A stretch of DNA of 64,000 nt, taken from the NCBI GenBank assembly GCA_039974975.1, contig JBDWHY010000081.1:20764-84763 (forward strand), read 5' to 3'. Below are positions 1 to 64,000 of the stretch, piece after piece (positions within the stretch are counted from its first letter, which is position 1; every line of letters begins with the position of its first letter). This DNA comes from Fuerstiella sp. GTDB taxonomy: Bacteria > Planctomycetota > Planctomycetia > Planctomycetales > Planctomycetaceae. The notes below the pieces were generated by a model, which did not search any database, was not told the DNA's origin, and was given only the letters and a program-made list of their open reading frames with translations. Both the position numbers and the translations under genes were made by a program.

Positions 1-1
1 T

Positions 2-313
2 ATGCGCTATTGCGTATGCGCCAGCCTCATGGCTGGACTATTTACAATCACCGGTTGTGCAGACTCTGGTTCGGCTCCCGCAGCCGTTGCCGTCGCTTCC
101 AATTCCATCTGCCCCATCATGGGGCATGCGGTAAAGGATGATGGTGGAAGAGTGGAGTTCGACGGCAAGACGATCGGATTTTGCTGTCCCAAATGCATCA
201 AAAAATGGGACGCCCTATCCACCGAAGACAAGGCGGAAAAGCTGAAGAACCCGCCAAGCGAAGAAGGTGATCATGGCGATCACGATCATGGCGACGAAGG
301 CGAATCTGCTTAA
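2..313 (+). CDS. TRASH/YHS-type metal-binding lipoprotein with His/Asp-rich tail
   Basis: ATG at 2. Signal peptide with lipobox LFTITGC. One CPIMG...GFCCPKC Cys module of the YHS/TRASH type. C-terminal GDHGDHDHGDEGE. Lies directly upstream of the RND adaptor and pump. Confidence 0.7.
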   Translation: MRYCVCASLMAGLFTITGCADSGSAPAAVAVASNSICPIMGHAVKDDGGRVEFDGKTIGFCCPKCIKKWDALSTEDKAEKLKNPPSEEGDHGDHDHGDEGESA

Positions 314-441
314 TCGAGTCACACTATGAGCGGTCAGCGGGGGCTGCCCTGATGGCACGGTTCCACGTTTCTCAGGCGTTCCTGTCTGACCGTTCACCTT
401 TTCATTCTTGTTGCTGATATCGCTCCTCGTGAGGATGACTC

Positions 442-2349
442 ATGCCTTCAACTCGCCCAAACACAACAATTCAACGACTCACGACTGTGCTGGCCTACGT
501 CGGGTTGCCACTCATGTTCTTCGTTGCCGGGGCCGGTCTGTTTATTGTGCTGGGGCTGATGCAACGATTCGGCTGGATCTCAGCGGGGGGAGGCTCCTTA
601 ACAGGTTCAGCGTCGGTTGCTGCTGACGTTGAATACATCTGCCCGATGATGTGCGTCCCGCCGATGAAAGAACCCGGTCGCTGTCCAAAGTGTGCCATGG
701 AACTTGTTCCTGCCACGGGAAACAGTGCTGGCGGAGACGATCGGTCGATTATTGTCGATCCGGCATCGCGGCGAGTTGCCAACATTCAAACGGTTTCGGT
801 GAAATCAAGATCCGTTGATCGGACCATCCGTTCCGTCGGTGAGCTGCAGTATGACGAAGGCAGTCTTAAGACGATCACCGCGTATTCCGGCGGCCGGATC
901 GAACAGTTGTTTGTTGACTACACAGGGGCCATCGTCCAGAAAGGCGATCGACTAGCGTTCTTGTACTCTCCTCAAGTGCATGCGGCTCAGGTGGAATTTC
1001 TTCAGACGGCGAAGATGCAAACCGGAGGCTCGCGACTGCAGGCCGTCGCAGAAGCCAACCGATTCCTGCAACGGAATGCTCGCCAGAAACTGGTTGAGCT
1101 GGGCATGAGTGAAACGCAAATCGCGGCGCTGGAACGCAACGGAAAACCAGACAGCCGACTCGACATTCTCGCACCGCTGGCCGGCACGGTGATCAATCGC
1201 ATGGTGTCTCAGGGGCAAACGGTCAAAGATGGCGAACCTCTGTTTCAATTGGCCGATCTTTCGTCCGTGTGGCTGATGCTGGAACTGTTTCCCCAGGACG
1301 CTGCTGCCGTCCGATACGGACAGCGTGTTGACGCCACACTGAAGTCGATCCCAGGAGAAACGTTCTCCGGGAGAATTGCTTTTGTTGATCCGGACGTCGA
1401 TCCGAAAACTCGAACAGTCAATGTTCGAGTGGTCATCGACAACAGCGACGGGCGACTGCGAATCGGTGACTACGCTCGCGCCGACATCGTGGTGCCGGTC
1501 GGCGGTTCGGATCGGAAGCAGATCTACGACCCTGAACTGGCGAGCAAATGGCTCAGCCCACGGCATCCCCACATCGTTTCTGACAAACCCGGCCAATGTC
1601 CAATATGCGGAGACGACCTGATTGCCGCGTCGAAATTGGGATTTACCGAGACGCCGCCGGTCGAAACCGAATCGCTGGTCGTGCCTCGGAACGCCGTGCT
1701 ACAGGCGGCGGGACACAGTGTGACTTATGTCGAAGAAGAGCTCGGTCGGTTTGCCATTCGCCGAGTCATCACGGGGCCAACCGTTGGCGATGAAATTGTG
1801 ATCGAACAAGGGCTCACGGCTGATGAGAAGATTGCGACTCGCGGAAACTTCCTACTGGATTCGCAGATGCAGCTTGCCGGGAATCCGTCTCTGATTGATC
1901 CCACGCGGGCCGCCGAACCGTTGAAAATGATTCCCGGGTTCGATGCCACGATGCTGGCGGCCATCCATATGCTTCCGGATGCCGATCAACCTGCGGCATT
2001 AGAACAGGTCATCTGCCCGGTCACCAAATTCAAACTGGGATCGATGGGCGTTCCGCCAAAGGTTTCGGTCGCTGGCAACGACATCTTTTTGTGCTGCGAA
2101 GGTTGTCGTGACAGCCTGATGGAAGACCCGCAAAGCTACGTCACCATGCTTGAAACCATGAAGGCGGAAGGCACGCTTCACGATGCCGAAAGCGACGATG
2201 CCGCTATGCCGGAATTACCGGCCCTCGGAGCCATCGAAGCTATCGAAGCCATTGACGATAGCGGGCTGCCACCAATGGGCGAGATGCAGTTTGTGCCACC
2301 ACCCGGGATTATCGAATCGACTGACTCAACGGAAGGTGATCAGCGATGA
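442..2349 (+). CDS. heavy-metal efflux RND periplasmic adaptor (CusB-like membrane fusion protein) with extra Cys metal-binding modules
   Basis: 635 aa with an N-terminal TM helix. Two heavy-metal-binding-domain-like motifs (YICPMMCVPPMKEPGRCPKCAMEL; GQCPICGDDL). MFP core (LAPLAGTVINRMVSQGQTVKDGEPLFQLADLS). C-terminal TRASH-like VICPVT...FLCCEGC. ATGA overlap with the pump start at 2346. Confidence 0.9.
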   Translation: MPSTRPNTTIQRLTTVLAYVGLPLMFFVAGAGLFIVLGLMQRFGWISAGGGSLTGSASVAADVEYICPMMCVPPMKEPGRCPKCAMELVPATGNSAGGDDRSIIVDPASRRVANIQTVSVKSRSVDRTIRSVGELQYDEGSLKTITAYSGGRIEQLFVDYTGAIVQKGDRLAFLYSPQVHAAQVEFLQTAKMQTGGSRLQAVAEANRFLQRNARQKLVELGMSETQIAALERNGKPDSRLDILAPLAGTVINRMVSQGQTVKDGEPLFQLADLSSVWLMLELFPQDAAAVRYGQRVDATLKSIPGETFSGRIAFVDPDVDPKTRTVNVRVVIDNSDGRLRIGDYARADIVVPVGGSDRKQIYDPELASKWLSPRHPHIVSDKPGQCPICGDDLIAASKLGFTETPPVETESLVVPRNAVLQAAGHSVTYVEEELGRFAIRRVITGPTVGDEIVIEQGLTADEKIATRGNFLLDSQMQLAGNPSLIDPTRAAEPLKMIPGFDATMLAAIHMLPDADQPAALEQVICPVTKFKLGSMGVPPKVSVAGNDIFLCCEGCRDSLMEDPQSYVTMLETMKAEGTLHDAESDDAAMPELPALGAIEAIEAIDDSGLPPMGEMQFVPPPGIIESTDSTEGDQR

Positions 2350-5300
2350 AGTGGCTGCTGACATTCTGCCTGCGAGAACGCTTACTCGTTTTACTGGCCA
2401 TGTTCGGCTTGATTGCCGCTGGTTGGTACGCGGCCCAAACGGTTCCGATCGATGCCATTCCCAACGTCGGTGAGAATCAGGTGATTGTTCTGACCGAATG
2501 GGTGGGACGGTCTCCCAAGGACATCGAAGACCAGGTGACGTATCCCCTGTCCGTCGCTTTGCAGGCTGTGCCTGGTGCCAAAAGTGTTCGTGGCAAGAGC
2601 ATGTTTGGCTTTAGCTTTGTGCAGGTCACGTTTGGCGACGACATCGATTTCTATTGGGCCCGCTCACGCGTCTCTGAACAGCTCACCACTGTTGCCGGGT
2701 CGCTGCCGGATGACGTCAGTCCCGTGCTGGCACCGGATGCGACGGCTCTGGGACAGATTTACTACTACGTCCTTGAACCGCCCGCGGGCATGGACTTAGC
2801 CGAACTCAGGTCGAAGCAGGACTTCTTCGTGAAGTATTCGCTGCAGTCCGTGGAAGGCGTTGCTGAGGTCGCGTCGATTGGTGGTTACGTTAAGCAATAC
2901 CAGATCGACGTTGACCCCGACGAACTGCGGTACCACAACCTTCCATTAAGTTCCGTCATCAGTGCAGTCAAAGCGTCAAACATCGACGTCGGTGCTAAAA
3001 CGATTGAACAAAGCGGCATGGAATTTATCGTTCGTGGTCGCGGTTTCATTGGTTCTGGAAAGTCCGAAGCTGAGACCATCGAACAGATCAACGACACAGT
3101 CGTGGCCACGCGTGATGGTGTCCCCGTCACCATCGGTCAACTGGCCGCAGTGCAGACTGGTCCATCATTTCGTCGCGGCGCGCTGGACTTTAACGGGCAG
3201 GAAGCGGTCGGCGGTGTCGTCGTGATGCGGTACGGTGAGAACCCTCGTGCAGTCATTAATCGACTTGAAGAAAAGATTGCCTCGCTGGAAAAAGACCTCG
3301 GCGGCATTCGCATCGTCGGGGTCTACGACCGCACGACGTTGATCGACGAAACCATCGGAACGCTGACGACGGCGCTCACGGAAGAAACCATCATCACAAT
3401 CATTGTGATGATTCTGTTTCTGCTGCACGTCCGAGCCAGCCTGATCATTGCCATAACGCTGCCGACAGCCGTGTTGATGTCATTTATTGCGATGAGGCTG
3501 TTTGGAGTCGACGCCAACATCATGTCGCTGGCGGGTATTGCGATCGCCATCGGCACGATGGTCGACATGGGCATCATCGTGCTGGAAAACATCTACGAAG
3601 GGCTGGCTGAATGGGAATCGGCCCAGGTATCCGGGGACCGCACATCCGTAAAAACTGGTGCCACGCAGTTCGACGTCATTCGCGACTCGGCTGCAGAAGT
3701 CATTCCCGCAGTGATGACTGCTGTGACGACAACCATCGTCAGTTTTCTGCCCGTCTTCTTCCTGACAGGACGCGATCATCGAATGTTTTCCCCGCTGGCA
3801 TGGACAAAAACATTTGCACTCGCCTCCAGCCTGATTGTTGCCGTGACGCTCGTTCCGATGCTGTGCCGCATGCTGCTGACCGGTGGCAAAAAGAAGACGT
3901 TTACGACAGTCGCCTCATCTCTTGGACTCGCCGTCCTGCTGACATCTCTCGCTTATTTGTGGCGAACACAACTGTCGGCGGCGACGCACGTGCCGGTGAG
4001 TCTGTTGCTGCTGCTTGCTGTCTGTGTCGGCTTGTTTGTCGGATGGTGGATGTCGCGCGAACGCGTGCGGTCAATGGAAGAAAACCCCGTCAGTCGATTT
4101 GTCCGCTGGCTGTACGGTGGACGGTTGCAGTTCGCCCTGAATCACAAACTGATCGCATTGGCATTTCCTGCGACCATTCTATTCGTCGGACTTGGAGCGT
4201 GGCAGGGCTTTCCCACAATTTTGCAGCCGGTCGAACGGTTTGCCCGCAGCATGGGCGCGGAATTGAACAACGTGCCCGGCTACGTGGACGCCAAACACAC
4301 TTTCACGGGGCTAAAAAGTGACGACTGGATCGCTCTGGACGAAGGCAGTTGGTTTTACATGCCCAGTCTTTACCCGGCCGCCGGGTTTACTCAGGCGATG
4401 GAAGTCCTGCAGACTCAGGATGCCATGATCAAGCAGATTCCGGAAGTCGCGAATGTGCTTGGCAAGATTGGTCGAGTCGAATCGGCGCTCGATCCGGCAC
4501 CGGCCGCGATGATCGAAACCTACATCATGCTGACGCCAAAGTCCGAGTGGCGCGAGGGCGTGACAGAACGATCAATCTGGGACGAAATCAACAAAGTGGC
4601 CACCGTTCCCGGAGTCACTCCGGCGTCGCCGCTGCAACCGATTGAAGGTCGAGTCGTGATGCTGCAAAGCGGTATCAAGGCTTCAATGGCAATCCGAATT
4701 TACGGCGACGATCTGCAGGGGCTTTCTGAAGCGGCTCTGGCAGTTTCCGACCATCTCAAGTCGCTTCCCATGGTCAACGCGGGAACCGTCAGCCCGGATA
4801 TCGTGATGGGCAAACCGTACGTTGAATTCGAAGTCGATCGCAAAGAAGCGGCTCGCTACGGCATGAATACCATGATGGTGAATCAGATTGTCGCGGCAGG
4901 ACTGGGGGGGCTTGACGTCACCGAGACCGTCGAAGGACGCGAACGCTACCCGATTCAGGTGCGATTCGATCGCAGCGTGCGAGACCACGTGGAGGACATG
5001 AACGAAGTTGCGGTGGTGACGGAGACAGGCGAAGTCGTGCCGCTCAAACACCTCGCGTCGATGACTCAGGTCTGGGGACCCGGAGCGATCAACAGCGAAG
5101 ACGCTCGACTGGTCGCCCACGTTTCGTTCTCGCCCGCTCGGCAGGGAGGTGATCTGGAAACGGTTGAGGCCGTGATGGCATCATTGACGGAGGCCCGAAA
5201 CGCGGCATCGGCGAATCCACAGGACACCAGCAAAGGCCTGTACTTTCCAGACGGCAACTTTGAATTGCAGGCGGTCGGTTCCTTTCAAAATCAGATCGAA

Positions 5301-5879
5301 GCCAATCAACGGCTGATGTGGATCATTCCGATGGTGGTACTGATCAACCTGCTGTTGCACTACCTTCACTTCCGCGATCTTCCGTTGTCACTGGTTGTGT
5401 TCTCAGGCATTCCCTTCGCAGCGGCGGGAGGCATGATTTGCGTGGCAGTCATGGGAGTCGACACAAACACGGCCATGTGGGTCGGCTTCATCGCATTGTT
5501 TGGCCTCGCCGCCGACGATGGAATCGTGATCGCAACGTACATGAAAACAGTGCTCGACGAACGAGACATCCGCAGCGTTGCAGAACTTCGTGAAGCCATC
5601 TACTTCGCAGGCCTCAAACGAGTCCGTCCCTGCCTGATGACCACAATCACCACACTGGCCGCTCTGGTACCAGTCCTGATCTCCACGGGGCGAGGTGCCG
5701 ATGTCGCACGAGCAATGGCGCTGCCGGTGTTCGGAGGAATGCTGATTGAACCGTTCACGTCGTTCATCGTGCCCACTCTGTACTGCGCTTATCGAGAATT
5801 CATGATGCGAACCGGGCTGGAACAGGTTCCGGAAAGAGCGCCTGTGGCAACGTCAAACGTCACGGAAGCACCTCAATAA
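2346..5879 (+). CDS. CusA/CzcA-family heavy-metal efflux RND inner-membrane pump
   Basis: 1177 aa. RND layout with two large periplasmic loops between TM bundles. Family-typical stretches NVGENQVIVLTEW, AIAIGTMVDMGIIVLENI, GLAADDGIVIATYM. Translationally coupled to the adaptor. Confidence 0.93.
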   Translation: MKWLLTFCLRERLLVLLAMFGLIAAGWYAAQTVPIDAIPNVGENQVIVLTEWVGRSPKDIEDQVTYPLSVALQAVPGAKSVRGKSMFGFSFVQVTFGDDIDFYWARSRVSEQLTTVAGSLPDDVSPVLAPDATALGQIYYYVLEPPAGMDLAELRSKQDFFVKYSLQSVEGVAEVASIGGYVKQYQIDVDPDELRYHNLPLSSVISAVKASNIDVGAKTIEQSGMEFIVRGRGFIGSGKSEAETIEQINDTVVATRDGVPVTIGQLAAVQTGPSFRRGALDFNGQEAVGGVVVMRYGENPRAVINRLEEKIASLEKDLGGIRIVGVYDRTTLIDETIGTLTTALTEETIITIIVMILFLLHVRASLIIAITLPTAVLMSFIAMRLFGVDANIMSLAGIAIAIGTMVDMGIIVLENIYEGLAEWESAQVSGDRTSVKTGATQFDVIRDSAAEVIPAVMTAVTTTIVSFLPVFFLTGRDHRMFSPLAWTKTFALASSLIVAVTLVPMLCRMLLTGGKKKTFTTVASSLGLAVLLTSLAYLWRTQLSAATHVPVSLLLLLAVCVGLFVGWWMSRERVRSMEENPVSRFVRWLYGGRLQFALNHKLIALAFPATILFVGLGAWQGFPTILQPVERFARSMGAELNNVPGYVDAKHTFTGLKSDDWIALDEGSWFYMPSLYPAAGFTQAMEVLQTQDAMIKQIPEVANVLGKIGRVESALDPAPAAMIETYIMLTPKSEWREGVTERSIWDEINKVATVPGVTPASPLQPIEGRVVMLQSGIKASMAIRIYGDDLQGLSEAALAVSDHLKSLPMVNAGTVSPDIVMGKPYVEFEVDRKEAARYGMNTMMVNQIVAAGLGGLDVTETVEGRERYPIQVRFDRSVRDHVEDMNEVAVVTETGEVVPLKHLASMTQVWGPGAINSEDARLVAHVSFSPARQGGDLETVEAVMASLTEARNAASANPQDTSKGLYFPDGNFELQAVGSFQNQIEANQRLMWIIPMVVLINLLLHYLHFRDLPLSLVVFSGIPFAAAGGMICVAVMGVDTNTAMWVGFIALFGLAADDGIVIATYMKTVLDERDIRSVAELREAIYFAGLKRVRPCLMTTITTLAALVPVLISTGRGADVARAMALPVFGGMLIEPFTSFIVPTLYCAYREFMMRTGLEQVPERAPVATSNVTEAPQ

Positions 5880-5909
5880 ACGCTCTCCTTTTTCCAATGG
5901 AATAAACTG

Positions 5910-6743
5910 ATGAAACGTCAATTTTCTCTGCTGCTGATGCTGACCTGCATTTCCCTTTGCCCGACAGTCCATGCTGATGATTCGTTACCGGAGTCGACCA
6001 AGGCACTGTCGCGACACGATCAGCTGAAAATTGCGGCTCAGAAGATCTGCCCTGTCATGGGCAAACCGCTGGGCAGCATGGGTTCACCAATCAAAGTCAA
6101 GATTGGCGAGCAGGAACTGTTTCTATGCTGCGAAGCCTGCCGGTCGAAGCAGGTCGATCGACAACATTGGGCCACGATTCACGCGAACTTCCGCGATGCA
6201 CAAAAGAAGTGTCCGGTGATGGAGAAGCCACTCCCCGCCAACGCCAAGTCTACGATTGTCAACGGACAGCTCTTCTACACCTGCTGCCCGCCCTGCGTCG
6301 ACAAGATCAAGGCTGATCCCAAAAAGTATCTCGAAAAGCTCGATGCGTTTTATGCCGCAAGCCTTGCCGTCCCGCAAACTCACGACGAAATCAAGATAGC
6401 GGTCCAGAAGATCTGTCCCGTAATGGGCAAACCGCTCGGCAGCATGGGGAAACCGATCAAAGTAAAAATCGGTGACGAGGAATTGTTTCTGTGCTGCGAA
6501 GCGTGCAGAAAGAAGCAGGTTGACAGAACACACTGGGCGACCATTCACACGAACTTCCGAGAGGCTCAGGGTACGTGCCCGATCATGGGGAAATCGCTTC
6601 CTACAGACGCAAAGTGGACGTTCATCAACGGCAATATCATTTATGTCTGTTGCCCGCCCTGCATCGAAAAGATCAACGCGAAGCCCGAACAGTATCTGTC
6701 AGAACTGGACGACCTTTACCACGCAGCGATTTCGGATCGCTAG
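5910..6743 (+). CDS. secreted protein built from four TRASH/YHS-type Cys modules
   Basis: Signal peptide MKRQFSLLLMLTCISLCPTVHA. Four CP(V/I)M.K...CC(E/P).C modules. The two halves of the protein are near-repeats at both protein and DNA level. Confidence 0.85.
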   Translation: MKRQFSLLLMLTCISLCPTVHADDSLPESTKALSRHDQLKIAAQKICPVMGKPLGSMGSPIKVKIGEQELFLCCEACRSKQVDRQHWATIHANFRDAQKKCPVMEKPLPANAKSTIVNGQLFYTCCPPCVDKIKADPKKYLEKLDAFYAASLAVPQTHDEIKIAVQKICPVMGKPLGSMGKPIKVKIGDEELFLCCEACRKKQVDRTHWATIHTNFREAQGTCPIMGKSLPTDAKWTFINGNIIYVCCPPCIEKINAKPEQYLSELDDLYHAAISDR

Positions 6744-6854
6744 ACGCTTCTTCTTGTTCCCCAACGCAACTTCACAGCGCATGGCATAACTCACAGGCGA
6801 CTGGCGCCGTGGACGCTACCGCTCATCGATTCAATACGACGACATAGGTATGCA

Positions 6855-7880
6855 ATGACACAACCTCCACAGGCTAACAACTCCTCTTACGGGAACTTTA
6901 AGAATCCTCTCGGGCTATTGTACCGAATGCTCACTTCAGGAAAGCGTCCAGCATACGCCGCGCTTCTTCGCGAAGGGCTTGGAATCGCCGCCAAGCCTAT
7001 TGATGCTGTACTGGCTTTAACGGAGCGAAAAACGATTGAGACTGCTACTGGACCTGATAGCCCGCTGATTCTTATCGTTGGACCTCCCAGGAGTGGCACA
7101 ACTTTAATCTACCAGGCTTTTGCCTACTGTCTGGATGTGACCTTTCCCAGCAATCTTAGCAGTGTGTTTGCTAAGTCGCCCATGACAGTAAATCGATTTG
7201 CGGGCAAACAATCCGCAGATTTTGGCAGTTACTTTGGCCAGACATCTCGGATGAGTGGACCAAATGACGCCTTCCACATTTGGAATCGGTGGCTGGGGGA
7301 AGATCGATACACAACGCGAACCGATCTTTCACCCGAAGAAATTCTCTCTATGCGGCAGTTCTTCGCGGCGTGGGCCGACAAGTTCCAAAAGCCGTTCCTT
7401 AACAAGAACAATCGTAATGTTCACTGTATCAATTACCTTGCTGAACACCTGCCCAATGCGTTTTTTGTAGGCGTTCTTCGAAATCCTGCATGCGTTGCTC
7501 GCTCTTTGATACACGCTCGTAAAGCGGTGCAGGGTGACAAGACCATTGGATGGGGACTTCAATGTCAGGAAAAGCATTGTCACGAATATCCACTGGGCTA
7601 CGTACAGGATGTCTGTGATCAGGTCATGCGAAATCAAAGCGAACAGTTGGACAGCTTCAATGAACTTTCTGCTGCACGATTCGTCCAAATTCAATACGAA
7701 CAGTTTTGTGACCGACCAGATGAATGTCTCGATGAAGTTGCAGCACACATTCCTCAGCTCAAACGAAGAAAAGACTCCGTTTGCCTTGGCAAAGGTACCT
7801 TTAGCGTTTCCAGGTCAGTGCCACTAAGCGACGCGGAAGAGGAAATAATTCACAAGAATTTCCCTGCAAGTGGCGTTTAG
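6855..7880 (+). CDS. sulfotransferase-family protein
   Basis: 341 aa. PAPS-binding P-loop-like IVGPPRSGTTL. No signal peptide. The rest of the assignment rests on overall resemblance only. Confidence 0.6.
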   Translation: MTQPPQANNSSYGNFKNPLGLLYRMLTSGKRPAYAALLREGLGIAAKPIDAVLALTERKTIETATGPDSPLILIVGPPRSGTTLIYQAFAYCLDVTFPSNLSSVFAKSPMTVNRFAGKQSADFGSYFGQTSRMSGPNDAFHIWNRWLGEDRYTTRTDLSPEEILSMRQFFAAWADKFQKPFLNKNNRNVHCINYLAEHLPNAFFVGVLRNPACVARSLIHARKAVQGDKTIGWGLQCQEKHCHEYPLGYVQDVCDQVMRNQSEQLDSFNELSAARFVQIQYEQFCDRPDECLDEVAAHIPQLKRRKDSVCLGKGTFSVSRSVPLSDAEEEIIHKNFPASGV

Positions 7881-7945
7881 CACGAAGACCCGCCTTTGGA
7901 TTCATTGCCATATTCCAGGCATCAGCGACCAGAATTGGATCGACC

Positions 7946-9580
7946 TTACTTGACGAGAGATCCGCTTGTCAGATCCGACTTCAGAAAATCTTGTTTCACC
8001 TTGAAGACAAATAACTGGACCTTCCTGGAGTGTGGGACCGTCGATTGAACCTGAACGGTTTTGATTACAGGGAATGTGTCAGGCATAGACCGAATCAACC
8101 GTCGCATCTGTTCTGAAATTCTGATCTCCCCATACGGTTGTGGATCTTCAAAGATGATGCACCGAGCGTCCAATCGATTGATCTCGCGAAGGATTTCATG
8201 GTCTGTGGACACAAATTGTTCGAAGTCAACATTCGGGACGTTTGTGAAGCTGTAGAGTTCTTTATCGGCCCTTAAGACGTTGCGTTGCCGGTTAGGATCA
8301 AGATGACGAAGATGGTAAGTAATATTTCCATCCCACCACCCTTCAATGAGGATGCGGTCATTGGGTTCCGTATGCGTGATCGCAACTTGAGCTGCATCAG
8401 CGTAGCCCGTAACGCGATAGACGGGTTGGAGAAATGATGTGATTGCCGTTGCCAACAACAGGCAGAATTTCACAACGAAGACGGAACCTTTCCTCGAAAA
8501 AAAAGAGGCGAACTTACTCAATTGGTGACCGAATTCTTCAGCCCCAATCGCCGCAAGCCATGCAAGGGCGGGCAACCAGTAGATCGTATGTCGAGATGTC
8601 AGTTCTGCCAGAGGAGTAAACGTGAGAAACGTTGCAAGAAGTATCGAGGCAAAAACTGGAAGTGCGGATCTGTTTTGACATCTGAGACAGGCAAATATTC
8701 CTACCGTCACCAGAAATGTCGAAACCCAACCGACTTGCGATAAAACACACGAGGGATAAAAGAGAATCCGGCCGAGCAGTGTTTGCGGGCTTTCGCGGCC
8801 AGAAACGCTCTCTGCCGCCTGTCTCATATGCAACTCTCCCAGCTCACTCCAAATCAGGATGTAAGTTGGTGCGACGATTGCAATTGCCAAGCAGGCAGCC
8901 ACCAGAATGTGACGGCTCGCCAGCCGCTTATACTGTCCTTGAAAAGCCACCTGGAATATCAACATAGGGACAAGCACAACAGCATCGAATCTTGTCAGCG
9001 CAGCAATTGCCGCCGCTATTGCAGCTAAGTAAAGGCTTCTTTTGCGTTCTTTGGCCAGCCATTGATCAAACTGATCCAGGCAAAGCAGACACAAAGCGAG
9101 AGTTGGCATTTCCAACATCACATAGCGGCTGAATTCAAAGACAAGAGGCATTAGTCCGAAAAGTGCAGCCACAAAGGACGCCTGCTCAATCGGCATTCGC
9201 CTTCGGCAGAGCCTCATCAGGCACCATGTTGCCAAAACACAACTGAGAAGTACCAGGACCCGTGGCACTGCGACTGATGTCCCGAAGACCACCATCGCCA
9301 GCCCGGACGTTGCATGGAACATCGGCGGCCAGACAAGAAGACCAAGTGCCGGATACTGTTCGTTGTAGTCTTCAGCGTACTGACGTGGAGCAGACGATGG
9401 TTGATCTACGAGGAAGTCTCGGAAGAAGACAGAAGTCATTACATGGCGATTTGAGTCACCGTTGAAGACGGGTTCCTGCGGCCTTTGAACCACAAAATGC
9501 AGAATCACGACGAGTCCGAAAGCCAGCCAGTGTCCGTTGCGAAACGGTATTTGCTTGCTGAACTGAATTTTGCGAGACAT
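7946..9580 (-). CDS. polytopic membrane glycosyltransferase, GT39/ArnT-like (GT-C type)
   Basis: The ORF is open from 9742, but the most plausible ATG is at 9580 (MSRKIQF). Many TM helices in the N-terminal two thirds are followed by a soluble C-terminal domain, the layout of PMT/ArnT enzymes. Family call is by architecture only. Confidence 0.55.
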   Translation of the reverse strand: MSRKIQFSKQIPFRNGHWLAFGLVVILHFVVQRPQEPVFNGDSNRHVMTSVFFRDFLVDQPSSAPRQYAEDYNEQYPALGLLVWPPMFHATSGLAMVVFGTSVAVPRVLVLLSCVLATWCLMRLCRRRMPIEQASFVAALFGLMPLVFEFSRYVMLEMPTLALCLLCLDQFDQWLAKERKRSLYLAAIAAAIAALTRFDAVVLVPMLIFQVAFQGQYKRLASRHILVAACLAIAIVAPTYILIWSELGELHMRQAAESVSGRESPQTLLGRILFYPSCVLSQVGWVSTFLVTVGIFACLRCQNRSALPVFASILLATFLTFTPLAELTSRHTIYWLPALAWLAAIGAEEFGHQLSKFASFFSRKGSVFVVKFCLLLATAITSFLQPVYRVTGYADAAQVAITHTEPNDRILIEGWWDGNITYHLRHLDPNRQRNVLRADKELYSFTNVPNVDFEQFVSTDHEILREINRLDARCIIFEDPQPYGEIRISEQMRRLIRSMPDTFPVIKTVQVQSTVPHSRKVQLFVFKVKQDFLKSDLTSGSLVK

Positions 9581-9910
9581 AGAGTCGCCAGTAAATGGTC
9601 TGCGATATACAGGTACCCATTGACTTATATGCAAAATTCCTCTGCGTGGAAGACTCATGCTCCAACCACGAGTATCGTCATTGAAATTGGATCTGATTGC
9701 TCGGGGCGATATCGATGTCGACTCCAACGGGACAAGCCTCACACAGCCAAGCCTATGACACTCTTGTCCTCCACCCGGATGCTGAATTCTAACACGAATT
9801 GCTTGTACGTCGCGTTGCTAAATCGTTTTCGAAGCAACTGCTCAGCCAATTCTGATTTCTGCCTGACAAGTCTCAACGATCACTGCGAGCAGCGGGGGCG
9901 ATGAAACCCC

Positions 9911-9936
9911 AAAAAGACCACGTGCATCACGTGGCC
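9911..9936 (-). terminator. rho-independent terminator of the 9986-10471 gene
   Basis: Minus strand reads GGCCACGTG-ATG-CACGTGGTC (9-bp stem including one G-U) followed by TTTTT, 50 nt after the stop codon. Confidence 0.6.
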
Positions 9937-9985
9937 TTTCTTCGTTTCGAGGGGTGAGAAATCGAATGCCGCAGATCATGCGAAC

Positions 9986-10471
9986 TTAAAATCCACGACT
10001 TCGGAGGTGCTGGCGACCATAGCCATCTTCCACGTCAATGTGGTTGCCGTGGCGGTAGGCCGCCGGCTGGCGAGAGCTGTTGTAGAGGCCGTTTCCATGA
10101 TTTAACTGGCTCTGGCGAATTCCGCTGCCGTAGTTTCCGTAAGTGGCCCCGTACCGGGAGTTCCGGTTGCTGTTGTAGCTCAGGCCCAGTGACAGCGACG
10201 GACGCTGAGTTGAGTAGCCTCGATATCCCGACGTCAGGCCGTAGCCGTTGTTGTAGCCGACGTTCCCTCGGTTGTTGAAATTACTTCCGTAGTTGTAACT
10301 GTTTCCAGTGACTCCGTAGCCACTGTTGTAGCCGTAGCCAGCGTTGCCGCCGCCGACTCGACACTGGGCAGCCGCTTCACCAGCCGTCATGACTCCCAGT
10401 GCCATGATTGCACAGGCAGCCAGTCCGAAGTTCTTGATCTTGTTCGAGTTCTTTGAGCGTTTCGTGTTCAT
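9986..10471 (-). CDS. secreted low-complexity Gly/Asn/Tyr/Ser-rich protein
   Basis: Start at ATG 10471 (MNTKRSKNSNKIKNFGLAACAIMALGVMTAGEAAAQ signal peptide). The mature part is almost entirely G/N/Y/S repeats (GYGYNSGYGVTGNSYNYGSNFNN...). A terminator follows. Confidence 0.6.
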   Translation of the reverse strand: MNTKRSKNSNKIKNFGLAACAIMALGVMTAGEAAAQCRVGGGNAGYGYNSGYGVTGNSYNYGSNFNNRGNVGYNNGYGLTSGYRGYSTQRPSLSLGLSYNSNRNSRYGATYGNYGSGIRQSQLNHGNGLYNSSRQPAAYRHGNHIDVEDGYGRQHLRSRGF

Positions 10472-11187
10472 CTTGATTTCCCTTTCAGCGGGTTTCAGAT
10501 TGCCAGGAGATTGAGTTACCGGCGAAAGGGAAAAGCGAAGGACGTGCCAACCCATCGCCAGAGCTTTAAGTGCCTTGCGATTGCCAGTTTACGTCGAAAT
10601 TGGCCGCCAGTGCGTCTCGTTCTGTTTGAGTTCGATTGGACGACACGCGAGATCATTAGGACCACAGCTGAACATTTTTGGGCATTCAAAAACAAGACAA
10701 GCCGTCTGAAACAAGAGACGAGTGGTCATTGGGGGGAATAAACCTTGCTGGCAGGTTGGTTGCCCGATGGCGCCTGCATTTCCGTTCGAAAATAAATCGA
10801 ATTTGTAACCTGACCGTCAATCCACCAGTAACTGGGAATTTAGGAATCACCATGAAGCGATCTGTCCCGTCGTATACCACTGCAGGGTGGTTGCCATCTA
10901 GGTTCAGGCGGTTTCGATACCGCCATACGTGTCCGTTCAGTCGCAGCCATATATCGACAGATCCAATGGTTGCTCAGGACAAACCACCCTGATTCGGTTG
11001 TGCTCTGCTCATGGGAAGAACGCAATAGTGCATGTCGCCCTTTGTTTGGGACAGGCACTGATCCTGAATTGGAGCCCTTTTCGTGATGCATGACGTTTGG
11101 CAGCACTGTAAATCACCCCCAAGAACCGACCGTTTTTCGGCACTGCGATTTTGATCAGGCCATGAATGGCTGAAATGGGCAAGGTGA

Positions 11188-11228
11188 GTTTCATTTACTC
11201 GTTCCGAAATTCATGGTTTCATTTACTC
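11188..11228 (+). repeat. 13-bp direct repeat GTTTCATTTACTC x2 immediately upstream of the serine recombinase gene
   Basis: Exact copies at 11188-11200 and 11216-11228. An 8-bp inverted repeat CCATGAAT/ATTCATGG lies at 11160-11167 and 11208-11215. Confidence 0.8.
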
Positions 11229-11229
11229 A

Positions 11230-11844
11230 ATGACTTTGAACTCAAATGAAACTCCGGCGGGAAAATTTGACAAACCAACAGGAAAGTTGGTTGGTTATGC
11301 TCGGGTGTCGACAACTGGGCAGGAGCTTGACATGCAACTGGATGCGTTGCGTGATGCGGGTTGCGATGAGCGACTGGTGTTTGTTGACAAGGCGTCCGGA
11401 GTGAAGTCTGATCGTCCCGGGCTTGAGCAGGCTTTGGACAGTGTTGCCAAAGGCGACACGCTGGTTGTCTGGAGGCTGGATCGACTGGGGCGATCGATGC
11501 AGCATCTGGTGACTGTGATTCAGGAACTGAATGACCGAGGAGTCGGGTTTCGAAGCCTGTGTGATGGCGTGATTGATACGACGACAGCCAGCGGGCAACT
11601 GATCTTTGGAATCTTTGCAGCGTTGGCTCAGTTTGAGCGAGCCCTCATCGTGGAACGCACGAATGCTGGCTTGTCTGCGGCCCGTGCGAGAGGAAGGTTT
11701 GGCGGAAGGCCGAAGCTGAGTCCACGTGATCCTCGAATTCTGACTGCAAAAGCACTCCATGCCGATCAAGGATTGTCGATCGCTGAAATCTGCAGCACGC
11801 TTCAGATCGGAAAGACGACTCTGTATCGCTGGTTGCGTATGTGA
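11230..11844 (+). CDS. small serine recombinase (resolvase/invertase family)
   Basis: 204 aa. Catalytic N-terminus GYARVSTTGQ, DRLGRS, and a C-terminal HTH (GLSIAEICSTLQIGKTTLYRWL). Confidence 0.92.
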   Translation: MTLNSNETPAGKFDKPTGKLVGYARVSTTGQELDMQLDALRDAGCDERLVFVDKASGVKSDRPGLEQALDSVAKGDTLVVWRLDRLGRSMQHLVTVIQELNDRGVGFRSLCDGVIDTTTASGQLIFGIFAALAQFERALIVERTNAGLSAARARGRFGGRPKLSPRDPRILTAKALHADQGLSIAEICSTLQIGKTTLYRWLRM

Positions 11845-11884
11845 TTCGTTGGATCATCGGCAGCGTATGATTTCCATTTGATCA

Positions 11885-12439
11885 TCAAGAAGCATTCGGA
11901 AGATCGCGTATTGAAACCGCATCGCCCGTGCCATCCCCATGAATGACATGGTCAAGCACATCGATGCCAAGAATTTGACCACATTCAGTCAGCCTCTTTG
12001 TTACAGCATGGTCTTCTCTGCTTGGCGTTGGGTCGCCGGAAGGATGGTTGTGAGAAAGAATGATTGAACTTGCCCCTTGGGCGACGGCTGGGCGAAAGAC
12101 TTCCCTCGGATGAACGAGCGAAGCATCAAGCGTTCCGATCGTAATGGCAACGACACTTTCGACTCTGTTCTTTACGTTCAGACAGGCGATGACAAATCTT
12201 TCCTGGTCATTGCCCGGCTGCTGTTTCCAATAGTCTCGAAAGAACTGAACTGCGGTTCTTGAAGAGTCAAGAACAGGGCGTGCGAGAACATCGGCTACGT
12301 GAACGATTGCCAAACGCTTCAGCGGCGTATACAGGCTTCGTTGGATCACACTCCGAGTTTCTGCCACGGCAATGTGGGGCAGGTTTGATGAGGAACGCTC
12401 GGTGTCTGTTTCAGGCCAAAGGTGAAGCTGTCGTTCCAT
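11885..12439 (-). CDS. radC: RadC-like JAB/MPN domain protein
   Basis: JAMM region SSIILSHNHPSGDPTPSREDHAVTKRL. Alternative starts at 12451 (ATG) and 12490 (TTG). Confidence 0.85.
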   Translation of the reverse strand: MERQLHLWPETDTERSSSNLPHIAVAETRSVIQRSLYTPLKRLAIVHVADVLARPVLDSSRTAVQFFRDYWKQQPGNDQERFVIACLNVKNRVESVVAITIGTLDASLVHPREVFRPAVAQGASSIILSHNHPSGDPTPSREDHAVTKRLTECGQILGIDVLDHVIHGDGTGDAVSIRDLPNAS

Positions 12440-12566
12440 GTCGAAGATCATGAACGTGTCAAAGCAATCGCGCAACCGATTTCCTCTCAAACGACTGAGT
12501 TCAGGCGAGCATTGTTTCCGATACCATCGGCAGAGTCCTTGACGGAGAAAGTAAATTCGTAGATTC

Positions 12567-12592
12567 AGTCTACGTTGATGAGTCTACACATC
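12567..12592. promoter_or_regulatory. operator-like AGTCTAC sites in the divergent radC / 12755 promoter region
   Basis: AGTCTAC at 12567-12573. AGTCTACACATC at 12581-12592, whose exact reverse complement recurs at 13521-13532 upstream of the XRE gene. Confidence 0.45.
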
Positions 12593-12754
12593 AGGGTATG
12601 GAAATCAGAAAGAGTTGCCTCGACGTTTGAATGAGTTGGCCATCAACATCTACGGAGATCTCGTCGTTGGGATTCACAGTGTTCGAGGAGTGACTGCCGA
12701 TGCTTCTTCGGGCTGACTCTTGCGCCTGTCGACTGATCGGCGTAAAGTGGCAAC

Positions 12755-13261
12755 ATGAGGGAGGTCTCAAACGCCAACTTCGGCCTGTTGATTGCGTATA
12801 TCCTGCCAGGTTTCGTCTTGCTGTGGGGACTTGAGCCCTATTCTCCAACGCTTGCCGTATGGCTGAATCCACCGCAGGAAAATGCGGCAACGATCGGCGG
12901 CTTTCTCTACGGAACGATTGCGGCAGTTGGACTTGGGATGCTATTGAGCACTATCCGCTGGTTGATCGTGGATTCAATTCTTGGGCGTACAGGCATCCGA
13001 CTGCCAGCCGTCAGTTTCAAGGCCTTGCGGGAGTCAGGGGAAGCGTTGGACCGCCTTGTCGACTACTACTACCGCTACTATCAATGCCACGCCAATTCTC
13101 TTGTTGCAAGCTGCCTTCTGATCCCTCTTCGCTGGGGATCTCATGGGTTCAGGCCCTTCGAAGTTTTCTTGTTCCTTGGGATTGCAGTGATCTTGTGGCT
13201 CGGTTCTCGCGATACGCTCAGAAAATATGGAGCCGGGCTTCATGACATATTGGGGCAATAG
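12755..13261 (+). CDS. small multi-pass membrane protein of unknown function
   Basis: 168 aa with about 4 hydrophobic helices (LLIAYILPGFVLLWGL, GFLYGTIAAVGLGMLLSTI, LVASCLLIPL, VFLFLGIAVILWLG). No family recognised. Confidence 0.55.
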   Translation: MREVSNANFGLLIAYILPGFVLLWGLEPYSPTLAVWLNPPQENAATIGGFLYGTIAAVGLGMLLSTIRWLIVDSILGRTGIRLPAVSFKALRESGEALDRLVDYYYRYYQCHANSLVASCLLIPLRWGSHGFRPFEVFLFLGIAVILWLGSRDTLRKYGAGLHDILGQ

Positions 13262-13507
13262 TCAGCCTTCTTCCTTCATGTTGGCCACGAGCATCTCGAC
13301 GTCACGCATCAGAGTACTGAGGCGAACGCCCAGAGCATTCGCAATCTGACTGGCGACAGCGATCGTTACCTGGACTTTCGCACGCTCGACCTGACTTGCG
13401 TAAGTCCTGTGAATTCCGGCAGCATGGGCCATCGCTTCCTGAGAAAGGCCTTGTGTCAGGCGCCGGTCACGGACAGCTTTCGCGAAATAAACTTCGATAT
13501 TTTCCAT
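13262..13507 (-). CDS. XRE-family helix-turn-helix transcriptional regulator
   Basis: 81 aa. Cro/C1-type HTH LSQEAMAHAAGIHRTYASQVERAK. Its stop codon directly abuts the stop of the convergent 12755-13261 gene. Confidence 0.85.
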   Translation of the reverse strand: MENIEVYFAKAVRDRRLTQGLSQEAMAHAAGIHRTYASQVERAKVQVTIAVASQIANALGVRLSTLMRDVEMLVANMKEEG

Positions 13508-13520
13508 CTACGGAATATGA

Positions 13521-13572
13521 AGATGTGTAGACTATTTAGCGACAGATTATAGAGTGACAGCATATCGTCTAC
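13521..13572. promoter_or_regulatory. operator-like GTCTAC sites upstream of the XRE gene
   Basis: GATGTGTAGACT at 13521-13532 (reverse complement of 12581-12592) and GTCTACA at 13566-13572. Together they form an inverted pair TGTAGAC...GTCTACA. Confidence 0.45.
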
Positions 13573-13751
13573 ATTCGAGACCCATCTGGAGTAGTGAAAA
13601 ATGACCAACGGAGCGAAGCCCCACCCACCCAATGAGAGCAAAAACCAAGAGCCCAAACCTGATCAGCAGCAGGGAAAGACACAGACTAAGAACTCATAGA
13701 CTTCGTGCAATCCAGCTTGCGCGTATCTGTCGGCGGTGGTAATGTGGCGGC

Positions 13752-14042
13752 ATGCAAAAGATGGCTCTTCAGCCACAGGAAATTCCGTTCGACGATGCGG
13801 AGTCAGTCAACATGTTTCGGCCCTCGCCAGAGAAACCGTTGGTGGCGACTCCGGGAGCCATTGAACAGTTTTCGCATGACACGATAGTCGCCTGCTGGAA
13901 CGTATTGACGGATCTTGCCGACGAGAAAAGCGGGTTGGACTATCTTCAGGTGTTCGTTCGAGAAGAGGATGGGCGACGGCTTTGGTTTCTGGAAGACGGT
14001 GAAGGCGGAGCCATCACGGCTCTGACGCCCGATGAGTATTGA
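13752..14042 (+). CDS. hypothetical acidic protein
   Basis: 96-aa ORF overlapping the next gene's start by 4 nt (operon-like). No family recognised. Confidence 0.45.
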   Translation: MQKMALQPQEIPFDDAESVNMFRPSPEKPLVATPGAIEQFSHDTIVACWNVLTDLADEKSGLDYLQVFVREEDGRRLWFLEDGEGGAITALTPDEY

Positions 14043-14965
14043 TTGTTCCCCACGTTGATCTGGCGAAGAAATCACGCAGCAACGGGAAGAGTCGGGAACT
14101 GGCCGAGGCCATCGATCAGAGTCTTGAGGAACTTGGGCAACAACTCGAAGCAGGCAACAGTGAGCAACTGAATCGCTTCCTTGAGTTTCTCTCGCGGTTT
14201 CATCGATACAGCATCGGCAACCTGATGTTGATTTACTCAACGCTGCCGGATGCGACTCATGTGGCGGGTTTCAAACGTTGGCGAGAACTCGGTCGACAGG
14301 TTCGAAAGGGAGAAAAGGGAATTCCTATTCTCGCTCCGATGGTTCGTCGTAAGAAGGCTGATGACGAGCCAACAGATTCCATGAAGGTGGATTCCTCGGA
14401 AGGAGGCACACAACGGAGACAAGTCTTCGGCTTTCGAGCAGCTCATGTGTTTGACGTGACGCAAACCGATGGTGATGAACTACCGAAGTTCTCTGAACCA
14501 ACGGGAGATCCCGGCCAGTATATTCATCGACTGCGAGAGCAGATTCGCTCGCTTGGAATCGAACTCATTGAAGAGCCGATTCCGGGTGGAGCACTGGGCA
14601 TGTCCGAAGGAGGTCGCATTACGATTCAACCTGGCATGACGCCAGCCCATACGGTCGCCACGATGATCCACGAACTGGGACACGAGCGGTTGCATCGAAC
14701 TGAGCGAAGGGAATCCACCAGCAAACTTGTCCGCGAAACGGAGGCTGAAGCAGTGGCCTTTGCCGTTTGTCAGCGAATTGGTATTGAATCGAATTCGTCT
14801 TCCAGTGATTACATCCGACTATACGGTGGATCTTCAGAAACACTTCAGCAATCGTTGGAGCACATCCGCAAATGCACGGCGGAGATCCTCGAAGATCTGT
14901 TGGAAGACGGCGACGGCAGCAGCACAACAACTGCCGTACCCAAGCAGCAATTGCGGTTGTTTTGA
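14039..14965 (+). CDS. ArdC-like protein (N-terminal ssDNA-binding domain plus HExxH metalloprotease)
   Basis: YSIGNLMLIYSTLPDATHVAGFKRWRELGRQVRKGEKGIPILAP resembles the ArdC/DUF1738 N-domain. The C-terminal half has HELGHERLH. The start is TTG in the ORF track. Confidence 0.75.
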   Translation: MIVPHVDLAKKSRSNGKSRELAEAIDQSLEELGQQLEAGNSEQLNRFLEFLSRFHRYSIGNLMLIYSTLPDATHVAGFKRWRELGRQVRKGEKGIPILAPMVRRKKADDEPTDSMKVDSSEGGTQRRQVFGFRAAHVFDVTQTDGDELPKFSEPTGDPGQYIHRLREQIRSLGIELIEEPIPGGALGMSEGGRITIQPGMTPAHTVATMIHELGHERLHRTERRESTSKLVRETEAEAVAFAVCQRIGIESNSSSSDYIRLYGGSSETLQQSLEHIRKCTAEILEDLLEDGDGSSTTTAVPKQQLRLF

Positions 14966-15018
14966 GGCCACAATCCCAGAACATCCGGCTGAAGATTCTC
15001 GCGGCATTCCCAGACGGA

Positions 15019-15969
15019 CTACTGCTTGTCGATATCAGCAAGTTGGCGGAGTTCACTGATCACCATGAGAATATCTTCTTGGGTGAACTTGGTTTTCTGA
15101 AACGTGATCAACACGTCGGCTTCGCTCGTTCGAAATCGCTTCTGACGAGCCGCAATGCCTTTGGAACGTTCGCCGCCGATCCGCGTTTTTCGGTTCCCTT
15201 TTCTCTGCTGCACGACGGCCTCGGTTTCATCTGCCGACAGTCTGTCGCGCTGAACGTCGGCTGCTACCTGCATTTGTTCCTTCTTGTCCAGTTGAGAAAT
15301 CTGATAGAGGTGACGCTTCGTCATTCCTGATTCACTGTCCGTGCGAGCAATTTCCTGCAACTCTGCGGCGACTTTGTCTTTCAATGCCAACAACTTGCTG
15401 ATCTCTGATTTTGACTTTCCGGTCACGGCGGCCATTTCCTTTTGACTCATCTCGAATTCGTCTCGCAGGCGAACCAGTGCGTCTGCAGTTTCGTAAGGTC
15501 TCAGGCTGGATCGCTGCCAGTTATGAACAATCTGATCAATCAGAAGTTCCTTCCCTTCGCTTTGCTGAACCCAGCAGGGAAGTTCTTCGAGCTGAAGGCG
15601 TGTGGCAGCTTCGAAGCGTCGTCCTCCATCAATTACCATGTATCGCCCAATGTCCGGGTTCCAGCGAACGGTCAGAGGTTGTTTGATTCCTCGAGCCTGA
15701 ATGGAGGCCGTCAATTCCGTGAGTTCCTCTTCATCAAATTCTTTGCGAGGCTGATTGGGGTCTGGCACAATTCGACTGCGTTCAATCAGGTAACTGTCCG
15801 TCAGCCGTCGGCGACCTTGCTGATCGGCGGGCTGAGCTTGTCGTTCAGAAAATGACAGCCCTGACGTGGCTGCAAACGCGGAAGCCGCTGCTGAGCTAGC
15901 GGCCTCAGCCGTTCCTTTGCGTGCGTGCTTCGACTTCGGAGAAGAAGTTTCGGGCGATGGTTGCGGCAT
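15019..15969 (-). CDS. parB: ParB/Spo0J-like partition protein
   Basis: ParB N-domain motifs IKQPLTVRW...YMVIDGGRRFEAA, followed by an HTH region. Located downstream of parA (65-nt overlap if the ATG at 15969 is used). Confidence 0.85.
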   Translation of the reverse strand: MPQPSPETSSPKSKHARKGTAEAASSAAASAFAATSGLSFSERQAQPADQQGRRRLTDSYLIERSRIVPDPNQPRKEFDEEELTELTASIQARGIKQPLTVRWNPDIGRYMVIDGGRRFEAATRLQLEELPCWVQQSEGKELLIDQIVHNWQRSSLRPYETADALVRLRDEFEMSQKEMAAVTGKSKSEISKLLALKDKVAAELQEIARTDSESGMTKRHLYQISQLDKKEQMQVAADVQRDRLSADETEAVVQQRKGNRKTRIGGERSKGIAARQKRFRTSEADVLITFQKTKFTQEDILMVISELRQLADIDKQ

Positions 15970-16714
15970 GAGATTTTGGGGAATGAAGTACGATGGGAAT
16001 GCGGTCGTTGACCGATTGTTCGAACGGAGACAGATCCGGAATCACTGTGTCGAAGGCGTCGGCACCGAAGTGTTCTCGCAGTTCAGCGAGGTACTGCTTT
16101 TGATACTTGCGGCCTTTCTTGAAACGACTCGCGACGAAGCCCAACAACTGCAGATTGGGATTCTGAGTGTCTCGCACGTGTTCAAAGGCCGTCATCACGT
16201 GCTGAGTTCCCAGTGCTCCCCATTGAGCTGTCTCAAGCGGGATCATCAGAAAGTCTGAAGCACAAAGGGCGGCATACGTGATGAGTGAAATATCAGCAGG
16301 GCAATCCAGCAAGACGAAGTCGTAGAACTTTCGAACGCTGTTAATGGGATCCATGAGAGATTGCTCAAAGCCGGTGCCTTCCCAGTTTCCCGGTGACGTG
16401 TCGTTGTATTGTTCCAGTCGAAAGCTACCTGGAATGCAGTCGATGCCAGGCAGGGGCGACGATTGAATGAGGTCAGAAATATTCGGATCAATGGCCGGAT
16501 TGAAGAATGCCTCACACCCTTCTTTTTGGCTGGCTTCCGTGCCGAGCAGAGTCGTCGAAATATTGCCCTGCTTATCGAGGTCAAGGATCAGACAACGCTT
16601 TTGTTGTTCGCGGCAGACTCCTGCGATGAGCCAGCATAAATGAGTCTTCCCGACTCCCCCTTTCAGGTTTAAAGATGTAATGACGGTGGCCTGAGGCGGT
16701 TGAGTGTCGTTCAT
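15905..16714 (-). CDS. parA: ParA-family partition ATPase
   Basis: Deviant Walker A NLKGGVGKTH, then LILDLDKQGN and VLLDCPA. Confidence 0.92.
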   Translation of the reverse strand: MNDTQPPQATVITSLNLKGGVGKTHLCWLIAGVCREQQKRCLILDLDKQGNISTTLLGTEASQKEGCEAFFNPAIDPNISDLIQSSPLPGIDCIPGSFRLEQYNDTSPGNWEGTGFEQSLMDPINSVRKFYDFVLLDCPADISLITYAALCASDFLMIPLETAQWGALGTQHVMTAFEHVRDTQNPNLQLLGFVASRFKKGRKYQKQYLAELREHFGADAFDTVIPDLSPFEQSVNDRIPIVLHSPKSHAATIARNFFSEVEARTQRNG

Positions 16715-16815
16715 GCGGCCAGAATACGTGCGCTGTCGTCAGTCGCGCAAGTGCTTCTCAATTCACGTGAGCTGCCCTGAACTCAAACACCGCAGAACCT
16801 AGCCGAAAAGGTGGT

Positions 16816-16834
16816 GAGTTTCCCGGGGAAACTC
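16816..16834. promoter_or_regulatory. parS-like palindrome GAGTTTCCC-G-GGGAAACTC
   Basis: 9-bp perfect arms about 100 nt upstream of parA. The GTTTC...GAAAC style matches canonical parS. An 18-nt identical copy lies at 29189-29206. Confidence 0.55.
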
Positions 16835-16991
16835 TGACGTGACACCCGGGTGAATGTGTGGTGTGGTCGAAACGCTGGCAGTGCTTCCGTTTGCGCCGAC
16901 GACATTGTCGTTGGGGCCAGCTTCATCGCGATGTCCCGGCTTGAGCACAACAATCAGTCGCCAATTTGCTGGTTCCGTCAAGCCGATGTTC

Positions 16992-17305
16992 CGACGCGTT
17001 ACGGACGAGAGACCGACGGGTTACGGACAAATTCACCGACGCCTTACGGACACAATCTGTGCACACAATCGCCAATCCACCCCTTTGCAAAGCCATTTCT
17101 CCGGAGTCTCGTTTGGTTCCGACGGGTTACGGACATCCCGCACGACGCGTTACGGACATTTTTGGTAGCTCAGCAGCCATTGATCCGCAACCAGAAGCCG
17201 TTTTCTCAACATAGCGGCTGCATCGCGACGGGTTACGGACAAACTCCGACGCCTTACAGACCTGACGCCGACGGGTTACGGACGACAGGCCGACCCGTTA
17301 CGGAC
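16992..17305 (+). repeat. iteron array: nine direct copies of CGACSSSTTACGGAC
   Basis: Copies start at 16992, 17014, 17037, 17120, 17143, 17226, 17247 (ACAGAC variant), 17269 and 17291. Spacing inside clusters is 21-23 bp. A short AT-rich stretch (about 17380-17410) and then the rep gene follow. Confidence 0.85.
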
Positions 17306-17537
17306 ATTCGACACTGGCAAAGGTGCTCGACTTCGCAGCAGCAAGCCATTCATTGCTATCCCTCGTGCGCGTGCGTGGGAGGGTGTTCTTTTACAATAAT
17401 TCTTTAACACACTCACACCAAGCGAAAGCTCGATTGGTCAGTACTTGGCGCGGCGTCGAACCTGTGGCAGGCTGTGTTACGTGAAACATGGTACGACCAA
17501 CCGACGGCCCGAAACGGATTCAGCCCGTCCGGAAGCG

Positions 17538-19034
17538 ATGGCCGGTCGAGATGAACTGAACCTTGTCGACTTTCCGATCGGAGTGCTGCGTCATCAACAA
17601 CCGGTTGATGCAGATGGTCGACGTCTGGAAGAACTGGTATTTTCTGTGGATGCTTTCACTGACAGTGTTGGAAAGATCGTTCCGCAGAAAGTCACCATTC
17701 GTACATCGTCGAAGTTTGGGTTTCCAACGCCGAAGGAAGAAGAGCTGCTAATCGGGCTGATGCTGTTCTGTCGCAGCCGCAATAACTTCACCGAAGCAAA
17801 AACAAAGTTTCAGGTCAGTGAGATGCTTGGGACGCTCGGTTGGCCGGACAATGGAAGAAGCCGCCGCCAGTTGCGAGAAGGTCTTGATCGGCTCGCTGGA
17901 GTTCGCCTGAAGTTCGAAAACAGTTGGAGTACCGACGAAGGCAAACAATACGAACGAGAATTCAACACTGGGATTCTGGATAGCTACGAGTTGCGTGTGG
18001 CCAACGATGGGCAGGGGGCAGATTCACGAGAACTCACCGCCATCCAGTGGTCAGCAGAAGTCTTCGCAGACATTCAACGTGGCAACGTAAAGGAACTGAA
18101 TACAGCCGAGTTCTTTTCACTGGAACGACCGCTTTCAAGGCGACTCTATCGGTATCTCGACAAACATCTGAAAGCAGGCCAGTGGTTTGAAATGGATCTG
18201 CTTCGCTTTGCGGCTCATCTGGGAATCACCGAGAAGTCTCACATCGGAAAGATTCGAGAGCGTCTGAAGAAGCCGATTCTTGAACTGGAACAACGCGGGA
18301 CTCTGTTTGAACCGTTGCTCGATGCAGAACGCTACCACCGTCTTGGCACGGGACACTGGCTGATTCGATTTCGCAGAGTTACCGGGAATCGTTCGGAAAC
18401 GACGACGCAGCGAGATCTATCAGCTCCTCAGGTGAGCCAAAACGCAGGCGAGAAGGCTCTACAACAACCTTCGCCACACCCAGCGAATCGGCGAGGCAAC
18501 AAGAAGAGGTTCTCCGATGCCGACCGCAAGCTTGTTCAGGAGTTCTATCACCTTTGGTCTGACAATGCTGAGCATGAACCGACTTTCCACGAATGCCAGC
18601 AGGCCCATTCCGTGATTCAGCAATACGGCGCCGCGAAAGCAATGGAATTGCTGCCTGCCGTCATAAAGCTCATGAAGCAACGCTTTCCCGATGCGACATC
18701 ATTCGGAGCCACAAAAACCTATTGGTCACTGGCAAACCAGAAAACGAAAGCCGGACAATCGACTCGACAGCTGGAAGCGACTCAGAGTGACAGCGACCGA
18801 AAAGAAGAGCAACGCAGACAGCAAGAACACCAACGCAAGCAGCAGCTTCACACGGAATGGAATCAGCTCGATGAACTTGCACAGGCAGCCATCCGTGACG
18901 AGGTGCTACAGCACTGCACAGACTTTGTTCGGCGAAAGATCGAACAACAGGAATACACCGATTCGCTCGTGATGCTGGCCTGCCTGAATCGCCTCGATCA
19001 GAAACAATCGAGCGCCGAAAGCACGCCGTTTTAG
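17538..19034 (+). CDS. plasmid replication initiator (RepA / replication-initiator-protein-A-like)
   Basis: N-terminus MAGRDELNLVDFPIGVLRH resembles the RPA-family start. Positioned immediately after the iterons and divergent from parAB. The ORF is open from TTG 17445; the ATG at 17538 is preferred. Confidence 0.6.
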   Translation: MAGRDELNLVDFPIGVLRHQQPVDADGRRLEELVFSVDAFTDSVGKIVPQKVTIRTSSKFGFPTPKEEELLIGLMLFCRSRNNFTEAKTKFQVSEMLGTLGWPDNGRSRRQLREGLDRLAGVRLKFENSWSTDEGKQYEREFNTGILDSYELRVANDGQGADSRELTAIQWSAEVFADIQRGNVKELNTAEFFSLERPLSRRLYRYLDKHLKAGQWFEMDLLRFAAHLGITEKSHIGKIRERLKKPILELEQRGTLFEPLLDAERYHRLGTGHWLIRFRRVTGNRSETTTQRDLSAPQVSQNAGEKALQQPSPHPANRRGNKKRFSDADRKLVQEFYHLWSDNAEHEPTFHECQQAHSVIQQYGAAKAMELLPAVIKLMKQRFPDATSFGATKTYWSLANQKTKAGQSTRQLEATQSDSDRKEEQRRQQEHQRKQQLHTEWNQLDELAQAAIRDEVLQHCTDFVRRKIEQQEYTDSLVMLACLNRLDQKQSSAESTPF

Positions 19035-19879
19035 ATGCCCCGCAGGATGCCACCTGCACGTTGCATCCAAAGTGGCACTCAACAGAGCAACACAGTTGAC
19101 TCTGTTCACCGCTTTGACCGGGGCAAAGCGTCTCTTCGATGAGGGCACTGCGTCGACGGGCTATCGCCCGCGACCCGCGGAGCGGGCCGATGACGCTGAC
19201 GGAGCAGCTACGTCCCTTCCGCGGGTCGCGGCCTAAGGCTCATCCCTCGCCAGCCCCGACGCAGTGCCACACCGCACTTCCCTCTGGCAAAGCCAGCTCC
19301 GCAATCGGCGAACACCGATTCTTCGCCACCTTTTCTTCACAGCTTCGCTGCATCCTTGTTCTCACACGACGTCGACCACTTCGCCGGGAACAACAGTTTT
19401 GAGATTGGTTGTGAAAACTGCAATTCCAGACTTCGTTCGATTTGCTTTACTTGCTGGGCGACCTGATGCAGTCTGCCCCTATGTCAATCGATAGCAAAAC
19501 GCTTCCACAGGAACCGACGGCAGCCGCACGGCGGCTGTTCGAGGAAACTCTTCAATTCCACCGTGAAACAGGCAACAGCAAAAGAAAAACTGATCGGTTC
19601 TTCGCCCCCGCGTATGTCGTTGTTGCAAACGGATTTCGCGATGAGCAACTCGTCTGATCTTCGCTGGTGAAATCTACTTGATACTGCGAGACTCCGAACT
19701 CTACTGGTTGGTATCACCACTCGATGATTCGGTTTGATGATTCAACAGGTGACAATCGATGCAATGCGTGGACGACCGAGTCGGGGGCTGTTTGGCTCTC
19801 CACCGGCTGAATGCCGTCGCATGCAGAAGGTGAGGCAAGAAATTGACAACGGATCGCTCAATCATGCTATGCTGCTTGC

Positions 19880-20515
19880 ATGAATCGATGGGACAAATAT
19901 GACGTCAGCGGAAATGTGGAAGCTCAGTTTGCGGATGAGTCGGAAGATGTCCTTGTCAACAAACTCGGAATCAAGGAACTCGAACCACTTCAGTTGAAGG
20001 AAGAGGAAGGCCTCGCCACGGCGTACGAAATTCTGTTCAGCGAAGTCCGGACCGATACCGTTCTCACGACGCAATTAGTTCGCCACGTTCATGACCGCAT
20101 TTTCGGAGAACTTTTCGAATGGGCCGGGCGTTGGCGAACAGTCGTGATCAGCAAGCCAGGTGCGATCTGGCCTCCGCCTCAGTATCTGGACGCTGCTATG
20201 AAGTCATTCGAGACCGAGATCCTGTCGAAGTGCGAATCAGCGGACTTAGTAAGTGACGATGTCTTCGTCGAAATTTCGGCCGAGGTGCAGGGCGAGTTCC
20301 TCGCAATTCATCCGTTCCGAGAAGGCAATGCTCGAACGATCAAACTGGTGAACGATTTGTTGGCCGCTCAAACCAATCGCCCGATGCTGAAGTACGATCA
20401 ATCAGATGCTGGCCGTGATGAATACATCAACGCGGCGAAAGCAGCGATGGCGGCTCAGGACTATCGTCCGATGCAGTCGATTATTCGGACAGCATTGCAG
20501 CAGGCGACTGGCTGA
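19880..20515 (+). CDS. Fic/DOC-family protein with a non-canonical active-site motif
   Basis: 211 aa. N-terminal LVNKLGIKE as in the VbhT/Fic class. Fic motif HPFREGNARTIK at 20309-20344 versus the canonical HxFx(D/E)GNGRxxR. Confidence 0.85.
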   Translation: MNRWDKYDVSGNVEAQFADESEDVLVNKLGIKELEPLQLKEEEGLATAYEILFSEVRTDTVLTTQLVRHVHDRIFGELFEWAGRWRTVVISKPGAIWPPPQYLDAAMKSFETEILSKCESADLVSDDVFVEISAEVQGEFLAIHPFREGNARTIKLVNDLLAAQTNRPMLKYDQSDAGRDEYINAAKAAMAAQDYRPMQSIIRTALQQATG

Positions 20516-20687
20516 TGCTCTGGAGTTGCCTGAGGATTGCGCGACGTGTTTCTTCGCGGAACGGCGGCAGTCCTTCGATCACGCTGTTGCGTTCAGCAAC
20601 ATCAAGAATGCGGTCATGGCGTTCATAATCATCCTGCAGCCATGTGCAAGCGTCTTTGAGAGGTTGTCCGGTTCCAAATTCAGTCAT
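20481..20687 (-). CDS. VbhA-like antitoxin-domain protein (tentative)
   Basis: 68 aa. DVAERNSVIEGLPPFREETRRAILRQL resembles the VbhA helix carrying the (S/T)xxxE(G/N) inhibitory motif. Convergent with, and overlapping, the 3' end of the Fic gene by 35 nt. Confidence 0.5.
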   Translation of the reverse strand: MTEFGTGQPLKDACTWLQDDYERHDRILDVAERNSVIEGLPPFREETRRAILRQLQSISQSPAAMLSE

Positions 20688-21373
20688 GCTGGAATTCTAC
20701 GCCATTGAGGGCCTGCTGTCACGAAGAATGTTATCGTCCTGCATTCGTTCCGGCGGGCAGCTAAAGGAAAGTGCGTAGGAAAAACAGCGACGCTGTTCGC
20801 GAGTGAGTCACCGGACCATGGCAAGAAAGATTCAGTGTCGACATCGCCAAAGCATTCGGGATTCCGGATTCGAGTACCGTTCCTTAAACTCGTAATCGGT
20901 CGGAATGGGGATTTAAGAGCAGTAATATCGCTTCGCAACAGGCCTGTCGATTTCTGTTGTCTGCTTGCAGTGGAAAACGAAATGTGCCTTGATAGCTCTC
21001 TTTGGAATGAACTTCAGGCTGGTAGCCTGAACTGTCCTCAATGACAACCGAGGCCAAGAACCGGCAAAGTTTGCCACCACGACAGTTGTGAGTCTCACTG
21101 TTCCCAGTATTACAGGACGCCTAACCGGACTGAGGAAGTGTGAGTCTCAACTGCCCCATCTTGGCGATGGTTGTCGGAAACACCACGTGGTTGCTAAAGA
21201 ATTCCCGCGAATCCACATTCGATACGTGAATCATGAAGCCGAGAAGAATATAGTAGTCCTCACGAATTCACGGTCGTAGCGGGGCTGAGGAACCGATAAC
21301 GAGAGGAAACAAGCGTGGCAGAGTACCACCAAATTTGCCACTCCAAACGTCTCCACAGTCGAGGATGGACGGC

Positions 21374-22378
21374 ATGAAGGCAGAAATGCTGAAAAGGCTC
21401 GTACGAGCAATTGCGATGGGGTCGCAAGACGACCTCACCCAGCTCGCTGACAAAATCGTGGAATCCGAACGCAAGAGCGGGCATTCTCGACTCGCCGGTG
21501 AACTCGAGTCCATTCTCGAAGAAAAGCCGAAACGAGCCACGAAACGATCGGGCCGAGCAGGGATCGACTCAGACAAAATCGTCCGGGAGCTCCCGATCAG
21601 CCGTCGTCATCAGGAGATGTTGGTCAGCTTCCTGCCGAATGACGCCTTGCAACATCACATCGTGCTGCCTGCCGACATCGAAGCACGCTTCGAGCAAATT
21701 GAAAAGGAGTTTGCCGCTCGTGAGCGTTTGTCGGCATATGGATTGAACCCGCGAAAGAAGATCCTTCTCTACGGTCCTCCTGGTTGTGGCAAAACATTAG
21801 GTGCCAAACGCCTTGCGTGGAACACCGGCTTGCCGCTAATGAAGGTTCGATTCGATGTTCTGGTGTCATCGTATTTCGGTGAATCGGCTTCGAACCTGCG
21901 AGCGGTCTTTGAGGCAGCCCGGGAGCAACCCTGTGTTCTTCTACTGGATGAGTGCGACTTTATCGCTCGATCTCGTGTTACCTCAAAGGACATTGGTGAA
22001 GTCGCTCGAATAGTAAATACTTTGTTGGCGTTAATGGAGGAGTACGATGCTCCGGGCTTGCTAGTCGCAACGACGAACATTGAATCGTCGCTGGACGAAG
22101 CACTTTTTCGCCGGTTCGACGACGTGTTTCAGGTTCCATTGCCAGGAAAAGAAGAGATCCAAAAGCTGCTAACAATGACACTTTCCAGCATCAAACAATC
22201 CAAGTCGATACGCTGGGATGAAATTACTGATAGACTAGGGGGGCTCTCAGCCGCCTACGTGGTGCGTGTTGCAGAGGCTGCAGCAAAGACTGCGGTGCTT
22301 TGCGGGAAACGTATTGTGGAACAAGAGCACTTCGACGCTGCAATAACGGAATTGAGGCGTCCAGATCAGGAGCAGTGA
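21374..22378 (+). CDS. classical AAA+ ATPase (IetA-like)
   Basis: Walker A LLYGPPGCGKTL, Walker B VLLLDECDF, second region of homology ATTNIESSLDEALFRRF. ATG 21374 is preceded by GAGGA; the ORF is open from 21335. Confidence 0.85.
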   Translation: MKAEMLKRLVRAIAMGSQDDLTQLADKIVESERKSGHSRLAGELESILEEKPKRATKRSGRAGIDSDKIVRELPISRRHQEMLVSFLPNDALQHHIVLPADIEARFEQIEKEFAARERLSAYGLNPRKKILLYGPPGCGKTLGAKRLAWNTGLPLMKVRFDVLVSSYFGESASNLRAVFEAAREQPCVLLLDECDFIARSRVTSKDIGEVARIVNTLLALMEEYDAPGLLVATTNIESSLDEALFRRFDDVFQVPLPGKEEIQKLLTMTLSSIKQSKSIRWDEITDRLGGLSAAYVVRVAEAAAKTAVLCGKRIVEQEHFDAAITELRRPDQEQ

Positions 22379-22391
22379 CGGGTAGCAATCA

Positions 22392-25055
22392 ATGTCCACA
22401 GGGCACAACTTTCAACACCTTCCCCTTCTCCGGCGTGAGGGTGGCCCAGCAAACATTCACGGCGGGGGATCATCATCGCCGTTGACGATTGAGAACAAAG
22501 CCAATCGCACCAGTCATAGTAGCGCCCTGGCTGCTGGCGCAACAAACGCCGCGAACGAGCGGCACAGAGTCGAGGCAGAACGCAAGGCTGAAGCTCTACC
22601 TGAGTTGCCTCCCGGTATTCCGCTTCTCCTGCAAGTTGATACAGAGCTGGATGTAGACGATCTGCGGCACTACTTCGACTTCGAGATAGTTTCCGAGGAA
22701 GAAGAGGGATTCGTGATTGTCGCGAGCAGCGACGTCGACCTGTCTGATTTTCTCGATGCGGTTAACAGGTTTGCGTCTACGAATACTCAGGACCAACGTG
22801 GGACCGCCACGATCGCGAGTGTTCATCGACTTGATGACGATGCCAACCAGAAGAAGCGACTGGAACTGATACTTTCAGAACAACTACATGAGCTCTGGCC
22901 GAACCTCAATGAGGCAACGAACTATCGCGTTGACGTTGGTGTGGCCTGTGTCGGTATCGAGGATATTCCCAAGCGCCCGAAACAACCCAAACGCCGCGAC
23001 AGTGAATCTGACGAATCCTGGGCGCGGCGAGAGAGTCACTGGACCGTGCGGGAGAACGTTTGGCAACAGGCGAGAACCAAGGCATATGACGCATGGCACG
23101 ACTTGAAAGACGAGCGTGAGGATGAAGTTCAGGCAATCGTGGAGGGCTATGGCGGAACAATTGCGGACGTCATCTACCAAGAACCACAGGACGCTCCTTC
23201 GCTCCCCGATAGCTTTACGATGCGGATCGAGGTCAATGGTAAGGCGTTGAAAGATTTCGTTCTCAACTTCCCGTTCGTCTTTGAAGTGACAGAACCGGAT
23301 GACGTCACCGTTCCAAGCTACGACATGGATGCTGGCCCTCAACCGGGTGAACTGCAGGAGCCGAATGCCCCGAATGAATGGGCTCCTGCAGTATGCGTCA
23401 TTGACAGCGGTATCCAGGAAGGGCATATCCTAATTGAGCCTGCAATCGACAAATCGACGTCTAGGTGTTTCTTGCCACCGCCTGAGGCAAGCACTGATGT
23501 CGCAGACTATGTTAGCCCGGGAGGGCATGGCACTCGTGTGGCGGGAGCGATTTTGTATGGCGAGCGTGTGGGGCGAAACTCCGCATATGACCTTCCTTTC
23601 TGGATCCAGAATGCTCGGGTTCTTGATGAAGACGGTTGCATGCCAATGTCATTATTTCCAGCAACACTGATTGGAACAGTCATTGAACACTTCCATAATG
23701 GTCCTCGCAAGACTCGAATCTTCAACCACTCGATCAATGCAGATTGCCATTGCCGCATCACTCATATGTCTGCGTGGGCAGCCGCAATAGACTGGCTTTG
23801 CTATGAACTTGATGTCCTTATCATCCAGAGTTCTGGAAATATTCCTGAGACTTCCACTGTTCCGAGTGCCGGAATCCGCGAGCATCTGAACGCCGGACGC
23901 CAATATCCGACATTCCTGACAGAACGTTCGTCGCGTGTGGCAAATCCGGGACAGAGCTTGCAAGCCATTACCGTTGGCTCTGTTGCCTATCAGCACTATC
24001 AATCGACTGGCTGGCGGAGTTTTGCAAGTCAAGAGGCAGAACCATCAAGTTTTAGCCGATCCGGATTGGGGATCTGGAACGTCATCAAGCCAGAAGTGGT
24101 TGAGTTCGGCGGGGACTATCTGCGTTCCCCGGGGACACCGCTGGTACTCAACATCCCCAATGAAGGATCGGATTGCTACCCGGAACTCGTTCGCTCAACT
24201 CTGCTCGGTCCGGGACCTGCGTACGACAAAGACGACATCGGAACTTCGTACGCTGCTCCGAAAGTCACTCATATCGCAGCGCACTTGCAACGTGTTCTTC
24301 CGGATGAACCGTGTCTGCTGTACAGGGCACTCATCATCCAATCCGCTCGCTGGCCGGAATGGACCCGTACCGAAGGCGTGGACACAAACCTTGCGATCAG
24401 AACTCTAGGATTCGGCATTCCGGATCTTGAACGAGCGACAACGAATACGAACTACCGAACAACGCTGGTTTCCTCAGGGGAAACGGGAATTTCTGCAGGA
24501 GAATGTGACGTCTATCAAGTGCCAATCCCAGACACAATGCGCAGTCCGGGCTACGAATACAACATCTTGATCGAAGTCACTCTATCGTATGTCGCGCAGC
24601 CACGACGCACACGCCGAAATTTGCGCCGCTACCTTTCGACGTGGCTTGAATGGAAAAGCAGCAATCTCGGAGAAGATATCGATTCATTCCGCGCTCGGGC
24701 ATTGAAAAACGAATCCGCTGACGACACGTTGGCACGTGGAACTTCAATACCGTGGGCTCTCAATATTCAATCGAACCATGGTACGATCGACGGAGTGGGA
24801 CGGAAATCTGGTACGGTGCAAAAAGATTGGGCAATCGTGAAGTCAAGTTCATTGCCGGAAAATTTTTGTGTCGCGGTCATGGGACACAAAGGCTGGAGTA
24901 AAGATCCCGACTCCCAAGCTAAGTACTCGATGGCAGTCAGTTTCGAGATCGTTGATCGACAGATTGAGATCTATGACGCAATGAGAATAGCGGTCGGCGA
25001 ACTCCAAAATGAGCTTGAGGTACAGACGGAATTTGAACTTGAAATTGAAGACTGA
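22392..25055 (+). CDS. large cytoplasmic S8 (subtilisin-like) serine peptidase (IetS-like)
   Basis: 887 aa with no signal peptide. Catalytic triad contexts VCVIDSGIQ (Asp), GGHGTRVAGA (His), GTSYAAPKVTH (Ser). Starts 14 nt after the ATPase gene. Confidence 0.9.
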   Translation: MSTGHNFQHLPLLRREGGPANIHGGGSSSPLTIENKANRTSHSSALAAGATNAANERHRVEAERKAEALPELPPGIPLLLQVDTELDVDDLRHYFDFEIVSEEEEGFVIVASSDVDLSDFLDAVNRFASTNTQDQRGTATIASVHRLDDDANQKKRLELILSEQLHELWPNLNEATNYRVDVGVACVGIEDIPKRPKQPKRRDSESDESWARRESHWTVRENVWQQARTKAYDAWHDLKDEREDEVQAIVEGYGGTIADVIYQEPQDAPSLPDSFTMRIEVNGKALKDFVLNFPFVFEVTEPDDVTVPSYDMDAGPQPGELQEPNAPNEWAPAVCVIDSGIQEGHILIEPAIDKSTSRCFLPPPEASTDVADYVSPGGHGTRVAGAILYGERVGRNSAYDLPFWIQNARVLDEDGCMPMSLFPATLIGTVIEHFHNGPRKTRIFNHSINADCHCRITHMSAWAAAIDWLCYELDVLIIQSSGNIPETSTVPSAGIREHLNAGRQYPTFLTERSSRVANPGQSLQAITVGSVAYQHYQSTGWRSFASQEAEPSSFSRSGLGIWNVIKPEVVEFGGDYLRSPGTPLVLNIPNEGSDCYPELVRSTLLGPGPAYDKDDIGTSYAAPKVTHIAAHLQRVLPDEPCLLYRALIIQSARWPEWTRTEGVDTNLAIRTLGFGIPDLERATTNTNYRTTLVSSGETGISAGECDVYQVPIPDTMRSPGYEYNILIEVTLSYVAQPRRTRRNLRRYLSTWLEWKSSNLGEDIDSFRARALKNESADDTLARGTSIPWALNIQSNHGTIDGVGRKSGTVQKDWAIVKSSSLPENFCVAVMGHKGWSKDPDSQAKYSMAVSFEIVDRQIEIYDAMRIAVGELQNELEVQTEFELEIED

Positions 25056-25343
25056 ACTGATTGAGGTGTGGAAGTTTCACACGCAGGTGCTTCTCTTACT
25101 CTTTGGGGCTGTTGAGCTGGAGTAAGGTAGTCGAGATCTGAGTGTGCTCGTTTGCAGATGCAGTAACGGACACACTCTCTATCTCGCGAAGTGCAGCCTA
25201 CCCATTTCAGCACACACAGCCAACCATGCATGCGTTTTCACAACAGTTTACAGCATGGCTCATACTTTGCTGAATCTGATGTAGACGCCGTACCCGACTA
25301 CTTTCACGACCAGCATGTCGGCCTCCCGGATTCGTCTGATGTA

Positions 25344-25496
25344 TCAGCTGTTTGCCTGTGAGTCGGTTGCGAAGTAGTGATTAATCGACGCCCGTTCTTC
25401 TCCATCCGGCTGAACAGCCACGCAAGGTCTGAGCTTCGAGGCTGTGCCGTCGCTGTACGGAACCTCAAGAATAACGTCGCCACGATGAACTCTCAT
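25344..25496 (-). pseudogene. truncated PemK/MazF-like toxin remnant
   Basis: A 50-aa ORF (MRVHRGDVILEVPYSDGTASKLRPCVAVQPDG...) matches only the N-terminal strands of MazF/PemK toxins (full length is about 110 aa). ATGA overlap with the upstream antitoxin-like ORF. Confidence 0.5.
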
Positions 25497-25747
25497 TGCG
25501 TTGGGCAGGAATTGTCGTAGGCGTCCATTTCTGGATCGTCCCAACCTGCCTTGCGACCGTTGCGAGCAAGGATGGCTTTCTGCTCCTGGACGCTCAAGCC
25601 GTCCTGATCGAAGAGGCTGCGATACAGGTTGAACTGCTCGTTGGAGATAATCACGTACTGAGTCTGTTCGTCCGCACTGACAACCTGGAGAGGGCTGCCA
25701 TGGGCTTTGATCGCTTGATCGATTTCTGGTGATAGTTTTGCGGCCAT
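25493..25747 (-). CDS. putative antitoxin of the MazF-like module
   Basis: 84 aa from ATG 25747. Stop overlaps the toxin start. Acidic C-terminus DDPEMDAYD. No firm family call. Confidence 0.5.
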   Translation of the reverse strand: MAAKLSPEIDQAIKAHGSPLQVVSADEQTQYVIISNEQFNLYRSLFDQDGLSVQEQKAILARNGRKAGWDDPEMDAYDNSCPTQ

Positions 25748-25788
25748 GTCTGGATTGTACCACAGTAGCACCGCGAGCCAAACAGAAT

Positions 25789-26988
25789 TTACCCCCCGGA
25801 GACAATCAGCGCCCATTCCTCTTCCGTCAAATCTTCGGGTTGTCGGTTGTTGAAAATGCCGTTGTTCATTGAAGAGGAAATGCCGAGTCGCGTTTGAATT
25901 TGTTGCTCGTTGAGTTTCCAGAGGAGGTCTTTGAACCCAGCTTCGCCTTCTTCGTCGCAGTCGGGGAGCAGGAGGACTCTGTTGTTGGCGGCGGTGCGGG
26001 CGTAGCGGGTGATGGTGTCGACTTGCTGGTTGGTGGCTCTGTTGCTGCAGAGACCAACGGCGGCGACCTCCAATGCACCCATACGGTGAACATCATTCTG
26101 GCCTTCGACGATCACCAAGCCATGCTGTTGAAGTGACGATTGAATGTAGGGTTCGACCAGTCGAGTCGCGTGGCCTCCGTAGAGTTCGGCACCTCGGTGG
26201 AAGCCGCTGACGTAGCGATGCTTGACTGGTTTCTTTCCGTCCGGTCGCCCCGCCTTGATCCACTGAGCCCACTTCTCCTCAAACGAAAGGTTGCGGCCCG
26301 AGTAGCTGACGATGTCGCCTCGCTCGCTGCGGTGTGTGTAGACGATGTACTTGTTCCGGAAGAGGCTTCGCCCGCTGCCCACTATCCATCCCACGCCCCA
26401 CTTCTTCATCAGCTCGGGAGTCATCCAGGCTCGTTTGCGAACGTACTGCGCCGCGTCGGGGCTCATTTCGGAAACGTCCGTCACAAGATCGTTATAAAGA
26501 TCGGCGATGGCTCGGGCAGCCTCTTTCGGGTGACTCTTGAGTGGCACATTCTTCGTTGGTTGATCACTCACCGGCGAAGCAACTGGTTTCTGGTCAACAG
26601 CTGGAGCGGATTCAGGGATAGATCCTGATCGGTCGACAATTGCCTGTAGCTTTTCTACCGCATCTTTGAACTCTCTGCCTCGCAGCTTGCCGCCAGCGGG
26701 TGGTTTACCTACGTCGAAACCATGTAGAAGTGTCAGCAGGTTGCCACGAGTCTGGCAGCTGTGGCAGTAGATCCGCTTGGCGGCATCGTTTGAGATCGTG
26801 AGGTTGCCGTACTGACTTTCGGAGCACGATTCGTCAAACACGCACTTCAGTCGGTATTCCTTCGACTGTGTTTCTGGTTGAGGCAAACCGTAGTGCTGCA
26901 GCACGACTGAGAGGGGAGTGCTTTCGATCAGTTCGTCAACGTTGGTGTAGTTGTTGCGGGGAGATGATGAGCGGGAATTCAGAGGCAT
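25789..26988 (-). CDS. DnaG-like primase (CHC2 zinc finger plus Toprim)
   Basis: Zinc-finger region CVFDESC...YCHSCQTRGNLLTLLHGF. Toprim VIVEGQNDV and LLLPDCDEEGEAG. The ORF is open to ATG 27033, only 3 nt from the divergent 27037 start, so ATG 26988 is preferred. Confidence 0.75.
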   Translation of the reverse strand: MPLNSRSSSPRNNYTNVDELIESTPLSVVLQHYGLPQPETQSKEYRLKCVFDESCSESQYGNLTISNDAAKRIYCHSCQTRGNLLTLLHGFDVGKPPAGGKLRGREFKDAVEKLQAIVDRSGSIPESAPAVDQKPVASPVSDQPTKNVPLKSHPKEAARAIADLYNDLVTDVSEMSPDAAQYVRKRAWMTPELMKKWGVGWIVGSGRSLFRNKYIVYTHRSERGDIVSYSGRNLSFEEKWAQWIKAGRPDGKKPVKHRYVSGFHRGAELYGGHATRLVEPYIQSSLQQHGLVIVEGQNDVHRMGALEVAAVGLCSNRATNQQVDTITRYARTAANNRVLLLPDCDEEGEAGFKDLLWKLNEQQIQTRLGISSSMNNGIFNNRQPEDLTEEEWALIVSGG

Positions 26989-27036
26989 TTGGCAAGGGGA
27001 AATTTGACGGAACAATGGTACCCTGCCTTTCATTAG

Positions 27037-27921
27037 ATGGCAAAAACTTTCAAGCTGAGATTAGGCTCCCGCGATGTCGAACTGCTGCAGAACATTGACC
27101 GGTGTCCGTTGACGCCGGAACAGATGTTTCAGCTTGCTGCTGCGGCTGAGCAACCCTTCCCGTCTCTGGGTGACCTTCGACGCCGTCTTCGACAGTTGAA
27201 GCGGGCGGGGTTGATCAATGGCTGGCCCTACGCGATCGCGACGACGGGGCGTTCACCGTTCTACTTCAAGCTGACTCGAGACGGTTTTCGTTTTCTGCAC
27301 GGAACGGAAGCGGCTCTGCCAAGACGGCGGCACTTCGAACAACTCAGCCCCTATCACCATCATCACACGTTGTCGCTGTCTTCTCTGGTGGTGCATCTGT
27401 TGGTGTCAGCTGTTCGACATGGTCACACGATCGAGCATTACGCTCGCGAAAACAGTGTGTGCCTGAAGGCTGATCCCTTTACGATTTACCCGGATGGAGT
27501 TTTCGTGTTACGTCGATCGGATGGACGGTCGTTTTCGTTCTGCATTGAGCTTGATAACGGCACCGAACGTGTGCGGTCGAAGCTCGATGTAGAATGCATT
27601 GAAAGAAAGCTTCGCGGCTATGACGCTCATCAGTCTCAGTTCGATGCCTACGATTCCAATAGATATCTTGTTCTGCTGGTGACGACTCGAAGCCGTAAGC
27701 GACTGGATCACATGTTGATGCTGGCTTCGGGAATCCAACGAGATCCCAATCGCACTGTGTTTCTCGGAGCGAATCTGCAAACCTTGCTTCAGATTGACCC
27801 GTTCGCAACAGCAGCGTTCGAAGACCATCGAGGGCTCAAGCGAGTTCTGGTGCCGTTCGCACCGGCGGCATCGAAAAGCGGCGAATCTGTTCCACAAGTT
27901 CGAGCGACCGGTGTACAGTAA
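27037..27921 (+). CDS. replication-relaxation (Replic_Relax) family protein
   Basis: N-terminal winged-helix pattern LGSRDVELLQNIDRCPLTPEQMFQL...LRRRLRQLKRAGLI. Paralogous in layout to 48564-49445. Confidence 0.7.
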   Translation: MAKTFKLRLGSRDVELLQNIDRCPLTPEQMFQLAAAAEQPFPSLGDLRRRLRQLKRAGLINGWPYAIATTGRSPFYFKLTRDGFRFLHGTEAALPRRRHFEQLSPYHHHHTLSLSSLVVHLLVSAVRHGHTIEHYARENSVCLKADPFTIYPDGVFVLRRSDGRSFSFCIELDNGTERVRSKLDVECIERKLRGYDAHQSQFDAYDSNRYLVLLVTTRSRKRLDHMLMLASGIQRDPNRTVFLGANLQTLLQIDPFATAAFEDHRGLKRVLVPFAPAASKSGESVPQVRATGVQ

Positions 27922-28305
27922 AATCCCGCCGGTAGGCCCTTCCCCGACGCAGTTGATTCGCCCACGCGCGGATCAACGGACTCCTCAGCCAAACAGCTAC
28001 CGTTGATGCCGGTTGACGATGGCGACGCACCGCTATCGACGGCAGATCCGAGCCAAAACCCCTCGGTCGTTCCGGGAGCCGTTCCCCTGCCACGAGAACT
28101 CTGGCCACGTCGCGGGCTGCTCCCGAAGTGGAGTCGTTCCGAAGGGAGCAGATCACAAGCAAGGGCACCGGCCCTTGACTCGGGGGCGTGGAAGGCGGGA
28201 AGGCATGGATGGTTTGCACCGCCGAGCCGCTCCCGTTGGTCGCTGGGATTGAAGGGGAGAGAGCGAAGGAGGCGAGGGGAGCCGACGATTTGAGACTCTG
28301 ACCAG

Positions 28306-30432
28306 ATGTATTTTCGACTACTGACGCCCACAGGCAATCGACGAGGCCCCGTGTTTACGGAGAATGTCCTACGTGCCCTTCATCAGGCAGATCACCGTCG
28401 ACACGGAATCACCCTGCGACTGGACTCGATCGGTGGAAGTACACAACTGGGAGTCGAATTCCCCGCAGATTTACGAGCGGTTGTGATTTCGGGGCTGCAG
28501 GATTCATACCCCGGAATGGAGGCTCATCCGAGTGAATCTCTGCCAGTTGCTTCGATGCCGTTTCAGTGGGAGTGTGCGTTGCGAAAAGATGTCGACGTCT
28601 TCTCGTTGATGACCAGTGACAGATTCACGGATGAAGTTTTCCGAAACGACTTCGCTGATCCACTGTCAGGAGTTCTGTCGTCTCTTCAGTCTGGTCGGGC
28701 CGGGAGAATGGGATTCAGTGTCGAGTTGAGTATCCGTCCAGCTACGAAGAGAAGGCTGAAGCAAGCAACACGCCTGCGGCTGCGTTTGCGACGAGCGTTC
28801 TGGCCTGCCTCTGCAAAAACCTGGTATCTCAAACTTGCGATGAGCTCTTCAAAGCTGCGTCGCGCAGCAGCCACTCTACCACTTCTGTGTTCGCATCGAT
28901 CTCCATCTGCTGAGAATGATCAAGAATCATCCCTTCCTGCCACGTTCGAGTGCCATCTGGTACTGAGGGTCGCGGCCACGGAAAACGTTCGTCAGATCGC
29001 ATTGAAACGCCTTTCCGAGATTGCCGGAACCTTCGCTCGATTTCAGTCCGGTGAATCTCAGTTGGTTACCGGGCCTGTGATGGCTGTTACCCCGCGACGA
29101 CGAAGCAGAGGCCGAGGATTCCTAATGAACGTAGCTGAAATTGCCTCGATGTGGCATCCACCAACAGAAACCACCGATAGTGTGGCTCGAGTTTCCCGGG
29201 GAAACTTTCGAGAACTGGAGCCACCCAACGAACTGGCTGCAGTGGGAGACCGTGAAGGCACAGTTCTGGGACGGGTTGTTTTTCGCAATGAACGAACGCG
29301 GATCAAAATCTCTCACGATGACTTGCGACGACATCTCTTTGTTATTGGAAAAACGGGAACAGGGAAGTCGACATTCCTGCTGAATGTCGTTCGCCAACAG
29401 ATGGAGTCTGGGCGAGGCGTCATTCTGATCGACCCGCACGGACAGCTAGCCGATGAGGTGCTTAGCTGTGTTCCAAAGCGGCGAAAGAACGACGTGGTTA
29501 ATTTTGATGTGTCGAATGTATCACGACTTCCAGCATTCAATCCCATGGTGGGGCCGAGCGGTGCCGATCCAACACTCACCGCGGATGCCGTCTTGACGTC
29601 GTTCAAGAATGTCTTTGGCTTCGACGAAGGATCAGCACCCCGCCTTTTGCACATCTTTCGCAATTGTCTACTGGCCTTAGTGGGAACACCGGAGGCTAAT
29701 CTGGCTTCGGTTCAGCGACTATTAATTGATGAGCTGTTTCGAAAGTCGCTGATCGCCCGAATTTCAAACGACGCTGTCCGTGAATTCTGGCTGACAGAAT
29801 TTCAACGGTGGAGTGCGAGGGATCGCACTCAGTACATTGCCAGCCTGCAGAACAAACTGGGTGCCTTCACGACCAACGAACGCTTGAATACCATTTTAAA
29901 CCCCACAACGAAGAGGAGAGGAATCGTCCTGCGGGATGTGATGGACTCGTCAAAGATCCTGATCTGCAATTTGAGCAAAGGCCAAGTGGGCCATGACGCA
30001 TCAAAGCTCCTCGGATCTCTGTTGTTATCCAGTCTGCAAGTTGCTGCGATGAGTCGTGCAGATATTCCGGAGCACGAACGAACCGACTGCACGGTCGTCA
30101 TTGACGAGTTCCATTCGTACCTCGCCGAAGGAAATTCCACGATGGCGGATGCTCTGGCGGAATCCCGCAAGTACCGCTCAAACTACGTGCTTAGCACTCA
30201 AATGTTGGACGGCCAGCTTGATTCCGCCACCCTCGCCGGAGTCCTCGGAAACTGCGGATCATCCCTGTGCATGACCGTCGGCCCCAAGGATGGAGCCTTG
30301 ATGGCCGAGCTACTCGGAAAGGGTCTGACTCCCGAAGATCTGATGCAGATCCCTAAGTTTCACGGGTATTTGAGGCTGCTTGTTGATGGGGTGCCGAAGA
30401 CGATGTCTATCAAGACTACGCTGGCAATGTAG
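28306..30432 (+). CDS. FtsK/HerA/TraD-superfamily P-loop ATPase (type IV coupling protein-like, no N-terminal TM)
   Basis: Walker A FVIGKTGTGKST, DPHGQLADEV, Walker B VVIDEFHSY. A soluble N-terminal domain of about 340 aa. Confidence 0.75.
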   Translation: MYFRLLTPTGNRRGPVFTENVLRALHQADHRRHGITLRLDSIGGSTQLGVEFPADLRAVVISGLQDSYPGMEAHPSESLPVASMPFQWECALRKDVDVFSLMTSDRFTDEVFRNDFADPLSGVLSSLQSGRAGRMGFSVELSIRPATKRRLKQATRLRLRLRRAFWPASAKTWYLKLAMSSSKLRRAAATLPLLCSHRSPSAENDQESSLPATFECHLVLRVAATENVRQIALKRLSEIAGTFARFQSGESQLVTGPVMAVTPRRRSRGRGFLMNVAEIASMWHPPTETTDSVARVSRGNFRELEPPNELAAVGDREGTVLGRVVFRNERTRIKISHDDLRRHLFVIGKTGTGKSTFLLNVVRQQMESGRGVILIDPHGQLADEVLSCVPKRRKNDVVNFDVSNVSRLPAFNPMVGPSGADPTLTADAVLTSFKNVFGFDEGSAPRLLHIFRNCLLALVGTPEANLASVQRLLIDELFRKSLIARISNDAVREFWLTEFQRWSARDRTQYIASLQNKLGAFTTNERLNTILNPTTKRRGIVLRDVMDSSKILICNLSKGQVGHDASKLLGSLLLSSLQVAAMSRADIPEHERTDCTVVIDEFHSYLAEGNSTMADALAESRKYRSNYVLSTQMLDGQLDSATLAGVLGNCGSSLCMTVGPKDGALMAELLGKGLTPEDLMQIPKFHGYLRLLVDGVPKTMSIKTTLAM
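29189..29206. repeat. second copy of the parS-like palindrome, inside the ATPase gene
   Basis: GAGTTTCCCGGGGAAACT is identical over 18 nt to 16816-16833. Confidence 0.8.
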
Positions 30433-30463
30433 GCCGAAGGAATTGTAGTGTTCAATGACCGAC

Positions 30464-30940
30464 TCAGTGCCTTTCATCCAGCCTTTTCAAAAGCATCTGG
30501 CAGTGATTACCAATTGCCCAAAAATCAGAAACTATTGCACACTGATGAAAGCCAAGCTTTTCAAAGAAACGAATCGTTCCTTGAAAGTGAAGCCCGGAAA
30601 CACTGGGTTCAGGAAACTGTGAGTCAATAGTCGCTGTCTTCGCAATCACCATTCGTTGCGTCGTTGCGGTTTCCAGGACTGCTTCTACCAAGCAAGAACC
30701 GACTCCGTTGCGACCTTCCATAGGGTCAATGGCAAGCCAAAGAAGTTCAATCTCAACAGAATGGCTTATCCAAACAATGAACCCATGGACCACGCAATTT
30801 GTTTCGTAAACCAAGGAGTTAAGATTCAGGAAGTCATCTGCAATGTAAGCATGAGACTCTGGAATAAAGTGTGTGCCAAGAGATGCGATGATGTCCATGA
30901 CTCGCGGCAAGTCCTGCTCGTTGCCGTTTCTAATAACCAT
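30464..30940 (-). CDS. GNAT-family N-acetyltransferase
   Basis: 158 aa. Acetyl-CoA pocket region IELLWLAIDPMEGRNGVGSCLVEAV. C-terminal FFEKLGF. Start overlaps the upstream gene's end by 11 nt. Confidence 0.8.
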   Translation of the reverse strand: MVIRNGNEQDLPRVMDIIASLGTHFIPESHAYIADDFLNLNSLVYETNCVVHGFIVWISHSVEIELLWLAIDPMEGRNGVGSCLVEAVLETATTQRMVIAKTATIDSQFPEPSVSGLHFQGTIRFFEKLGFHQCAIVSDFWAIGNHCQMLLKRLDERH

Positions 30941-31622
30941 CTGACACCCTCAAGGAGACGTGAGTCCTCTCTGCGCAAGGAAATGGGAAGTCAACGAAGT
31001 TGCCAGCGGAACAAGCGGCCATAATTTCCATGTCTTCGCCGGGGTAAATCTCAACTTTGTATCCCATCTGATAGATGCGGATGAACATCGCGAGTTCTTC
31101 GATTACGTACTCGCGAAGACAATTGAGTTCCAATGAACTCAACTCTAGTTGATCCTGCCTAAGCGTAAATCGCTTGACCGACTGATCGACCAACTCGAGA
31201 AACCGCTCGTTCTTCAGTGAAAATACCGCGATTTTATTCTTAATAGCCGCGTATTCGTAAGTCTTCAGCTCTGCTTCCCAGTCAAAGACACGCAGATTGA
31301 CGTTGACTTTGTCAGCCACGATACGACCGAGTCGCCGCTGGAACTTTCCAACTTGTTTCCGCACTAACTCTTCACACACCTCCATGGGTAAGTGGTCGAA
31401 AACCATAAGATTCCAACGATTGACGAAATATCCTTGAACAATCATCACCGACTCGGTTCGCTCAAGTGTCCAGTCCACAATTGCTCGCAAACGTCCAGCG
31501 TTGACATGGGGAGTTGTTGGGCTTAGCCCAACAAAGCATGAAACCTGACCGGAGAGGAAATCACTCACCAATGGCCCATTGGTGTGCAGGTCATTCATTT
31601 TAACATCAAAATGCTTAGACAC
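30930..31622 (-). CDS. cyclodipeptide synthase (CDPS)-like protein
   Basis: 230 aa. CFVGLSPTTP (compare AlbC ALIGISAGNS, catalytic Ser). IVDWTLERTESVMIV (compare LLQWAGQRFERTDVV). REYVIEELAMF with Y-x3-E (compare NYVLAEAPLF). VEIYPG. Comparison to AlbC is from memory. Confidence 0.65.
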   Translation of the reverse strand: MSKHFDVKMNDLHTNGPLVSDFLSGQVSCFVGLSPTTPHVNAGRLRAIVDWTLERTESVMIVQGYFVNRWNLMVFDHLPMEVCEELVRKQVGKFQRRLGRIVADKVNVNLRVFDWEAELKTYEYAAIKNKIAVFSLKNERFLELVDQSVKRFTLRQDQLELSSLELNCLREYVIEELAMFIRIYQMGYKVEIYPGEDMEIMAACSAGNFVDFPFPCAERTHVSLRVSDGY

Positions 31623-31692
31623 GATGGCGTATGTCTCATTCTAGGTACTGTGCGCTCGAGAGGATTGACTGTAGGTGACGGGAGACCCAACG

Positions 31693-32940
31693 TCACTTAC
31701 GAACCAAACAGCCATCACATTCTGCAAACAAACCAACAAGAAACGTTTGAAATACTTGCGACTTTTTTCGTCCAGACGATTTAAGCACATTCATGAAATT
31801 ATCAGTGAATCGTGTCATTCTGGTGAAGGCCCTGCCGTCTTTATGCTTCTCAAAAAAACCGACATCGGCGTTCAAGGAAAGCAGTTTCCTCAAATGCGAT
31901 TCTGCTCGGTCGATTCTCTTGCCGATTCGATCCCGTGTTTTCTTTGAGGCATCATTGCCAGAGGAAGCAATCACATCCAGATCAGTGGTTTCTTCAAAGA
32001 ACCGGATCGCTGCCACATCGTTGACAAGTCCCTTTTGTGACGGGATAGCTTTGCAAATCATGTAAAATGCCAGAGTCTGAATTCTCTCTCGTTGTTTGGC
32101 GGCTCCAGCAACCAAGTTTGCCCCCGCTTTCGAACTTAATTTCATTCCCTTCACGCAGTTGATGGAAAACAATTCTACTCTTGAGCCGTCTGATACGAAT
32201 GCAGTGAATTTCAGCCGATTATCGTGCTCTGTCCAGTCTATTTCGAATCGTAAGTCCCGGACATCCGATCGAGCTCTTTCCTCTAAGAGAATCGAACGGT
32301 CGACAAGTGAGTGGAGTCGATGCTCGTAATTCTGCAAAAAAGAGTTCGGGAGGCAACGAGTTAACGCGGTCGCCAAATCTTGATCTAGACGTTCTGACCA
32401 GCTAGCCATCAGGATCGATTGTCGCAAAAAATATGCAATGAAACGAAGCTGTTGTGGCAGATTGGTCCAGCTGGCAGGCTCCGTTTGCGATTGGGGAAGA
32501 AAGTACAACATGGATGTTGGGCGTTTGAGCCACGCCCGCCAGATCCGAACATGTCGCGGTGTTGAGTCGTCGCTGCCAAACAGGATGGAGACGGGTTCAG
32601 CAATTTCATTCAAGCCACAGTTTCCAATCAGGTCCATATCGATTGCTGCTGGATGAGGCGATTCATTGTCCCTGTCCGGAACTTTGCAAAGCAGTTCCAC
32701 GGAAAGTATATTAGATCGCGGCAAGACGTAGTGACAATCGACAGCGTCGTTTGCCATTTCTGGTGCGAAATTGACGAACTCAGCAAAATAGACATCACCT
32801 TTTGCGATAGGCCGTTCACCTTCAGGCTCCCGGAACACAACCCCTACAATCCCTGAACAGCAGTCAAGCTCATGAGCAAGTTCTTGCAAGAAGGGACGTA
32901 TTACAGTTCCGAGGACGGCTAAGTCATTCGTTTCAGCCAT
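31693..32940 (-). CDS. hypothetical protein, 415 aa, no recognisable family
   Basis: ATG 32940 lies 1 nt after the transporter stop (32942-32944). The ORF is open from 32988. Operon position is between the transporter and the CDPS-like gene. Confidence 0.6.
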   Translation of the reverse strand: MAETNDLAVLGTVIRPFLQELAHELDCCSGIVGVVFREPEGERPIAKGDVYFAEFVNFAPEMANDAVDCHYVLPRSNILSVELLCKVPDRDNESPHPAAIDMDLIGNCGLNEIAEPVSILFGSDDSTPRHVRIWRAWLKRPTSMLYFLPQSQTEPASWTNLPQQLRFIAYFLRQSILMASWSERLDQDLATALTRCLPNSFLQNYEHRLHSLVDRSILLEERARSDVRDLRFEIDWTEHDNRLKFTAFVSDGSRVELFSINCVKGMKLSSKAGANLVAGAAKQRERIQTLAFYMICKAIPSQKGLVNDVAAIRFFEETTDLDVIASSGNDASKKTRDRIGKRIDRAESHLRKLLSLNADVGFFEKHKDGRAFTRMTRFTDNFMNVLKSSGRKKSQVFQTFLVGLFAECDGCLVRK

Positions 32941-32941
32941 G

Positions 32942-34462
32942 TCACCTGCTGCCCAATGCCGAGCCTTGCTGAGAGCTTTCAACGTCATGCTCTGAGGAAT
33001 TTACGTTCACATTCCAGCAACGGATGCTGAGAATTGCGAAAGATACAGTTGCAACACCGAGCGCCGCCGCCGGAGCGTTATATGTCCAATCCAAATTGTT
33101 GGTTAGTTTTCCGTAGAACGCACTGCACCAAGCGGCCAAGAACCCACCAGTTATCGCCACGATAGCAGCAGGGGCAGCCTTTCTCAGGTTCAAACGAGTC
33201 CTAAGAAACAAAGCCGCTCCAACCACTGGAAACACGGCGAGTTGGGCACCATAAATAGCGAATATTAGTTGAACAACGTCAAAGCGAATGAGATGCAGTG
33301 TGGCAAACAGGCCAAAAGATACAACGGCAATCGTCCCGAGTGCTATTCTGGATAACTGCACTGCTTTTGCATCCTCAATCTCTCGTTTATCGAGGTTGAA
33401 GGTGTCAATGACACACATTTGGCCAGCAACGAGTAACAGACTGTCGGCGGTCGTGATCATAGCGGCAAAAAGGCCGAGCATCAACATGCCAAGAATCAGC
33501 AGGCCGATGCCCCGGCTTTCTGCGAGTTCGGAGACGATAAAGTTCATGAGGGTTGTCTCGCCCGGGACAAAACCGCCTGTGTAGATCGCAAGGCTCGAGA
33601 GGATGCAGCTAAACAAAATCAGCGAGCCCCACAAGACGACGAACAACTTGATTGCAGACTTCAGCCCAGATTGTGCTGCATCAACACTCTTTACGGCACA
33701 GAGACGGTGCCATGTGCCAGCATCACTAATCGCAGCAGGCACATTCATCACAATGATGCCGACGACGAATGACGAGGAGGCTGACCAGTCGGAGAACACA
33801 TTCTGCATGATCTTCGGCCAGGGCACTGGGGCTACAGTGCGGTAATCCAAGAACAGAACGGTGATTGGCAGCATGAGAATAGCGACAACAATAAATCGAA
33901 AATGCCACTGCTCGGTCGCAACGACTGCTTTGAATCCAGCGATGATGCTGTACGCCACCAAGAAGAGAAGATAGAGCACGGCAAATGCGATTGACCAGTC
34001 TCCAAGGAACGGGTTGAGAATACTCACGCCCACTAACAACTCCATCGCGAAGATGCTGACATATCCGACAAAAGTGAAAAGCAACGCCACACGTTTCACA
34101 TATTTGCTTGAGTAGGCAGTACCAAGAAATGATTGCAGCGTTTCGTTCGTCGGGTTTTGCGAAAGGACATAGGGAACTGCGAGGTACAAGACGCAGAAGC
34201 CCACTGCGTACGAGGCGATTGTTACGAACAGTCCAAGGCCCACGTAGGGCGCCAGATTGACCAATGCAAGAATGACGGTCGCTAGCGAAAGGCCAGAAGA
34301 AACAGTACTGCGTGAGTAAGTGTCAGCTTGAATATGCCGAGTCAAGGGAAAGAACGAAGCAAGCGAATTGACTTGCTTCGATTCTCTGAGAGCTAGTCTG
34401 AAGTACAGAACGGCCGGGACAATGATTGCGGCGAAGACCACATAGTAAGCTGATGTATTCAT
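32942..34462 (-). CDS. sodium:solute symporter (SSS)-like polytopic transporter
   Basis: 506 aa with about 13 TM helices. SSS-like stretches (ETLQSFLGTAYSSKYVKRVALLF; VAYSIIAGFKAVVATEQWHF). Confidence 0.65.
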   Translation of the reverse strand: MNTSAYYVVFAAIIVPAVLYFRLALRESKQVNSLASFFPLTRHIQADTYSRSTVSSGLSLATVILALVNLAPYVGLGLFVTIASYAVGFCVLYLAVPYVLSQNPTNETLQSFLGTAYSSKYVKRVALLFTFVGYVSIFAMELLVGVSILNPFLGDWSIAFAVLYLLFLVAYSIIAGFKAVVATEQWHFRFIVVAILMLPITVLFLDYRTVAPVPWPKIMQNVFSDWSASSSFVVGIIVMNVPAAISDAGTWHRLCAVKSVDAAQSGLKSAIKLFVVLWGSLILFSCILSSLAIYTGGFVPGETTLMNFIVSELAESRGIGLLILGMLMLGLFAAMITTADSLLLVAGQMCVIDTFNLDKREIEDAKAVQLSRIALGTIAVVSFGLFATLHLIRFDVVQLIFAIYGAQLAVFPVVGAALFLRTRLNLRKAAPAAIVAITGGFLAAWCSAFYGKLTNNLDWTYNAPAAALGVATVSFAILSIRCWNVNVNSSEHDVESSQQGSALGSR

Positions 34463-35421
34463 CTCTTCGTCCTTTTCAGAGTTTTTCCAAACGTGTCAGC
34501 CCTCTCCTCTACTAGATGAGTCAGCGACAGACCAGAGCGACAGATGCAGAGCACCTTTTTTTTGAACATCGCCCTGAATGCCTGAGAAAACGGATGGCGT
34601 TTGATGATGAATTGGGCTTCTGTCGCGGTGCAAAGGAAATGTGTCGCTCATTGGCGTCAGCAGACGAATATCCCGTCTTTGACACATGACGACACATTCA
34701 CCTGCTCAAAGGACAGCTTGGGACGCTGGCAGATCTTTTTTATATCTTAGAGCTATGAAAAGCCTTCGTTTAGACAAGGTGTTCGCTTTCGTGACATGAG
34801 ATCGACGAGAAAAATTCTGTCAACTCCATGTGGCGCACATAGAAAGGAAACCCCTGAGGCCTGACTTACGAATGGTTTGGGGTTTTAACGCCCAACAAAG
34901 TCACATCTGAAAGACCGGGTATCACATGGTGACACCCGGCTCGTCAGACACTGACGGCAAAGCGTTTATCAGTGATGACTTCCTTGAAGCCGTTCGCAGC
35001 GGCTGCAAAGCACTCAAACTTCCTTGGCGCTCTGATTCCTCGAATTTCTGATTGCTGTGCAGTCATGATGAGGCCAGTGTCCCACGAAGTGAAACGACGT
35101 GTCAAGCAAAACGCTGTGATTGGCTACACGCTGATTGCAGCGTTTTTTATTGGCTTCGACTCAGAAGGTCCCCAGCATGTACCACGGTAGTGAATTGAGC
35201 ACGCCTGAAACGCCAGCTACTTGGAAGTGCCTTGAGTGCAATAAGAAGCAAAGAGGCCGACCTCAAATACGTGTTCCAAGTTTCTTCGAACCCGTGCGGG
35301 TCTCATGCACTGAATACGGCGGAGACATTGTGTGGTTGAATTTACAGCCACCAAAGTCCGGCACCATTGCTTCCCGGTAGCGTGGCCGTCGCTTCTATTA
35401 CCCCATCAAAAGGACTTCGAC

Positions 35422-37002
35422 ATGACGCGATTTACATTGGGACGATTTGCAAGTGTATTCCTGCCGACGCTGATCTTGGCAGGAGGTGGCCAAGCCACTT
35501 TGGCGAAGGACTACGTCGCAGTTATCGACACTTCCGCATCGATGAAAGCTGATAGCAAACTTAAATATGCGATTGCTGGAGTCGAAACATTCTCAGCACT
35601 CCTGCAACCGGATGACACACTGCACGTAATCTCATTCAACACATCCTCGACGATTGACGGACCATTCGAGATGGCCGAGGATCGCGAGCAGCTCGCGAAG
35701 ACCACTTCACGATTAAGAGCGACGGGCGGCACAGATTACCTACAGGCGTTGCAAGCCCTGGCACACTCAGAAGGACCTATTCACACTGTTTTCCTGTCTG
35801 ACGGTGCCCACATGGGTGAGCCAGATGATGTGATCAACTACGTGGAACAGCATCTCGCCGATCAAGTGACGATTCATACGATCTCCGTTGGTTGCCCAAA
35901 GGGATCAAACGCAGAACGGCTGTTGAGCCGGATGGCGGTTGTCACAGATGGGTCGCACAGTCGCGTGGAATCCAGTGAGGAGCTTGTCCGGACTTTCCTG
36001 CGGATCGCAATGCAGACACGAGAGTACCGTGGTTTCGAACCATCGAAAGACGAAGTGACAATCAGCGGTCTGCAGGGGAGTGTGCTGGCGTTCGCTTACG
36101 ACGGAGAACCGAGCCTCTCCGTGCCAGTCGAGCGTAGTCGCCAATTCAGGTTGCCAGGGGAAACCGTGAGCCTCGCGGTTGCCAGTCCTTCTGCGGGCGA
36201 GACAGTGGTCGTCAAGCTGCTTGAACGAGCTTCGCCCACTGCCCGGTTGGGCGCAGTTTACACGGATGGGTTGCCCACCCACAAATTGACCATTCTGAAC
36301 CATAGTAGTAGCTATGAGGCAGGCACAGAACTCTCCCTCCTCACTCATTTCCATCATCCAGAATCCAAACGCCCTGTTCCGGTCACCAGCGGGGCTTCAG
36401 CAGAGGTTGAACTGCTTGATGACAGCGGGAATTCAGTTAGCAAGGTCCGTCTGGATTCAGAAGGAGATGCCCTTCGAGGCGTGTTAATGCTGCCCCAAAG
36501 CGAGGGTGTGTGCCAGCTTCGTGTGTCTTCAGTCTGGGAGGTCGATGGTAAACCGTTTGTGCAAATTTCCGAAACAGCAATCATCGTGACCCCTCCGGCT
36601 GTTCAGCCAACTCCAACGCCCCCGAAGAAACCTGCTCCGCAGGAAGAGCCGAAAGTAGAGACGAACCCAGAGTTGTTTTCTGCTTCTCAAAGCCAATTCG
36701 AACTCACCGCTCCTGCCGACGACGTCGTCCGTTTTCAGCTAACTTTTTCGCCGCTGCCAAATCACACGGGAGCAACAAAGCTGACCGCAGATTTTGCAGA
36801 GTTCACGGGCGGCGATGTGGCACAGGACATCATCACGAATGTGAAGTGGGCGCCTTCTGCGACCATTCGCGGAGCCAAGGGGAAGGTAAAACTAGACGCC
36901 GCAATCCTGAGCCCACCAGTCGCTGGAGTTTATAAGTCGACGCTCACGATTAGTGGCAAAAATCAGTCTCTTGATATTCCGGTAACGCTCACAGTCAAGT
37001 GA
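35422..37002 (+). CDS. secreted von Willebrand factor A (vWA) domain protein
   Basis: Signal peptide MTRFTLGRFASVFLPTLILAGGGQATLA. Complete MIDAS (DTSAS, ATGGTDY, LSDGA). Pro-rich linker and a C-terminal beta-rich domain. The ORF is open from 35332. Confidence 0.8.
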   Translation: MTRFTLGRFASVFLPTLILAGGGQATLAKDYVAVIDTSASMKADSKLKYAIAGVETFSALLQPDDTLHVISFNTSSTIDGPFEMAEDREQLAKTTSRLRATGGTDYLQALQALAHSEGPIHTVFLSDGAHMGEPDDVINYVEQHLADQVTIHTISVGCPKGSNAERLLSRMAVVTDGSHSRVESSEELVRTFLRIAMQTREYRGFEPSKDEVTISGLQGSVLAFAYDGEPSLSVPVERSRQFRLPGETVSLAVASPSAGETVVVKLLERASPTARLGAVYTDGLPTHKLTILNHSSSYEAGTELSLLTHFHHPESKRPVPVTSGASAEVELLDDSGNSVSKVRLDSEGDALRGVLMLPQSEGVCQLRVSSVWEVDGKPFVQISETAIIVTPPAVQPTPTPPKKPAPQEEPKVETNPELFSASQSQFELTAPADDVVRFQLTFSPLPNHTGATKLTADFAEFTGGDVAQDIITNVKWAPSATIRGAKGKVKLDAAILSPPVAGVYKSTLTISGKNQSLDIPVTLTVK

Positions 37003-37091
37003 TGTAATCCGGCTTTTTTACGGCTGTCACTCCCAACTGCGGGAGAAATATGCGCAGACGTTTATTCAGTTCTTGTTCGAAAGGGAAAATA

Positions 37092-39998
37092 ATGAGAATC
37101 GCCTTGGTGTTGAGTGTCTTCCTATGGGGGTCGGTGGCCTGTGGGCAGGACGATCGCGAGTTGCTGCTGGTTTTGGCTGATCGGTCAGACTCCACGCGAT
37201 CATGGGATCCTCCTGAGCAGACGCTAGCTGTCTTGCGACATGTGGTGAATGTGGCGTCGCTGACAGACAGACAAATTGACGTGGCCGTCATCACCTTCGG
37301 CAACACGGTGCAGGTATTCGGTGACGAGCAAGGACGACCGACAGCGGCTTTCGACACCCTGCTTGCCCGTCTGGAAAAGAATTGGCCCGAAGCTGGTGGA
37401 GGGACACCACTTGACAGTGCGTTTGAAAAGGCAGTCCAGCTTTATCGGCAGGCTCAGTGTCGTACGACGATAATCCTGCTGACCGACGGTCAGCCTGCGA
37501 GTGGCTTTCTTCAGCCTGATCGGTTCTCTGAAGTACGTCAGAAGATCGACACCATGCGTGAATTGGTTGTCAACAGGTACGTCGAAGACGGAATGACATT
37601 TCTGACTCGAAAGCTGAAGAGCTTCGATGATGATCTGGAAAATCCGGAATCAGATCTGTTTCAGAAGCTTTATCTCACTCAACAAAAGGCTGAAGTGCAG
37701 TTGGTCTTGAAGCTTGCCAAACAGCTCAACCAGAGCAACGTTCGCTTCATTACCTTTGACCATTCGGGAATAGAAATCCTCGAGGAGATTCACTCGACAG
37801 CAGGCGGCCGCGTCGAAGATTTTGTTCGGACGGAACCGGGCAACCTGTTGCCATCACTGAACGAGGTGTTCACGCTGCCGGGTGTAGTTCAGGCTCAACC
37901 CATTCAGCTCGAAGCAGACGATAGCGTTTGCGAAAGTGAACTGCAGATCAAGACCGATCCGATTGCCCAGTCGATTTACACTGCAATCGAGTTCCGCCCG
38001 GCCATCACCGACTTTGCGGCTCACTGTGAACTCAGTATAGAAACGGCTGGAGGAATTCTTCAGTTCGATCCCTTCAACTCCACTGCGGAAACCTCGTTGG
38101 GTCGCAATGGAGTCGGCAGTGTTGTCACTGCCAATATGAGGCTGAGTTTTATCCCTGATGGAGAAGAGCTGACTGTCCGGTGGCTGAGTCCGAATGGAAC
38201 TATGACGTCCCCCGCCGCGACGGCTTACACCTACCTCAAGTTGCGAGACGACGTTGTCGCAGATTTCCGACCTGTCCATTTGCCAATGGACCACAGACCG
38301 CCCTTCGATGTTGCCGCAGAGCAGTTGTTCGCTTATTCATTTGCATTGAGGACAAGAGACAACAAAGAGCAATTTCCGATCGAATCGGCTGAAGCAGTTC
38401 TCCGGTCTCGGTCCACCGTGATTCGGCTGCCAATGTCGGCGTCGCAGAAACATCCGGGAACAGTTGTCAGCGAAGATAAATCGTTACCGCCCGGCACGTG
38501 GGACGTTGAAGTAAATGTCCGAACGGAGTCGGGGCTGGATCTGAGACTCTCCCTTCCGCAGCATCTGACGACATCTTTGCGAGATCGCAAAATTCTGATG
38601 CGACTGCCACTGGGGGCATCTGACGAAACACAGGTCAGTGATTCTCAGAGTCACCTGAATTTCGGACTCCTGAACGATGCACAAACGACTCGTACATTAG
38701 AGTTCCTGGTCTCGCCCGACGGTTTTGATCTGCCGGTGGAAGTGGAATTCACGGCGAGCTTTGTTGATGCGGAGGGTAACAATCCGTCGCAATCATGGGT
38801 GTCGTTTCGCAAGCAGAAGATGACTCTGCGGCCCGGGAAGACAGAAACTCAACAAGTCACGATTGCCCTGCCTGACGAAGTCGATGGTTCGATTATCGAT
38901 GGGTTGCTATCGGGCGGCATTGAAGTCCGCCTGTCTGACTCTGGAATGCGTCTTCCGATTGAGCGTTCCGAAGTCATCGCCGATGGCAACGACATTCCCC
39001 CTGAGCAAATCACGTTCGAACTGAAGCGGCCCACCCTGACAGTCGAGCTTCCGTGGGCGGGGAGGAATCGTATCGAGGAAACTCGATACGGCGAACAGGC
39101 GATCCTGAATATCGACATCAACACGGGATTTACGCGAGAGGTTGAGTTCGTTGTTTTCGACAATGGGAACGTTGAGAAGCAATTGCGACTCCTACCGGGC
39201 TCCAGCGTTGTTGACAAGAACGGAGCTGTCGTCGGCACTCTTCGACTGGGATCGACTGCGCAGTCGGAAGTCATGCAGACTCTGGCTCCTGGAGAACAGG
39301 TGACCTGGACACTTCGGTTGGAAGTTGATCCTGATCACGTCGTCGAAGAAGCGAGCACCCACATTGATATTGCTGGAGACGGGATCGCACACAGACGCAT
39401 TCCGATTCGAATTTTTCAGCGGCAGCCATTGCTGAATGGCCTTGTGGAATGGACAGTCTGGAGTCTTCTCGGCGGTCTCGTCCTGTATTTAATTCGAATG
39501 CTTGCCCGGCGGCGTCAACTGAATCGTCTGACGACAGATGCGGAGCCCGTGCTGACGGAACGCCGAGGGCTAAGCGGCATCCTGTCCTTGGAGACACTGG
39601 GACCAGGAGTGGTAGCCCTCGTTCCTGATGTTCCCATGGAGCGGCTCTCCGAATCTGGGTCAGTCTTTCGTAATTTCCAACCCGGTCAACCAATCCGATT
39701 GCAGCAGAATACGGAGGATGATGCTGTTCTGATTCGCGTCCCACAGGTGGATGTCCCGAGGGATGACGACGACCCCTTAACCTTCGAAGTCGTGACCATT
39801 GATGCCAACGATGACCGACCCGAAGTCGAGATTGCAATTCTCGATGGCGGACACTTCGACGACCAAAATCGCCGATGTACACGACGCCTGAGTGCAGCTT
39901 TCGTCCTTGCGATGCTCCTTGTCGGACTTGGGCTAAGGCTGGACGAACCATCGGTCATCACGAGCTTGCAGTGGTACCACGACGCGCTCATACGCTGA
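37092..39998 (+). CDS. large vWA domain protein with beta-rich repeats and two C-terminal TM helices
   Basis: Signal peptide MRIALVLSVFLWGSVACG. MIDAS DRSDS, GGGTPLD, LTDGQP. TM helices WTVWSLLGGLVLYLIRML and LSAAFVLAMLLVGLGL. Confidence 0.8.
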   Translation: MRIALVLSVFLWGSVACGQDDRELLLVLADRSDSTRSWDPPEQTLAVLRHVVNVASLTDRQIDVAVITFGNTVQVFGDEQGRPTAAFDTLLARLEKNWPEAGGGTPLDSAFEKAVQLYRQAQCRTTIILLTDGQPASGFLQPDRFSEVRQKIDTMRELVVNRYVEDGMTFLTRKLKSFDDDLENPESDLFQKLYLTQQKAEVQLVLKLAKQLNQSNVRFITFDHSGIEILEEIHSTAGGRVEDFVRTEPGNLLPSLNEVFTLPGVVQAQPIQLEADDSVCESELQIKTDPIAQSIYTAIEFRPAITDFAAHCELSIETAGGILQFDPFNSTAETSLGRNGVGSVVTANMRLSFIPDGEELTVRWLSPNGTMTSPAATAYTYLKLRDDVVADFRPVHLPMDHRPPFDVAAEQLFAYSFALRTRDNKEQFPIESAEAVLRSRSTVIRLPMSASQKHPGTVVSEDKSLPPGTWDVEVNVRTESGLDLRLSLPQHLTTSLRDRKILMRLPLGASDETQVSDSQSHLNFGLLNDAQTTRTLEFLVSPDGFDLPVEVEFTASFVDAEGNNPSQSWVSFRKQKMTLRPGKTETQQVTIALPDEVDGSIIDGLLSGGIEVRLSDSGMRLPIERSEVIADGNDIPPEQITFELKRPTLTVELPWAGRNRIEETRYGEQAILNIDINTGFTREVEFVVFDNGNVEKQLRLLPGSSVVDKNGAVVGTLRLGSTAQSEVMQTLAPGEQVTWTLRLEVDPDHVVEEASTHIDIAGDGIAHRRIPIRIFQRQPLLNGLVEWTVWSLLGGLVLYLIRMLARRRQLNRLTTDAEPVLTERRGLSGILSLETLGPGVVALVPDVPMERLSESGSVFRNFQPGQPIRLQQNTEDDAVLIRVPQVDVPRDDDDPLTFEVVTIDANDDRPEVEIAILDGGHFDDQNRRCTRRLSAAFVLAMLLVGLGLRLDEPSVITSLQWYHDALIR

Positions 39999-40069
39999 AC
40001 CCAAACGTTCTCCTCGGCCAAAGATCTTGCTGGCCACCCCCTCTCTTTCGTCAGTTCAAAGGAAATACC

Positions 40070-41017
40070 ATGTCAACGCTCACTTCACGTTCGAATAAAA
40101 GCTCGAAGAAAAAAGAGTCTGGCCGGAAGTCTGTGAGGCCTTCATGCAGTCTGGCAGATACCAACTCTCTTGGGCTTCGGCTTCAACTTGTCGCAGGCAC
40201 CCTTCTCGTTGGGTTGGGTTCGACTGGGACGAGGATTGTTGATTGTCTGATCCGAAAAATCGTTGCTTCGGTGGGCGTGGTTCCGCCGTCTCTGGACTAC
40301 CTGATGATTGACGGGGAAGCCACCGACGATCTCTATGGTCTCGACCATTTTACCTGTGTAGGCATTGCTGGTTGCGGCACTGTCCCCAAAGAAGGCCGTG
40401 ACGCCTTTCTCAAAATATACCCGGAGCTGCTAAAGACGTTCGAAGCCATGCTTCTGCGACTGGATACCACCTCAATTCATATGCCTGCTGCCGTATCACC
40501 AAAGACGTGTGTCGAGGCATGGGTTTTCGCAGGAAACGGAGGCAGTTCCGGCGGCATGCAGCAGCCATGCATCACACTCCTGAACGAAGTCATGCGGAAA
40601 CGACGTATCAAAACACCGCGGATCCACACCGTGTTTCTCGGTGCGGACATGCCAATGAATGATGCTTCACGTAGTACGACAGACAGTCAAATCGAGATCA
40701 CAGCCAGCACCGCCTATTCCAACATCCGAAGGATGGTTTCAGAGCACTGGATGCCTCAAAAAATTCATGATGAATCTCCGACTGGTGGTACCACCCTTCC
40801 CGCCGGCGGTCGCCTTGAGTCTGTGAGCTTTATGGATCAAAGCAACGGCAGACACCAGCTTGGCACAACAGATGAACTGATTGAGATGGTTGCGTCGGCC
40901 TACTTCGCAGCCATCTGCACTCATGCGTCTGTCTCCGTCTCTGCTCGAATGATTGACCTGGAAAAGACCGGCGACACGGTTCGTGCTTTCTGCTCGGCAC
41001 ATGGCATTTCGCACTGA
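40070..41017 (+). CDS. tubulin/FtsZ-superfamily GTPase-like protein (bacterial tubulin-like family, N-terminal part)
   Basis: LLVGLGSTGTRIV (T1-like loop), YLMIDGEATDDL, GCGTVPKEGRDAFL, VFAGNGGSSGGM (T4 GGGTGSG-like). Basic Ser/Lys-rich N-terminal tail. ATG 40070 preferred; the ORF is open from 39875. Confidence 0.6.
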   Translation: MSTLTSRSNKSSKKKESGRKSVRPSCSLADTNSLGLRLQLVAGTLLVGLGSTGTRIVDCLIRKIVASVGVVPPSLDYLMIDGEATDDLYGLDHFTCVGIAGCGTVPKEGRDAFLKIYPELLKTFEAMLLRLDTTSIHMPAAVSPKTCVEAWVFAGNGGSSGGMQQPCITLLNEVMRKRRIKTPRIHTVFLGADMPMNDASRSTTDSQIEITASTAYSNIRRMVSEHWMPQKIHDESPTGGTTLPAGGRLESVSFMDQSNGRHQLGTTDELIEMVASAYFAAICTHASVSVSARMIDLEKTGDTVRAFCSAHGISH

Positions 41018-41140
41018 ACAACTCGCCGACGCACCAGCGAATTCGTGAGTTTGCTGGTGTGCTTCTGAGTCAGATCACACCGACTGCCGAAGTTCTTCAA
41101 ACGCAGTTTCGCTTATCCACCATCACTACAGGGGTTTCTG

Positions 41141-43312
41141 ATGACTGATCTACTAACACCGACAGACTACGGTCGCAATGTCCCAAAGAATGCTCGCAGT
41201 ACCGGTGCCGTCGAATTGTTCTTTCCTCTGTCGCAACTGCTCAAACAGTTCACAGGTCAGTTCCTTTTCGAAAGCCTGGCTCACCTGAAAAAGGGGAAGC
41301 CGATCCCGGACGAAACGCAAGAGCTGGAGAAACAGGATGTCTCATCGGATCTCGTTGAGTTTCGAGAGATCTCCGGCTGCCCTCTCCCTCCCGACTTAAA
41401 GTGGGATGGGACACAGCGAGGATTAACAAAACTACTTCATCTGATTGATGACCTGAAAAACAATGATGGAAGTTGGCGAGAATCGCTGACTGCCTACCTG
41501 CCAGAAATCGACGAATTCGAATCTCGCCTGCGAAAGCGAATCACGGTGGCCATCGAAGCGTTTCATGCTGGTTTTGGAGTAGCAGCTGCTCTGAAAATCG
41601 TGGGGTTCGTGGAAGCAAAGGTAAGGAACGACCAGACGATTCGTGAACAGAAGGGGCTGCCGTCTTTTGAAGGATTGCTCCGTCCTCTGTCTCAACCTGA
41701 AAGACGAGTTCGCACCATAGCCAAAAAGCCCAACCTGGCTATCAGAGCGGTTGGAAAGGTGAATGATCGGATCTCAGTTGGTCGCCTGTATCCGGCACGG
41801 CAGCGAAGCCAGATCGCGTCACTGGTCAAAGCAGGATCTCAACTTCAGGCTGCTCGATTCCATGCCCTCTTGCAGCCTGTTCTGTCCGACGTCGCGATTC
41901 GAATGCTGGGCGACGGTCATTCGATCGGTTGGTTGCACGACATTGAGGAAGAACTTGAGAACGGACAGACCGGTCTTTCGGCATTGGAAGACGCCCTGGA
42001 AACACCAGAACAAGATCCACCTCCGTCGTCGGTCGCTCGATTGCCGCTGGTGGACGGGCTTGACACGGAGCTCGACCGAAACACGGGACACACCCTGCTC
42101 GAAGAATTTCATCTTCGGGCCCGAAGCGTCCGTCGAACGCCGCAACGTTTGGCTCAACATCTCCACAAGAATGGTGTGACCATAGATGGCACTCGGATAC
42201 ACCCTCATCAGTGGAGTGAAATCCCAACGCAGACACTCAGTCGTGCCCTGCTGACTGTGACGGAAAAGTTTCTGGGATGTCACGATATTTCGAAGCCCCT
42301 GAGGCCTGAGGATCCCAAAACAGCTGCCGACGCGATTTCCCAGTTGCACCTTCTGCATCCTTTGCTGCGACCGAGGCTGCAGGTCATGCTCCGTGTGGTC
42401 GTGGAACGCTCAGGGCCATACGCCGAATTCGACCAAATGCAGGGGGAACACACCAATATCCAGTCATATCTTTACTGCGATCCAAACCACCGCAAACCGC
42501 TGATCGACATGCTGTCACGGCAAACGGTAAACATCGCTGAGGCCAGTCGAGCCGAAAAGTACGCGACGGGCCATCCGTATTCAATGCTGCTGCTGCAACA
42601 CCAGATTTGTGCGTCGCTCTGTACAATGCCGGCCGTTCATCGCTGGTCGCAACTGAATAATCGAATGATCCGCAACGGACAAGTTCAGCCGCTGGAAAAG
42701 CGGTTTCGCTATCCCGAAATTCGCCTGCTCAAGCAGCGAGTTCGCGACGATGACGACAATCGAAAGCTATTCGAGGCAGCAAAGGCCGCCGGGGCTGTCG
42801 TTCAGATCGGCTCGACAAATCACTGGACGGTGACACAGCCTGATCTTCGTTTGTCGGAGCTATTCGCTCCATCAAACTGGATCCCGAAGCTTCTGTCGGC
42901 ATCGCAGATATTGTTGTTGGTACGCAACGATCCTGATTTCCGAGCATTCCTGATCGCCCAGTTTCTCTCAGTATCAAATCTGAACATCGAGCTGGAACGA
43001 TTTCGCGAGGAGCACGATGCTCGAGCCGTTGCTCAGGAACTTACGAAATGGGGCGTCCTTCGCTCGGATGCGGAACGGTACTCAGTGAATACAACGTTTG
43101 ATTCGTTCCCGAAACGAGCCCCCCGCGAAATCGTAAAGCGTCGCCCCGGCAAAATCGTTGGTCTTTCGGAAGATGTATTTCTGTCCGCGATGGCCACCCA
43201 TGACCTGCTCTACACCATTTTGTTCTTTGCTGTCACCGATGCCTGGCAACTGAATGAAATCCCAACACGGCAGGTGCCGGATTCCGTCAAGGACTTTGCA
43301 ATCACTCTTTAA
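41141..43312 (+). CDS. large hypothetical protein, probably the C-terminal extension of the tubulin-like family protein
   Basis: 723 aa in the same reading frame as 40070-41017, separated from it only by TGA 41015-41017 and TGA 41066-41068. No family motif recognised. Confidence 0.6.
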   Translation: MTDLLTPTDYGRNVPKNARSTGAVELFFPLSQLLKQFTGQFLFESLAHLKKGKPIPDETQELEKQDVSSDLVEFREISGCPLPPDLKWDGTQRGLTKLLHLIDDLKNNDGSWRESLTAYLPEIDEFESRLRKRITVAIEAFHAGFGVAAALKIVGFVEAKVRNDQTIREQKGLPSFEGLLRPLSQPERRVRTIAKKPNLAIRAVGKVNDRISVGRLYPARQRSQIASLVKAGSQLQAARFHALLQPVLSDVAIRMLGDGHSIGWLHDIEEELENGQTGLSALEDALETPEQDPPPSSVARLPLVDGLDTELDRNTGHTLLEEFHLRARSVRRTPQRLAQHLHKNGVTIDGTRIHPHQWSEIPTQTLSRALLTVTEKFLGCHDISKPLRPEDPKTAADAISQLHLLHPLLRPRLQVMLRVVVERSGPYAEFDQMQGEHTNIQSYLYCDPNHRKPLIDMLSRQTVNIAEASRAEKYATGHPYSMLLLQHQICASLCTMPAVHRWSQLNNRMIRNGQVQPLEKRFRYPEIRLLKQRVRDDDDNRKLFEAAKAAGAVVQIGSTNHWTVTQPDLRLSELFAPSNWIPKLLSASQILLLVRNDPDFRAFLIAQFLSVSNLNIELERFREEHDARAVAQELTKWGVLRSDAERYSVNTTFDSFPKRAPREIVKRRPGKIVGLSEDVFLSAMATHDLLYTILFFAVTDAWQLNEIPTRQVPDSVKDFAITL

Positions 43313-43392
43313 CGCTCACGACTGCAACAGGTGTGCACTTTGAGAGCCGTCCTATGGGCCGCTCATGACTTCGACACGCAGGTAAAACACCG

Positions 43393-44259
43393 ATGGCCAG
43401 CTCATTGACTTCTATCGCTCGATTATTGGATTCGTTTGATCTTTGGAATGGATTCCTACTTGCTGTGACGCTGCACATAGTAGGTGCATGTTGCAGTCAG
43501 TCCCGAACCGAACTGCAGCAGATAGCCCGACGAATTGGATTCAGTGTCTTCCTGATTCTCCTGTTGGCAAACCTGATTCACGACGGCTCATTGCACTCAC
43601 TCATCTCCAGAATATTTCAGGCGGGCGTCCTTACGTGGATTGCGGCTGGGTCTGCGAAGATTCTGATTCCTGTCGTTGCCACATTGGCTGATGGCTGGTC
43701 TCGATCGCATTCGCAGAGTCTCGCAGGAAAGCGCTCAGCAAAACAGAAACGGTTACAAATCCGTCAGGCGAAGCTCCAGGAGGAGCAACGCCGAAGGCGA
43801 GACGAAGATTGGGAAGCTGGTCGCGAGGAACGGGAGCAGGCTGCAGAGGAAGCCAGACAGCAGAAGCAGGCTGAATTGGACCGCTCACGAGAGGAACAGA
43901 AACGCCGAGAGGTTGCAAGATTCGAGGTGCGTCTTCTCTTCGATCGTCACGCTGGTGACATTCGAACATCCATACCTCGCCGCCGATTTGATGAGTACAT
44001 CGAATCTGATCTCAGTGACAAGTATCCCGCTGAAACGGTGGAGCAACGTGCTCAGCAGATGAAGCAAACCATCCTCGACTTCTTCGAATCGAGTGAACCC
44101 GAAACCAAGAACACACCGGAAGCAATCGATTCTCACTACGAGGCGGAGCTCGAACGAATTTCTCAACTTGGCCTCGATGACGAATCGACCGCTGCTATGC
44201 GTTCGGAATTGGCTTTCGCATGGCATCGGTCAAAGCAGTCAGGAAAGATTGTTCTATGA
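43393..44259 (+). CDS. membrane protein with about 3 TM helices and a highly charged coiled-coil domain
   Basis: TM segments in the first 100 aa, then a KQKRLQIRQAKLQEEQRRRRDEDWEAGREEREQAAEEARQQKQAELDRSREEQKRRE stretch. ATGA overlap with the next gene. Confidence 0.7.
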   Translation: MASSLTSIARLLDSFDLWNGFLLAVTLHIVGACCSQSRTELQQIARRIGFSVFLILLLANLIHDGSLHSLISRIFQAGVLTWIAAGSAKILIPVVATLADGWSRSHSQSLAGKRSAKQKRLQIRQAKLQEEQRRRRDEDWEAGREEREQAAEEARQQKQAELDRSREEQKRREVARFEVRLLFDRHAGDIRTSIPRRRFDEYIESDLSDKYPAETVEQRAQQMKQTILDFFESSEPETKNTPEAIDSHYEAELERISQLGLDDESTAAMRSELAFAWHRSKQSGKIVL

Positions 44260-46013
44260 ATATTTTTCTCGGAAGCAACAGTAAAACGAATCGTGCGGTG
44301 TGGCTCAACACTCTCTTGCTTCGGACTCATCTCCACTTGATTGGAGCGACCGGGACGGGGAAAAGTTCAGCCATCGTCACTTTGTTTCGTTCGCTGATGT
44401 TGCAACCCAAGAAGGACAAAGCGGCCATTTTCGTCATTGACCCGCTGGGAAATCTGTCGCGAGACCTTTTGGCGGTGATCGCTCACCCAACCTGGTCGAA
44501 TGACGATGTTCGCGACAGACTGGTCTACATCGAACCAGCCCGTGAAGACGTTGTCGTTCCATTTAACCCTTTGCTGCACACGACGGAAGGCAATCGCTAT
44601 TTCCGTGTCAGTCGGGCGATGACTATCGTATTGCGGGCCTTTCAAGCTCAAGATTTGTCACAACAACCTCGATTGGCCAGGTGGCTGTTTAATTCGTTTA
44701 TGACAGCGGCTGCGATGGGAATCCCAATTGCTGCCTGCGAATACCTGCTGGTTCCGGGATCACCGGAACACAAAGCAATCCTGCTTCGAATGCCCGAAAG
44801 TTACCGAGTGGAATGGAACGACATTCTTCGTTCCAACTCCCAGGCGTTGCAGACACTGGATTCAACACGAAATCGACTGCAGCCGTTCTTCAAATCACCG
44901 ATATTGAAACGGATGTTCGGAGTCCACGAGAGTCACTTCAACTGTGAGCGTTTCATTCGTGAACGCAAAATCGTGATACTCAACCTGGGCAGCTACGGCA
45001 AACTTGCAGAACGCGATGGTGACACCATTGGTGCAATGGCGTTCAACGAGATCATTGAGGTGGCGCGGCAAATGGCAACTGACTGTGGTCGAGACGTCGT
45101 CGAACCTACGTACGTATTCCTCGATGAATTCTCTCGTTTCGTGGGACCCGATGTAGCCGACGCGATCGCGACGGTTCGGCAGATGGGATTGAGATGCGTA
45201 TTTGCCCATCAATCATTTTCGCAGCTTGAAAAGGGCGACGTGGATCTCACACAAATGATTTACCAGGCACGTTCTCGACTAGTCTTTGCAAACAGCGGAG
45301 AAGACGCCGATCGTTGTGCCTACGAACTGGCACGCCTGACATTTGATCCAAAGGAAGTAAAAGAAGAGCGATACTCGTGGAAGCAACTGATCATGGGCTA
45401 TCGCAAAGATTGGCTCAAAAACCATTCCCAATCAAGCACACGGTCGCAGGCAGAGGCTTCCAACCGATCGTCCAGTGAAAACGAATCTCGATCTCACCAC
45501 ACAGAACAGGACGGATCCTCTCATAATATTGGAGAGAGCCACGTTCAGGCTACCAGCAACACTTCGGGATTGAGCAATGGTGATTCGACGGGGGAGAGCC
45601 AAGTGAATGTCCCGATTCACAAGACGTTTCGGGAACTGGCCAGTCGTGAATATCAAAGTCTGCCTGAATACGAAGTCGAATGGGGTCAGCGTATTCGGCG
45701 ACTGAAAGTGGGTGAAGCTTTCTGGCAGGAGGCGGAAGCCGAATCGGTTCCCAAGATCCAGGTGGACTATGTGCCCATTGAACAGGATCAAGAAACTCGT
45801 CTCCGAGTTGAAGCCTTGATTGAACGGAATTTCAAGACGGATGTCTTCATTACGGCGGACGAAGCTGACCACGAAGTCGAGGCATGCCGTCAACAACTAC
45901 TTGGGTGCGATCCGATGCCATTCGAAAGAGAGATCCAGACTCGCGACTATCCGAAATCGCCCGATCAAGGGGATGCGGATACGTCTCCCGGTGACCCGCC
46001 GTTCACACTGTGA
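44256..46013 (+). CDS. FtsK/HerA/TraD-superfamily P-loop ATPase (T4CP-like), paralog of 28306-30432
   Basis: Walker A LIGATGTGKSS about 30 aa from the start, DPLGNLSRDLL, Walker B YVFLDEFSRF, FAHQSFSQL. Ser-rich disordered region near the C-terminus. Confidence 0.75.
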   Translation: MNIFLGSNSKTNRAVWLNTLLLRTHLHLIGATGTGKSSAIVTLFRSLMLQPKKDKAAIFVIDPLGNLSRDLLAVIAHPTWSNDDVRDRLVYIEPAREDVVVPFNPLLHTTEGNRYFRVSRAMTIVLRAFQAQDLSQQPRLARWLFNSFMTAAAMGIPIAACEYLLVPGSPEHKAILLRMPESYRVEWNDILRSNSQALQTLDSTRNRLQPFFKSPILKRMFGVHESHFNCERFIRERKIVILNLGSYGKLAERDGDTIGAMAFNEIIEVARQMATDCGRDVVEPTYVFLDEFSRFVGPDVADAIATVRQMGLRCVFAHQSFSQLEKGDVDLTQMIYQARSRLVFANSGEDADRCAYELARLTFDPKEVKEERYSWKQLIMGYRKDWLKNHSQSSTRSQAEASNRSSSENESRSHHTEQDGSSHNIGESHVQATSNTSGLSNGDSTGESQVNVPIHKTFRELASREYQSLPEYEVEWGQRIRRLKVGEAFWQEAEAESVPKIQVDYVPIEQDQETRLRVEALIERNFKTDVFITADEADHEVEACRQQLLGCDPMPFEREIQTRDYPKSPDQGDADTSPGDPPFTL

Positions 46014-46372
46014 ACATTTTGCATGCTGCGAGCGTGTGCCAGTGCTGCGGCTTCATGCAGGGTGAGGCCGCCGTGCTGTGACACGTCTTCGAGAACCTCC
46101 TGGAATTCATTTCGATCGAAAGCCGAAACTCCAAATTCAAGGACATGATTCATTTCAAAGCGAATGCGAGCTGCTTCCTGAGTGATCCGATCTTTAATGG
46201 CCTCTAGCTGTTTTCGCTGAGCCTCGATACGAGCCGCTGATTCGCTTAGAAATTTCAAGTGGCGAATTGCTTCTCCTCTTCGCAGCGCCCGACCGACTCC
46301 GGTAAACGCGCTGTATTTTGTCTGCAGGTCCGGGGCGACGCCATCAAGTGGTTGAGATTCTGGTTGATTCAC
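45965..46372 (-). CDS. hypothetical coiled-coil protein (weak)
   Basis: 135-aa ORF that converges on and overlaps the ATPase 3' end by 49 nt. Non-repetitive, helical-looking sequence. No family recognised. Confidence 0.3.
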   Translation of the reverse strand: MNQPESQPLDGVAPDLQTKYSAFTGVGRALRRGEAIRHLKFLSESAARIEAQRKQLEAIKDRITQEAARIRFEMNHVLEFGVSAFDRNEFQEVLEDVSQHGGLTLHEAAALAHARSMQNVHSVNGGSPGDVSASP

Positions 46373-46579
46373 ACTGTCAGCGTACGTCGTTTCGTGGACT
46401 TGCGCAATTCAGAAAGTGTTGCGATATATGTGTTATGTGGTCTCAATCTACTGGGTTGTCGCTGGATTTCGTTGCGTGTCCGGAGGGTGTCCGCTGACTG
46501 TCCAACCCGGGACAAGCAGGGGCTTGACGGAAGTTGTTCCCTCCAGCAGCTTTAGGGTGCAGCGGGCTTGCTTCGCAAC

Positions 46580-46664
46580 CCCTTGCCCTCTTGGGTTCCC
46601 GGGGCAGCAGTTCGCCTTGGGCTTCACTGGTCCCGGACGCGGTGCTAACCCAAGAGGGCAAGGG
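46580..46664. repeat. 18-bp perfect inverted repeat (hairpin with a 49-nt loop) in a long non-coding region
   Basis: CCCTTGCCCTCTTGGGTT at 46580-46597 pairs with AACCCAAGAGGGCAAGGG at 46647-46664. An outer pairing is GGGTGCAG (46554-46561) with CTGCACCC (about 46709-46716). Confidence 0.9.
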
Positions 46665-47094
46665 CTTGGCTCCCGTGATTTCGCTGTGCTCAACCCGTCC
46701 GCGGCGCCCCTGCACCCCTGCCGAAACGACGATCGATTTGATCATGTTTCCAACTCACAGCTGTTTCGGCACTTTGGCTCCGCCAAAGAAAAGCTGCCCC
46801 CTCCATGTTGACCTGAATAGTCGGAGCCAGATTCATGCGATGACACTTCTGAGAACAAGATGATAAAACTGACACTTGCTTTGCCTCAATCACCTCTCGT
46901 TCACTTCGTTGTTCTGTGCCGATCTGAAACCAACTCTAGTTTTCGAATGCCGTCCAGAGTCGGTGGACAACCGATACTCCGGCAAAATTCGGATGACGAC
47001 TTGATCCGCCTTCAGGATTTCAACGAACCAGTCAATCCGATCGTTTCTTTGATGTAAACGTCTTACCTCCCTCGCAACACTGAAGGGTCTTCCC

Positions 47095-47853
47095 ATGAAG
47101 AGTATTCTTGATTCGCCAACGATCAGCGGCCGTGCTTTCTTCCCTCGGAATTACGACCTCGACGATGTTCAGCTCCTTGAGCTGAGTGGCACAACGCTGG
47201 CGTACCATCACACTGTGGTTGACCCAACAGCGCTCACGTTGCTTCACTTTCATGGAAATGGGGAGACGATCGCCGACTACGTGAATGGACAGTTTCATCA
47301 GTTCTATGAACTCGGCATCAACGTCCTGTTTGTGGAGTATCGCGGCTACGGCCAGTCATTTGGTGTACCAGAACTGGTTGCCATGCTGGACGACGGAGAA
47401 GAACTCGTCAAAGGACTGGGATTGTCTTTCGATCGCGTCATTTCATTTGGGCGTTCAATGGGAAGCCTGTATTCGATTGAAATGGCCGCTCGCCAACCGA
47501 CACTCGCAGGATTGGCCATCGAAAGTGGAATTCATGATCTCGCCGAGCGACTGAATGCGTGGGGTGCCGGACCCGACTTTTCAAGTCAGAAAATCGAAGA
47601 GGAATGTCAATCGCATTTCGATCATGGTTCCAAACTGCGGCAATACCCTGGGCCGGTACTCGTTCTTCATGCCGAACGTGACCATATCATCGATATCACA
47701 CATGCTGAACGCAATTATCAGGCGAATCCTGACCAATCGAAACTGGTTCGACTTCCTCACGGAGATCATAGCTCTGTGATGCCATTCAACGCCGACGAGT
47801 ATTTCTCTGAGCTTCGACACTTCATCGTGAGGTGTGGCCAGAAAGAAGACTGA
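47095..47853 (+). CDS. alpha/beta-hydrolase fold protein
   Basis: HFHGNGE oxyanion region, nucleophile elbow GRSMGS, later Asp (ERDHIID) and His (PHGDHS). Confidence 0.8.
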   Translation: MKSILDSPTISGRAFFPRNYDLDDVQLLELSGTTLAYHHTVVDPTALTLLHFHGNGETIADYVNGQFHQFYELGINVLFVEYRGYGQSFGVPELVAMLDDGEELVKGLGLSFDRVISFGRSMGSLYSIEMAARQPTLAGLAIESGIHDLAERLNAWGAGPDFSSQKIEEECQSHFDHGSKLRQYPGPVLVLHAERDHIIDITHAERNYQANPDQSKLVRLPHGDHSSVMPFNADEYFSELRHFIVRCGQKED

Positions 47854-48563
47854 GCAACGGCTATTGGGGAATTGGTCGACGACGTCATTTAAACGGCAAA
47901 CCGTTGGCGACGATGTCAGTGGAAGAGCCCGTAAAAAGAAATGTGACTCAATCGATTTTGGACTTGAAATTTTGGGGTTGGATTCTTCTAATGAAGGCAC
48001 TGCGAATGATGAATCAGCTTCAACTGGCATTCCCGACACGGTTTGGCGGTTGCCTGAGAACTCATTCACAGTTCCTCGCTTTGCGAGGCTATCACTTTCC
48101 CCCTTTGACGATGCGAAAACTTTTTCGTTTGTTCATTCGACTTGCAAAGTGGAATGGACGGATCATCAAACGGTACGTTCGACTGGTCGAATCGACCAGA
48201 AGGCCTGTGACCAACGGCAAGCCCGGCCAGATGACACCTGGTATCGGACTTGAAGTCTCACTGCTGAGCGTTTCCGTTGCACTTGGAGCTGGGCACTTAG
48301 TGCTTTTCTTCCGAGCTTAAGGAGAGAGTGCCACACAACTGGTCTGCGTGTCAACCAGATTGTGCGGAGGTCAGGCGGACTCACCGGAGATGTCGCAAGA
48401 CATTGTAGGTGACAACACTGACTGATACTGCAGTCTCAATGAGGCTGAACTCTCATCGGGAAGCGACGCTCCGTCGCTTCTCACTTTTTCGACATTCATC
48501 GGTGCCGCTGCGCCTGATGAATGAGAGTTCCTGCGTAAGCCCATTGATCGACGGACGACTTCG

Positions 48564-49445
48564 ATGCCCATGATTCTTCAGCCGAGAGACATTCGCGTCC
48601 TCTCTCACTTCGCACGCTATTTCATGCTGACTTCGCGGCAGGTCCGTGAACTGGAATTCTCAGGTGACACAACGGGACGCGCGACCCGCCGCCGTCTGAC
48701 GCTGATGGCGAAAGAAGGTTATCTTCGGAAACGAAATCTGTACGTCGTCAATCCGAAAGATGGGGCCGCGACTCCCGTGTATCACTTGGATAGAACGGGC
48801 CGCGATTTTCTTGCTGGTCACTTCGACGACGATTGCCTGCGTTTACTACCGATTGAACCATCGCAGCCGCAACATCTCTATCATTACGTGGCCGTTGCCG
48901 AATCTCACCGTATCTTTGATCAAGCTATCACGGTCACCAGTGAGAAGGTGACGATTCCTCGCTGGTACAACGAAGACGAAATCATTAATCCGGAAGTCGA
49001 GCGAGCCGGTGATCGACGCTACCTACGAACCGACTTTAATGAGTCGCCCAAGGTTGTCTGTATTCCCGACGCCGCGTTCCTTGTTGAGTACAACAGGCAC
49101 AAAATCGCAATCTACCTTGAGCAGGATCGGGACTCATTTTTCCATGATAGAGTTGCGGCCAGGAAGAGTCGTGGCTACGAGCGACTGCTTGCTTCAAAGG
49201 GACACCGTCGACATTTCCCTGACTCCACGGTCGACTTTTTCTATGTGATGTTTATTGCTCCGACTTCACGACGCGCCGATCAGTTGTGCCGAGCTTTCAA
49301 GAAGCGGAACGGCGACTCCGAAGCCGCGAAAGTTTACCGTTTTGCATCTCTTAATGAGATCACCCCGAACGATCTGTTGTTTGAACCCGTCCTTCGACAT
49401 TGCCATCGCGATGAGAAAGTTTCGCTGATTACACGGATTGAATGA
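48564..49445 (+). CDS. replication-relaxation (Replic_Relax) family protein, second copy
   Basis: LQPRDIRVLSHFARYFMLTSRQVRELEF...RRRLTLMAKEGYL winged-helix N-terminus. Same layout as 27037-27921. Confidence 0.7.
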   Translation: MPMILQPRDIRVLSHFARYFMLTSRQVRELEFSGDTTGRATRRRLTLMAKEGYLRKRNLYVVNPKDGAATPVYHLDRTGRDFLAGHFDDDCLRLLPIEPSQPQHLYHYVAVAESHRIFDQAITVTSEKVTIPRWYNEDEIINPEVERAGDRRYLRTDFNESPKVVCIPDAAFLVEYNRHKIAIYLEQDRDSFFHDRVAARKSRGYERLLASKGHRRHFPDSTVDFFYVMFIAPTSRRADQLCRAFKKRNGDSEAAKVYRFASLNEITPNDLLFEPVLRHCHRDEKVSLITRIE

Positions 49446-49545
49446 TGCCGCCACACAACCGTGAGAGGATTGGCCTACCGACTGTTCAGGGACAGCGGTG
49501 CGGTCGATCCTTCTCGTGTGGATTTACATATTTCTCCCATTTACT

Positions 49546-49824
49546 ATGACCAATTCAAAACAGGATTCGACAAACGCGCCAATCAGCCGCATTACGCTGA
49601 AAGGGATCACGGCCAGTGTGTTCCGCAACGTGACGGACAAAGGTGTGCCTTTCTTCAAGGTGAGCATCACACGGACGTTCAAAGACGGAAAAGAATTTCG
49701 CTCCACGACAGCGTTCAATCGTGACGACCTTCCCCTTGTTGGTGAGGTGGTTCGCCGAGCGTGGCTTGAAGTGATGAGACACGAAGCCGATGAAGCATCG
49801 TCGAGAAAAGGCGACGACAGTTAG
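49546..49824 (+). CDS. small conserved hypothetical protein (paralog of 51159-51434)
   Basis: 92 aa from ATG 49546. Shares the pattern ASVF...V.I.R.Y/F.DG.E.R.T..F....LP.V with 51159-51434. Confidence 0.5.
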   Translation: MTNSKQDSTNAPISRITLKGITASVFRNVTDKGVPFFKVSITRTFKDGKEFRSTTAFNRDDLPLVGEVVRRAWLEVMRHEADEASSRKGDDS

Positions 49825-49829
49825 ATTTT

Positions 49830-49853
49830 TGTGGGCCGCCCTGACGGCCCACA
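49830..49853 (+). terminator. terminator-like hairpin after 49546-49824
   Basis: TGTGGGCCG-CCCTGA-CGGCCCACA, a 9-bp perfect stem 6 nt after the stop. No clear U-tail on the plus strand. Confidence 0.4.
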
Positions 49854-50134
49854 AACCAATTATTCTGCGTGACTCTTGCAGTCAATTTCAGTGCGTCACT
49901 GTTCGAGATACCGGAAGGTATTGTGAAACAGTGAAAGCTGAAGCAGGTTTCGATCGTTGATCGACTCTCTGAAGCTTCGCTCCGAAGCTTCCTCACTTAA
50001 GAAAACCATCGCACCCGCGATTCCTGATACACCAATCGTCTTTCCCCTTGGCAGTTGCGGCTGTCTCTCGGACTGGCATGGTGATTTTGTCTGTGGCACG
50101 ACGCCACATTTCAGTTTCTTTCCCCCCACTTTTT

Positions 50135-50518
50135 ATGGCAACACGTTCTTTAATCGCCCGAGCAACGGACGCTGGATACGAATCAGTTTATTGTCACTGG
50201 GATGGCTACCCACAGCACAACGGTGTCATTTTGCTGACTCACTACAGGACGGCTGAAGCAGTCACAGAACTTTTGTCCTTCGGAGATATTTCTATTCTTG
50301 GTCCAAAGATTGGCGTGGCTCACGATTTCGAACAGGCCGGGCATTCGCCCTTCACAACGTTCTATGGTCGTGACCGCGGTGACACGGGTGAGCATACTCG
50401 CCCCGCTCACCATTCGTTTCTGTGTGGTGTACTCAAGCGAGCTCAATCACATGGCTGTGAATTCATCTATCTTTTCGAAGACAATGACTGGGTGTACTGC
50501 GAACGTCTGGATCAGTAG
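50135..50518 (+). CDS. hypothetical protein (YCHWDGYP motif)
   Basis: 127 aa from ATG 50135. No family named with confidence. Confidence 0.45.
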   Translation: MATRSLIARATDAGYESVYCHWDGYPQHNGVILLTHYRTAEAVTELLSFGDISILGPKIGVAHDFEQAGHSPFTTFYGRDRGDTGEHTRPAHHSFLCGVLKRAQSHGCEFIYLFEDNDWVYCERLDQ

Positions 50519-50842
50519 TTCAGACGCGATATCGGCGATCGCCATCGCAAGATTCGAACGGCTAGACGACACTTGAAGTGTTGAGCTGTGGAAATGAGTG
50601 TAGAGATTCGTGGCCGCCGCAACGGCCGCGTTTCTGTGCACGAGCTTGAAGTTCTGCACCAACTGGTGCGGTCAACCGGGTGTAGGCAACTGCGACGTCT
50701 CGCGACGTTCCTTTCGCCGTCACCGGTTAATTCAGACCATCTCTTGGTCCACTCTCTGAATCGCCTGCTCCCGGCGGTTCTCTCTTTCACACGATCCCAC
50801 TGTGGGATCGTCGTGCGCTCACAATTGAAGAGGAGAGTTTTG

Positions 50843-51052
50843 ATGAAAGTGCAGTTGTCCGAATGGCACGAGTCCACCACGTGTTGTTGGTGTGAGAAAG
50901 AACGAGAGTGCGTGTCGACTACGTTCTCTGATGGCTTTCTGAACAAGGCGGCGCTTTGCTGGAAGTGTCTGCAGACGGCCTTCAAGGTCAGAAGCAAGCA
51001 GCCGAATACGCCAGCATCAACAACAGTCCAGCAGGCAACGGAAACATCGTGA
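50843..51052 (+). CDS. small Cys-rich (zinc-ribbon-like) protein
   Basis: 69 aa. ATG 50843 is preceded by GAGGAGAG. Cys pairs CCWC...CWKC. Confidence 0.45.
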   Translation: MKVQLSEWHESTTCCWCEKERECVSTTFSDGFLNKAALCWKCLQTAFKVRSKQPNTPASTTVQQATETS

Positions 51053-51158
51053 TCTGTTTGCGCTGTTGATGCCTTCTGTGGCACGATCGAAGTCCTGTCG
51101 GCAATCGTCGGCAGGGCGACGATCTTTCTTTCTCTGGTCTTACAAAAAGGCACCCGCC

Positions 51159-51434
51159 ATGAGTTCACAAACGACCAATCCAATCACCCATCGCCCCGAA
51201 AAGGTGTTCCGAATCGGCTACGTTTCTGCATCTGTTTTCACACATGAGGTACGGAACGGAGACGAAATCAGGCAGGTTCGCTCCGTCAACATCCAGAAAC
51301 GCTACATGGATGGAACTGACGTGAGATACACCAGCTCCTTCGGCCTCGCCGAACTCCCACAGGTCCAGCGAGTCTTACAACTCGCCACCAACTGGGTCGA
51401 AGAGGCGGAAGCCGAAATCGACCTTGGAAACTGA
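51159..51434 (+). CDS. small conserved hypothetical protein (paralog of 49546-49824)
   Basis: 91 aa from ATG 51159. Followed by a hairpin. Confidence 0.55.
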   Translation: MSSQTTNPITHRPEKVFRIGYVSASVFTHEVRNGDEIRQVRSVNIQKRYMDGTDVRYTSSFGLAELPQVQRVLQLATNWVEEAEAEIDLGN

Positions 51435-51444
51435 TCGTTGACCG

Positions 51445-51473
51445 CCAAGGCTCCGCACAACGCGGGGCCTTGG
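51445..51473 (+). terminator. terminator-like hairpin
   Basis: CCAAGGCTCCGC-ACAAC-GCGGGGCCTTGG (12-bp stem with one G-U) followed by the T-rich TCTTCACCTTC. Confidence 0.45.
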
Positions 51474-51555
51474 TCTTCACCTTCGAGGGCATCTTTGATG
51501 CTCTGACCAATCTGAAGCAATTCCAGCAATATCACCAACTGAATGGACACCTACA

Positions 51556-51762
51556 ATGGACAAGAACACAATTGGAGAATTGAAGATGATCGACGTCGGA
51601 GAGCTGGCTGAGATTCTATCACTTTCAAAGAGAAGCATTTGGCGAATGCTGAGCCGCGGAGAACTGATCAAGCCAAGGAAGCTAGGCGGCGCTGTCAGAT
51701 GGAACTTAAGCGAAGTTCGGATTTGGATCCAAGAAGGTTGTCCGAGCTGCGAAACGAAGTAG
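51556..51762 (+). CDS. AlpA/excisionase-type helix-turn-helix protein
   Basis: IDVGELAEILSLSKRSIWRMLSRGELIKPRKLGGAVRWNLSEVRIWI is the AlpA/Xis pattern. Lies directly upstream of the integrase. Alternative start at 51586. Confidence 0.8.
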   Translation: MDKNTIGELKMIDVGELAEILSLSKRSIWRMLSRGELIKPRKLGGAVRWNLSEVRIWIQEGCPSCETK

Positions 51763-51809
51763 TCGCACCCTCTCCACCTGTTTCCTGTATTTGATTCAAG
51801 GAGATCTTG

Positions 51810-53457
<1,648 letters not shown>

Positions 53458-53803
53458 GATAAGGTGAAGTGATCACAGTAAATCGCGATCACCTGACACC
53501 ATCTTAGCTGGACATCGGTCCAGAGAACAGGTTCGCTTGAATTTTGTGAAAATTGAACCAATCCACGACTCGGGATTCAGCGATTATTTGGCTGTTTCAA
53601 GTGCTTCATCGCTGCCAAATTGAAATCATGAGCGATCTCGAAATGAGCGTTCACCGTTGTGCTCGTCAGAGGAACCGCCTGAGTTGTGCTTTTGGGGCGT
53701 GGCTTCTGGACGGGCGATGTTGAATTTGGGCAGACCGGACCTTTACGCGTACGACTTGCGATTCGGGGCTGTTGTCTTGCAGATCGGATCAGGCGTTGTC
53801 TGG

Positions 53804-55258
53804 TTAGGGCTTTGCTGGAGCTTCCGTCTGATTGGCAAGATGCAGCAATCCAGAAAGCAGTCCTTGAGAAACCTTGGTCATGTGGTCGAAGTCGAGCTTT
53901 TCCCATTCATCAGTGGGCTGGTGATAATCGCTGTGGAGTGATCCGGCTGAAAAACTGTGAGCGATGACTCCTTTTTGCACAAACGAATAGTTGTCGCTTC
54001 GTGTGTACAACATTTCACCGACGTCCGTTCGATTGAAAACTTCGACTCCGGCTCGCAGGCTACCCTGATTCATGATTTCGCCAAGATTGGAGTGCTTCCA
54101 GCCGGTCATCCAGACTTTGCCTTTGGCATCGGCTTCAGGACGGCCCAGCATTTCGAAATTCACATTGGCGATCGTTTGGTCCAAAGGCCACAGCGGATCC
54201 TTTGCATAGGCTTTTGAACCAAGCAGACCCGATTCTTCTCCCCAAAACGTGCCGAAGATGATCGAACGCTTAGGCGGTTCCGGCATAGCGGCGACGGCTT
54301 CTGCCATTGCCAACACTGCGGCGACTCCGGTTGCATTGTCGTCTGCTCCGTTATTGATGCGGTCTGGGCCGAACTGGCGAGTTCCAATATGGTCGAGGTG
54401 AGCAGTGACGATGATGGCAGTTTTGGAAAGCTGTGGGTCTGATCCCCGAACGACTCCAAACACGTTGCGAACTGAAGCCGTGGAATCTAACGCAGCAGGT
54501 ACTTCAGCTTCAACGGATGCTTCTTCGGAAACATCATCTGATGCGACCAGTAGCACAGGCAGGTTGGCGTTGCGTCCTTCCATCGCCGACATGGAGACTC
54601 CTTGAAGAGTGCGGGCGAGTTCTGGCAGGGAGCTGCCCGAATCACATTTCACGATCACAAGAGCAACGTTCTTTCTTTTTAAAGGAATCAATCGTCGAGC
54701 CAAAAAGGACTGCAGCATGTTGGGTGAAACTTGGCCGATGGGCGGCAGAGGCAACCCGTCCAGAACAACGCACAGATCTTGTTGAGAATCCTTGGTCTCG
54801 GTGACCTTCAATGCGTTTCCTTCAGTCAGTAGAGTCCCTTTGAGGGTGACGTCAGATGAAGCGGCCGACAGAATTCCGAGAACCTTGACTGGCTTGCCGG
54901 CCACGCTCAATCGTGCGGCGGCGGGCAGCATGACTTGTGGCCAAGTCTGAACTTGAAAGTAAGATTCGTCCTTTGACAAAGGAGAGAGTCCGGCTGCCTG
55001 CAGTCGTGTTGCGACGTACCGAGACGCAATGGCCAGTTCGGGCGAAGGAGTCATTCGTCCCTTCATTTCGTCGCTGGCCAGAAACGACACGGTGCCCTGC
55101 AGCTTCGCTTTTGTGATGCTGCTGATCGCAGTTTGCTGTTGATTCGATAGCTCGGTCGCTTCTTGAGCTTGTCCAGTGTTTGCAAAGACCACGAAGAGCA
55201 ATAGACAAAATCGCAGCTCTGACCACGGACAGCGCTTCACGAATTGAGAGATCATCAT
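53804..55258 (-). CDS. secreted M28-family metallopeptidase (aminopeptidase-like)
   Basis: Signal peptide after ATG 55258. VTAHLDHIG, GADDNATGVAAVLAMAE, FWGEESGLLGS, HSDYHQPTD metal-ligand contexts. Confidence 0.85.
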   Translation of the reverse strand: MMISQFVKRCPWSELRFCLLLFVVFANTGQAQEATELSNQQQTAISSITKAKLQGTVSFLASDEMKGRMTPSPELAIASRYVATRLQAAGLSPLSKDESYFQVQTWPQVMLPAAARLSVAGKPVKVLGILSAASSDVTLKGTLLTEGNALKVTETKDSQQDLCVVLDGLPLPPIGQVSPNMLQSFLARRLIPLKRKNVALVIVKCDSGSSLPELARTLQGVSMSAMEGRNANLPVLLVASDDVSEEASVEAEVPAALDSTASVRNVFGVVRGSDPQLSKTAIIVTAHLDHIGTRQFGPDRINNGADDNATGVAAVLAMAEAVAAMPEPPKRSIIFGTFWGEESGLLGSKAYAKDPLWPLDQTIANVNFEMLGRPEADAKGKVWMTGWKHSNLGEIMNQGSLRAGVEVFNRTDVGEMLYTRSDNYSFVQKGVIAHSFSAGSLHSDYHQPTDEWEKLDFDHMTKVSQGLLSGLLHLANQTEAPAKP

Positions 55259-55324
55259 GGTCGATTTTCTTTCAGCCTTGGCTGATGCTCTTGGTGAGTT
55301 CAACGACACAGACTGATCGTTGAT

Positions 55325-55409
55325 CAGTTGCCTGTGGATCACAATTGTTTGCAGATCACAGTTGTCTGCAGATGACAGTTGTCTGCAGATGACAGTTGCC
55401 TGTGGATCT
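55325..55409. repeat. five tandem 17-bp repeats (CAGTTGYCTGYRGATSW) in an intergenic region
   Basis: Units start at 55325, 55342, 55359, 55376 and 55393. Units 3 and 4 are identical; units 1 and 5 differ only at the last base. Located between the S1C protease stop and the M28 start. Confidence 0.9.
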
Positions 55410-55439
55410 TAAGTAGGAATCGCGGGCTGCGGGCTTTGA

Positions 55440-56441
55440 CTATTTGGCTTCCGTATCCGATGCGGCAGATTCCATGACTTCTGCTGGAGTCTTTTGGCTG
55501 GTTCTTTGTGGTGGTTCAAGATAGCGGTAACCCGTGTTGGGGTTGGTTCTATCAAACGCAAACGCATCTCGGTTGTGAATGAAGTGTCTGAGATAGGCGA
55601 CGGGAATGGCGAAGCCTAGGCCCTCACCAAATGTCAATTTCATATTAATGACTCCGACAACCTGACCTCGATTGTTAAACAATGGTCCTCCACTGTTGCC
55701 AGGGTTAATCTGAGCGGTCGTTTGAATGTAGACGATGCCTTCCATGTTACGATTCTTTGTGCTGACGATTCCTTCAGACACAGATCGTTCTAGACCCAGT
55801 GGGCTGCCGATGGCAAAGACCGAGTCGCCTTCTCGTTGAGAATCATCGGCTGCAATATTCACAGGTTTGAAATCCAAACCTTCTTGCTTTGGAATTTGCA
55901 AGAGTGCCAAATCAAAATGAGGATTCAACGAAAGGATCTTCACATTGCGAATCGACTTGCGTTCGAATTCGCCGTTTTTTGTGCGATGGAAGATCGTCAC
56001 GGCGACTCGAGTTTGTCCTTCGACCACGTGATAGTTCGTGACGCAGTGTCCATCTTTGGTGACGACAAATCCTGACCCCAAACCGTCGGGAGTTTGAATC
56101 AGCACCACTCCCTCGGCAAACTTGCTGACAAGATCTTTTACGCTGCGGATGGGCATGTCGGCAAATTGCAACATTCCAGCTCCTGAACCCGATACTTCTG
56201 ATGCCACTTCAGGCTTCGGATTGTCTTCAATCCGTTGAGCGATCCGATTCAGTGGGATGCGAATCACGTCCACTCCGGCATCCACGTAAACCGCGTCTTC
56301 AAGTTCCTTCAGAACTTCACCAACGATTTCTTGGCCGGACTTCAAAATGATTTTATCAGCGGATGCTGATTGGCAAAAGAATCCAGACGCGACCAGTATG
56401 AGTAAACATCCGCAAAAACGACGACACGCAAGAAACGACAT
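55440..56441 (-). CDS. trypsin-like S1C serine protease (HtrA-type catalytic domain, no obvious PDZ)
   Basis: Signal peptide. Triad contexts VTNYHVV, DLALLQI, GNSGGPLFN. Confidence 0.88.
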   Translation of the reverse strand: MSFLACRRFCGCLLILVASGFFCQSASADKIILKSGQEIVGEVLKELEDAVYVDAGVDVIRIPLNRIAQRIEDNPKPEVASEVSGSGAGMLQFADMPIRSVKDLVSKFAEGVVLIQTPDGLGSGFVVTKDGHCVTNYHVVEGQTRVAVTIFHRTKNGEFERKSIRNVKILSLNPHFDLALLQIPKQEGLDFKPVNIAADDSQREGDSVFAIGSPLGLERSVSEGIVSTKNRNMEGIVYIQTTAQINPGNSGGPLFNNRGQVVGVINMKLTFGEGLGFAIPVAYLRHFIHNRDAFAFDRTNPNTGYRYLEPPQRTSQKTPAEVMESAASDTEAK

Positions 56442-56624
56442 GAAAAGAGCTCACAAAAAATCAGCCGAAGTCGGCTTAGACTGTTGACTATGATTGCTTA
56501 AGTCTAAAGCAGTCGGCAGGTAAACGGAAGTGGTTGTGAGGCGAAGGCTGAGTGAATCGAAACCACAGGCCGTTGCTGTAGCGACGCTGGATTTGGGGAA
56601 ATCCGTCTACGTTCTTTTGGCGAT

Positions 56625-58097
56625 CTAAGAAAAGAACGATGTGTTGGCGTTTGCTTTTACCAGTTCTCGTGGCTGGTTCAGGTGATTGAAGACCATTGTT
56701 TCCGGATCGATACCGAACGAATGATAGATGGACGCCAGTAGTTCTTGTGGGTGAACGGGATCTTCTAAGGGAGCTGATGCTGTTTTGTCTGATTTTCCAT
56801 GAACATAGCCCTGCTTTGTGCCGGCTCCAGCGAGAATACCCGTGTAGCAATATGGCCAGTGATCTCGACCATCATCGCTGTTGTTGTTGCCGCTCGTGCT
56901 GACTCCGCGTTGAGGGCTTCGACCAAATTCACCAACAACGACAACCAGAGTTTCTTCCAGCAGTCCTCGCTGATTCAAATCGTTGATCAGTCCAGAAACG
57001 GCTGAATCGAGCATAGGGGCGCTCTGGTTCTTCATGCGTTTGGAAAGGCCCTTGTGGTGGTCCCAAGAATGGTTATCACTGTTGGCGACCTTAGGCCAAA
57101 TCACTTCGACAACTCGAGTGCCCGCTTCGACCAGACGGCGAGCCAGCAAACAAGAATCTCCGAATGTGTTGCGGCCATAGGCTTCTCGAGTAGCATGGTC
57201 TTCTGCGGCCAAGTCAAAGGCTTCGCGTGCTCGTCCGGATACGATCAGGTCCAGAGCTTGTTCGTAGTACTGGTTCAGGTTGAGGTCCTTAACGGCGTGG
57301 TCCAGCTTTGGCATGCTGGCATTGATTTGATTTCTTAAAGCGGCTCGACGTTCCAATCTGACATCAAAGACTTCGGGGCGCAGTCTTAAATCGTCGATGC
57401 GAATGCGAGTCATCTTTTTCATATCCATGTCGTCACCGCCTGGATAAAGCGTATAGGGATCGTACGCTTTTCCGAGGAAACCAGCGGTTCCCCCTTTGCC
57501 CACAACATTGCTTTCTTGCAAAGGTCTGGGAAGCATAACGAACGGCAACATGGGTTCTTTAAGCGGGCGAAGACGCACAATGTTTGAACCAAAATTGGGG
57601 AAGTCTTTGGGGCTGGGAGGTTCAAGTTGCCCAGACGGACTGACCTTGTCCGTGGTGTATCCCGTCATCATTTGATAGATGGCAGCCGTGTGATTAAACA
57701 GGCCATTGGGCGTGTAGCTCAGGGATCGGATCATGGTAAACTGGTCGTTTATTTGAGCCAGCTTCGGAAGGTTTTCGGTAAAATTGACTCCGGGAATCTT
57801 AGTTGGAATGTTCTTGAAGATGCTGCGAACGTTGTCTGGTACGTCTTCTTTGGGATCCCACAAATCCAAATGCGACGGGCCACCTTGCAGGTAACACATG
57901 ATGACGCTTTTTGCCTTGCCCCAACCCGGAGTCCCCGAGTGGGCCGAGCCTTCAGCTGTTGCCGCCTTTAAGTGCAGCATGTTGGCCAATGACAGTCCTA
58001 GCATTCCAGATCCGCCAACTCGAAGCACATCACGACGAGTTGTTGCGGCACCGGGATCACAAAGGTCTTTTCCGGGCAGTCCCTGAATGTTCAACAT
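56625..58097 (-). CDS. DUF1501 domain protein (sulfatase-like fold, Tat-type signal)
   Basis: [19 protein letters not shown] signal. Family-typical [12 protein letters not shown] and VVVGEFGR...GRDHW. Sits downstream of its usual DUF1549/DUF1553 partner. Confidence 0.85.
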
Positions 58098-58187
58098 AGT
58101 GAAAGGTCCTGTAGAAGGGGCGCGTGATTGCTGCGATGAAGAGGTGGGATAAGCGCGTTCGGTGAAGAACTGGCCGTGGAATCAATT

Positions 58188-61100
58188 TTAGTGATTGAAC
58201 AAAAACTTGGGACTGTTAATCAGTGCCCATGCCAAGTCTTGAGCGGCCGTCAATCGGGCTTGTTCTGTTTGTTGCTGACTGTACTTTACGTCGCTTCGAT
58301 AGCGTTCTAGCAGCGTGTCGGTTGGGATCGGTTGTTGCAATAATGCAATTTGTTGCTTTCGTGAAACGACTCCGGCGTCTTCCGGAATTCGTCTGCTGAG
58401 TTCGGCCACCTTTGTGGTCTTCTTCATCAGGTCCGAGTCGGTTTTTAAGAACCATTCATTCAGCCGAGCCATCGATTCGGATGGCCGCTGGTCTTTGTCG
58501 ATGGTTGCGAGGCTTTCGAAATGTTCAGACAACGATAACCCCGGAGTCGCAGTTGGGCTGACAGAAATTCGGAACCGTCCCAACATGTGTTGCTTGGCTC
58601 CATGGTTTTGATGCAGCACAATTTTCAGGAGTGCGCCGCCTTCCAGCTTCAAATCGGACACGGTTTCGAAGGTGGCCCAATGAGTGACGCCTCCAGCATT
58701 TGCGACGGCCCAAGCGTTTTGGTTTCCTTTGTTGCCATCGAGTGTCAGTCCAATATTGAATCCTTGTTGCAGAAAATCGGCCTTTGCATTGTGAAGTTTC
58801 ACGGGCTGAAACTTTCCTGCATTCTTACCCGTTGCAGCAGCTGCTAGGACTTCAACTTCGGTGACAACGAAGTTGCCGTTTTTCGATATGCCGGGCCCAT
58901 TGCTGGCGAAACTGTCGTCGGCAAGAGCTTCGATTCGCAATGCTCGAATTGCATTCAGTGACGTTCTGAACGTGACAGTGTAGGCTCCCTTGTCAGCCGT
59001 TCCCACAGCTTGAATCGAGCGGTCCGGTTGAGCCTGGAGTTGGATTCCTTTCACTGCAGATAGCGATTCGGGTGCGAGTGGAAACCATTCTGCTTTGTTT
59101 CGATTTGTCTCTAAGAATTGATCAGCGGTTTCGTGGGCTTTCACTTTGGCGGCAGCCAGTGAAGCTTCTGCCACGTTCTTGTCTTTTAGTCTTTTCGCAT
59201 CGAGTTGCTTCCGAGAGTCGCTGATCGACAATTGGTAATCGGCAAGGTCTTGATTCAATGCGTCCAGTTCGGTTTTTTGGAGGGACTGTTTTTTGGGGAG
59301 TTCCTTGGCCCACCAAGCGGTTCGTTCTTCCAGTCTGTCGACGACCACTTCGTGGTCTTTGGATATGTCTTGCAGGATCGATAGCGCGGCTGCGATTTCA
59401 ATGTCGGTGGCCGGTCGATTAAAGATGTTCAATACGATTTCATTGACCAGCTTGCGATCATCGTCGATTTCGTTGACCAGTTTTGTGAGGCGATTGTTTG
59501 GATCGGCGAGGGCTTCACCCACAGTGGGGCCACCAATCAGGGCCATGATTGGCCCTAATTGCAAATCGGCAGAGCGTTCGCATTCACATGCGCTTTCTCG
59601 AACGGGGCGACCTAGGTTGGCAAGAAAGCCATCGGTGAGTTTGATGCCGGCATCTGGGATTGCGGCGGCTCGAGTCCCATCGGCAATGCCCGGAATTTTT
59701 GACGTTGATCCGACGGCCTTATGAATGGCGTCATACAGCACTTCGGCGGGCAAGCGGCGAGCCGTTGCGTGACTGAAGTTTTGGTGATCGTCTTCGTTAA
59801 AGGGATTGCTTTTGAACGACAGCTGGTAGGTTCTGGATTGGCAGATCTGTTTTAGCATGTGACGGACATCAAAATCCGACTGAATGAATTCCGTCGTTAG
59901 ATAGTCCAGCAGTTCTGGATTGGTGGCAGGGTTTCCTGCTCTGAGGTCGTCAATGGGTTCTCGAATACCGACTCCCAGCATGTAGCCCCACAGTCGGTTT
60001 GCATAACTTCGAGCGAAAAATTGGTTGTCTGTGGATGTCATCCACGCTGCCAGTTGTTGTCGACGATTGGCGTCGTCTGTTGCTTCGAACTTTGCTGCGA
60101 AGGGGAATTTCGGTTCAGTTTCTTGTCCCGTGCGATCGTGCTTGAGTTCTCCGGAATTCTTTTCATACACAACTTCATAAAACGGAGTCGCTCCTTCAAC
60201 AGCGCTGCCTCCGATTTTGCGTTTTCCGCTGGCGGGATCGGCCTTCAGCCCGACTCGAGCAAAGAACGCGGCCGTTTCATAATACTGATCCTGAGTCCAT
60301 TTTTCGAAGGGGTGATCATGGCATTTGTTGCAGTTGAATCGGACACCTAAGAATAGGTGAGTCGTATTTTCCATGATGTCTGCGGGTTCTCGCAGGATCT
60401 TGTAATACGACGCTGCCGGGTTTTCTTTGTTTGATCCGTCGGCGGTGATCACCTTCCGAACAAATTCGTCGTACGGAGTATTGTTTTGTACGTGATTTCG
60501 AATCCACGATCGAAATGCGGCCGAGCCTTCTGGTCCCAGAAATTTTCGATTGACCTGAAGTAGGTCTGCCCACTTGTTGGTCCAGTATTCGATATAGTCT
60601 GGGTTACCAATCAGTTGGTCGATGACTTCGTTGCGTTTGATCTGAGTGTCTCGTTCGTCGGCCAAGAAGGCTTTTACTTGTTTGACGGATGGCGGCAAGC
60701 CGGTCAGATCCAGATGGATTCTTCTTAAGAATTCCGCATCCGTACACAGATCGCTTGGTTTGATCTTGAGTCGCCTCCATTTTGCAGCGACAAGATCGTC
60801 GACAACCGTCCATGATTTTGGAGTCTGCCATTTGAAGCCGTCCCGGTTGCCCATCACGGTCAATGTCGTGGCAGCATAGGCACCTTCGAATCTGGCCAGC
60901 ACGGGTGATTCGCCTCGACGCAAAGCCGTCATTAATCCCCAACTGTTGCTGACGGCGACTTCGGTGTCGCCGCTGGTGATGAATGCTTCTCGAGTCACAT
61001 CCTTCACGGCTCCATCTGCGTAGGTGGCTTCGATTTTCATTTGTTGAGTCGCGTCGGCGGCGTCTAGGATCGGGTTTTCTGGGATAATGCGAATTGAGGC

Positions 61101-63056
61101 AACTTTGTTTGGTGCGGGGGCCAGTTTTGCACCTGCTGCGATCCAGTTTTTCATCACGTGATAGTACGCATTTTCAGTCGTCGTCAATGTGCCTCCGCCA
61201 TGACTGACTTCTTCCGCAGCTTTCATCAGCATCAGGCTGTCTGTGGGCGAGGTCAAATTGACTCGACGAGATCCCAGGTCGTCGGTGAAGGCTCGGATGT
61301 CGAAGATCGGATCGTAGCCTCGAAGAGAAAGTTTGAATCCATTTTTTCCCTTGGCTGATCCATGACAAGTTCCCTGATTGCAGCCCATCTTGGTCAAAAC
61401 AGGATTAACGTGTTGCACGAAGTCGGGCTTGAAGGGTTGGTTCAAACCGGAAACAGCGACGGGAATCGACTGTTGGTGTGATCGAAACTGAACGCCCAGT
61501 TTTCCAGAACCTTCTGCCTTGGCGGTCAGCAGGCCTGCGGCAGAGACGCTGACAGGAGATGCCTTGGGTGGCGTAATTTTTGCATCTCGTGTGACATCAA
61601 TTCGCCCGCCATTCTTTAAGACCGCCGTGACGAGCAGCTGGCAGTATTCAATCGGTGTTGACAGTTGCACATTGGATGGGTTCACTTCAAGTGCAACGAC
61701 TTCTGCGTCGTCAGCGATGATGGCTTTTGATGGAACAGGAGTTTCATCCCATTCCAGATCGGCAACAGAAATGATGTCGATTTCCTGGGCGTTGGATTGA
61801 ATGGGGGCAGCGCTGAATTTGTGAAGGACATGGGCGGTTTTTGAATCTTCGGCGGTTGAAGCGTCGATGATTCTGATCATGCCATCGCTACCGGATACAG
61901 CCACCTTGGGCTGGCTTGGATGCAGGGCGACTGCGTACAGGCTGCTGTCTTTTAGCTGAAGGGCCGCCACCTTCTTAATGTCTTTTGAGCGGAAGGCATC
62001 CAGCTGCTTTTGTTCGTCGCCCGACCGCTGGGATGTTCGCTTCTGGCTGATCTTCCTAAGCTTGTCGGTGAGGTTGGAATCGAAGTTGTAATCGTAGACC
62101 GCTAGCTCTCCGGCTCCGTCTAGGGAACTGACGGCCGCAATTCGTAAACCATCGGCGCTGACACCGACATCGAAGACTCGACCGCGCATCGGATTCAGCT
62201 TGCGAATCAAGTTTGAATCGTCACCGATTTTTCGGGCAGTCACTCGGAAGACTCGGTAAATCTTGGGGATTCCGTCAGAACCACCGACGATAATTTCGTC
62301 TCGAATGGGATGGCGATCGATGGCATTGATGCCGCCTTTAAGGGCACCGGGAGTAATCGATGTCACGTTATCGATAAAACGGTTCGTGGCGACTTCGGTC
62401 AATTTCACTGTCATGTCTTGAGAGACCGACAGCAGATGTGAGGTGTCGTTTTCGACTGTGAAGACTGTGTCTAAAACCCAATCGTTGTGTGCCCCTTGAA
62501 ACAAGACCTGCTTACCCGTTTCGGCGTTGATGGCTCGCACCGTGTTGTCGCTACATCCAAATGCAACGAGAGTCCCATCGGGCGACCAACTGGCTCCATA
62601 GACGGTGTCTTCGGTGACTTTGTGAGACAGTGTTTGGTTGCGAGATGCAACGTCCCAAATTTGGACTTCACCTTCGTTGCCGGGAAGTCCGCCAGTGACG
62701 GCGAGGCGATCGCCGTCTGGGCTGAAGCGAATGGATTCAATACGATCGGATTGGCCAATCAGTCTTGCGGCGATTCCAGATCCGTCTGTGTGGTGCAACA
62801 AGACTTCTCGAAACCCTGCCACTGCCAGCAGCTTGCCGTCGGGAGAATACTGAAGGCTTGTGACGACAGGAGGCCGAAAGTAGATCGGTTCGCTCATCTT
62901 GGCTTCAGCAGAGTTGGCTTGTGGCGGAACCGTGTTTTGAATGGAGGAAGAATCTTGAGCAGCAGCGTGCGAAATCAAGACTGTCTCGGAGAGTGCGAGC
63001 GTTACGACCAAACAGCATAGGGTCGAGAACGGTGGCTTCAACATGTGTCGATGCAT
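58188..63056 (-). CDS. giant WD40-repeat / Ig-like / DUF1549 / DUF1553 protein
   Basis: Signal peptide after ATG 63056 or 63044. N-terminal WD40-like repeats. DUF1549 hallmark FLRRIHLDLTGLPP. DUF1553 hallmark CNKCHDHPFEKWTQDQYY. The ORF is open from 63233. Confidence 0.85.
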   Translation of the reverse strand: MHRHMLKPPFSTLCCLVVTLALSETVLISHAAAQDSSSIQNTVPPQANSAEAKMSEPIYFRPPVVTSLQYSPDGKLLAVAGFREVLLHHTDGSGIAARLIGQSDRIESIRFSPDGDRLAVTGGLPGNEGEVQIWDVASRNQTLSHKVTEDTVYGASWSPDGTLVAFGCSDNTVRAINAETGKQVLFQGAHNDWVLDTVFTVENDTSHLLSVSQDMTVKLTEVATNRFIDNVTSITPGALKGGINAIDRHPIRDEIIVGGSDGIPKIYRVFRVTARKIGDDSNLIRKLNPMRGRVFDVGVSADGLRIAAVSSLDGAGELAVYDYNFDSNLTDKLRKISQKRTSQRSGDEQKQLDAFRSKDIKKVAALQLKDSSLYAVALHPSQPKVAVSGSDGMIRIIDASTAEDSKTAHVLHKFSAAPIQSNAQEIDIISVADLEWDETPVPSKAIIADDAEVVALEVNPSNVQLSTPIEYCQLLVTAVLKNGGRIDVTRDAKITPPKASPVSVSAAGLLTAKAEGSGKLGVQFRSHQQSIPVAVSGLNQPFKPDFVQHVNPVLTKMGCNQGTCHGSAKGKNGFKLSLRGYDPIFDIRAFTDDLGSRRVNLTSPTDSLMLMKAAEEVSHGGGTLTTTENAYYHVMKNWIAAGAKLAPAPNKVASIRIIPENPILDAADATQQMKIEATYADGAVKDVTREAFITSGDTEVAVSNSWGLMTALRRGESPVLARFEGAYAATTLTVMGNRDGFKWQTPKSWTVVDDLVAAKWRRLKIKPSDLCTDAEFLRRIHLDLTGLPPSVKQVKAFLADERDTQIKRNEVIDQLIGNPDYIEYWTNKWADLLQVNRKFLGPEGSAAFRSWIRNHVQNNTPYDEFVRKVITADGSNKENPAASYYKILREPADIMENTTHLFLGVRFNCNKCHDHPFEKWTQDQYYETAAFFARVGLKADPASGKRKIGGSAVEGATPFYEVVYEKNSGELKHDRTGQETEPKFPFAAKFEATDDANRRQQLAAWMTSTDNQFFARSYANRLWGYMLGVGIREPIDDLRAGNPATNPELLDYLTTEFIQSDFDVRHMLKQICQSRTYQLSFKSNPFNEDDHQNFSHATARRLPAEVLYDAIHKAVGSTSKIPGIADGTRAAAIPDAGIKLTDGFLANLGRPVRESACECERSADLQLGPIMALIGGPTVGEALADPNNRLTKLVNEIDDDRKLVNEIVLNIFNRPATDIEIAAALSILQDISKDHEVVVDRLEERTAWWAKELPKKQSLQKTELDALNQDLADYQLSISDSRKQLDAKRLKDKNVAEASLAAAKVKAHETADQFLETNRNKAEWFPLAPESLSAVKGIQLQAQPDRSIQAVGTADKGAYTVTFRTSLNAIRALRIEALADDSFASNGPGISKNGNFVVTEVEVLAAAATGKNAGKFQPVKLHNAKADFLQQGFNIGLTLDGNKGNQNAWAVANAGGVTHWATFETVSDLKLEGGALLKIVLHQNHGAKQHMLGRFRISVSPTATPGLSLSEHFESLATIDKDQRPSESMARLNEWFLKTDSDLMKKTTKVAELSRRIPEDAGVVSRKQQIALLQQPIPTDTLLERYRSDVKYSQQQTEQARLTAAQDLAWALINSPKFLFNH

Positions 63057-63317
63057 CAACGGAGGCTCCTGGCTGAGCTTGTTGTGGCACAGGTTGCAGG
63101 GAGCAACCCGAGATCGGAGGGAGCACGCAACACGATCGGCTTGGATTTTGATGCAGTGGGAATTGCAATGAAACCCGCGGCGATTGCACTCGGTGCTGCA
63201 GTTGAAGCTACCAATCATCACACGAAGACGCAAGTTGCATCCCGAACGGTGGCGCGTCGGCCGGTGGCTTAAAGTCTGGTCGCAATTCTACCTTAAGGCT
63301 TTGGCCTGGGCAGCCAT

Positions 63318-63677
63318 TTATTGCGTTTCAGAATCTTTGGGTTGTCCGAGTGAGGTCATCGGAACTTGATCAATCACCCATTCTGCAAACGTGTCAGTGG
63401 CTTCAACGATTGGCAGTGCGATGATCTGAGGCTCATCGTATGGGTGAATTTGTTGAATCAGGTTCTTCAGTTTGGGCCATGCCGCTTGGATTGTCTTGAT
63501 CGCTAGGACGTGTTCCAGCTGTTGCTGAAGTTGACCTTCCCAAACGTAATGGCTGGTGACGGCTGCCGAGACTTGTACACAGGCTGCGAGGCGAGCATTT
63601 AGTAGCTGTTCTGCGATGGAATGAGCAATCTTTGGGCAATTGACCGTTGTTTGCACCTGAATCAGATTGCCGCTCAT
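63318..63677 (-). CDS. cutA: divalent-cation tolerance protein CutA
   Basis: 119 aa. VQTTVNC...LAACVQV...SHYVWEG...E..L.IKT...YDEPQIIALPI pattern of CutA1. Confidence 0.85.
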   Translation of the reverse strand: MSGNLIQVQTTVNCPKIAHSIAEQLLNARLAACVQVSAAVTSHYVWEGQLQQQLEHVLAIKTIQAAWPKLKNLIQQIHPYDEPQIIALPIVEATDTFAEWVIDQVPMTSLGQPKDSETQ

Positions 63678-63997
63678 TACTTTTCCACCGTCGCTGTAGG
63701 CAGGGTGATCAGTGCGGGCTGATCACCGTTCCTGCTGGACGCTGCGGGGCGCCAGCCGTGTTTTTCATCTGTCAGTTTTTGCGAAGCGTCGCCTTGTGGA
63801 TTGCCTTCTTCTTTGGCATCACTTTTTTGTGGTTGCTTGGTCGGACCTGTGATCAGACCATCTTCGCGTTCGATCATTGAGTGTCCATCTTTGGAATGAC
63901 CCGTGAAGAGAGGGCGCGTTGCGCTAGGATGCATCTCGTCTGTGATAGCGTTCGTTGGTCCAGAAGCAGACAACTGCTGGTTGTTCAATGGGATCAC
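63677..63997 (-). CDS. hypothetical protein, probably 5'-truncated by the window edge
   Basis: The ORF remains open at the window end. Its stop overlaps the cutA start by 1 nt. Low-complexity polar sequence. Confidence 0.3.
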   Translation of the reverse strand: MIPLNNQQLSASGPTNAITDEMHPSATRPLFTGHSKDGHSMIEREDGLITGPTKQPQKSDAKEEGNPQGDASQKLTDEKHGWRPAASSRNGDQPALITLPTATVEK

Positions 63998-64000
63998 TTT

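Follow-up and report, generated by a model that had tools for sequence, protein, structure and literature searches.

A divergent cyclodipeptide synthase, a GNAT protein, an SSS-like permease and an unannotated protein form a recurrent gene cassette in a putative mobile element of Fuerstiella

Introduction

In the systems that make albonoursin (AlbA/B/C), pulcherriminic acid (YvmC-CypX), mycocyclosin (Rv2275-CYP121) and bicyclomycin (BcmA-G) the cyclodipeptide synthase (CDPS) that forms the scaffold is tightly linked to genes acting on its product, often together with a transporter. Such classical clusters, found mainly in Actinobacteria and Firmicutes, use cyclodipeptide oxidases, P450s, 2OG/Fe oxygenases, methyl- or prenyltransferases and MFS-type efflux (PMC5767969; PMC5816076). 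CDPSs also occur fused to other domains, as in the NYH CDPS 71 with a P450 and in fusions with methyltransferases or ABC transporters (Gondry et al. 2018, PMC5816076).

GNAT-fold proteins have been seen next to CDPSs as well. An operon predicted in Rickettsiella grylli, comprising a CDPS and a GNAT-fold ligase, was pointed out in 2010 (Aravind et al. 2010, PMC2922099), and a global survey found N-acetyltransferases statistically associated with CDPSs and among the commonest biosynthetic domains near them (Skinnider et al. 2018, PMC5767969). In these cases the GNAT-fold protein was proposed to modify the peptide. They are, however, single examples or domain counts, without permease, orphan or kinase partners and without fusions.

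Here we describe a four-gene locus of a Fuerstiella (Planctomycetota) MAG, located in a 64,000-nt stretch of DNA that was analysed as a whole (the window). Like the classical systems it links a CDPS to further genes, but it lacks their tailoring genes and MFS transporter; the constant companions of its CDPS are a GNAT, an SSS-like permease and a third protein of unknown fold.

Results

Organization of the locus

The region 30464-34462 of the minus strand holds four intact ORFs adjoining in series, with the arrangement, coordinates and junctions that the initial annotation had described:

32942-34462, minus strand: predicted permease, 506 aa, first gene of the operon
31693-32940, minus strand: orphan protein, 415 aa with the ATG at 32940 as start
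32341..32925, minus strand: N-terminal domain of the orphan protein, residues 6-200
30930-31622, minus strand: predicted CDPS, 230 aa, GTG start
30464-30940, minus strand: predicted GNAT, 158 aa

A single base (32941) separates the stop codon of the permease gene from the ATG of the orphan, the orphan stop lies 70 nt from the CDPS start, and the start region of the GNAT gene overlaps the CDPS stop by 11 nt (30930-30940). The frame of the orphan is open up to 32988, which would give 431 aa, but the N-termini of its homologues favour the 415-aa start. The block had also been called AT-richer, and indeed its G+C content is 48.6%, compared with 52.5% on average for the window (sd 1.6, 4-kb windows), a modest shift that is nevertheless the lowest value among the 4-kb stretches in the 64 kb, only 0.3% of windows being equally low. 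We regard the region as a probable single transcription unit that may act as a self-contained small-molecule cassette able to move horizontally.

The 230-aa protein belongs to the XYP-type CDPSs

The proposal that the 230-aa ORF encodes a tRNA-dependent CDPS, made from the sequence strings CFVGLSPTTP, IVDWTLERTESVMIV, REYVIEELAMF and VEIYPG, all of which occur in the product, is borne out by four independent tests, namely HMM matches, a PDB profile search, the predicted fold and the catalytic residues. TIGR04539 matched the protein with 48.6 bits (cut-off 45) and the Pfam CDPS profile with 25.9 bits, under its cut-off of 27. A profile of the clade found 23 distinct sequences in the PDB, all deposited as CDPSs or known CDPS entries (AlbC, YvmC, 5mlp), with E-values of 1e-28 for 9gun, 3e-25 for 9j61, 4e-19 for 5ocd, 5e-11 for AlbC and 6e-5 for Rv2275. 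An AF2 model was obtained with a pLDDT of 96.1 and a pTM of 0.91, and its best 48 Foldseek matches were all CDPSs (TM 0.8-0.88). The model shares the fold of SsBcmA (9J61), Fdum-CDPS (5OCD), Rgry-CDPS (5MLP), Nbra-CDPS (5MLQ) and a putative Porphyromonas gingivalis CDPS (9GUN), all of the XYP type, with TM values of 0.72-0.88; by sequence the P. gingivalis protein is the nearest solved CDPS (profile E 1e-28).

In alignments with solved CDPSs the catalytic Ser and the Y-x3-E pair are present, S34, Y172 and E176 corresponding to AlbC S37, Y178 and E182, and Y193-P194 aligns with the Tyr-Pro of the XYP signature, the X position being T37 (residue definitions from PMC11580168). R96/R97, located in the basic tRNA-binding helix, align with AlbC R98/R99, the basic-patch residues that matter most for activity (PMC3105412). 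The Ser/Tyr/Glu/Tyr set, the Tyr-Pro signature and the basic helix are thus common to the window protein and the solved XYP CDPSs, and this combination of Y193-P194 with S34, Y172, E176 and the basic helix marks it as a divergent CDPS of the XYP type.

Differences from the solved enzymes are nonetheless considerable, as the protein is just 12-21% identical to any of them. The P1 pocket position, M204 in SsBcmA, is occupied by a Glu (E191) that is nearly invariant in the clade and is also found in Fdum-CDPS, which makes cyclo(Gly-Gly). A phmmer search of 1.84 billion representatives yielded 188 clusters at E <= 1e-3 and 12 at E <= 1e-30, with a best identity of 38%, and the motifs G64-x4-R-W-N and E191-x-Y-P-G are invariant in, and peculiar to, the clade. 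The window CDPS belongs to a separate clade with no member near a biochemically characterised CDPS. The corresponding NCBI entry, MEP3479756, already carries the name 'tRNA-dependent cyclodipeptide synthase'. One relative, P0108, is fused with a cyclic-nucleotide-binding domain.

A RimI/Naa-like GNAT is coupled to the CDPS

The GNAT label given to the 158-aa protein holds, with matches from Pfam, PDB profiles and fusion domains. Acetyltransf_7 scored 26.8 bits (cut-off 27) and Acetyltransf_1 18.2 bits, TIGR01575 (rimI) matched with an E-value of 2.6e-4, and a family profile found Ard1/Naa (4pv6, 6e-6) and RimI (9mto, 4.5e-5) in the PDB. The protein is a single-domain GNAT acyltransferase closest to the RimI/Naa-type N-alpha-acetyltransferases. 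RimI and Naa10 (Ard1), its closest solved relatives, have the same length and single-domain architecture, but the similarity is weak and well under the family cut-offs, and in contrast to them the window family is always paired with a CDPS and has an invariant motif of its own, E-x-E-[LM]-L-W. It likewise differs from the Fem/MprF-type peptide ligases, which are double GNATs. The acyl-CoA pyrophosphate loop is present in the window protein (G-R-N-G-V-G) and degenerate in some homologues (L013, L022). The family profile found none of the TacT, AtaT, ItaT or KacT structures in the PDB at E <= 0.1.

The initial annotation had considered a GNAT plus the orphan protein an unusual tailoring set for a CDPS. 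A GNAT as a neighbour is not rare (PMC5767969, PMC2922099); what stands is that the CDPS reviews and surveys consulted contain no characterised CDPS-GNAT pathway. Contigs of ten CDPS relatives were read, and all ten have a homologous GNAT, either encoded immediately downstream, fused to the CDPS or present as the N-terminal domain of another gene product of the operon. Fusions were found in four 50%-identity cluster representatives (P0006, P0015, P0028, P0029), and the window GNAT matches the C-terminal domain of P0006 and P0029 over its full length with 35-36% identity (E 3e-34). As in the fusions of Gondry et al. 2018 the CDPS is N-terminal and the C-terminal domain belongs to the same pathway, whereas the combination of an XYP-type CDPS with a GNAT is absent from that work (PMC5816076).

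The permease is a distant SSS member and the best-conserved part

The 506-aa protein, named 'hypothetical protein ABJZ55_10955' by NCBI, shows 13 hydrophobic peaks, in agreement with the 13 transmembrane segments claimed for it. It had no match in Pfam or among PDB sequences. TIGR00813 ('sss') matched residues 81-420 at profile positions 45-396 of 411 (E 7.6e-9), far under the curated cut-off, and also all five permease homologues (best E 1.9e-11), so the SSS-like label is kept in the sense of a distant relative. We place this polytopic membrane protein, as a distant member, in the sodium/solute symporter (SSS, APC-fold) superfamily. No other component of the cassette is as well conserved: it has 51-55% identity to partner proteins elsewhere versus about 35% for the CDPS; across cassettes the mean identity is 52% for the permease versus 32% for the enzymes. 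Characterised SSS transporters are, as far as is known, importers. Efflux genes near CDPSs are mostly of the MFS type (PMC5767969). Export by an SSS-like permease would therefore be unusual.

The orphan is a conserved gene missed by annotation

The 415-aa ORF was not called by PGAP, the neighbouring NCBI proteins carrying consecutive accessions. The protein is absent from a 15-billion-protein collection, a word-index search of 5.8 billion proteins returned nothing, and it deserves the name orphan in that Pfam, PDB, PADLOC and PHROG gave no match. Yet it is 34% identical over 318 aa (E 1e-54) to the protein encoded just upstream of the CDPS in L005, the locus of the closest CDPS relative, and further homologues were found (L010_443, L012_407, L014_455, L033_467). 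It is a real conserved gene without public annotation.

A single-sequence AF2 model was unusable (pLDDT 39). The protein is predicted to be soluble because its maximum 19-residue hydropathy is 1.25, and it consists of an N-terminal cassette-specific domain of ~190 aa and a C-terminal half for which mainly helices are predicted. No DNA-binding or other output domain was recognised in the protein. With hhalign, residues 6-200 of the orphan family aligned with residues 9-189 of a kinase-like family of sibling cassettes (probability 98%, E 1.8e-13; 95% in another comparison), and BLASTP aligned L037_166 with orphan residues 19-90 (40% identity, E 5e-8). The N-domain is thus common to the orphan and the N-termini of TCAD9/APH kinase-like proteins. 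A weak match (E 0.09) links it to residues 212-427, following the GNAT domain, of the GNAT-X proteins of sibling cassettes.

The gene set recurs in distant phyla

The same gene set was found again in more than 20 independent loci, and this recurrence puts the arrangement far beyond chance. With the permease alone as bait, loci were recovered from Planctomycetota, Verrucomicrobiota, Cyanobacteria, Gammaproteobacteria, Victivallales and Desulfobacterota. In genomes, all nine loci had a CDPS homologue adjacent or within about 4.4 kb and eight a GNAT domain, none being detected in L017; metagenomes gave 12 loci, and a CDPS was present in nearly all of those with enough flank. A GNAT likewise accompanies the CDPS in the majority of the loci recovered with this bait. 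The exact order permease-orphan-CDPS-GNAT also occurs in L010/L011, in L012 (cut at both contig ends) and in L014 (Isosphaeraceae), and the pairwise identities of three cassette proteins co-vary (Spearman 0.34-0.61, 13 cassettes). The neighbours are obligate partners of the CDPS, which is new here; we found no description of a multi-phylum CDPS-GNAT-permease-orphan cassette in the literature. Recurrence in at least six phyla, partly as fused genes, thus speaks for a conserved, horizontally spread small-molecule cassette rather than a chance neighbourhood, and its distribution on mobile elements differs from that of the classical clusters.

Sibling cassettes, again unlike classical clusters, add further genes. 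They encode TCAD9/APH kinase-like and PP2C/SpoIIE phosphatase proteins, the two being fused in L027, and a sigma-70 region-2 (ECF-like) protein is the last gene of the operon in L016, L018 and L020 (by Pfam) and L028 (by similarity). These genes look regulatory rather than biosynthetic.

The cassette lies in a mobile-element setting

The flanks are as claimed in the initial annotation, in that two vWA proteins are encoded to one side of the cassette, and Replic_Relax, a primase-like gene and a DUF87/TrwB-type ATPase lie on its opposite side. The mobile-element genes of the window comprise ParB, an RPA initiator, the primase-like gene, Replic_Relax and the TrwB-like gene; the same kinds of genes, plus a resolvase, surround L001, an IS1595 transposase and an integrase lie near L005, and L018 is a Lyngbya plasmid contig. 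The low G+C content of the block fits a mobile origin as well. The cassette would accordingly be cargo of a plasmid- or ICE-like element. Viral contigs searched for cassette homologues contained none. Conflict-type genes nearby encode a Fic protein and, as a pair, an AAA ATPase and an S8 subtilase.

Discussion

Sequence and model data together make it reasonably probable that the cassette makes a small molecule derived from a dipeptide, acylates it and moves it across the membrane, and that it travels as mobile-element cargo. The CDPS, whose fold, four catalytic residues and basic helix are in place, would take two aminoacyl-tRNAs and pass through aminoacyl-Ser34 and dipeptidyl-Ser34 to a released cyclodipeptide. 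The GNAT, coupled to it by invariant adjacency and gene fusions, would act in the same pathway and presumably acylate a free amino group, whether on the product, on a side chain or on an aminoacyl or dipeptidyl intermediate that is still linear. Since cyclodipeptides have no free alpha-amine, the group acetylated by RimI/Naa-type GNATs, the substrate would have to be a linear intermediate or a side chain, unless the GNAT has another role. The 13-TM permease, an obligate partner, may carry the compound or a precursor across the membrane, and the orphan, a cassette-specific accessory, may bind the product or an intermediate and have a regulatory or scaffolding role, its type of N-domain being joined to kinase-like modules in sibling cassettes.

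A rather unlikely alternative is a signalling circuit that serves mobile elements, instead of a tailoring pathway. The CDPS and GNAT would make a small acylated dipeptide signal that the symporter re-imports, as the importing habit of characterised SSS proteins would suggest, and proteins with the N-domain would sense it, namely the window's orphan and, in other cassettes, kinase-like or GNAT-X proteins. The output would run through the C-terminal domain of the orphan in the window, and otherwise through an ECF-type sigma factor or a kinase/PP2C pair. The kinase-like and phosphatase proteins and their fusion, the sigma-70 proteins ending four operons, the N-domain shared with kinase-like proteins, the cyclic-nucleotide-binding domain of P0108 and carriage on conjugation-type elements fit this, and a ligand common to all cassettes would account for the high conservation of the permease relative to the enzymes. 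However, kinase, phosphatase and sigma factor are all absent from the 64-kb window, the orphan has no recognisable output domain, ligand binding by the N-domain is putative, and ordinary biosynthetic clusters commonly hold regulators too. We consider it improbable that the locus represents an ordinary cluster of the antibiotic type, where the GNAT confers self-protection by N-acetylating toxic aminoacyl or dipeptide species, much as the RimL-like domain of MccE N-acetylates processed microcin C, and the permease exports. The kinship with RimI/Naa enzymes agrees with this, as does the fact that efflux genes are the usual resistance elements near CDPSs (PMC5767969), and immunity GNATs can fuse to biosynthetic domains, making the fusions compatible; but the constant presence of the GNAT, its fixed position immediately after the CDPS and its co-divergence fit a pathway enzyme at least equally, some members have a degenerate acyl-CoA loop, and the SSS family is, to our knowledge, not known for export.

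Very improbable is a conflict or defence system directed at the aminoacyl-tRNA pool, with the GNAT acetylating aminoacyl-tRNAs like TacT/AtaT and the CDPS consuming charged or N-blocked ones. Both enzymes plausibly touch aminoacyl-tRNA, the mobile setting includes the ATPase/subtilase pair and the Fic protein, and sibling cassettes match TCAD9, 'ternary complex associated domain 9', TCAD domains having presumably been defined in conflict systems. Against this, PADLOC matched none of the four window proteins, the toxin-type acetyltransferase structures and viral homologues named above are missing from the searches, and an invariant and highly conserved permease has no role in intracellular tRNA targeting. 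The probability is negligible that four unrelated genes merely happen to adjoin here and that the 415-aa ORF is spurious, as the missing PGAP call and the empty word-index search might suggest: this reading is refuted by orphan homologues holding the same position in L005, L010, L012, L014 and L033, by a gene order repeated in distant phyla and by the fusion of CDPS and GNAT elsewhere.

Organization and setting of the operon

The initial annotation had described a compositionally foreign four-gene operon, and all four open reading frames (ORFs) were recovered on the minus strand.

Features of the operon and of its upstream-side flank (positions in the window)
32942-34462, minus strand: permease, 506 aa
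31693-32940, minus strand: orphan, 415 aa from the ATG at 32940, with the frame open back to 32988
30930-31622, minus strand: cyclodipeptide synthase (CDPS), 230 aa, GTG start
30464-30940, minus strand: GNAT acetyltransferase, 158 aa
15019-15969, minus strand: ParB
17445-19034: RPA-type replication initiator
19880-20515: Fic/DOC protein
21335-25055, plus strand: adjacent pair of an AAA ATPase (347 aa) and an S8 subtilase (887 aa)

An 11-nt overlap joins the CDPS and GNAT genes, and the permease stop and the orphan ATG lie 1 base apart, both as originally read; a gap of 70 nt separates the orphan from the CDPS. Every motif string that had been quoted is present in the 230-aa product, and 13 hydrophobic peaks were counted in the 506-aa protein, matching the 13 transmembrane segments assigned to it. 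As to composition, the G+C content is indeed lower, but the shift is modest (48.6% versus 52.5 ± 1.6% in 4-kb windows), with block 30464-34462 being the lowest-G+C 4-kb stretch within the 64-kb window.

Conjugation-type genes flank the operon on one side and two vWA proteins on the other, as had been noted. The upstream-side genes encode ParB, the replication initiator, the Fic protein and the AAA ATPase/S8 subtilase pair, and further a primase-like protein, Replic_Relax and a DUF87/TrwB-type ATPase. These flanks make the setting plasmid- or ICE-like, and ParB with the replication initiator suggests that the window comes from a plasmid, or from a plasmid-like element that has integrated, and not from the core chromosome. 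The AAA ATPase/S8 subtilase pair sits just upstream of the primase/Replic_Relax/TrwB module. Between the operon start and the divergent vWA gene lie 870 nt without a convincing ORF (34463-35331). An Rfam search of 30000-36000 (E ≤ 1) gave no riboswitch or leader, and a scan for promoter and terminator signals, which included 34463-35331, scored no higher than the shuffled expectation.

The 230-aa protein belongs to a divergent CDPS clade

Family HMM, profile, predicted fold and catalytic residues all agree with the proposed assignment of the 230-aa ORF to the CDPSs. TIGR04539 scored 48.6 bits against a cut-off of 45 (E 7e-13), and Pfam CDPS (PF16715) reached 25.9 bits, slightly below its cut-off of 27 (E 1e-5). 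A phmmer search against 1.84 billion cluster representatives yielded 188 CDPS relatives at E ≤ 1e-3, only 12 of them below E 1e-30 and the best with 38% identity. A clade profile made from the 30 best relatives of this search matched 23 distinct PDB sequences, all of them CDPS entries, with E-values from 1e-28 to 6e-5 (9gun 1e-28, 9j61 3e-25, 5ocd 4e-19, AlbC 5e-11, Rv2275 6e-5), and its word-index search gave 12 proteins only. Judged by sequence, the clade is divergent and sparsely sampled.

The AlphaFold2 model computed from the 30-sequence alignment (pLDDT 96.1, pTM 0.91) has a predicted compact Rossmann-type fold related to the catalytic domains of class-Ic aminoacyl-tRNA synthetases. Foldseek against the PDB returned CDPSs exclusively at ranks 1-48 (E to 2e-13, TM 0.64-0.88), with XYP enzymes first and the TyrRS-type structure 4nx2 at rank 49. 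The catalytic Ser and the Y-x3-E pair recognized by eye are retained in a proper alignment as S34, Y172 and E176.

Catalytic and signature residues of the 230-aa protein
S34 (in G-L-S-P): AlbC S37, SsBcmA S43; from the alignment
T37: 'X' position of the XYP signature; from the alignment
R96/R97: AlbC R98/R99; basic helix, from the alignment
Y172: AlbC Y178; invariant across the 30-sequence clade alignment
E176: AlbC E182; invariant across the 30-sequence clade alignment
Y193-P194: Tyr-Pro of XYP; Y193 invariant, P194 nearly so

The catalytic Ser (AlbC S37) carries the aminoacyl and dipeptidyl intermediates, the cyclisation Tyr is AlbC Y202, and the XYP signature X40/Y202/P203 is set against N40/Y202/H203 (residue list and motif definition in PMC11580168). 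With T37, Y193 and P194 the protein falls into the XYP subfamily; in the alignment Y193 corresponds to the V-Y-P-G Tyr of 9j61 and 9gun, and by sequence as well as by structure the protein matches XYP enzymes best (9j61, 5ocd, 5mlp, 5mlq). The basic helix comprises residues 80-102 of the model (R88, K89, K93, R96, R97, R100) and includes the counterparts of AlbC R98/R99, the basic-helix residues that matter most for activity (PMC3105412). In alignment and predicted structure the protein thus has a genuine CDPS scaffold, the full catalytic apparatus and every sequence and structural feature of the family that we looked for. As its PGAP name is already tRNA-dependent cyclodipeptide synthase, the identity of the enzyme is not new: it adds one member to a known family.

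The residues mapped onto the P1 pocket of SsBcmA are F30, G32, V62, G64, M179, F180 and E191. The last (codon 31050-31052) takes the place of SsBcmA M204; this position is Glu almost throughout the clade (E-x-Y-P-G), as it is in the enzymes of P. gingivalis and F. dumoffii. A product prediction from the pocket residues was dropped, the clade being too far from characterised enzymes. A more distant CDPS relative, the 417-aa cluster representative P0108, combines the synthase in one protein with a cyclic-nucleotide-binding domain (PF00027, E 3e-9).

GNAT and permease accompany the CDPS

The 158-aa protein matched Acetyltransf_7 with 26.8 bits (cut-off 27) and contains the acyl-CoA pyrophosphate loop (β4-α3, Q/R-x-x-G-x-G/A) as G-R-N-G-V-G. 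Its closest solved relatives are all GNATs, namely the N-α-acetyltransferases Ard1/Naa and RimI, and together these features place it in the GNAT superfamily. Four cluster representatives of the same CDPS clade (P0006, P0015, P0028, P0029; 406-435 aa) are CDPS-GNAT fusions, with whose C-terminal domains the window GNAT shares 35-36% identity along its entire length (E 3e-34); the GNAT domains of P0006 and P0029 pass their cut-offs with 34.4 and 32.6 bits. All CDPS relatives whose contigs were inspected (10/10) carry a homologous GNAT, either directly downstream, fused to the CDPS or as N-terminal domain of a gene in the same operon.

The permease, better conserved than the CDPS, whose alignments had no stretch conserved enough, was used alone as bait. 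It retrieved nine loci in species-representative genomes (Isosphaeraceae, Chthoniobacter, Ca. Thiodiazotropha, Leptolyngbyaceae, a Lyngbya confervoides plasmid contig, two Victivallales, Desulfobacterales and Desulfatiglans) and 12 metagenome loci; no homologue was present in PLSDB plasmids or IMG/VR viral contigs. A CDPS homologue lies adjacent to the permease or within about 4.4 kb of it at all nine genome loci, and in nearly all metagenome loci with enough flank. A GNAT domain occurs at eight of the nine genome loci, none being detected in L017. Mean pairwise identity is 52% for the permease, the best-conserved part of the cassette, versus 32% each for CDPS and GNAT, and the pairwise identities of the three co-vary (Spearman 0.34-0.61). 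The CDPS is genetically, and obligatorily, coupled to a single-domain GNAT and an SSS-like permease. A chance neighbourhood is excluded.

Against TIGR00813, the model of the sodium/solute symporters with their LeuT-type topology of 13-14 TM segments, the permease scored 35.1 bits (cut-off 184, E 7.6e-9, profile positions 45-396 of 411). All five homologues (5/5) matched the same model (best E 1.9e-11), and PutP and PanF matched more weakly, all far under the cut-offs. We call the protein SSS-like and not a member of the SSS family. Its sequence gave no Pfam match and no PDB sequence match, profile search included.

The orphan contains a new N-terminal domain

Over 318 residues the 415-aa orphan is 34% identical (E 1e-54) to the product of the gene that immediately precedes the closest CDPS relative. 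Homologues occupy the same position at L010/L011, L012 and L014 (loci in other genomes or metagenomes) and lie beside the permease in L033. The ORF is thus a true gene. The public annotation of the source Fuerstiella sp. MAG, which contains the identical GNAT, CDPS and permease proteins, nevertheless lacks it; there these three have consecutive GenBank accessions (MEP3479755-57) and the locus tags of GNAT (ABJZ55_10945) and permease (ABJZ55_10955) leave one slot between them, for the CDPS. Neither the 415-aa nor a 431-aa product is present in a collection of 15 billion proteins, and a word-index search with the orphan returned no protein. The gene is conserved but was missed by automatic annotation.

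No Pfam, PDB, PADLOC or PHROG match was obtained for the orphan; its profiles gave chance-level hits only against PDB and Pfam (mL115, E 0.007; ABC_membrane, 0.015; TetR_C_33, 0.01), and a single-sequence AlphaFold2 model was unusable (pLDDT 39). Its N-terminal ~190 residues (N-domain) are homologous to the N-terminal domain preceding the kinase in 650-aa TCAD9/APH kinase-like proteins of related cassettes (hhalign probability 98%, E 1.8e-13; direct BLASTP link, E 5e-8). In one of these, L001_652, the kinase domain spans residues 275-575 with the shared N-domain upstream of it. The homology is confined to these 190 aa and the orphan has no kinase-like catalytic domain; a degenerate kinase in its C-terminal half was rejected, as hhalign gave no signal against the kinase domain.

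Cassette architectures across phyla

Related CDPS/permease sets elsewhere fall into three types, the GNAT-X of type B being a large protein with an N-terminal GNAT domain.

Architectures of the cassette
Type A: permease / orphan / CDPS (Ser) / GNAT; window, L010, L012, L014 and L005 (contig cut upstream of the orphan)
Type B: CDPS (Cys for the catalytic Ser, 'PIC') / permease / GNAT-X of 700-780 aa / ~500-aa protein / sigma-70 region-2 protein (ECF-like); L016-L020 and L028, no GNAT match being detected in L017
Type B variant: same genes with the CDPS moved downstream; L021
Type C: CDPS-GNAT (fused or split) / N-domain + TCAD9/APH kinase-like protein / PP2C-like phosphatase / permease; L001 (= L015), L030, L038, and L027 as fused variant

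Mobile-element genes accompany several of these loci. Primase, Replic_Relax and TrwB-type genes occur in the window as well as in L001, and the TrwB-like proteins of the two are 33% identical. An IS1595 transposase and an integrase are encoded at L005, and L018 is a plasmid contig. The cassette, with its specific N-domain protein, is spread horizontally by mobile elements across Planctomycetota, Verrucomicrobiota, Cyanobacteria, Gammaproteobacteria, Victivallales and Desulfobacterota. Homologues of the kinase, PP2C, sigma-factor and Y-protein were not found elsewhere within the 64-kb window.

In L027 (2538-5735, minus strand) N-domain, TCAD9/APH kinase-like and PP2C/SpoIIE parts form a single 1065-aa protein adjoining a CDPS-GNAT fusion, and in L038 (5404-11338) the same parts are unfused in the order membrane protein, CDPS, GNAT, TCAD9 protein, PP2C. 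The type B cassettes are closed by the sigma-70 region-2 proteins (L016:13088-13774, L018:13547-14443, L020:13139-14026), each preceded by the conserved ~500-aa protein, which has no recognisable domain.

Possible function of the cassette

Both the observation and the interpretation as a CDPS operon in the initial annotation are supported. In such a pathway the CDPS would convert two aminoacyl-tRNAs into a cyclodipeptide, the GNAT would acylate an amino group within the pathway, the permease would transport the compound, and the orphan might bind it or scaffold the enzymes. Transport outwards is at odds with the SSS family, whose proteins are typically importers, and acylation with the degenerate acyl-CoA loop of some homologues (L013 and L022). 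As a diketopiperazine lacks an α-amine for a RimI-type enzyme, the GNAT must act on a side chain or on a linear intermediate, unless its role is in immunity. Fem/MprF/L,F-transferase ligases have a double-GNAT architecture with a tRNA-binding helix and a length from about 300 aa upwards (PMC12945691). The candidate function of a Fem-type peptide ligase was rejected for the single 158-aa domain, and no Fem-type structure is among its PDB matches.

A tRNA-targeting toxin or defence system is unlikely. PADLOC matched none of the four window proteins and, in L001, the PP2C-like protein only marginally (PDC-M21C). An aminoacyl-tRNA-acetylating toxin of the TacT/AtaT type was rejected for the GNAT, as no such structure is among its PDB matches at E ≤ 0.1, and its gene overlaps the CDPS and not an antitoxin, whereas TacT/AtaT pair with a small antitoxin. 

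The regulatory partners in types B and C point to a circuit that produces, imports, senses and responds to a compound. A reading of the cassette as a novel circuit for small-molecule communication or control, borne by plasmids and integrative elements, is tentative, and we consider it rather improbable. The CDPS-GNAT pair would then make an N-acylated dipeptide-derived signal, conceivably a linear N-acyl dipeptide if acylation of an enzyme-bound intermediate blocks cyclisation. The dedicated SSS symporter would import this signal, and the new ~190-aa domain, as a putative ligand sensor, would link it to interchangeable outputs: the orphan C-terminal domain in the window, and in other phyla a TCAD9-type kinase with PP2C or an ECF-type sigma factor. 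The association of the cassette with kinase, phosphatase and sigma-factor modules suggests that tRNA-derived peptides have a part in regulation or signalling.

Comparison with known CDPS pathways

CDPS pathways known so far are mostly from Actinobacteria and Firmicutes, and tailor the diketopiperazine with oxidases, P450s, methyltransferases or prenyltransferases. In the cassette the partners are instead an SSS-like permease, a protein that contains a new domain, and a GNAT, which is in some cases fused to the synthase. A global survey counted N-acetyltransferases among the biosynthetic domains most often encountered close to CDPSs (PMC5767969), an operon of a CDPS and a GNAT ligase was predicted in Rickettsiella (PMC2922099), and the CDPS fusions reported, in the NYH subfamily, involve P450, methyltransferase and ABC-transporter domains (PMC5816076). 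Neither CDPS-GNAT fusions nor the permease/orphan/CDPS/GNAT cassette were found described in the literature covered, which mostly excludes subscription journals, so that an earlier description is possible. This is a separate CDPS clade with a fixed, different partner set, and the conserved cassette around it is a new form of CDPS system, with a new accessory domain. In the window it forms a four-gene, 4-kb unit that could be expressed for a probably new acylated dipeptide-derived compound.

Cys-for-Ser synthases and a more divergent cassette

CDPSs with Cys for the catalytic Ser were found in seven loci, and also in the cluster representatives P0016 and P0023-P0026.

CDPSs with Cys for Ser
L016:7243-8004
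L017:3889-4764
L018:7107-7838
L019:7268-7999
L020:7204-7986
L021:7910-8665
L022:3268-4764

Their motifs are P-I-C or G-[IV]-C, and I-G-D-Y-x-E-R-H-N instead of E-G-x-x-x-x-R-W-N. As Cys replaces the Ser across the whole subclade, natural thioester intermediates are implied; the sole other Cys-for-Ser CDPS found is the engineered AlbC S37C (4Q24). Together with the natural CDPS-GNAT fusions, these variants are material for enzymology.

At L024 (2203-2856) and L025 (4816-5469) a 217-aa protein with marginal CDPS similarity (Pfam E 0.003; BLASTP E 1e-5) is encoded directly upstream of the permease homologue. No GNAT was detected near it, and the two loci may represent a further, more divergent cassette type.

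Follow-up and report, generated by a model that had tools for sequence, protein, structure and literature searches.

A conserved Planctomycetota gene cluster combining vWA proteins, a tubulin-like GTPase and a coupling-type ATPase beside a relaxase gene: a possible DNA-transfer or membrane-remodelling machine

A rare, strictly conserved gene cluster in Fuerstiella sp. joins vWA proteins, a tubulin-like GTPase, a coupling ATPase and a relaxase in a phylum for which native conjugation is not known (bioRxiv 10.1101/2024.01.22.576637), and may represent an uncharacterised DNA-transfer or membrane-remodelling machine. The best reading, inferred from gene context and given a probability of roughly 0.4, is an envelope-spanning apparatus serving DNA transfer of the element that carries it. 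Because relaxase and integrase neighbours recur and the setting is a plasmid-like element, the cluster looks like part of the backbone of integrative, plasmid-like elements that form a small Planctomycetota family, rather than defence cargo. The genes lie as follows in the window (the whole stretch of 64,000 nucleotides analysed), with the basis of each assignment in brackets:

35422 to 37002, plus strand: g1, secreted or periplasmic vWA protein, 526 aa (Pfam, topology, MIDAS, orthologues)
37092 to 39998, plus strand: g2, membrane-anchored vWA protein, 968 aa (Pfam, topology, MIDAS)
40070 to 41017, plus strand: g3, tubulin/FtsZ-like GTPase domain protein, 315 aa (Pfam, HHalign, AF2/Foldseek)
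41141 to 43312, plus strand: g4, 723-aa alpha-helical partner of g3 (position after g3, natural fusion)
43393 to 44259, plus strand: g5, inner-membrane protein, 288 aa (topology, conserved architecture)
44256 to 46013, plus strand: g6, soluble FtsK/HerA-superfamily ATPase of T4SS coupling-protein type, 585 aa (Pfam, PDB profile search)
45965 to 46372, minus strand: s7, small convergent gene, 135 aa (positional homologues)

An ORF check of the window recovered the six closely packed plus-strand frames reported in an earlier note on this DNA, at the same coordinates: the gaps from g1 to g5 are 89, 71, 123 and 80 nt in order, and g5 and g6 share a 4-nt overlap (ATGA, at 44256). This start-stop overlap recurs in loci L003, L004, L007 and L010, which favours the transfer reading. 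Comparison with the orthologues of locus L001 gives dN/dS of 0.09–0.27 for g1 to g5, and for g6 a pN of 0.19 against a saturated pS of 0.80; g1 to g6 are thus, as judged from sequence, real genes on which purifying selection acts. One transcript for all six is plausible; promoter and terminator scans of the cluster gave background levels, the sole suggestive site being a weak hairpin at the g6 stop (46001–46015). The 3' end of g6 is overlapped by 49 nt by s7, which is without a match in Pfam and PADLOC searches and has homologues in the same place in L001 (62% identity), L003, L006 and L010 (the last three with pairwise E of 1e-9 to 1e-18).

The products of g1 and g2 are extracytoplasmic vWA/MIDAS proteins. 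Topology prediction agrees with the earlier note in giving both a signal peptide, hydrophobic N-terminal signal sequences are found in their orthologues as well, and the MIDAS residues (DxSxS...T...D), complete in both, are kept in every g1 and g2 orthologue. In g1, which has orthologues in 9 loci, the signal peptide is accompanied by a vWA domain at aa 32–185 (Pfam VWA_2 6e-11, plus VWA_3 and VWA) and a C-terminal portion rich in beta structure. From its N-terminus g2 comprises, in order, a signal peptide, vWA domain (VWA_2 8e-9) and a long beta-rich ectodomain, with weak Ig-like matches to FixG_C, PKD and fn3_5; its C-terminal part is predicted to run from TM1 (783–801) through a loop of ~130 aa to TM2 (933–951) and a short tail, the arrangement proposed earlier. 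The loop is cytoplasmic, the inner membrane being crossed twice, and the TM helices are kept across orthologues.

The g3 protein is predicted, from sequence and structural model, to be a divergent short branch of Tubulin_2/FtsZl1, as the earlier note had suspected. Its Tubulin_2 score of 26.5 bits is slightly below the gathering score of 27, which orthologues pass with 27.5, 28.7 and 44.6 bits, and HHalign against 11 bona fide Tubulin_2 proteins gives 98.9% (E 3.6e-17, 262 columns). The AF2 model has pLDDT 72.8 and pTM 0.75; the best 34 Foldseek matches in the PDB are all FtsZ, tubulin, CetZ, TubZ or PhuZ, and the best viral matches include annotated phage tubulins (putative tubulin-like protein, PhuZ). 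The nucleotide loops LLVGLGSTGTRIV and VFAGNGGSSGGM are present, their glycines invariant in the 12 homologues compared, and the N-terminal tail is disordered and for the most part basic.

In every case g4 follows g3, at spacings from 123 nt down to a 4-nt overlap. Since the two are naturally fused in one instance (P0037/L010, 1020 aa, the g4 portion matching at E 2e-28), g4 is the detached C-terminal partner of g3, in the position of the C-terminal extension of long FtsZl1 proteins, which bears out its earlier designation as a non-GTPase extension. The description of the pair as a split GTPase holds in that there are two genes; however, they share one reading frame with two stop codons between, and the two-gene arrangement is the normal form in the subfamily, with no local break. 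Together g3 and g4 make up a tubulin-like GTPase of FtsZl1 type that is encoded by two genes, with GTPase activity predicted. No TM helix is predicted in either. For g4 no similarity to Pfam domains, PDB entries or FtsZl1 C-termini was detected, nor other relatives, and its AF2 model (pLDDT 34.9) has no assignable fold, which counts against the transfer reading.

Topology prediction gives g5 two to three TM helices within its first 100 aa, followed by a helical stalk rich in R, E, K and Q and a helical C-terminal domain; orthologues are only 17–24% identical, yet TM segments and architecture are kept, consistent with the TM coiled-coil protein previously described. The g6 protein is a VirD4/TrwB-like coupling ATPase without a membrane anchor of its own. 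It has Walker A (GATGTGKS) and Walker B (LDEF) motifs and, beyond the core, a serine-rich linker and a C-terminal domain with a conserved PF motif at the terminus; no convincing TM helix is predicted anywhere, and none in the first ~150 aa, aa 148–166 being one marginal hydrophobic segment. The window protein matches TrwB_AAD_bind, DUF87 and TraG-D_C in Pfam, and a PDB profile search returned IcmO/DotL, HerA, EccC, TrwB and FtsK. Its part in transfer is favoured by the orthologues, all seven of which match T4SS-DNA_transf (best 1.6e-14) as well as TrwB_AAD_bind, TraG-D_C, DUF87 and FtsK_SpoIIIE, and by its nearest plasmid relative, a 1025-aa ATPase of the archaeal conjugative plasmid pNOB8.

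The remaining features of the element in the window are:

27037 to 27921, plus strand: second Replic_Relax gene (Pfam)
28306 to 30432, plus strand: DUF87/TrwB-type ATPase gene, paralogue of g6, after the second Replic_Relax gene (Pfam)
48458 to 48482, plus strand: hairpin with 11-bp stem, ~80 nt upstream of the relaxase gene (hairpin scan)
48564 to 49445, plus strand: Replic_Relax gene (MOBC-class relaxase-like), linked to the cluster (Pfam PF13814)
51807 to 53144, plus strand: tyrosine integrase gene of the element (Pfam Phage_integrase, 2.3e-13)
53102 to 53457, minus strand: tmRNA gene (ARAGORN)

The product of 48564–49445 scores 51 bits against PF13814 (gathering score 25.3), a family equivalent to the MobC class of relaxases (PMC5357655). 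Of the loci that extend 1 kb or more beyond g6, all six have a Replic_Relax gene after it, the orthologue lying 0.2–0.6 kb 3' of g6 in L003, L007, L008, L010 and L015, and an integrase lies past it in three loci (the window, L008 and L015); both observations support a function in transfer. Inverted repeats occur directly upstream of the relaxase gene in L003 and L015 (shared sequence) and L010; the hairpin of the window might terminate the hydrolase gene or be an oriT or operator candidate, a weakly supported assignment. The integrase frame runs into the 3' end of the tmRNA gene, where the element has probably integrated; no second copy of that 3' end was found inside the window. The window element is plasmid-like and adjoins the integrase and tmRNA genes. 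It carries Rep with iterons, ParAB and ArdC, marks of DNA that replicates and enters new cells, and these also speak for transfer. As noted earlier, g6 and the 28306–30432 ATPase are paralogous, though distantly (25% identity over 308 aa, E 3e-9); the latter is also found upstream of the cluster in L001 (91% identity), and pairwise comparison of the two relaxase-like proteins gave no similarity. The absence of VirB-type genes remarked on previously was reproduced as a lack of VirB4 or other mating-pair-formation (MPF) domains in island ORFs of at least 180 aa, which fits an apparatus of another kind.

The co-occurrence in other genomes that had been raised as a check was found: the same gene order recurs on ~12 independent contigs, down to ~27% g3 identity, with order kept in L001–L004, L006–L008, L010, L013, L015 and L017 and strict g1–g6 synteny in every locus with enough sequence. 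This recurrence favours the transfer reading; the sample, ~12 loci that include close relatives and are mostly short metagenomic contigs, tells against it. Further support comes from L008, L010 and L015, where most of the stretch from host-looking or ArdC/SprT-type genes to the relaxase/integrase end is taken up by the cluster, from the mosaic of the window and L001, in which a g1/g2 ectodomain segment has been exchanged between diverged elements, and from the cytoplasmic loop of g2, which diverges in step with g3–g6.

If the cluster serves DNA transfer, the relaxase would nick the excised element and be brought in by a g6 hexamer that g5 keeps at the membrane; g3 and g4 would undergo GTP-dependent assembly at the cytoplasmic face, attach to the g2 loop and remodel or organise the membrane at this site; and the ectodomains of g2 and g1 would use their metal-ion sites to bind a ligand in the periplasm, on the outer membrane or on a recipient cell, thereby taking over the contact or conduit function that falls to a VirB-type mating apparatus elsewhere. 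Gene context favours the transfer apparatus suggested in the earlier note, but none of the components resembles a channel, pilin or VirB4 protein, and to our knowledge VirB4 is universal in known conjugative T4SS. We know of no role of tubulin-like proteins in conjugation. A relaxase and a coupling protein alone are the usual kit of mobilisable elements that use a helper apparatus, as in CloDF13, and g1–g5 could therefore serve another role. FtsZl1-vWA operons elsewhere are unlinked to DNA transfer, with membrane remodelling or conflict predicted (PMC2875224; PMC7159879). In favour of the transfer reading, planctomycete chromosomes often have both a relaxase and a coupling protein without a complete MPF system (bioRxiv 10.1101/2024.01.22.576637).

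A conflict, defence or exclusion system carried on the element, as a variant of the tubulin-vWA systems for which Kaur et al. predicted an NTP-dependent role in conflict, is a rather unlikely explanation. The extracytoplasmic vWA proteins would detect an invader or a disturbance of the surface, upon which the tubulin-like GTPase would assemble as threshold switch or effector, and the FtsK/HerA-type ATPase would act on foreign DNA or bar competing elements. HerA/FtsK-type ATPases are known in defence systems, and g6 matches HerA models and PADLOC mad8 (7e-12). PMC7159879 section 29 describes the same make-up, a tubulin with two vWA proteins of which one has TM helices and an extracellular vWA domain; exchange of the ectodomain cassette is compatible with an arms race, and the island has further defence genes. 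However, these genes (IetAS and Fic/PDC-S04 in PADLOC) sit away from the cluster, whose only defence-family match is the generic NTPase mad8, without other MADS components; neither the GAP1-type GTPase that defines the PMC7159879 systems nor a recognisable toxin or nuclease effector was detected in the cluster, coupling-protein models fit g6 best, and the position beside relaxase and integrase is kept across deeply diverged elements, as is typical of backbone rather than cargo. The defence-cargo hypothesis of the earlier note is weakened accordingly.

That two unrelated modules lie side by side is unlikely: g1–g4 for FtsZl1-vWA membrane remodelling (e.g. vesicle or envelope biogenesis benefiting host or element) and g5, g6 and the relaxase as an ordinary mobilisation (Dtr) module using a helper's mating apparatus. 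MOBC relaxases with a dedicated coupling protein do occur in mobilisable plasmids (CloDF13), L011 has a g4 homologue without g5 and g6 behind it, the window/L001 mosaic indicates that segments are exchangeable, and FtsZl1-vWA operons are widespread without a coupling protein (PMC2875224). Yet wherever the sequence extends far enough past g4 (10 of 10 loci), g5 and g6 come next, in unchanged order and closely spaced; the breakpoints of recombination are located within g1 and g2 and not at the g4–g5 junction; and the short g3 subfamily was found solely in this cluster context. That the cluster segregates or maintains the excised element is very improbable: the plasmid tubulin homologues TubZ and RepX segregate plasmids (as cited in PMC2875224), TubZ is among the g3 Foldseek matches and the g3 tail is basic, but the element already has ParA/ParB, g3 groups with Tubulin_2 and not TubZ, no TubR-like gene or centromere repeats lie beside g3, and partition has no use for periplasmic vWA proteins or a coupling ATPase.

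With a transfer apparatus as the preferred reading, the cluster compares with known systems as follows. Operons of FtsZl1 (Tubulin_2) and vWA genes were described computationally by Makarova & Koonin in 2010 (PMC2875224), their function being only predicted. As there, a divergent tubulin/FtsZ-like GTPase (g3 is homologous to the family by HHalign) adjoins vWA genes with intact MIDAS and signal peptides or TM helices, a coiled-coil or alpha-helical region follows the GTPase, and membrane proteins share the operon. Unlike there, the tubulin-like protein is divided (315 + 723 aa) in nearly all members, its helical part lacks detectable similarity to FtsZl1 C-termini, and no kinase, OmpA or P-loop GTPase accompanies it; its companions, all carried on a mobile element, are a coupling ATPase of T4SS type, a coiled-coil TM protein, an integrase and a relaxase of the MOBC class. 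The GAP1-N2 GTPase-centric neighbourhoods of Kaur et al. 2020 (PMC7159879) likewise contain tubulin-domain proteins whose C-terminal extension is helical or coiled-coil, alongside a pair of vWA proteins; one of the pair is bound to the membrane and has a beta-rich region besides its extracellular vWA domain. However, they were reported from Firmicutes and Actinobacteria, whereas the present cluster is from Planctomycetota, has no detected GAP1-type or zinc-ribbon GTPase, and has as partner NTPase an FtsK/HerA coupling type tied to a relaxase.

Like the Dtr modules of TrwB, VirD4 and TraD, g6 combines a nucleotide-binding core with TrwB_AAD_bind, TraG-D_C and T4SS-DNA_transf matches and has a relaxase-family gene as conserved neighbour, on an element with integrase, Rep, ParAB and ArdC. 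Unlike them, it lacks an N-terminal TM anchor, which g5 may supply in trans, and sits in an operon with vWA and tubulin-like genes; the element has no VirB4 or MPF genes among its ORFs of at least 180 aa. TubZ and PhuZ share with g3 the tubulin fold and a mobile-element origin, but they form polymers in the cytoplasm that position DNA, and work with TubR and a centromere or serve the phage nucleus, whereas g3 is a member of the Tubulin_2 branch and is tied to envelope proteins. The earlier statement that no characterised system has this combination therefore needs qualifying: the vWA-FtsZl1 pairing was already predicted in 2010 and 2020, both times computationally, while a coupling-type ATPase and a relaxase figure in neither account, and their link to the pairing appears to be new.

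All six plus-strand open reading frames were found as the earlier note had described them: two von Willebrand A (vWA) proteins (g1, 35422-37002, and g2, 37092-39998), a tubulin/FtsZ-like GTPase (g3, 40070-41017), its 723-residue helical partner (g4, 41141-43312), a transmembrane (TM) coiled-coil protein (g5, 43393-44259) and an ATPase (g6, 44256-46013). The intergenic gaps from g1 to g5 are 89, 71, 123 and 80 nt, and g5 and g6 share a 4-nt ATGA overlap; promoter and terminator scans of the cluster stayed at background level. Relative to the orthologues in L001, one of the homologous loci, dN/dS is 0.09-0.27 for g1-g5, and for g6 pN is 0.19 and pS 0.80 (saturated); the low dN/dS values and the excess of pS over pN therefore indicate that g1-g6 are functional genes.

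The vWA domains proposed for g1 and g2 were recovered as Pfam VWA_2 at their N-termini (6e-11 for g1, 8e-9 for g2), and the residues of the complete MIDAS motifs attributed to both are kept in all g1 and g2 orthologues. Hydropathy likewise bears out the topology expected from the first reading: both proteins and their orthologues have N-terminal signal-like segments, two conserved TM segments of g2 (783-801 and 933-951) enclose a loop of ~130 residues, and g5 has ~3 TM helices near its start. By the same measure g3, g4 and g6 have no convincing TM helix, the sole marginal segment being g6 residues 148-166.

Many members of Planctomycetota lack FtsZ. The g3 protein scores 26.5 bits against Pfam Tubulin_2 (PF13809, the family of FtsZl1; gathering score 27), a match that covers profile positions 1-41 only; among its orthologues the scores are 27.5 (L006), 28.7 (L008) and 44.6 bits (P0037, a natural g3-g4 fusion), and the others reach 16-22 bits. 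HHalign comparison of 12 g3 homologues with 11 Tubulin_2 proteins (whose own Pfam Tubulin_2 E values are 1e-42 to 1e-58) gave a probability of 98.9% and an E value of 3.6e-17 over 262 aligned columns. The tubulin/FtsZ-like nucleotide loops noticed earlier hold up, as the 12 sequences show no or almost no variation at the glycines of T1 (consensus GxGxxG; here GLGSTG, with G48, G50, G53) and T4 (consensus GGGTGS/TG; here GNGGSSGG, with G155, G157, G158, G161, G162); T1 aligns with GLGGTG of FtsZl1, and T4 is a variant, with GGSSGG where the aligned FtsZl1 counterpart has GGTGSG. In the g3 alignment (A1) DQSNG (256-260) is invariant, and no conserved NxDxxD/E-like T7 motif is evident past the long central helix. 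The AF2 model of g3 (pLDDT 72.8, pTM 0.75) has the anticipated fold, since its top 34 Foldseek matches in the PDB consist entirely of FtsZ, tubulin, CetZ, TubZ and PhuZ structures (best E 4e-5); with TM-scores no higher than 0.36-0.48, the match is one of a shared core, and the C-terminal half diverges. In a viral library some of the best structural matches are annotated phage tubulins, for example PhuZ. No PDB sequence matched the g3 profile, and the relationship to tubulins was revealed solely by fold comparison and profile-profile comparison. Because of the HHalign, AF2 and Foldseek matches, g3 is classed as a putative short, divergent branch of FtsZl1/Tubulin_2.

The earlier note had likened g3 and g4 to the usual single tubulin-like polypeptide of ~1000 residues, with g4 as its extension. 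The extension part of this proposal is supported by P0037, a protein of 1020 residues whose positions 332-1017 align to the whole of g4 (E 2e-28) and whose locus, L010, keeps the gene order of the cluster; the single polypeptide of the family, made up of GTPase domain, coiled coil and alpha-helical C-terminal domain, does not apply here, where there are two genes. From this fusion g3 and g4 are equivalent to one protein, and g4 is predicted to correspond, as a separate protein, to the long extension at the C-terminus of FtsZl1. The two genes share a reading frame with two in-frame stops between them, and their spacing across loci ranges from 128 nt down to a 4-nt overlap. Close g3 homologues all have 312-339 residues, and among the 58 g3 representatives with E < 1e-30 the full-length ones have ~290-350 residues, shorter fragments account for the rest, and there is a single fusion. 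The idea that the pair is a broken pseudogene was rejected in view of the uniformly short homologues and the purifying selection. The g4 protein has zero Pfam matches, its profile found only chance-level matches to helical bundles in the PDB and Pfam, and HHalign against FtsZl1 C-terminal regions gave nothing significant. Its AF2 model is of low confidence (pLDDT 34.9, pTM 0.23, from an alignment of four sequences at ~60% identity). A collinear 30-residue match between g4 and FtsZl1 right after the GTPase domain (probability 0.8%) was set aside: a synthetic fusion of g3 with the N-terminal part of g4, scanned against Pfam, lent it no support and did not extend the Tubulin_2 match.

Public records contain identical proteins, ABJZ55_10970/10975, which are annotated as hypothetical and belong to a Fuerstiella sp. 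MAG (Planctomycetaceae, Planctomycetota). The deposited g3 model, ABJZ55_10970, has only 237 residues (75% of the frame 40070-41017) and lacks the N-terminal glycine loop that all homologues of 312-339 residues keep; because of this missing loop its start codon was probably miscalled.

The last gene product, g6, has a P-loop core of FtsK/HerA type and resembles a coupling-type ATPase. Its Pfam matches are TrwB_AAD_bind (36.1 bits, gathering score 20.5), TraG-D_C (23.5, gathering score 22), T4SS-DNA_transf (19.6 in the window, gathering score 20.1, with orthologues up to 1.6e-14), DUF87 and FtsK_SpoIIIE, and coupling-protein models were matched by all seven orthologues tested. NCBIfam returned only weak matches of VirD4/TraD/EccC type, and the g6 profile matched IcmO/DotL, HerA, EccC, TrwB and FtsK in the PDB. 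Throughout the family Walker A and B are invariant, the linker is rich in serine and a terminal PF motif is conserved; the nearest relative in PLSDB is a DUF87 ATPase of 1025 residues from pNOB8, a conjugative plasmid of archaea. The suspected paralogy with the ATPase at 28306-30432 is real and distant (25% identity, E 3e-9). No hydrophobic segment that might serve as an N-terminal TM anchor lies ahead of Walker A at residue 30 of g6; g5, with its ~3 TM helices and overlapping gene, could provide the anchor in trans.

A relaxase-type gene accompanies g6. In the window the distance from g6 to a downstream Replic_Relax gene is 2.5 kb, and in L003, L007, L008, L010 and L015 an orthologue is found 0.2-0.6 kb downstream, so that it follows g6 in 6/6 loci with enough downstream sequence; further downstream of it there is an integrase in the window, L008 and L015, and SprT/ArdC-like genes precede g1 in L003 and L015. 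Both Replic_Relax genes of the window (48564-49445, 51.0 bits; 27037-27921, 45.6 bits; gathering score 25.3) are putative members of the MOBC relaxase class by their match to PF13814, the Pfam model that corresponds to this class (PMC5357655). Inverted repeats stand directly 5' of the Replic_Relax gene in L003 (16451-16487), L015 (17048-17084), L010 (16118-16150) and the window (48458-48482), with the sequence ATGCCGAAG.GCCC/GGGTGCCTCGGCAT common to L003 and L015; they are candidate oriT or operator sites. The features of the surrounding island are as follows.

Island features in the window, by position (strand where assigned)
11230, resolvase
11885, RadC
14039, ArdC-like protein
15019-16714, ParB/ParA
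16990-17305, iterons
17445-19034, RPA-family Rep
19880-20515, plus strand, Fic, PADLOC candidate PDC-S04 (6.9e-53)
21335-22378 and 22392-25055, both plus strand, IetA/IetS pair (PADLOC 4.5e-72 and 7.4e-55)
25789, Toprim protein
27037, Replic_Relax, and 28306, paralogous ATPase
30930-34462, CDPS-like and membrane proteins
35422-46013, cluster g1-g6
47095, hydrolase
48564, second Replic_Relax
51807, tyrosine integrase, overlapping the tmRNA gene
53102-53457, minus strand, tmRNA gene

The island is a plasmid-like element in integrated form and matches the description of planctomycete plasmids, in which a Rep of the RPA family is combined with iterons and type I partition (bioRxiv 10.1101/2024.01.22.576637). 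Here the iterons, Rep and ParA/ParB constitute a plasmid-type replication and partition module within an integrated element, the iteron array consisting of at least six copies of a CGACGGGTTACGGAC-type repeat just upstream of Rep. A perfect 18-nt palindrome, GAGTTTCCCGGGGAAACT, occurs twice, upstream of the iterons and Rep (16816-16833) and inside the paralogous ATPase gene (29189-29206). The integrase frame overlaps the 3' end of the minus-strand tmRNA gene by 43 nt, and as no second copy of this 3' end (the expected att site) occurs elsewhere in the window, the far boundary of the island is undefined. The stretch from the paralogous ATPase to g1 differs between the window and L001 while the flanks on both sides are conserved; the cluster thus behaves as backbone and the surrounding genes as cargo. 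The variable cargo between the paralogous ATPase and g1 is a minus-strand cyclodipeptide-synthase-like gene (30930-31622; Pfam CDPS 25.9 bits, gathering score 27) with its neighbours, two adjoining unannotated frames (31693-34462); the longer frame resembles a membrane protein with multiple passes. The AAA ATPase and subtilase of the IetA/IetS pair make up a predicted anti-phage system, IetAS, also carried as cargo. Near the start of the window (442-7880) lies a heavy-metal efflux pair of CusB/CusA type and, after it, a TRASH-domain protein whose gene contains an internal 300-nt direct repeat of 74% identity (6015-6680); G+C falls from 0.56 to 0.50 near 6 kb.

The same gene order, g1-g6, recurs in other loci, which answers the question of co-occurrence raised at the outset, and in these syntenic loci a MIDAS-intact vWA gene adjoins an FtsZl1-type g3.

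Homologous loci, with g3 identity to the window where calculated
L001, 77%, all six genes
L004, 56%, contig end inside g6
L002, 53%, all six genes
L003, 36%, all six genes
L015, all six genes
L006, 34%, contig start inside g2
L007, 33%, g2 in three frames and a trypsin-like peptidase gene between g4 and g5
L008, 27%, all six genes
L010, fused g3-g4, order otherwise as in the window
L013, distant g3, contig end inside the frame after g3 (the g4 position)
L017, distant g3, contig end after g4

The only exception to the gene order is L011, where a g4 homologue (2-1861, 60% identity) is followed by unrelated genes (an S1 domain and chemotaxis genes) without g5 or g6, and may be a remnant. The cluster of L007, a Planctomycetaceae MAG, may be decaying or modified (broken g2 at 7123-9874, peptidase insertion region at 13117-14118). 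A small convergent gene overlapping the 3' end of g6 is homologous in the window, L001, L003, L006 and L010. The g3 family is very rare: a word-seeded search gave 12 matches among 5.8 billion proteins, an exhaustive HMMER scan 95 (58 of them with E < 1e-30) among 1.84 billion cluster representatives, GTDB one locus, in a Planctomycetaceae MAG, among 185,579 species representatives, and a JGI metagenome scan two loci. Zero g3 matches were found in IMG/VR (viruses) or PLSDB (plasmids), and a homology search from the g4 alignment added no proteins.

Comparison of the window with L001 shows a mosaic. From ~35,900 to 39,400 the nucleotide identity is 91-98%, a tract that comprises the post-vWA part of g1 and the entire g2 ectodomain and ends just before g2 TM1, whereas the g1 vWA domain, the TM-loop-TM region of g2 and g3-g6 are only 50-77% identical; dS is 0.3-0.4 in the high-identity regions versus at least 1.9 in the diverged ones. 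An ectodomain cassette has therefore been swapped between diverged elements. One recombination breakpoint sits immediately ahead of g2 TM1. The g2 cytoplasmic loop has the same history as the cytoplasmic proteins, and the pattern fits both a contact of this loop with g3-g6 and a role of the ectodomains as a specificity module; it favours no one function for the system.

From its gene context the cluster is read, with a probability of roughly 0.4, as the backbone module of a transfer apparatus. Gene content, predicted topology, homologies, the fused variant, synteny and the linkage to relaxase and integrase are all directly observed, and we infer that the cluster proteins may form one complex that serves DNA transfer. 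Against this reading, no channel-like or VirB4-like component is present: frames of at least 180 residues between 9.9 and 53 kb of the window contain no Pfam domain of VirB4, of a channel or pilus component or of other mating-pair formation (MPF) proteins. Furthermore, a relaxase and a coupling protein suffice for mobilisation by a helper element. A stronger claim, that Planctomycetota here have a new apparatus for mating or DNA export that works without VirB4, is improbable. In it the g3/g4 tubulin-like GTPase would remodel the inner membrane where the g1/g2 vWA proteins define the site, and there g6, anchored by g5, would load element DNA bound by the relaxase into a bridge, tube or vesicle of membrane. 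If true, this would give a tubulin homologue its first role in horizontal DNA transfer, and would be the first native transfer system of a phylum with no native conjugation known (bioRxiv 10.1101/2024.01.22.576637).

An element-borne conflict or exclusion system is a rather unlikely alternative. Neighbourhoods of GAP1-N2 GTPases with a tubulin and two vWA proteins have been read as conflict systems (Kaur et al. 2020, PMC7159879), and PADLOC detected nothing on the present cluster but generic NTPase matches (mad8, HerA) for g6. The mad8 model matches g6 (7e-12) and the paralogous ATPase (9.5e-17); membership in MADS, an eight-gene mad operon that includes the methylation components it is named for, was rejected, as the cluster genes match no mad model besides mad8, which is an NTPase model. 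We regard it as improbable that two independent modules, FtsZl1-vWA and a mobilisation (Dtr) module, are simply juxtaposed. A TubZ-like partition role, with TubZ among the fold matches of g3 and ParB/ParA encoded elsewhere on the island, is scarcely credible.

Within the tubulin superfamily the FtsZl1/Tubulin_2 proteins rank with the most divergent, and since 2010 they have been without an assigned function; the g3 subfamily gives them a concrete, testable setting, with a coupling ATPase, a relaxase, an integrase and a mobile element. If the module moves DNA, it would represent a new type of transfer machinery and explain the spread of such elements; if it is instead a conflict or membrane-remodelling system, it would still offer the first handle on the function of a tubulin-vWA system.

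FtsZl1 was defined by Makarova and Koonin (2010, PMC2875224), who found it linked in operons to vWA proteins with intact MIDAS, to kinases, to a P-loop GTPase and to OmpA-like proteins, and predicted a machine that remodels membranes. The tubulin-vWA core is common to these operons, the neighbourhoods of Kaur et al. and the present cluster, but the latter lacks the GTPase, kinase and OmpA partners; its additional genes are those for a coupling-type ATPase, a coiled-coil protein with TM helices and a relaxase, together with a small conserved gene. With the GAP1-N2 systems it has only the tubulin and two-vWA components in common, and Pfam, NCBIfam and PADLOC detected no GAP1-type TRAFAC GTPase (with zinc ribbons), the core component of those systems, in the cluster. 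A literature search joining tubulin-like protein, relaxase and von Willebrand domain found nothing relevant. On planctomycete chromosomes relaxases often occur with a coupling protein and no complete MPF (bioRxiv 10.1101/2024.01.22.576637). As judged from sequence, the cluster is best regarded as a real, conserved and very rare variant of the predicted FtsZl1-vWA systems, set apart by the split tubulin-like protein, the link to a T4SS-type ATPase and a putative MOBC relaxase, and residence in planctomycete integrative elements.
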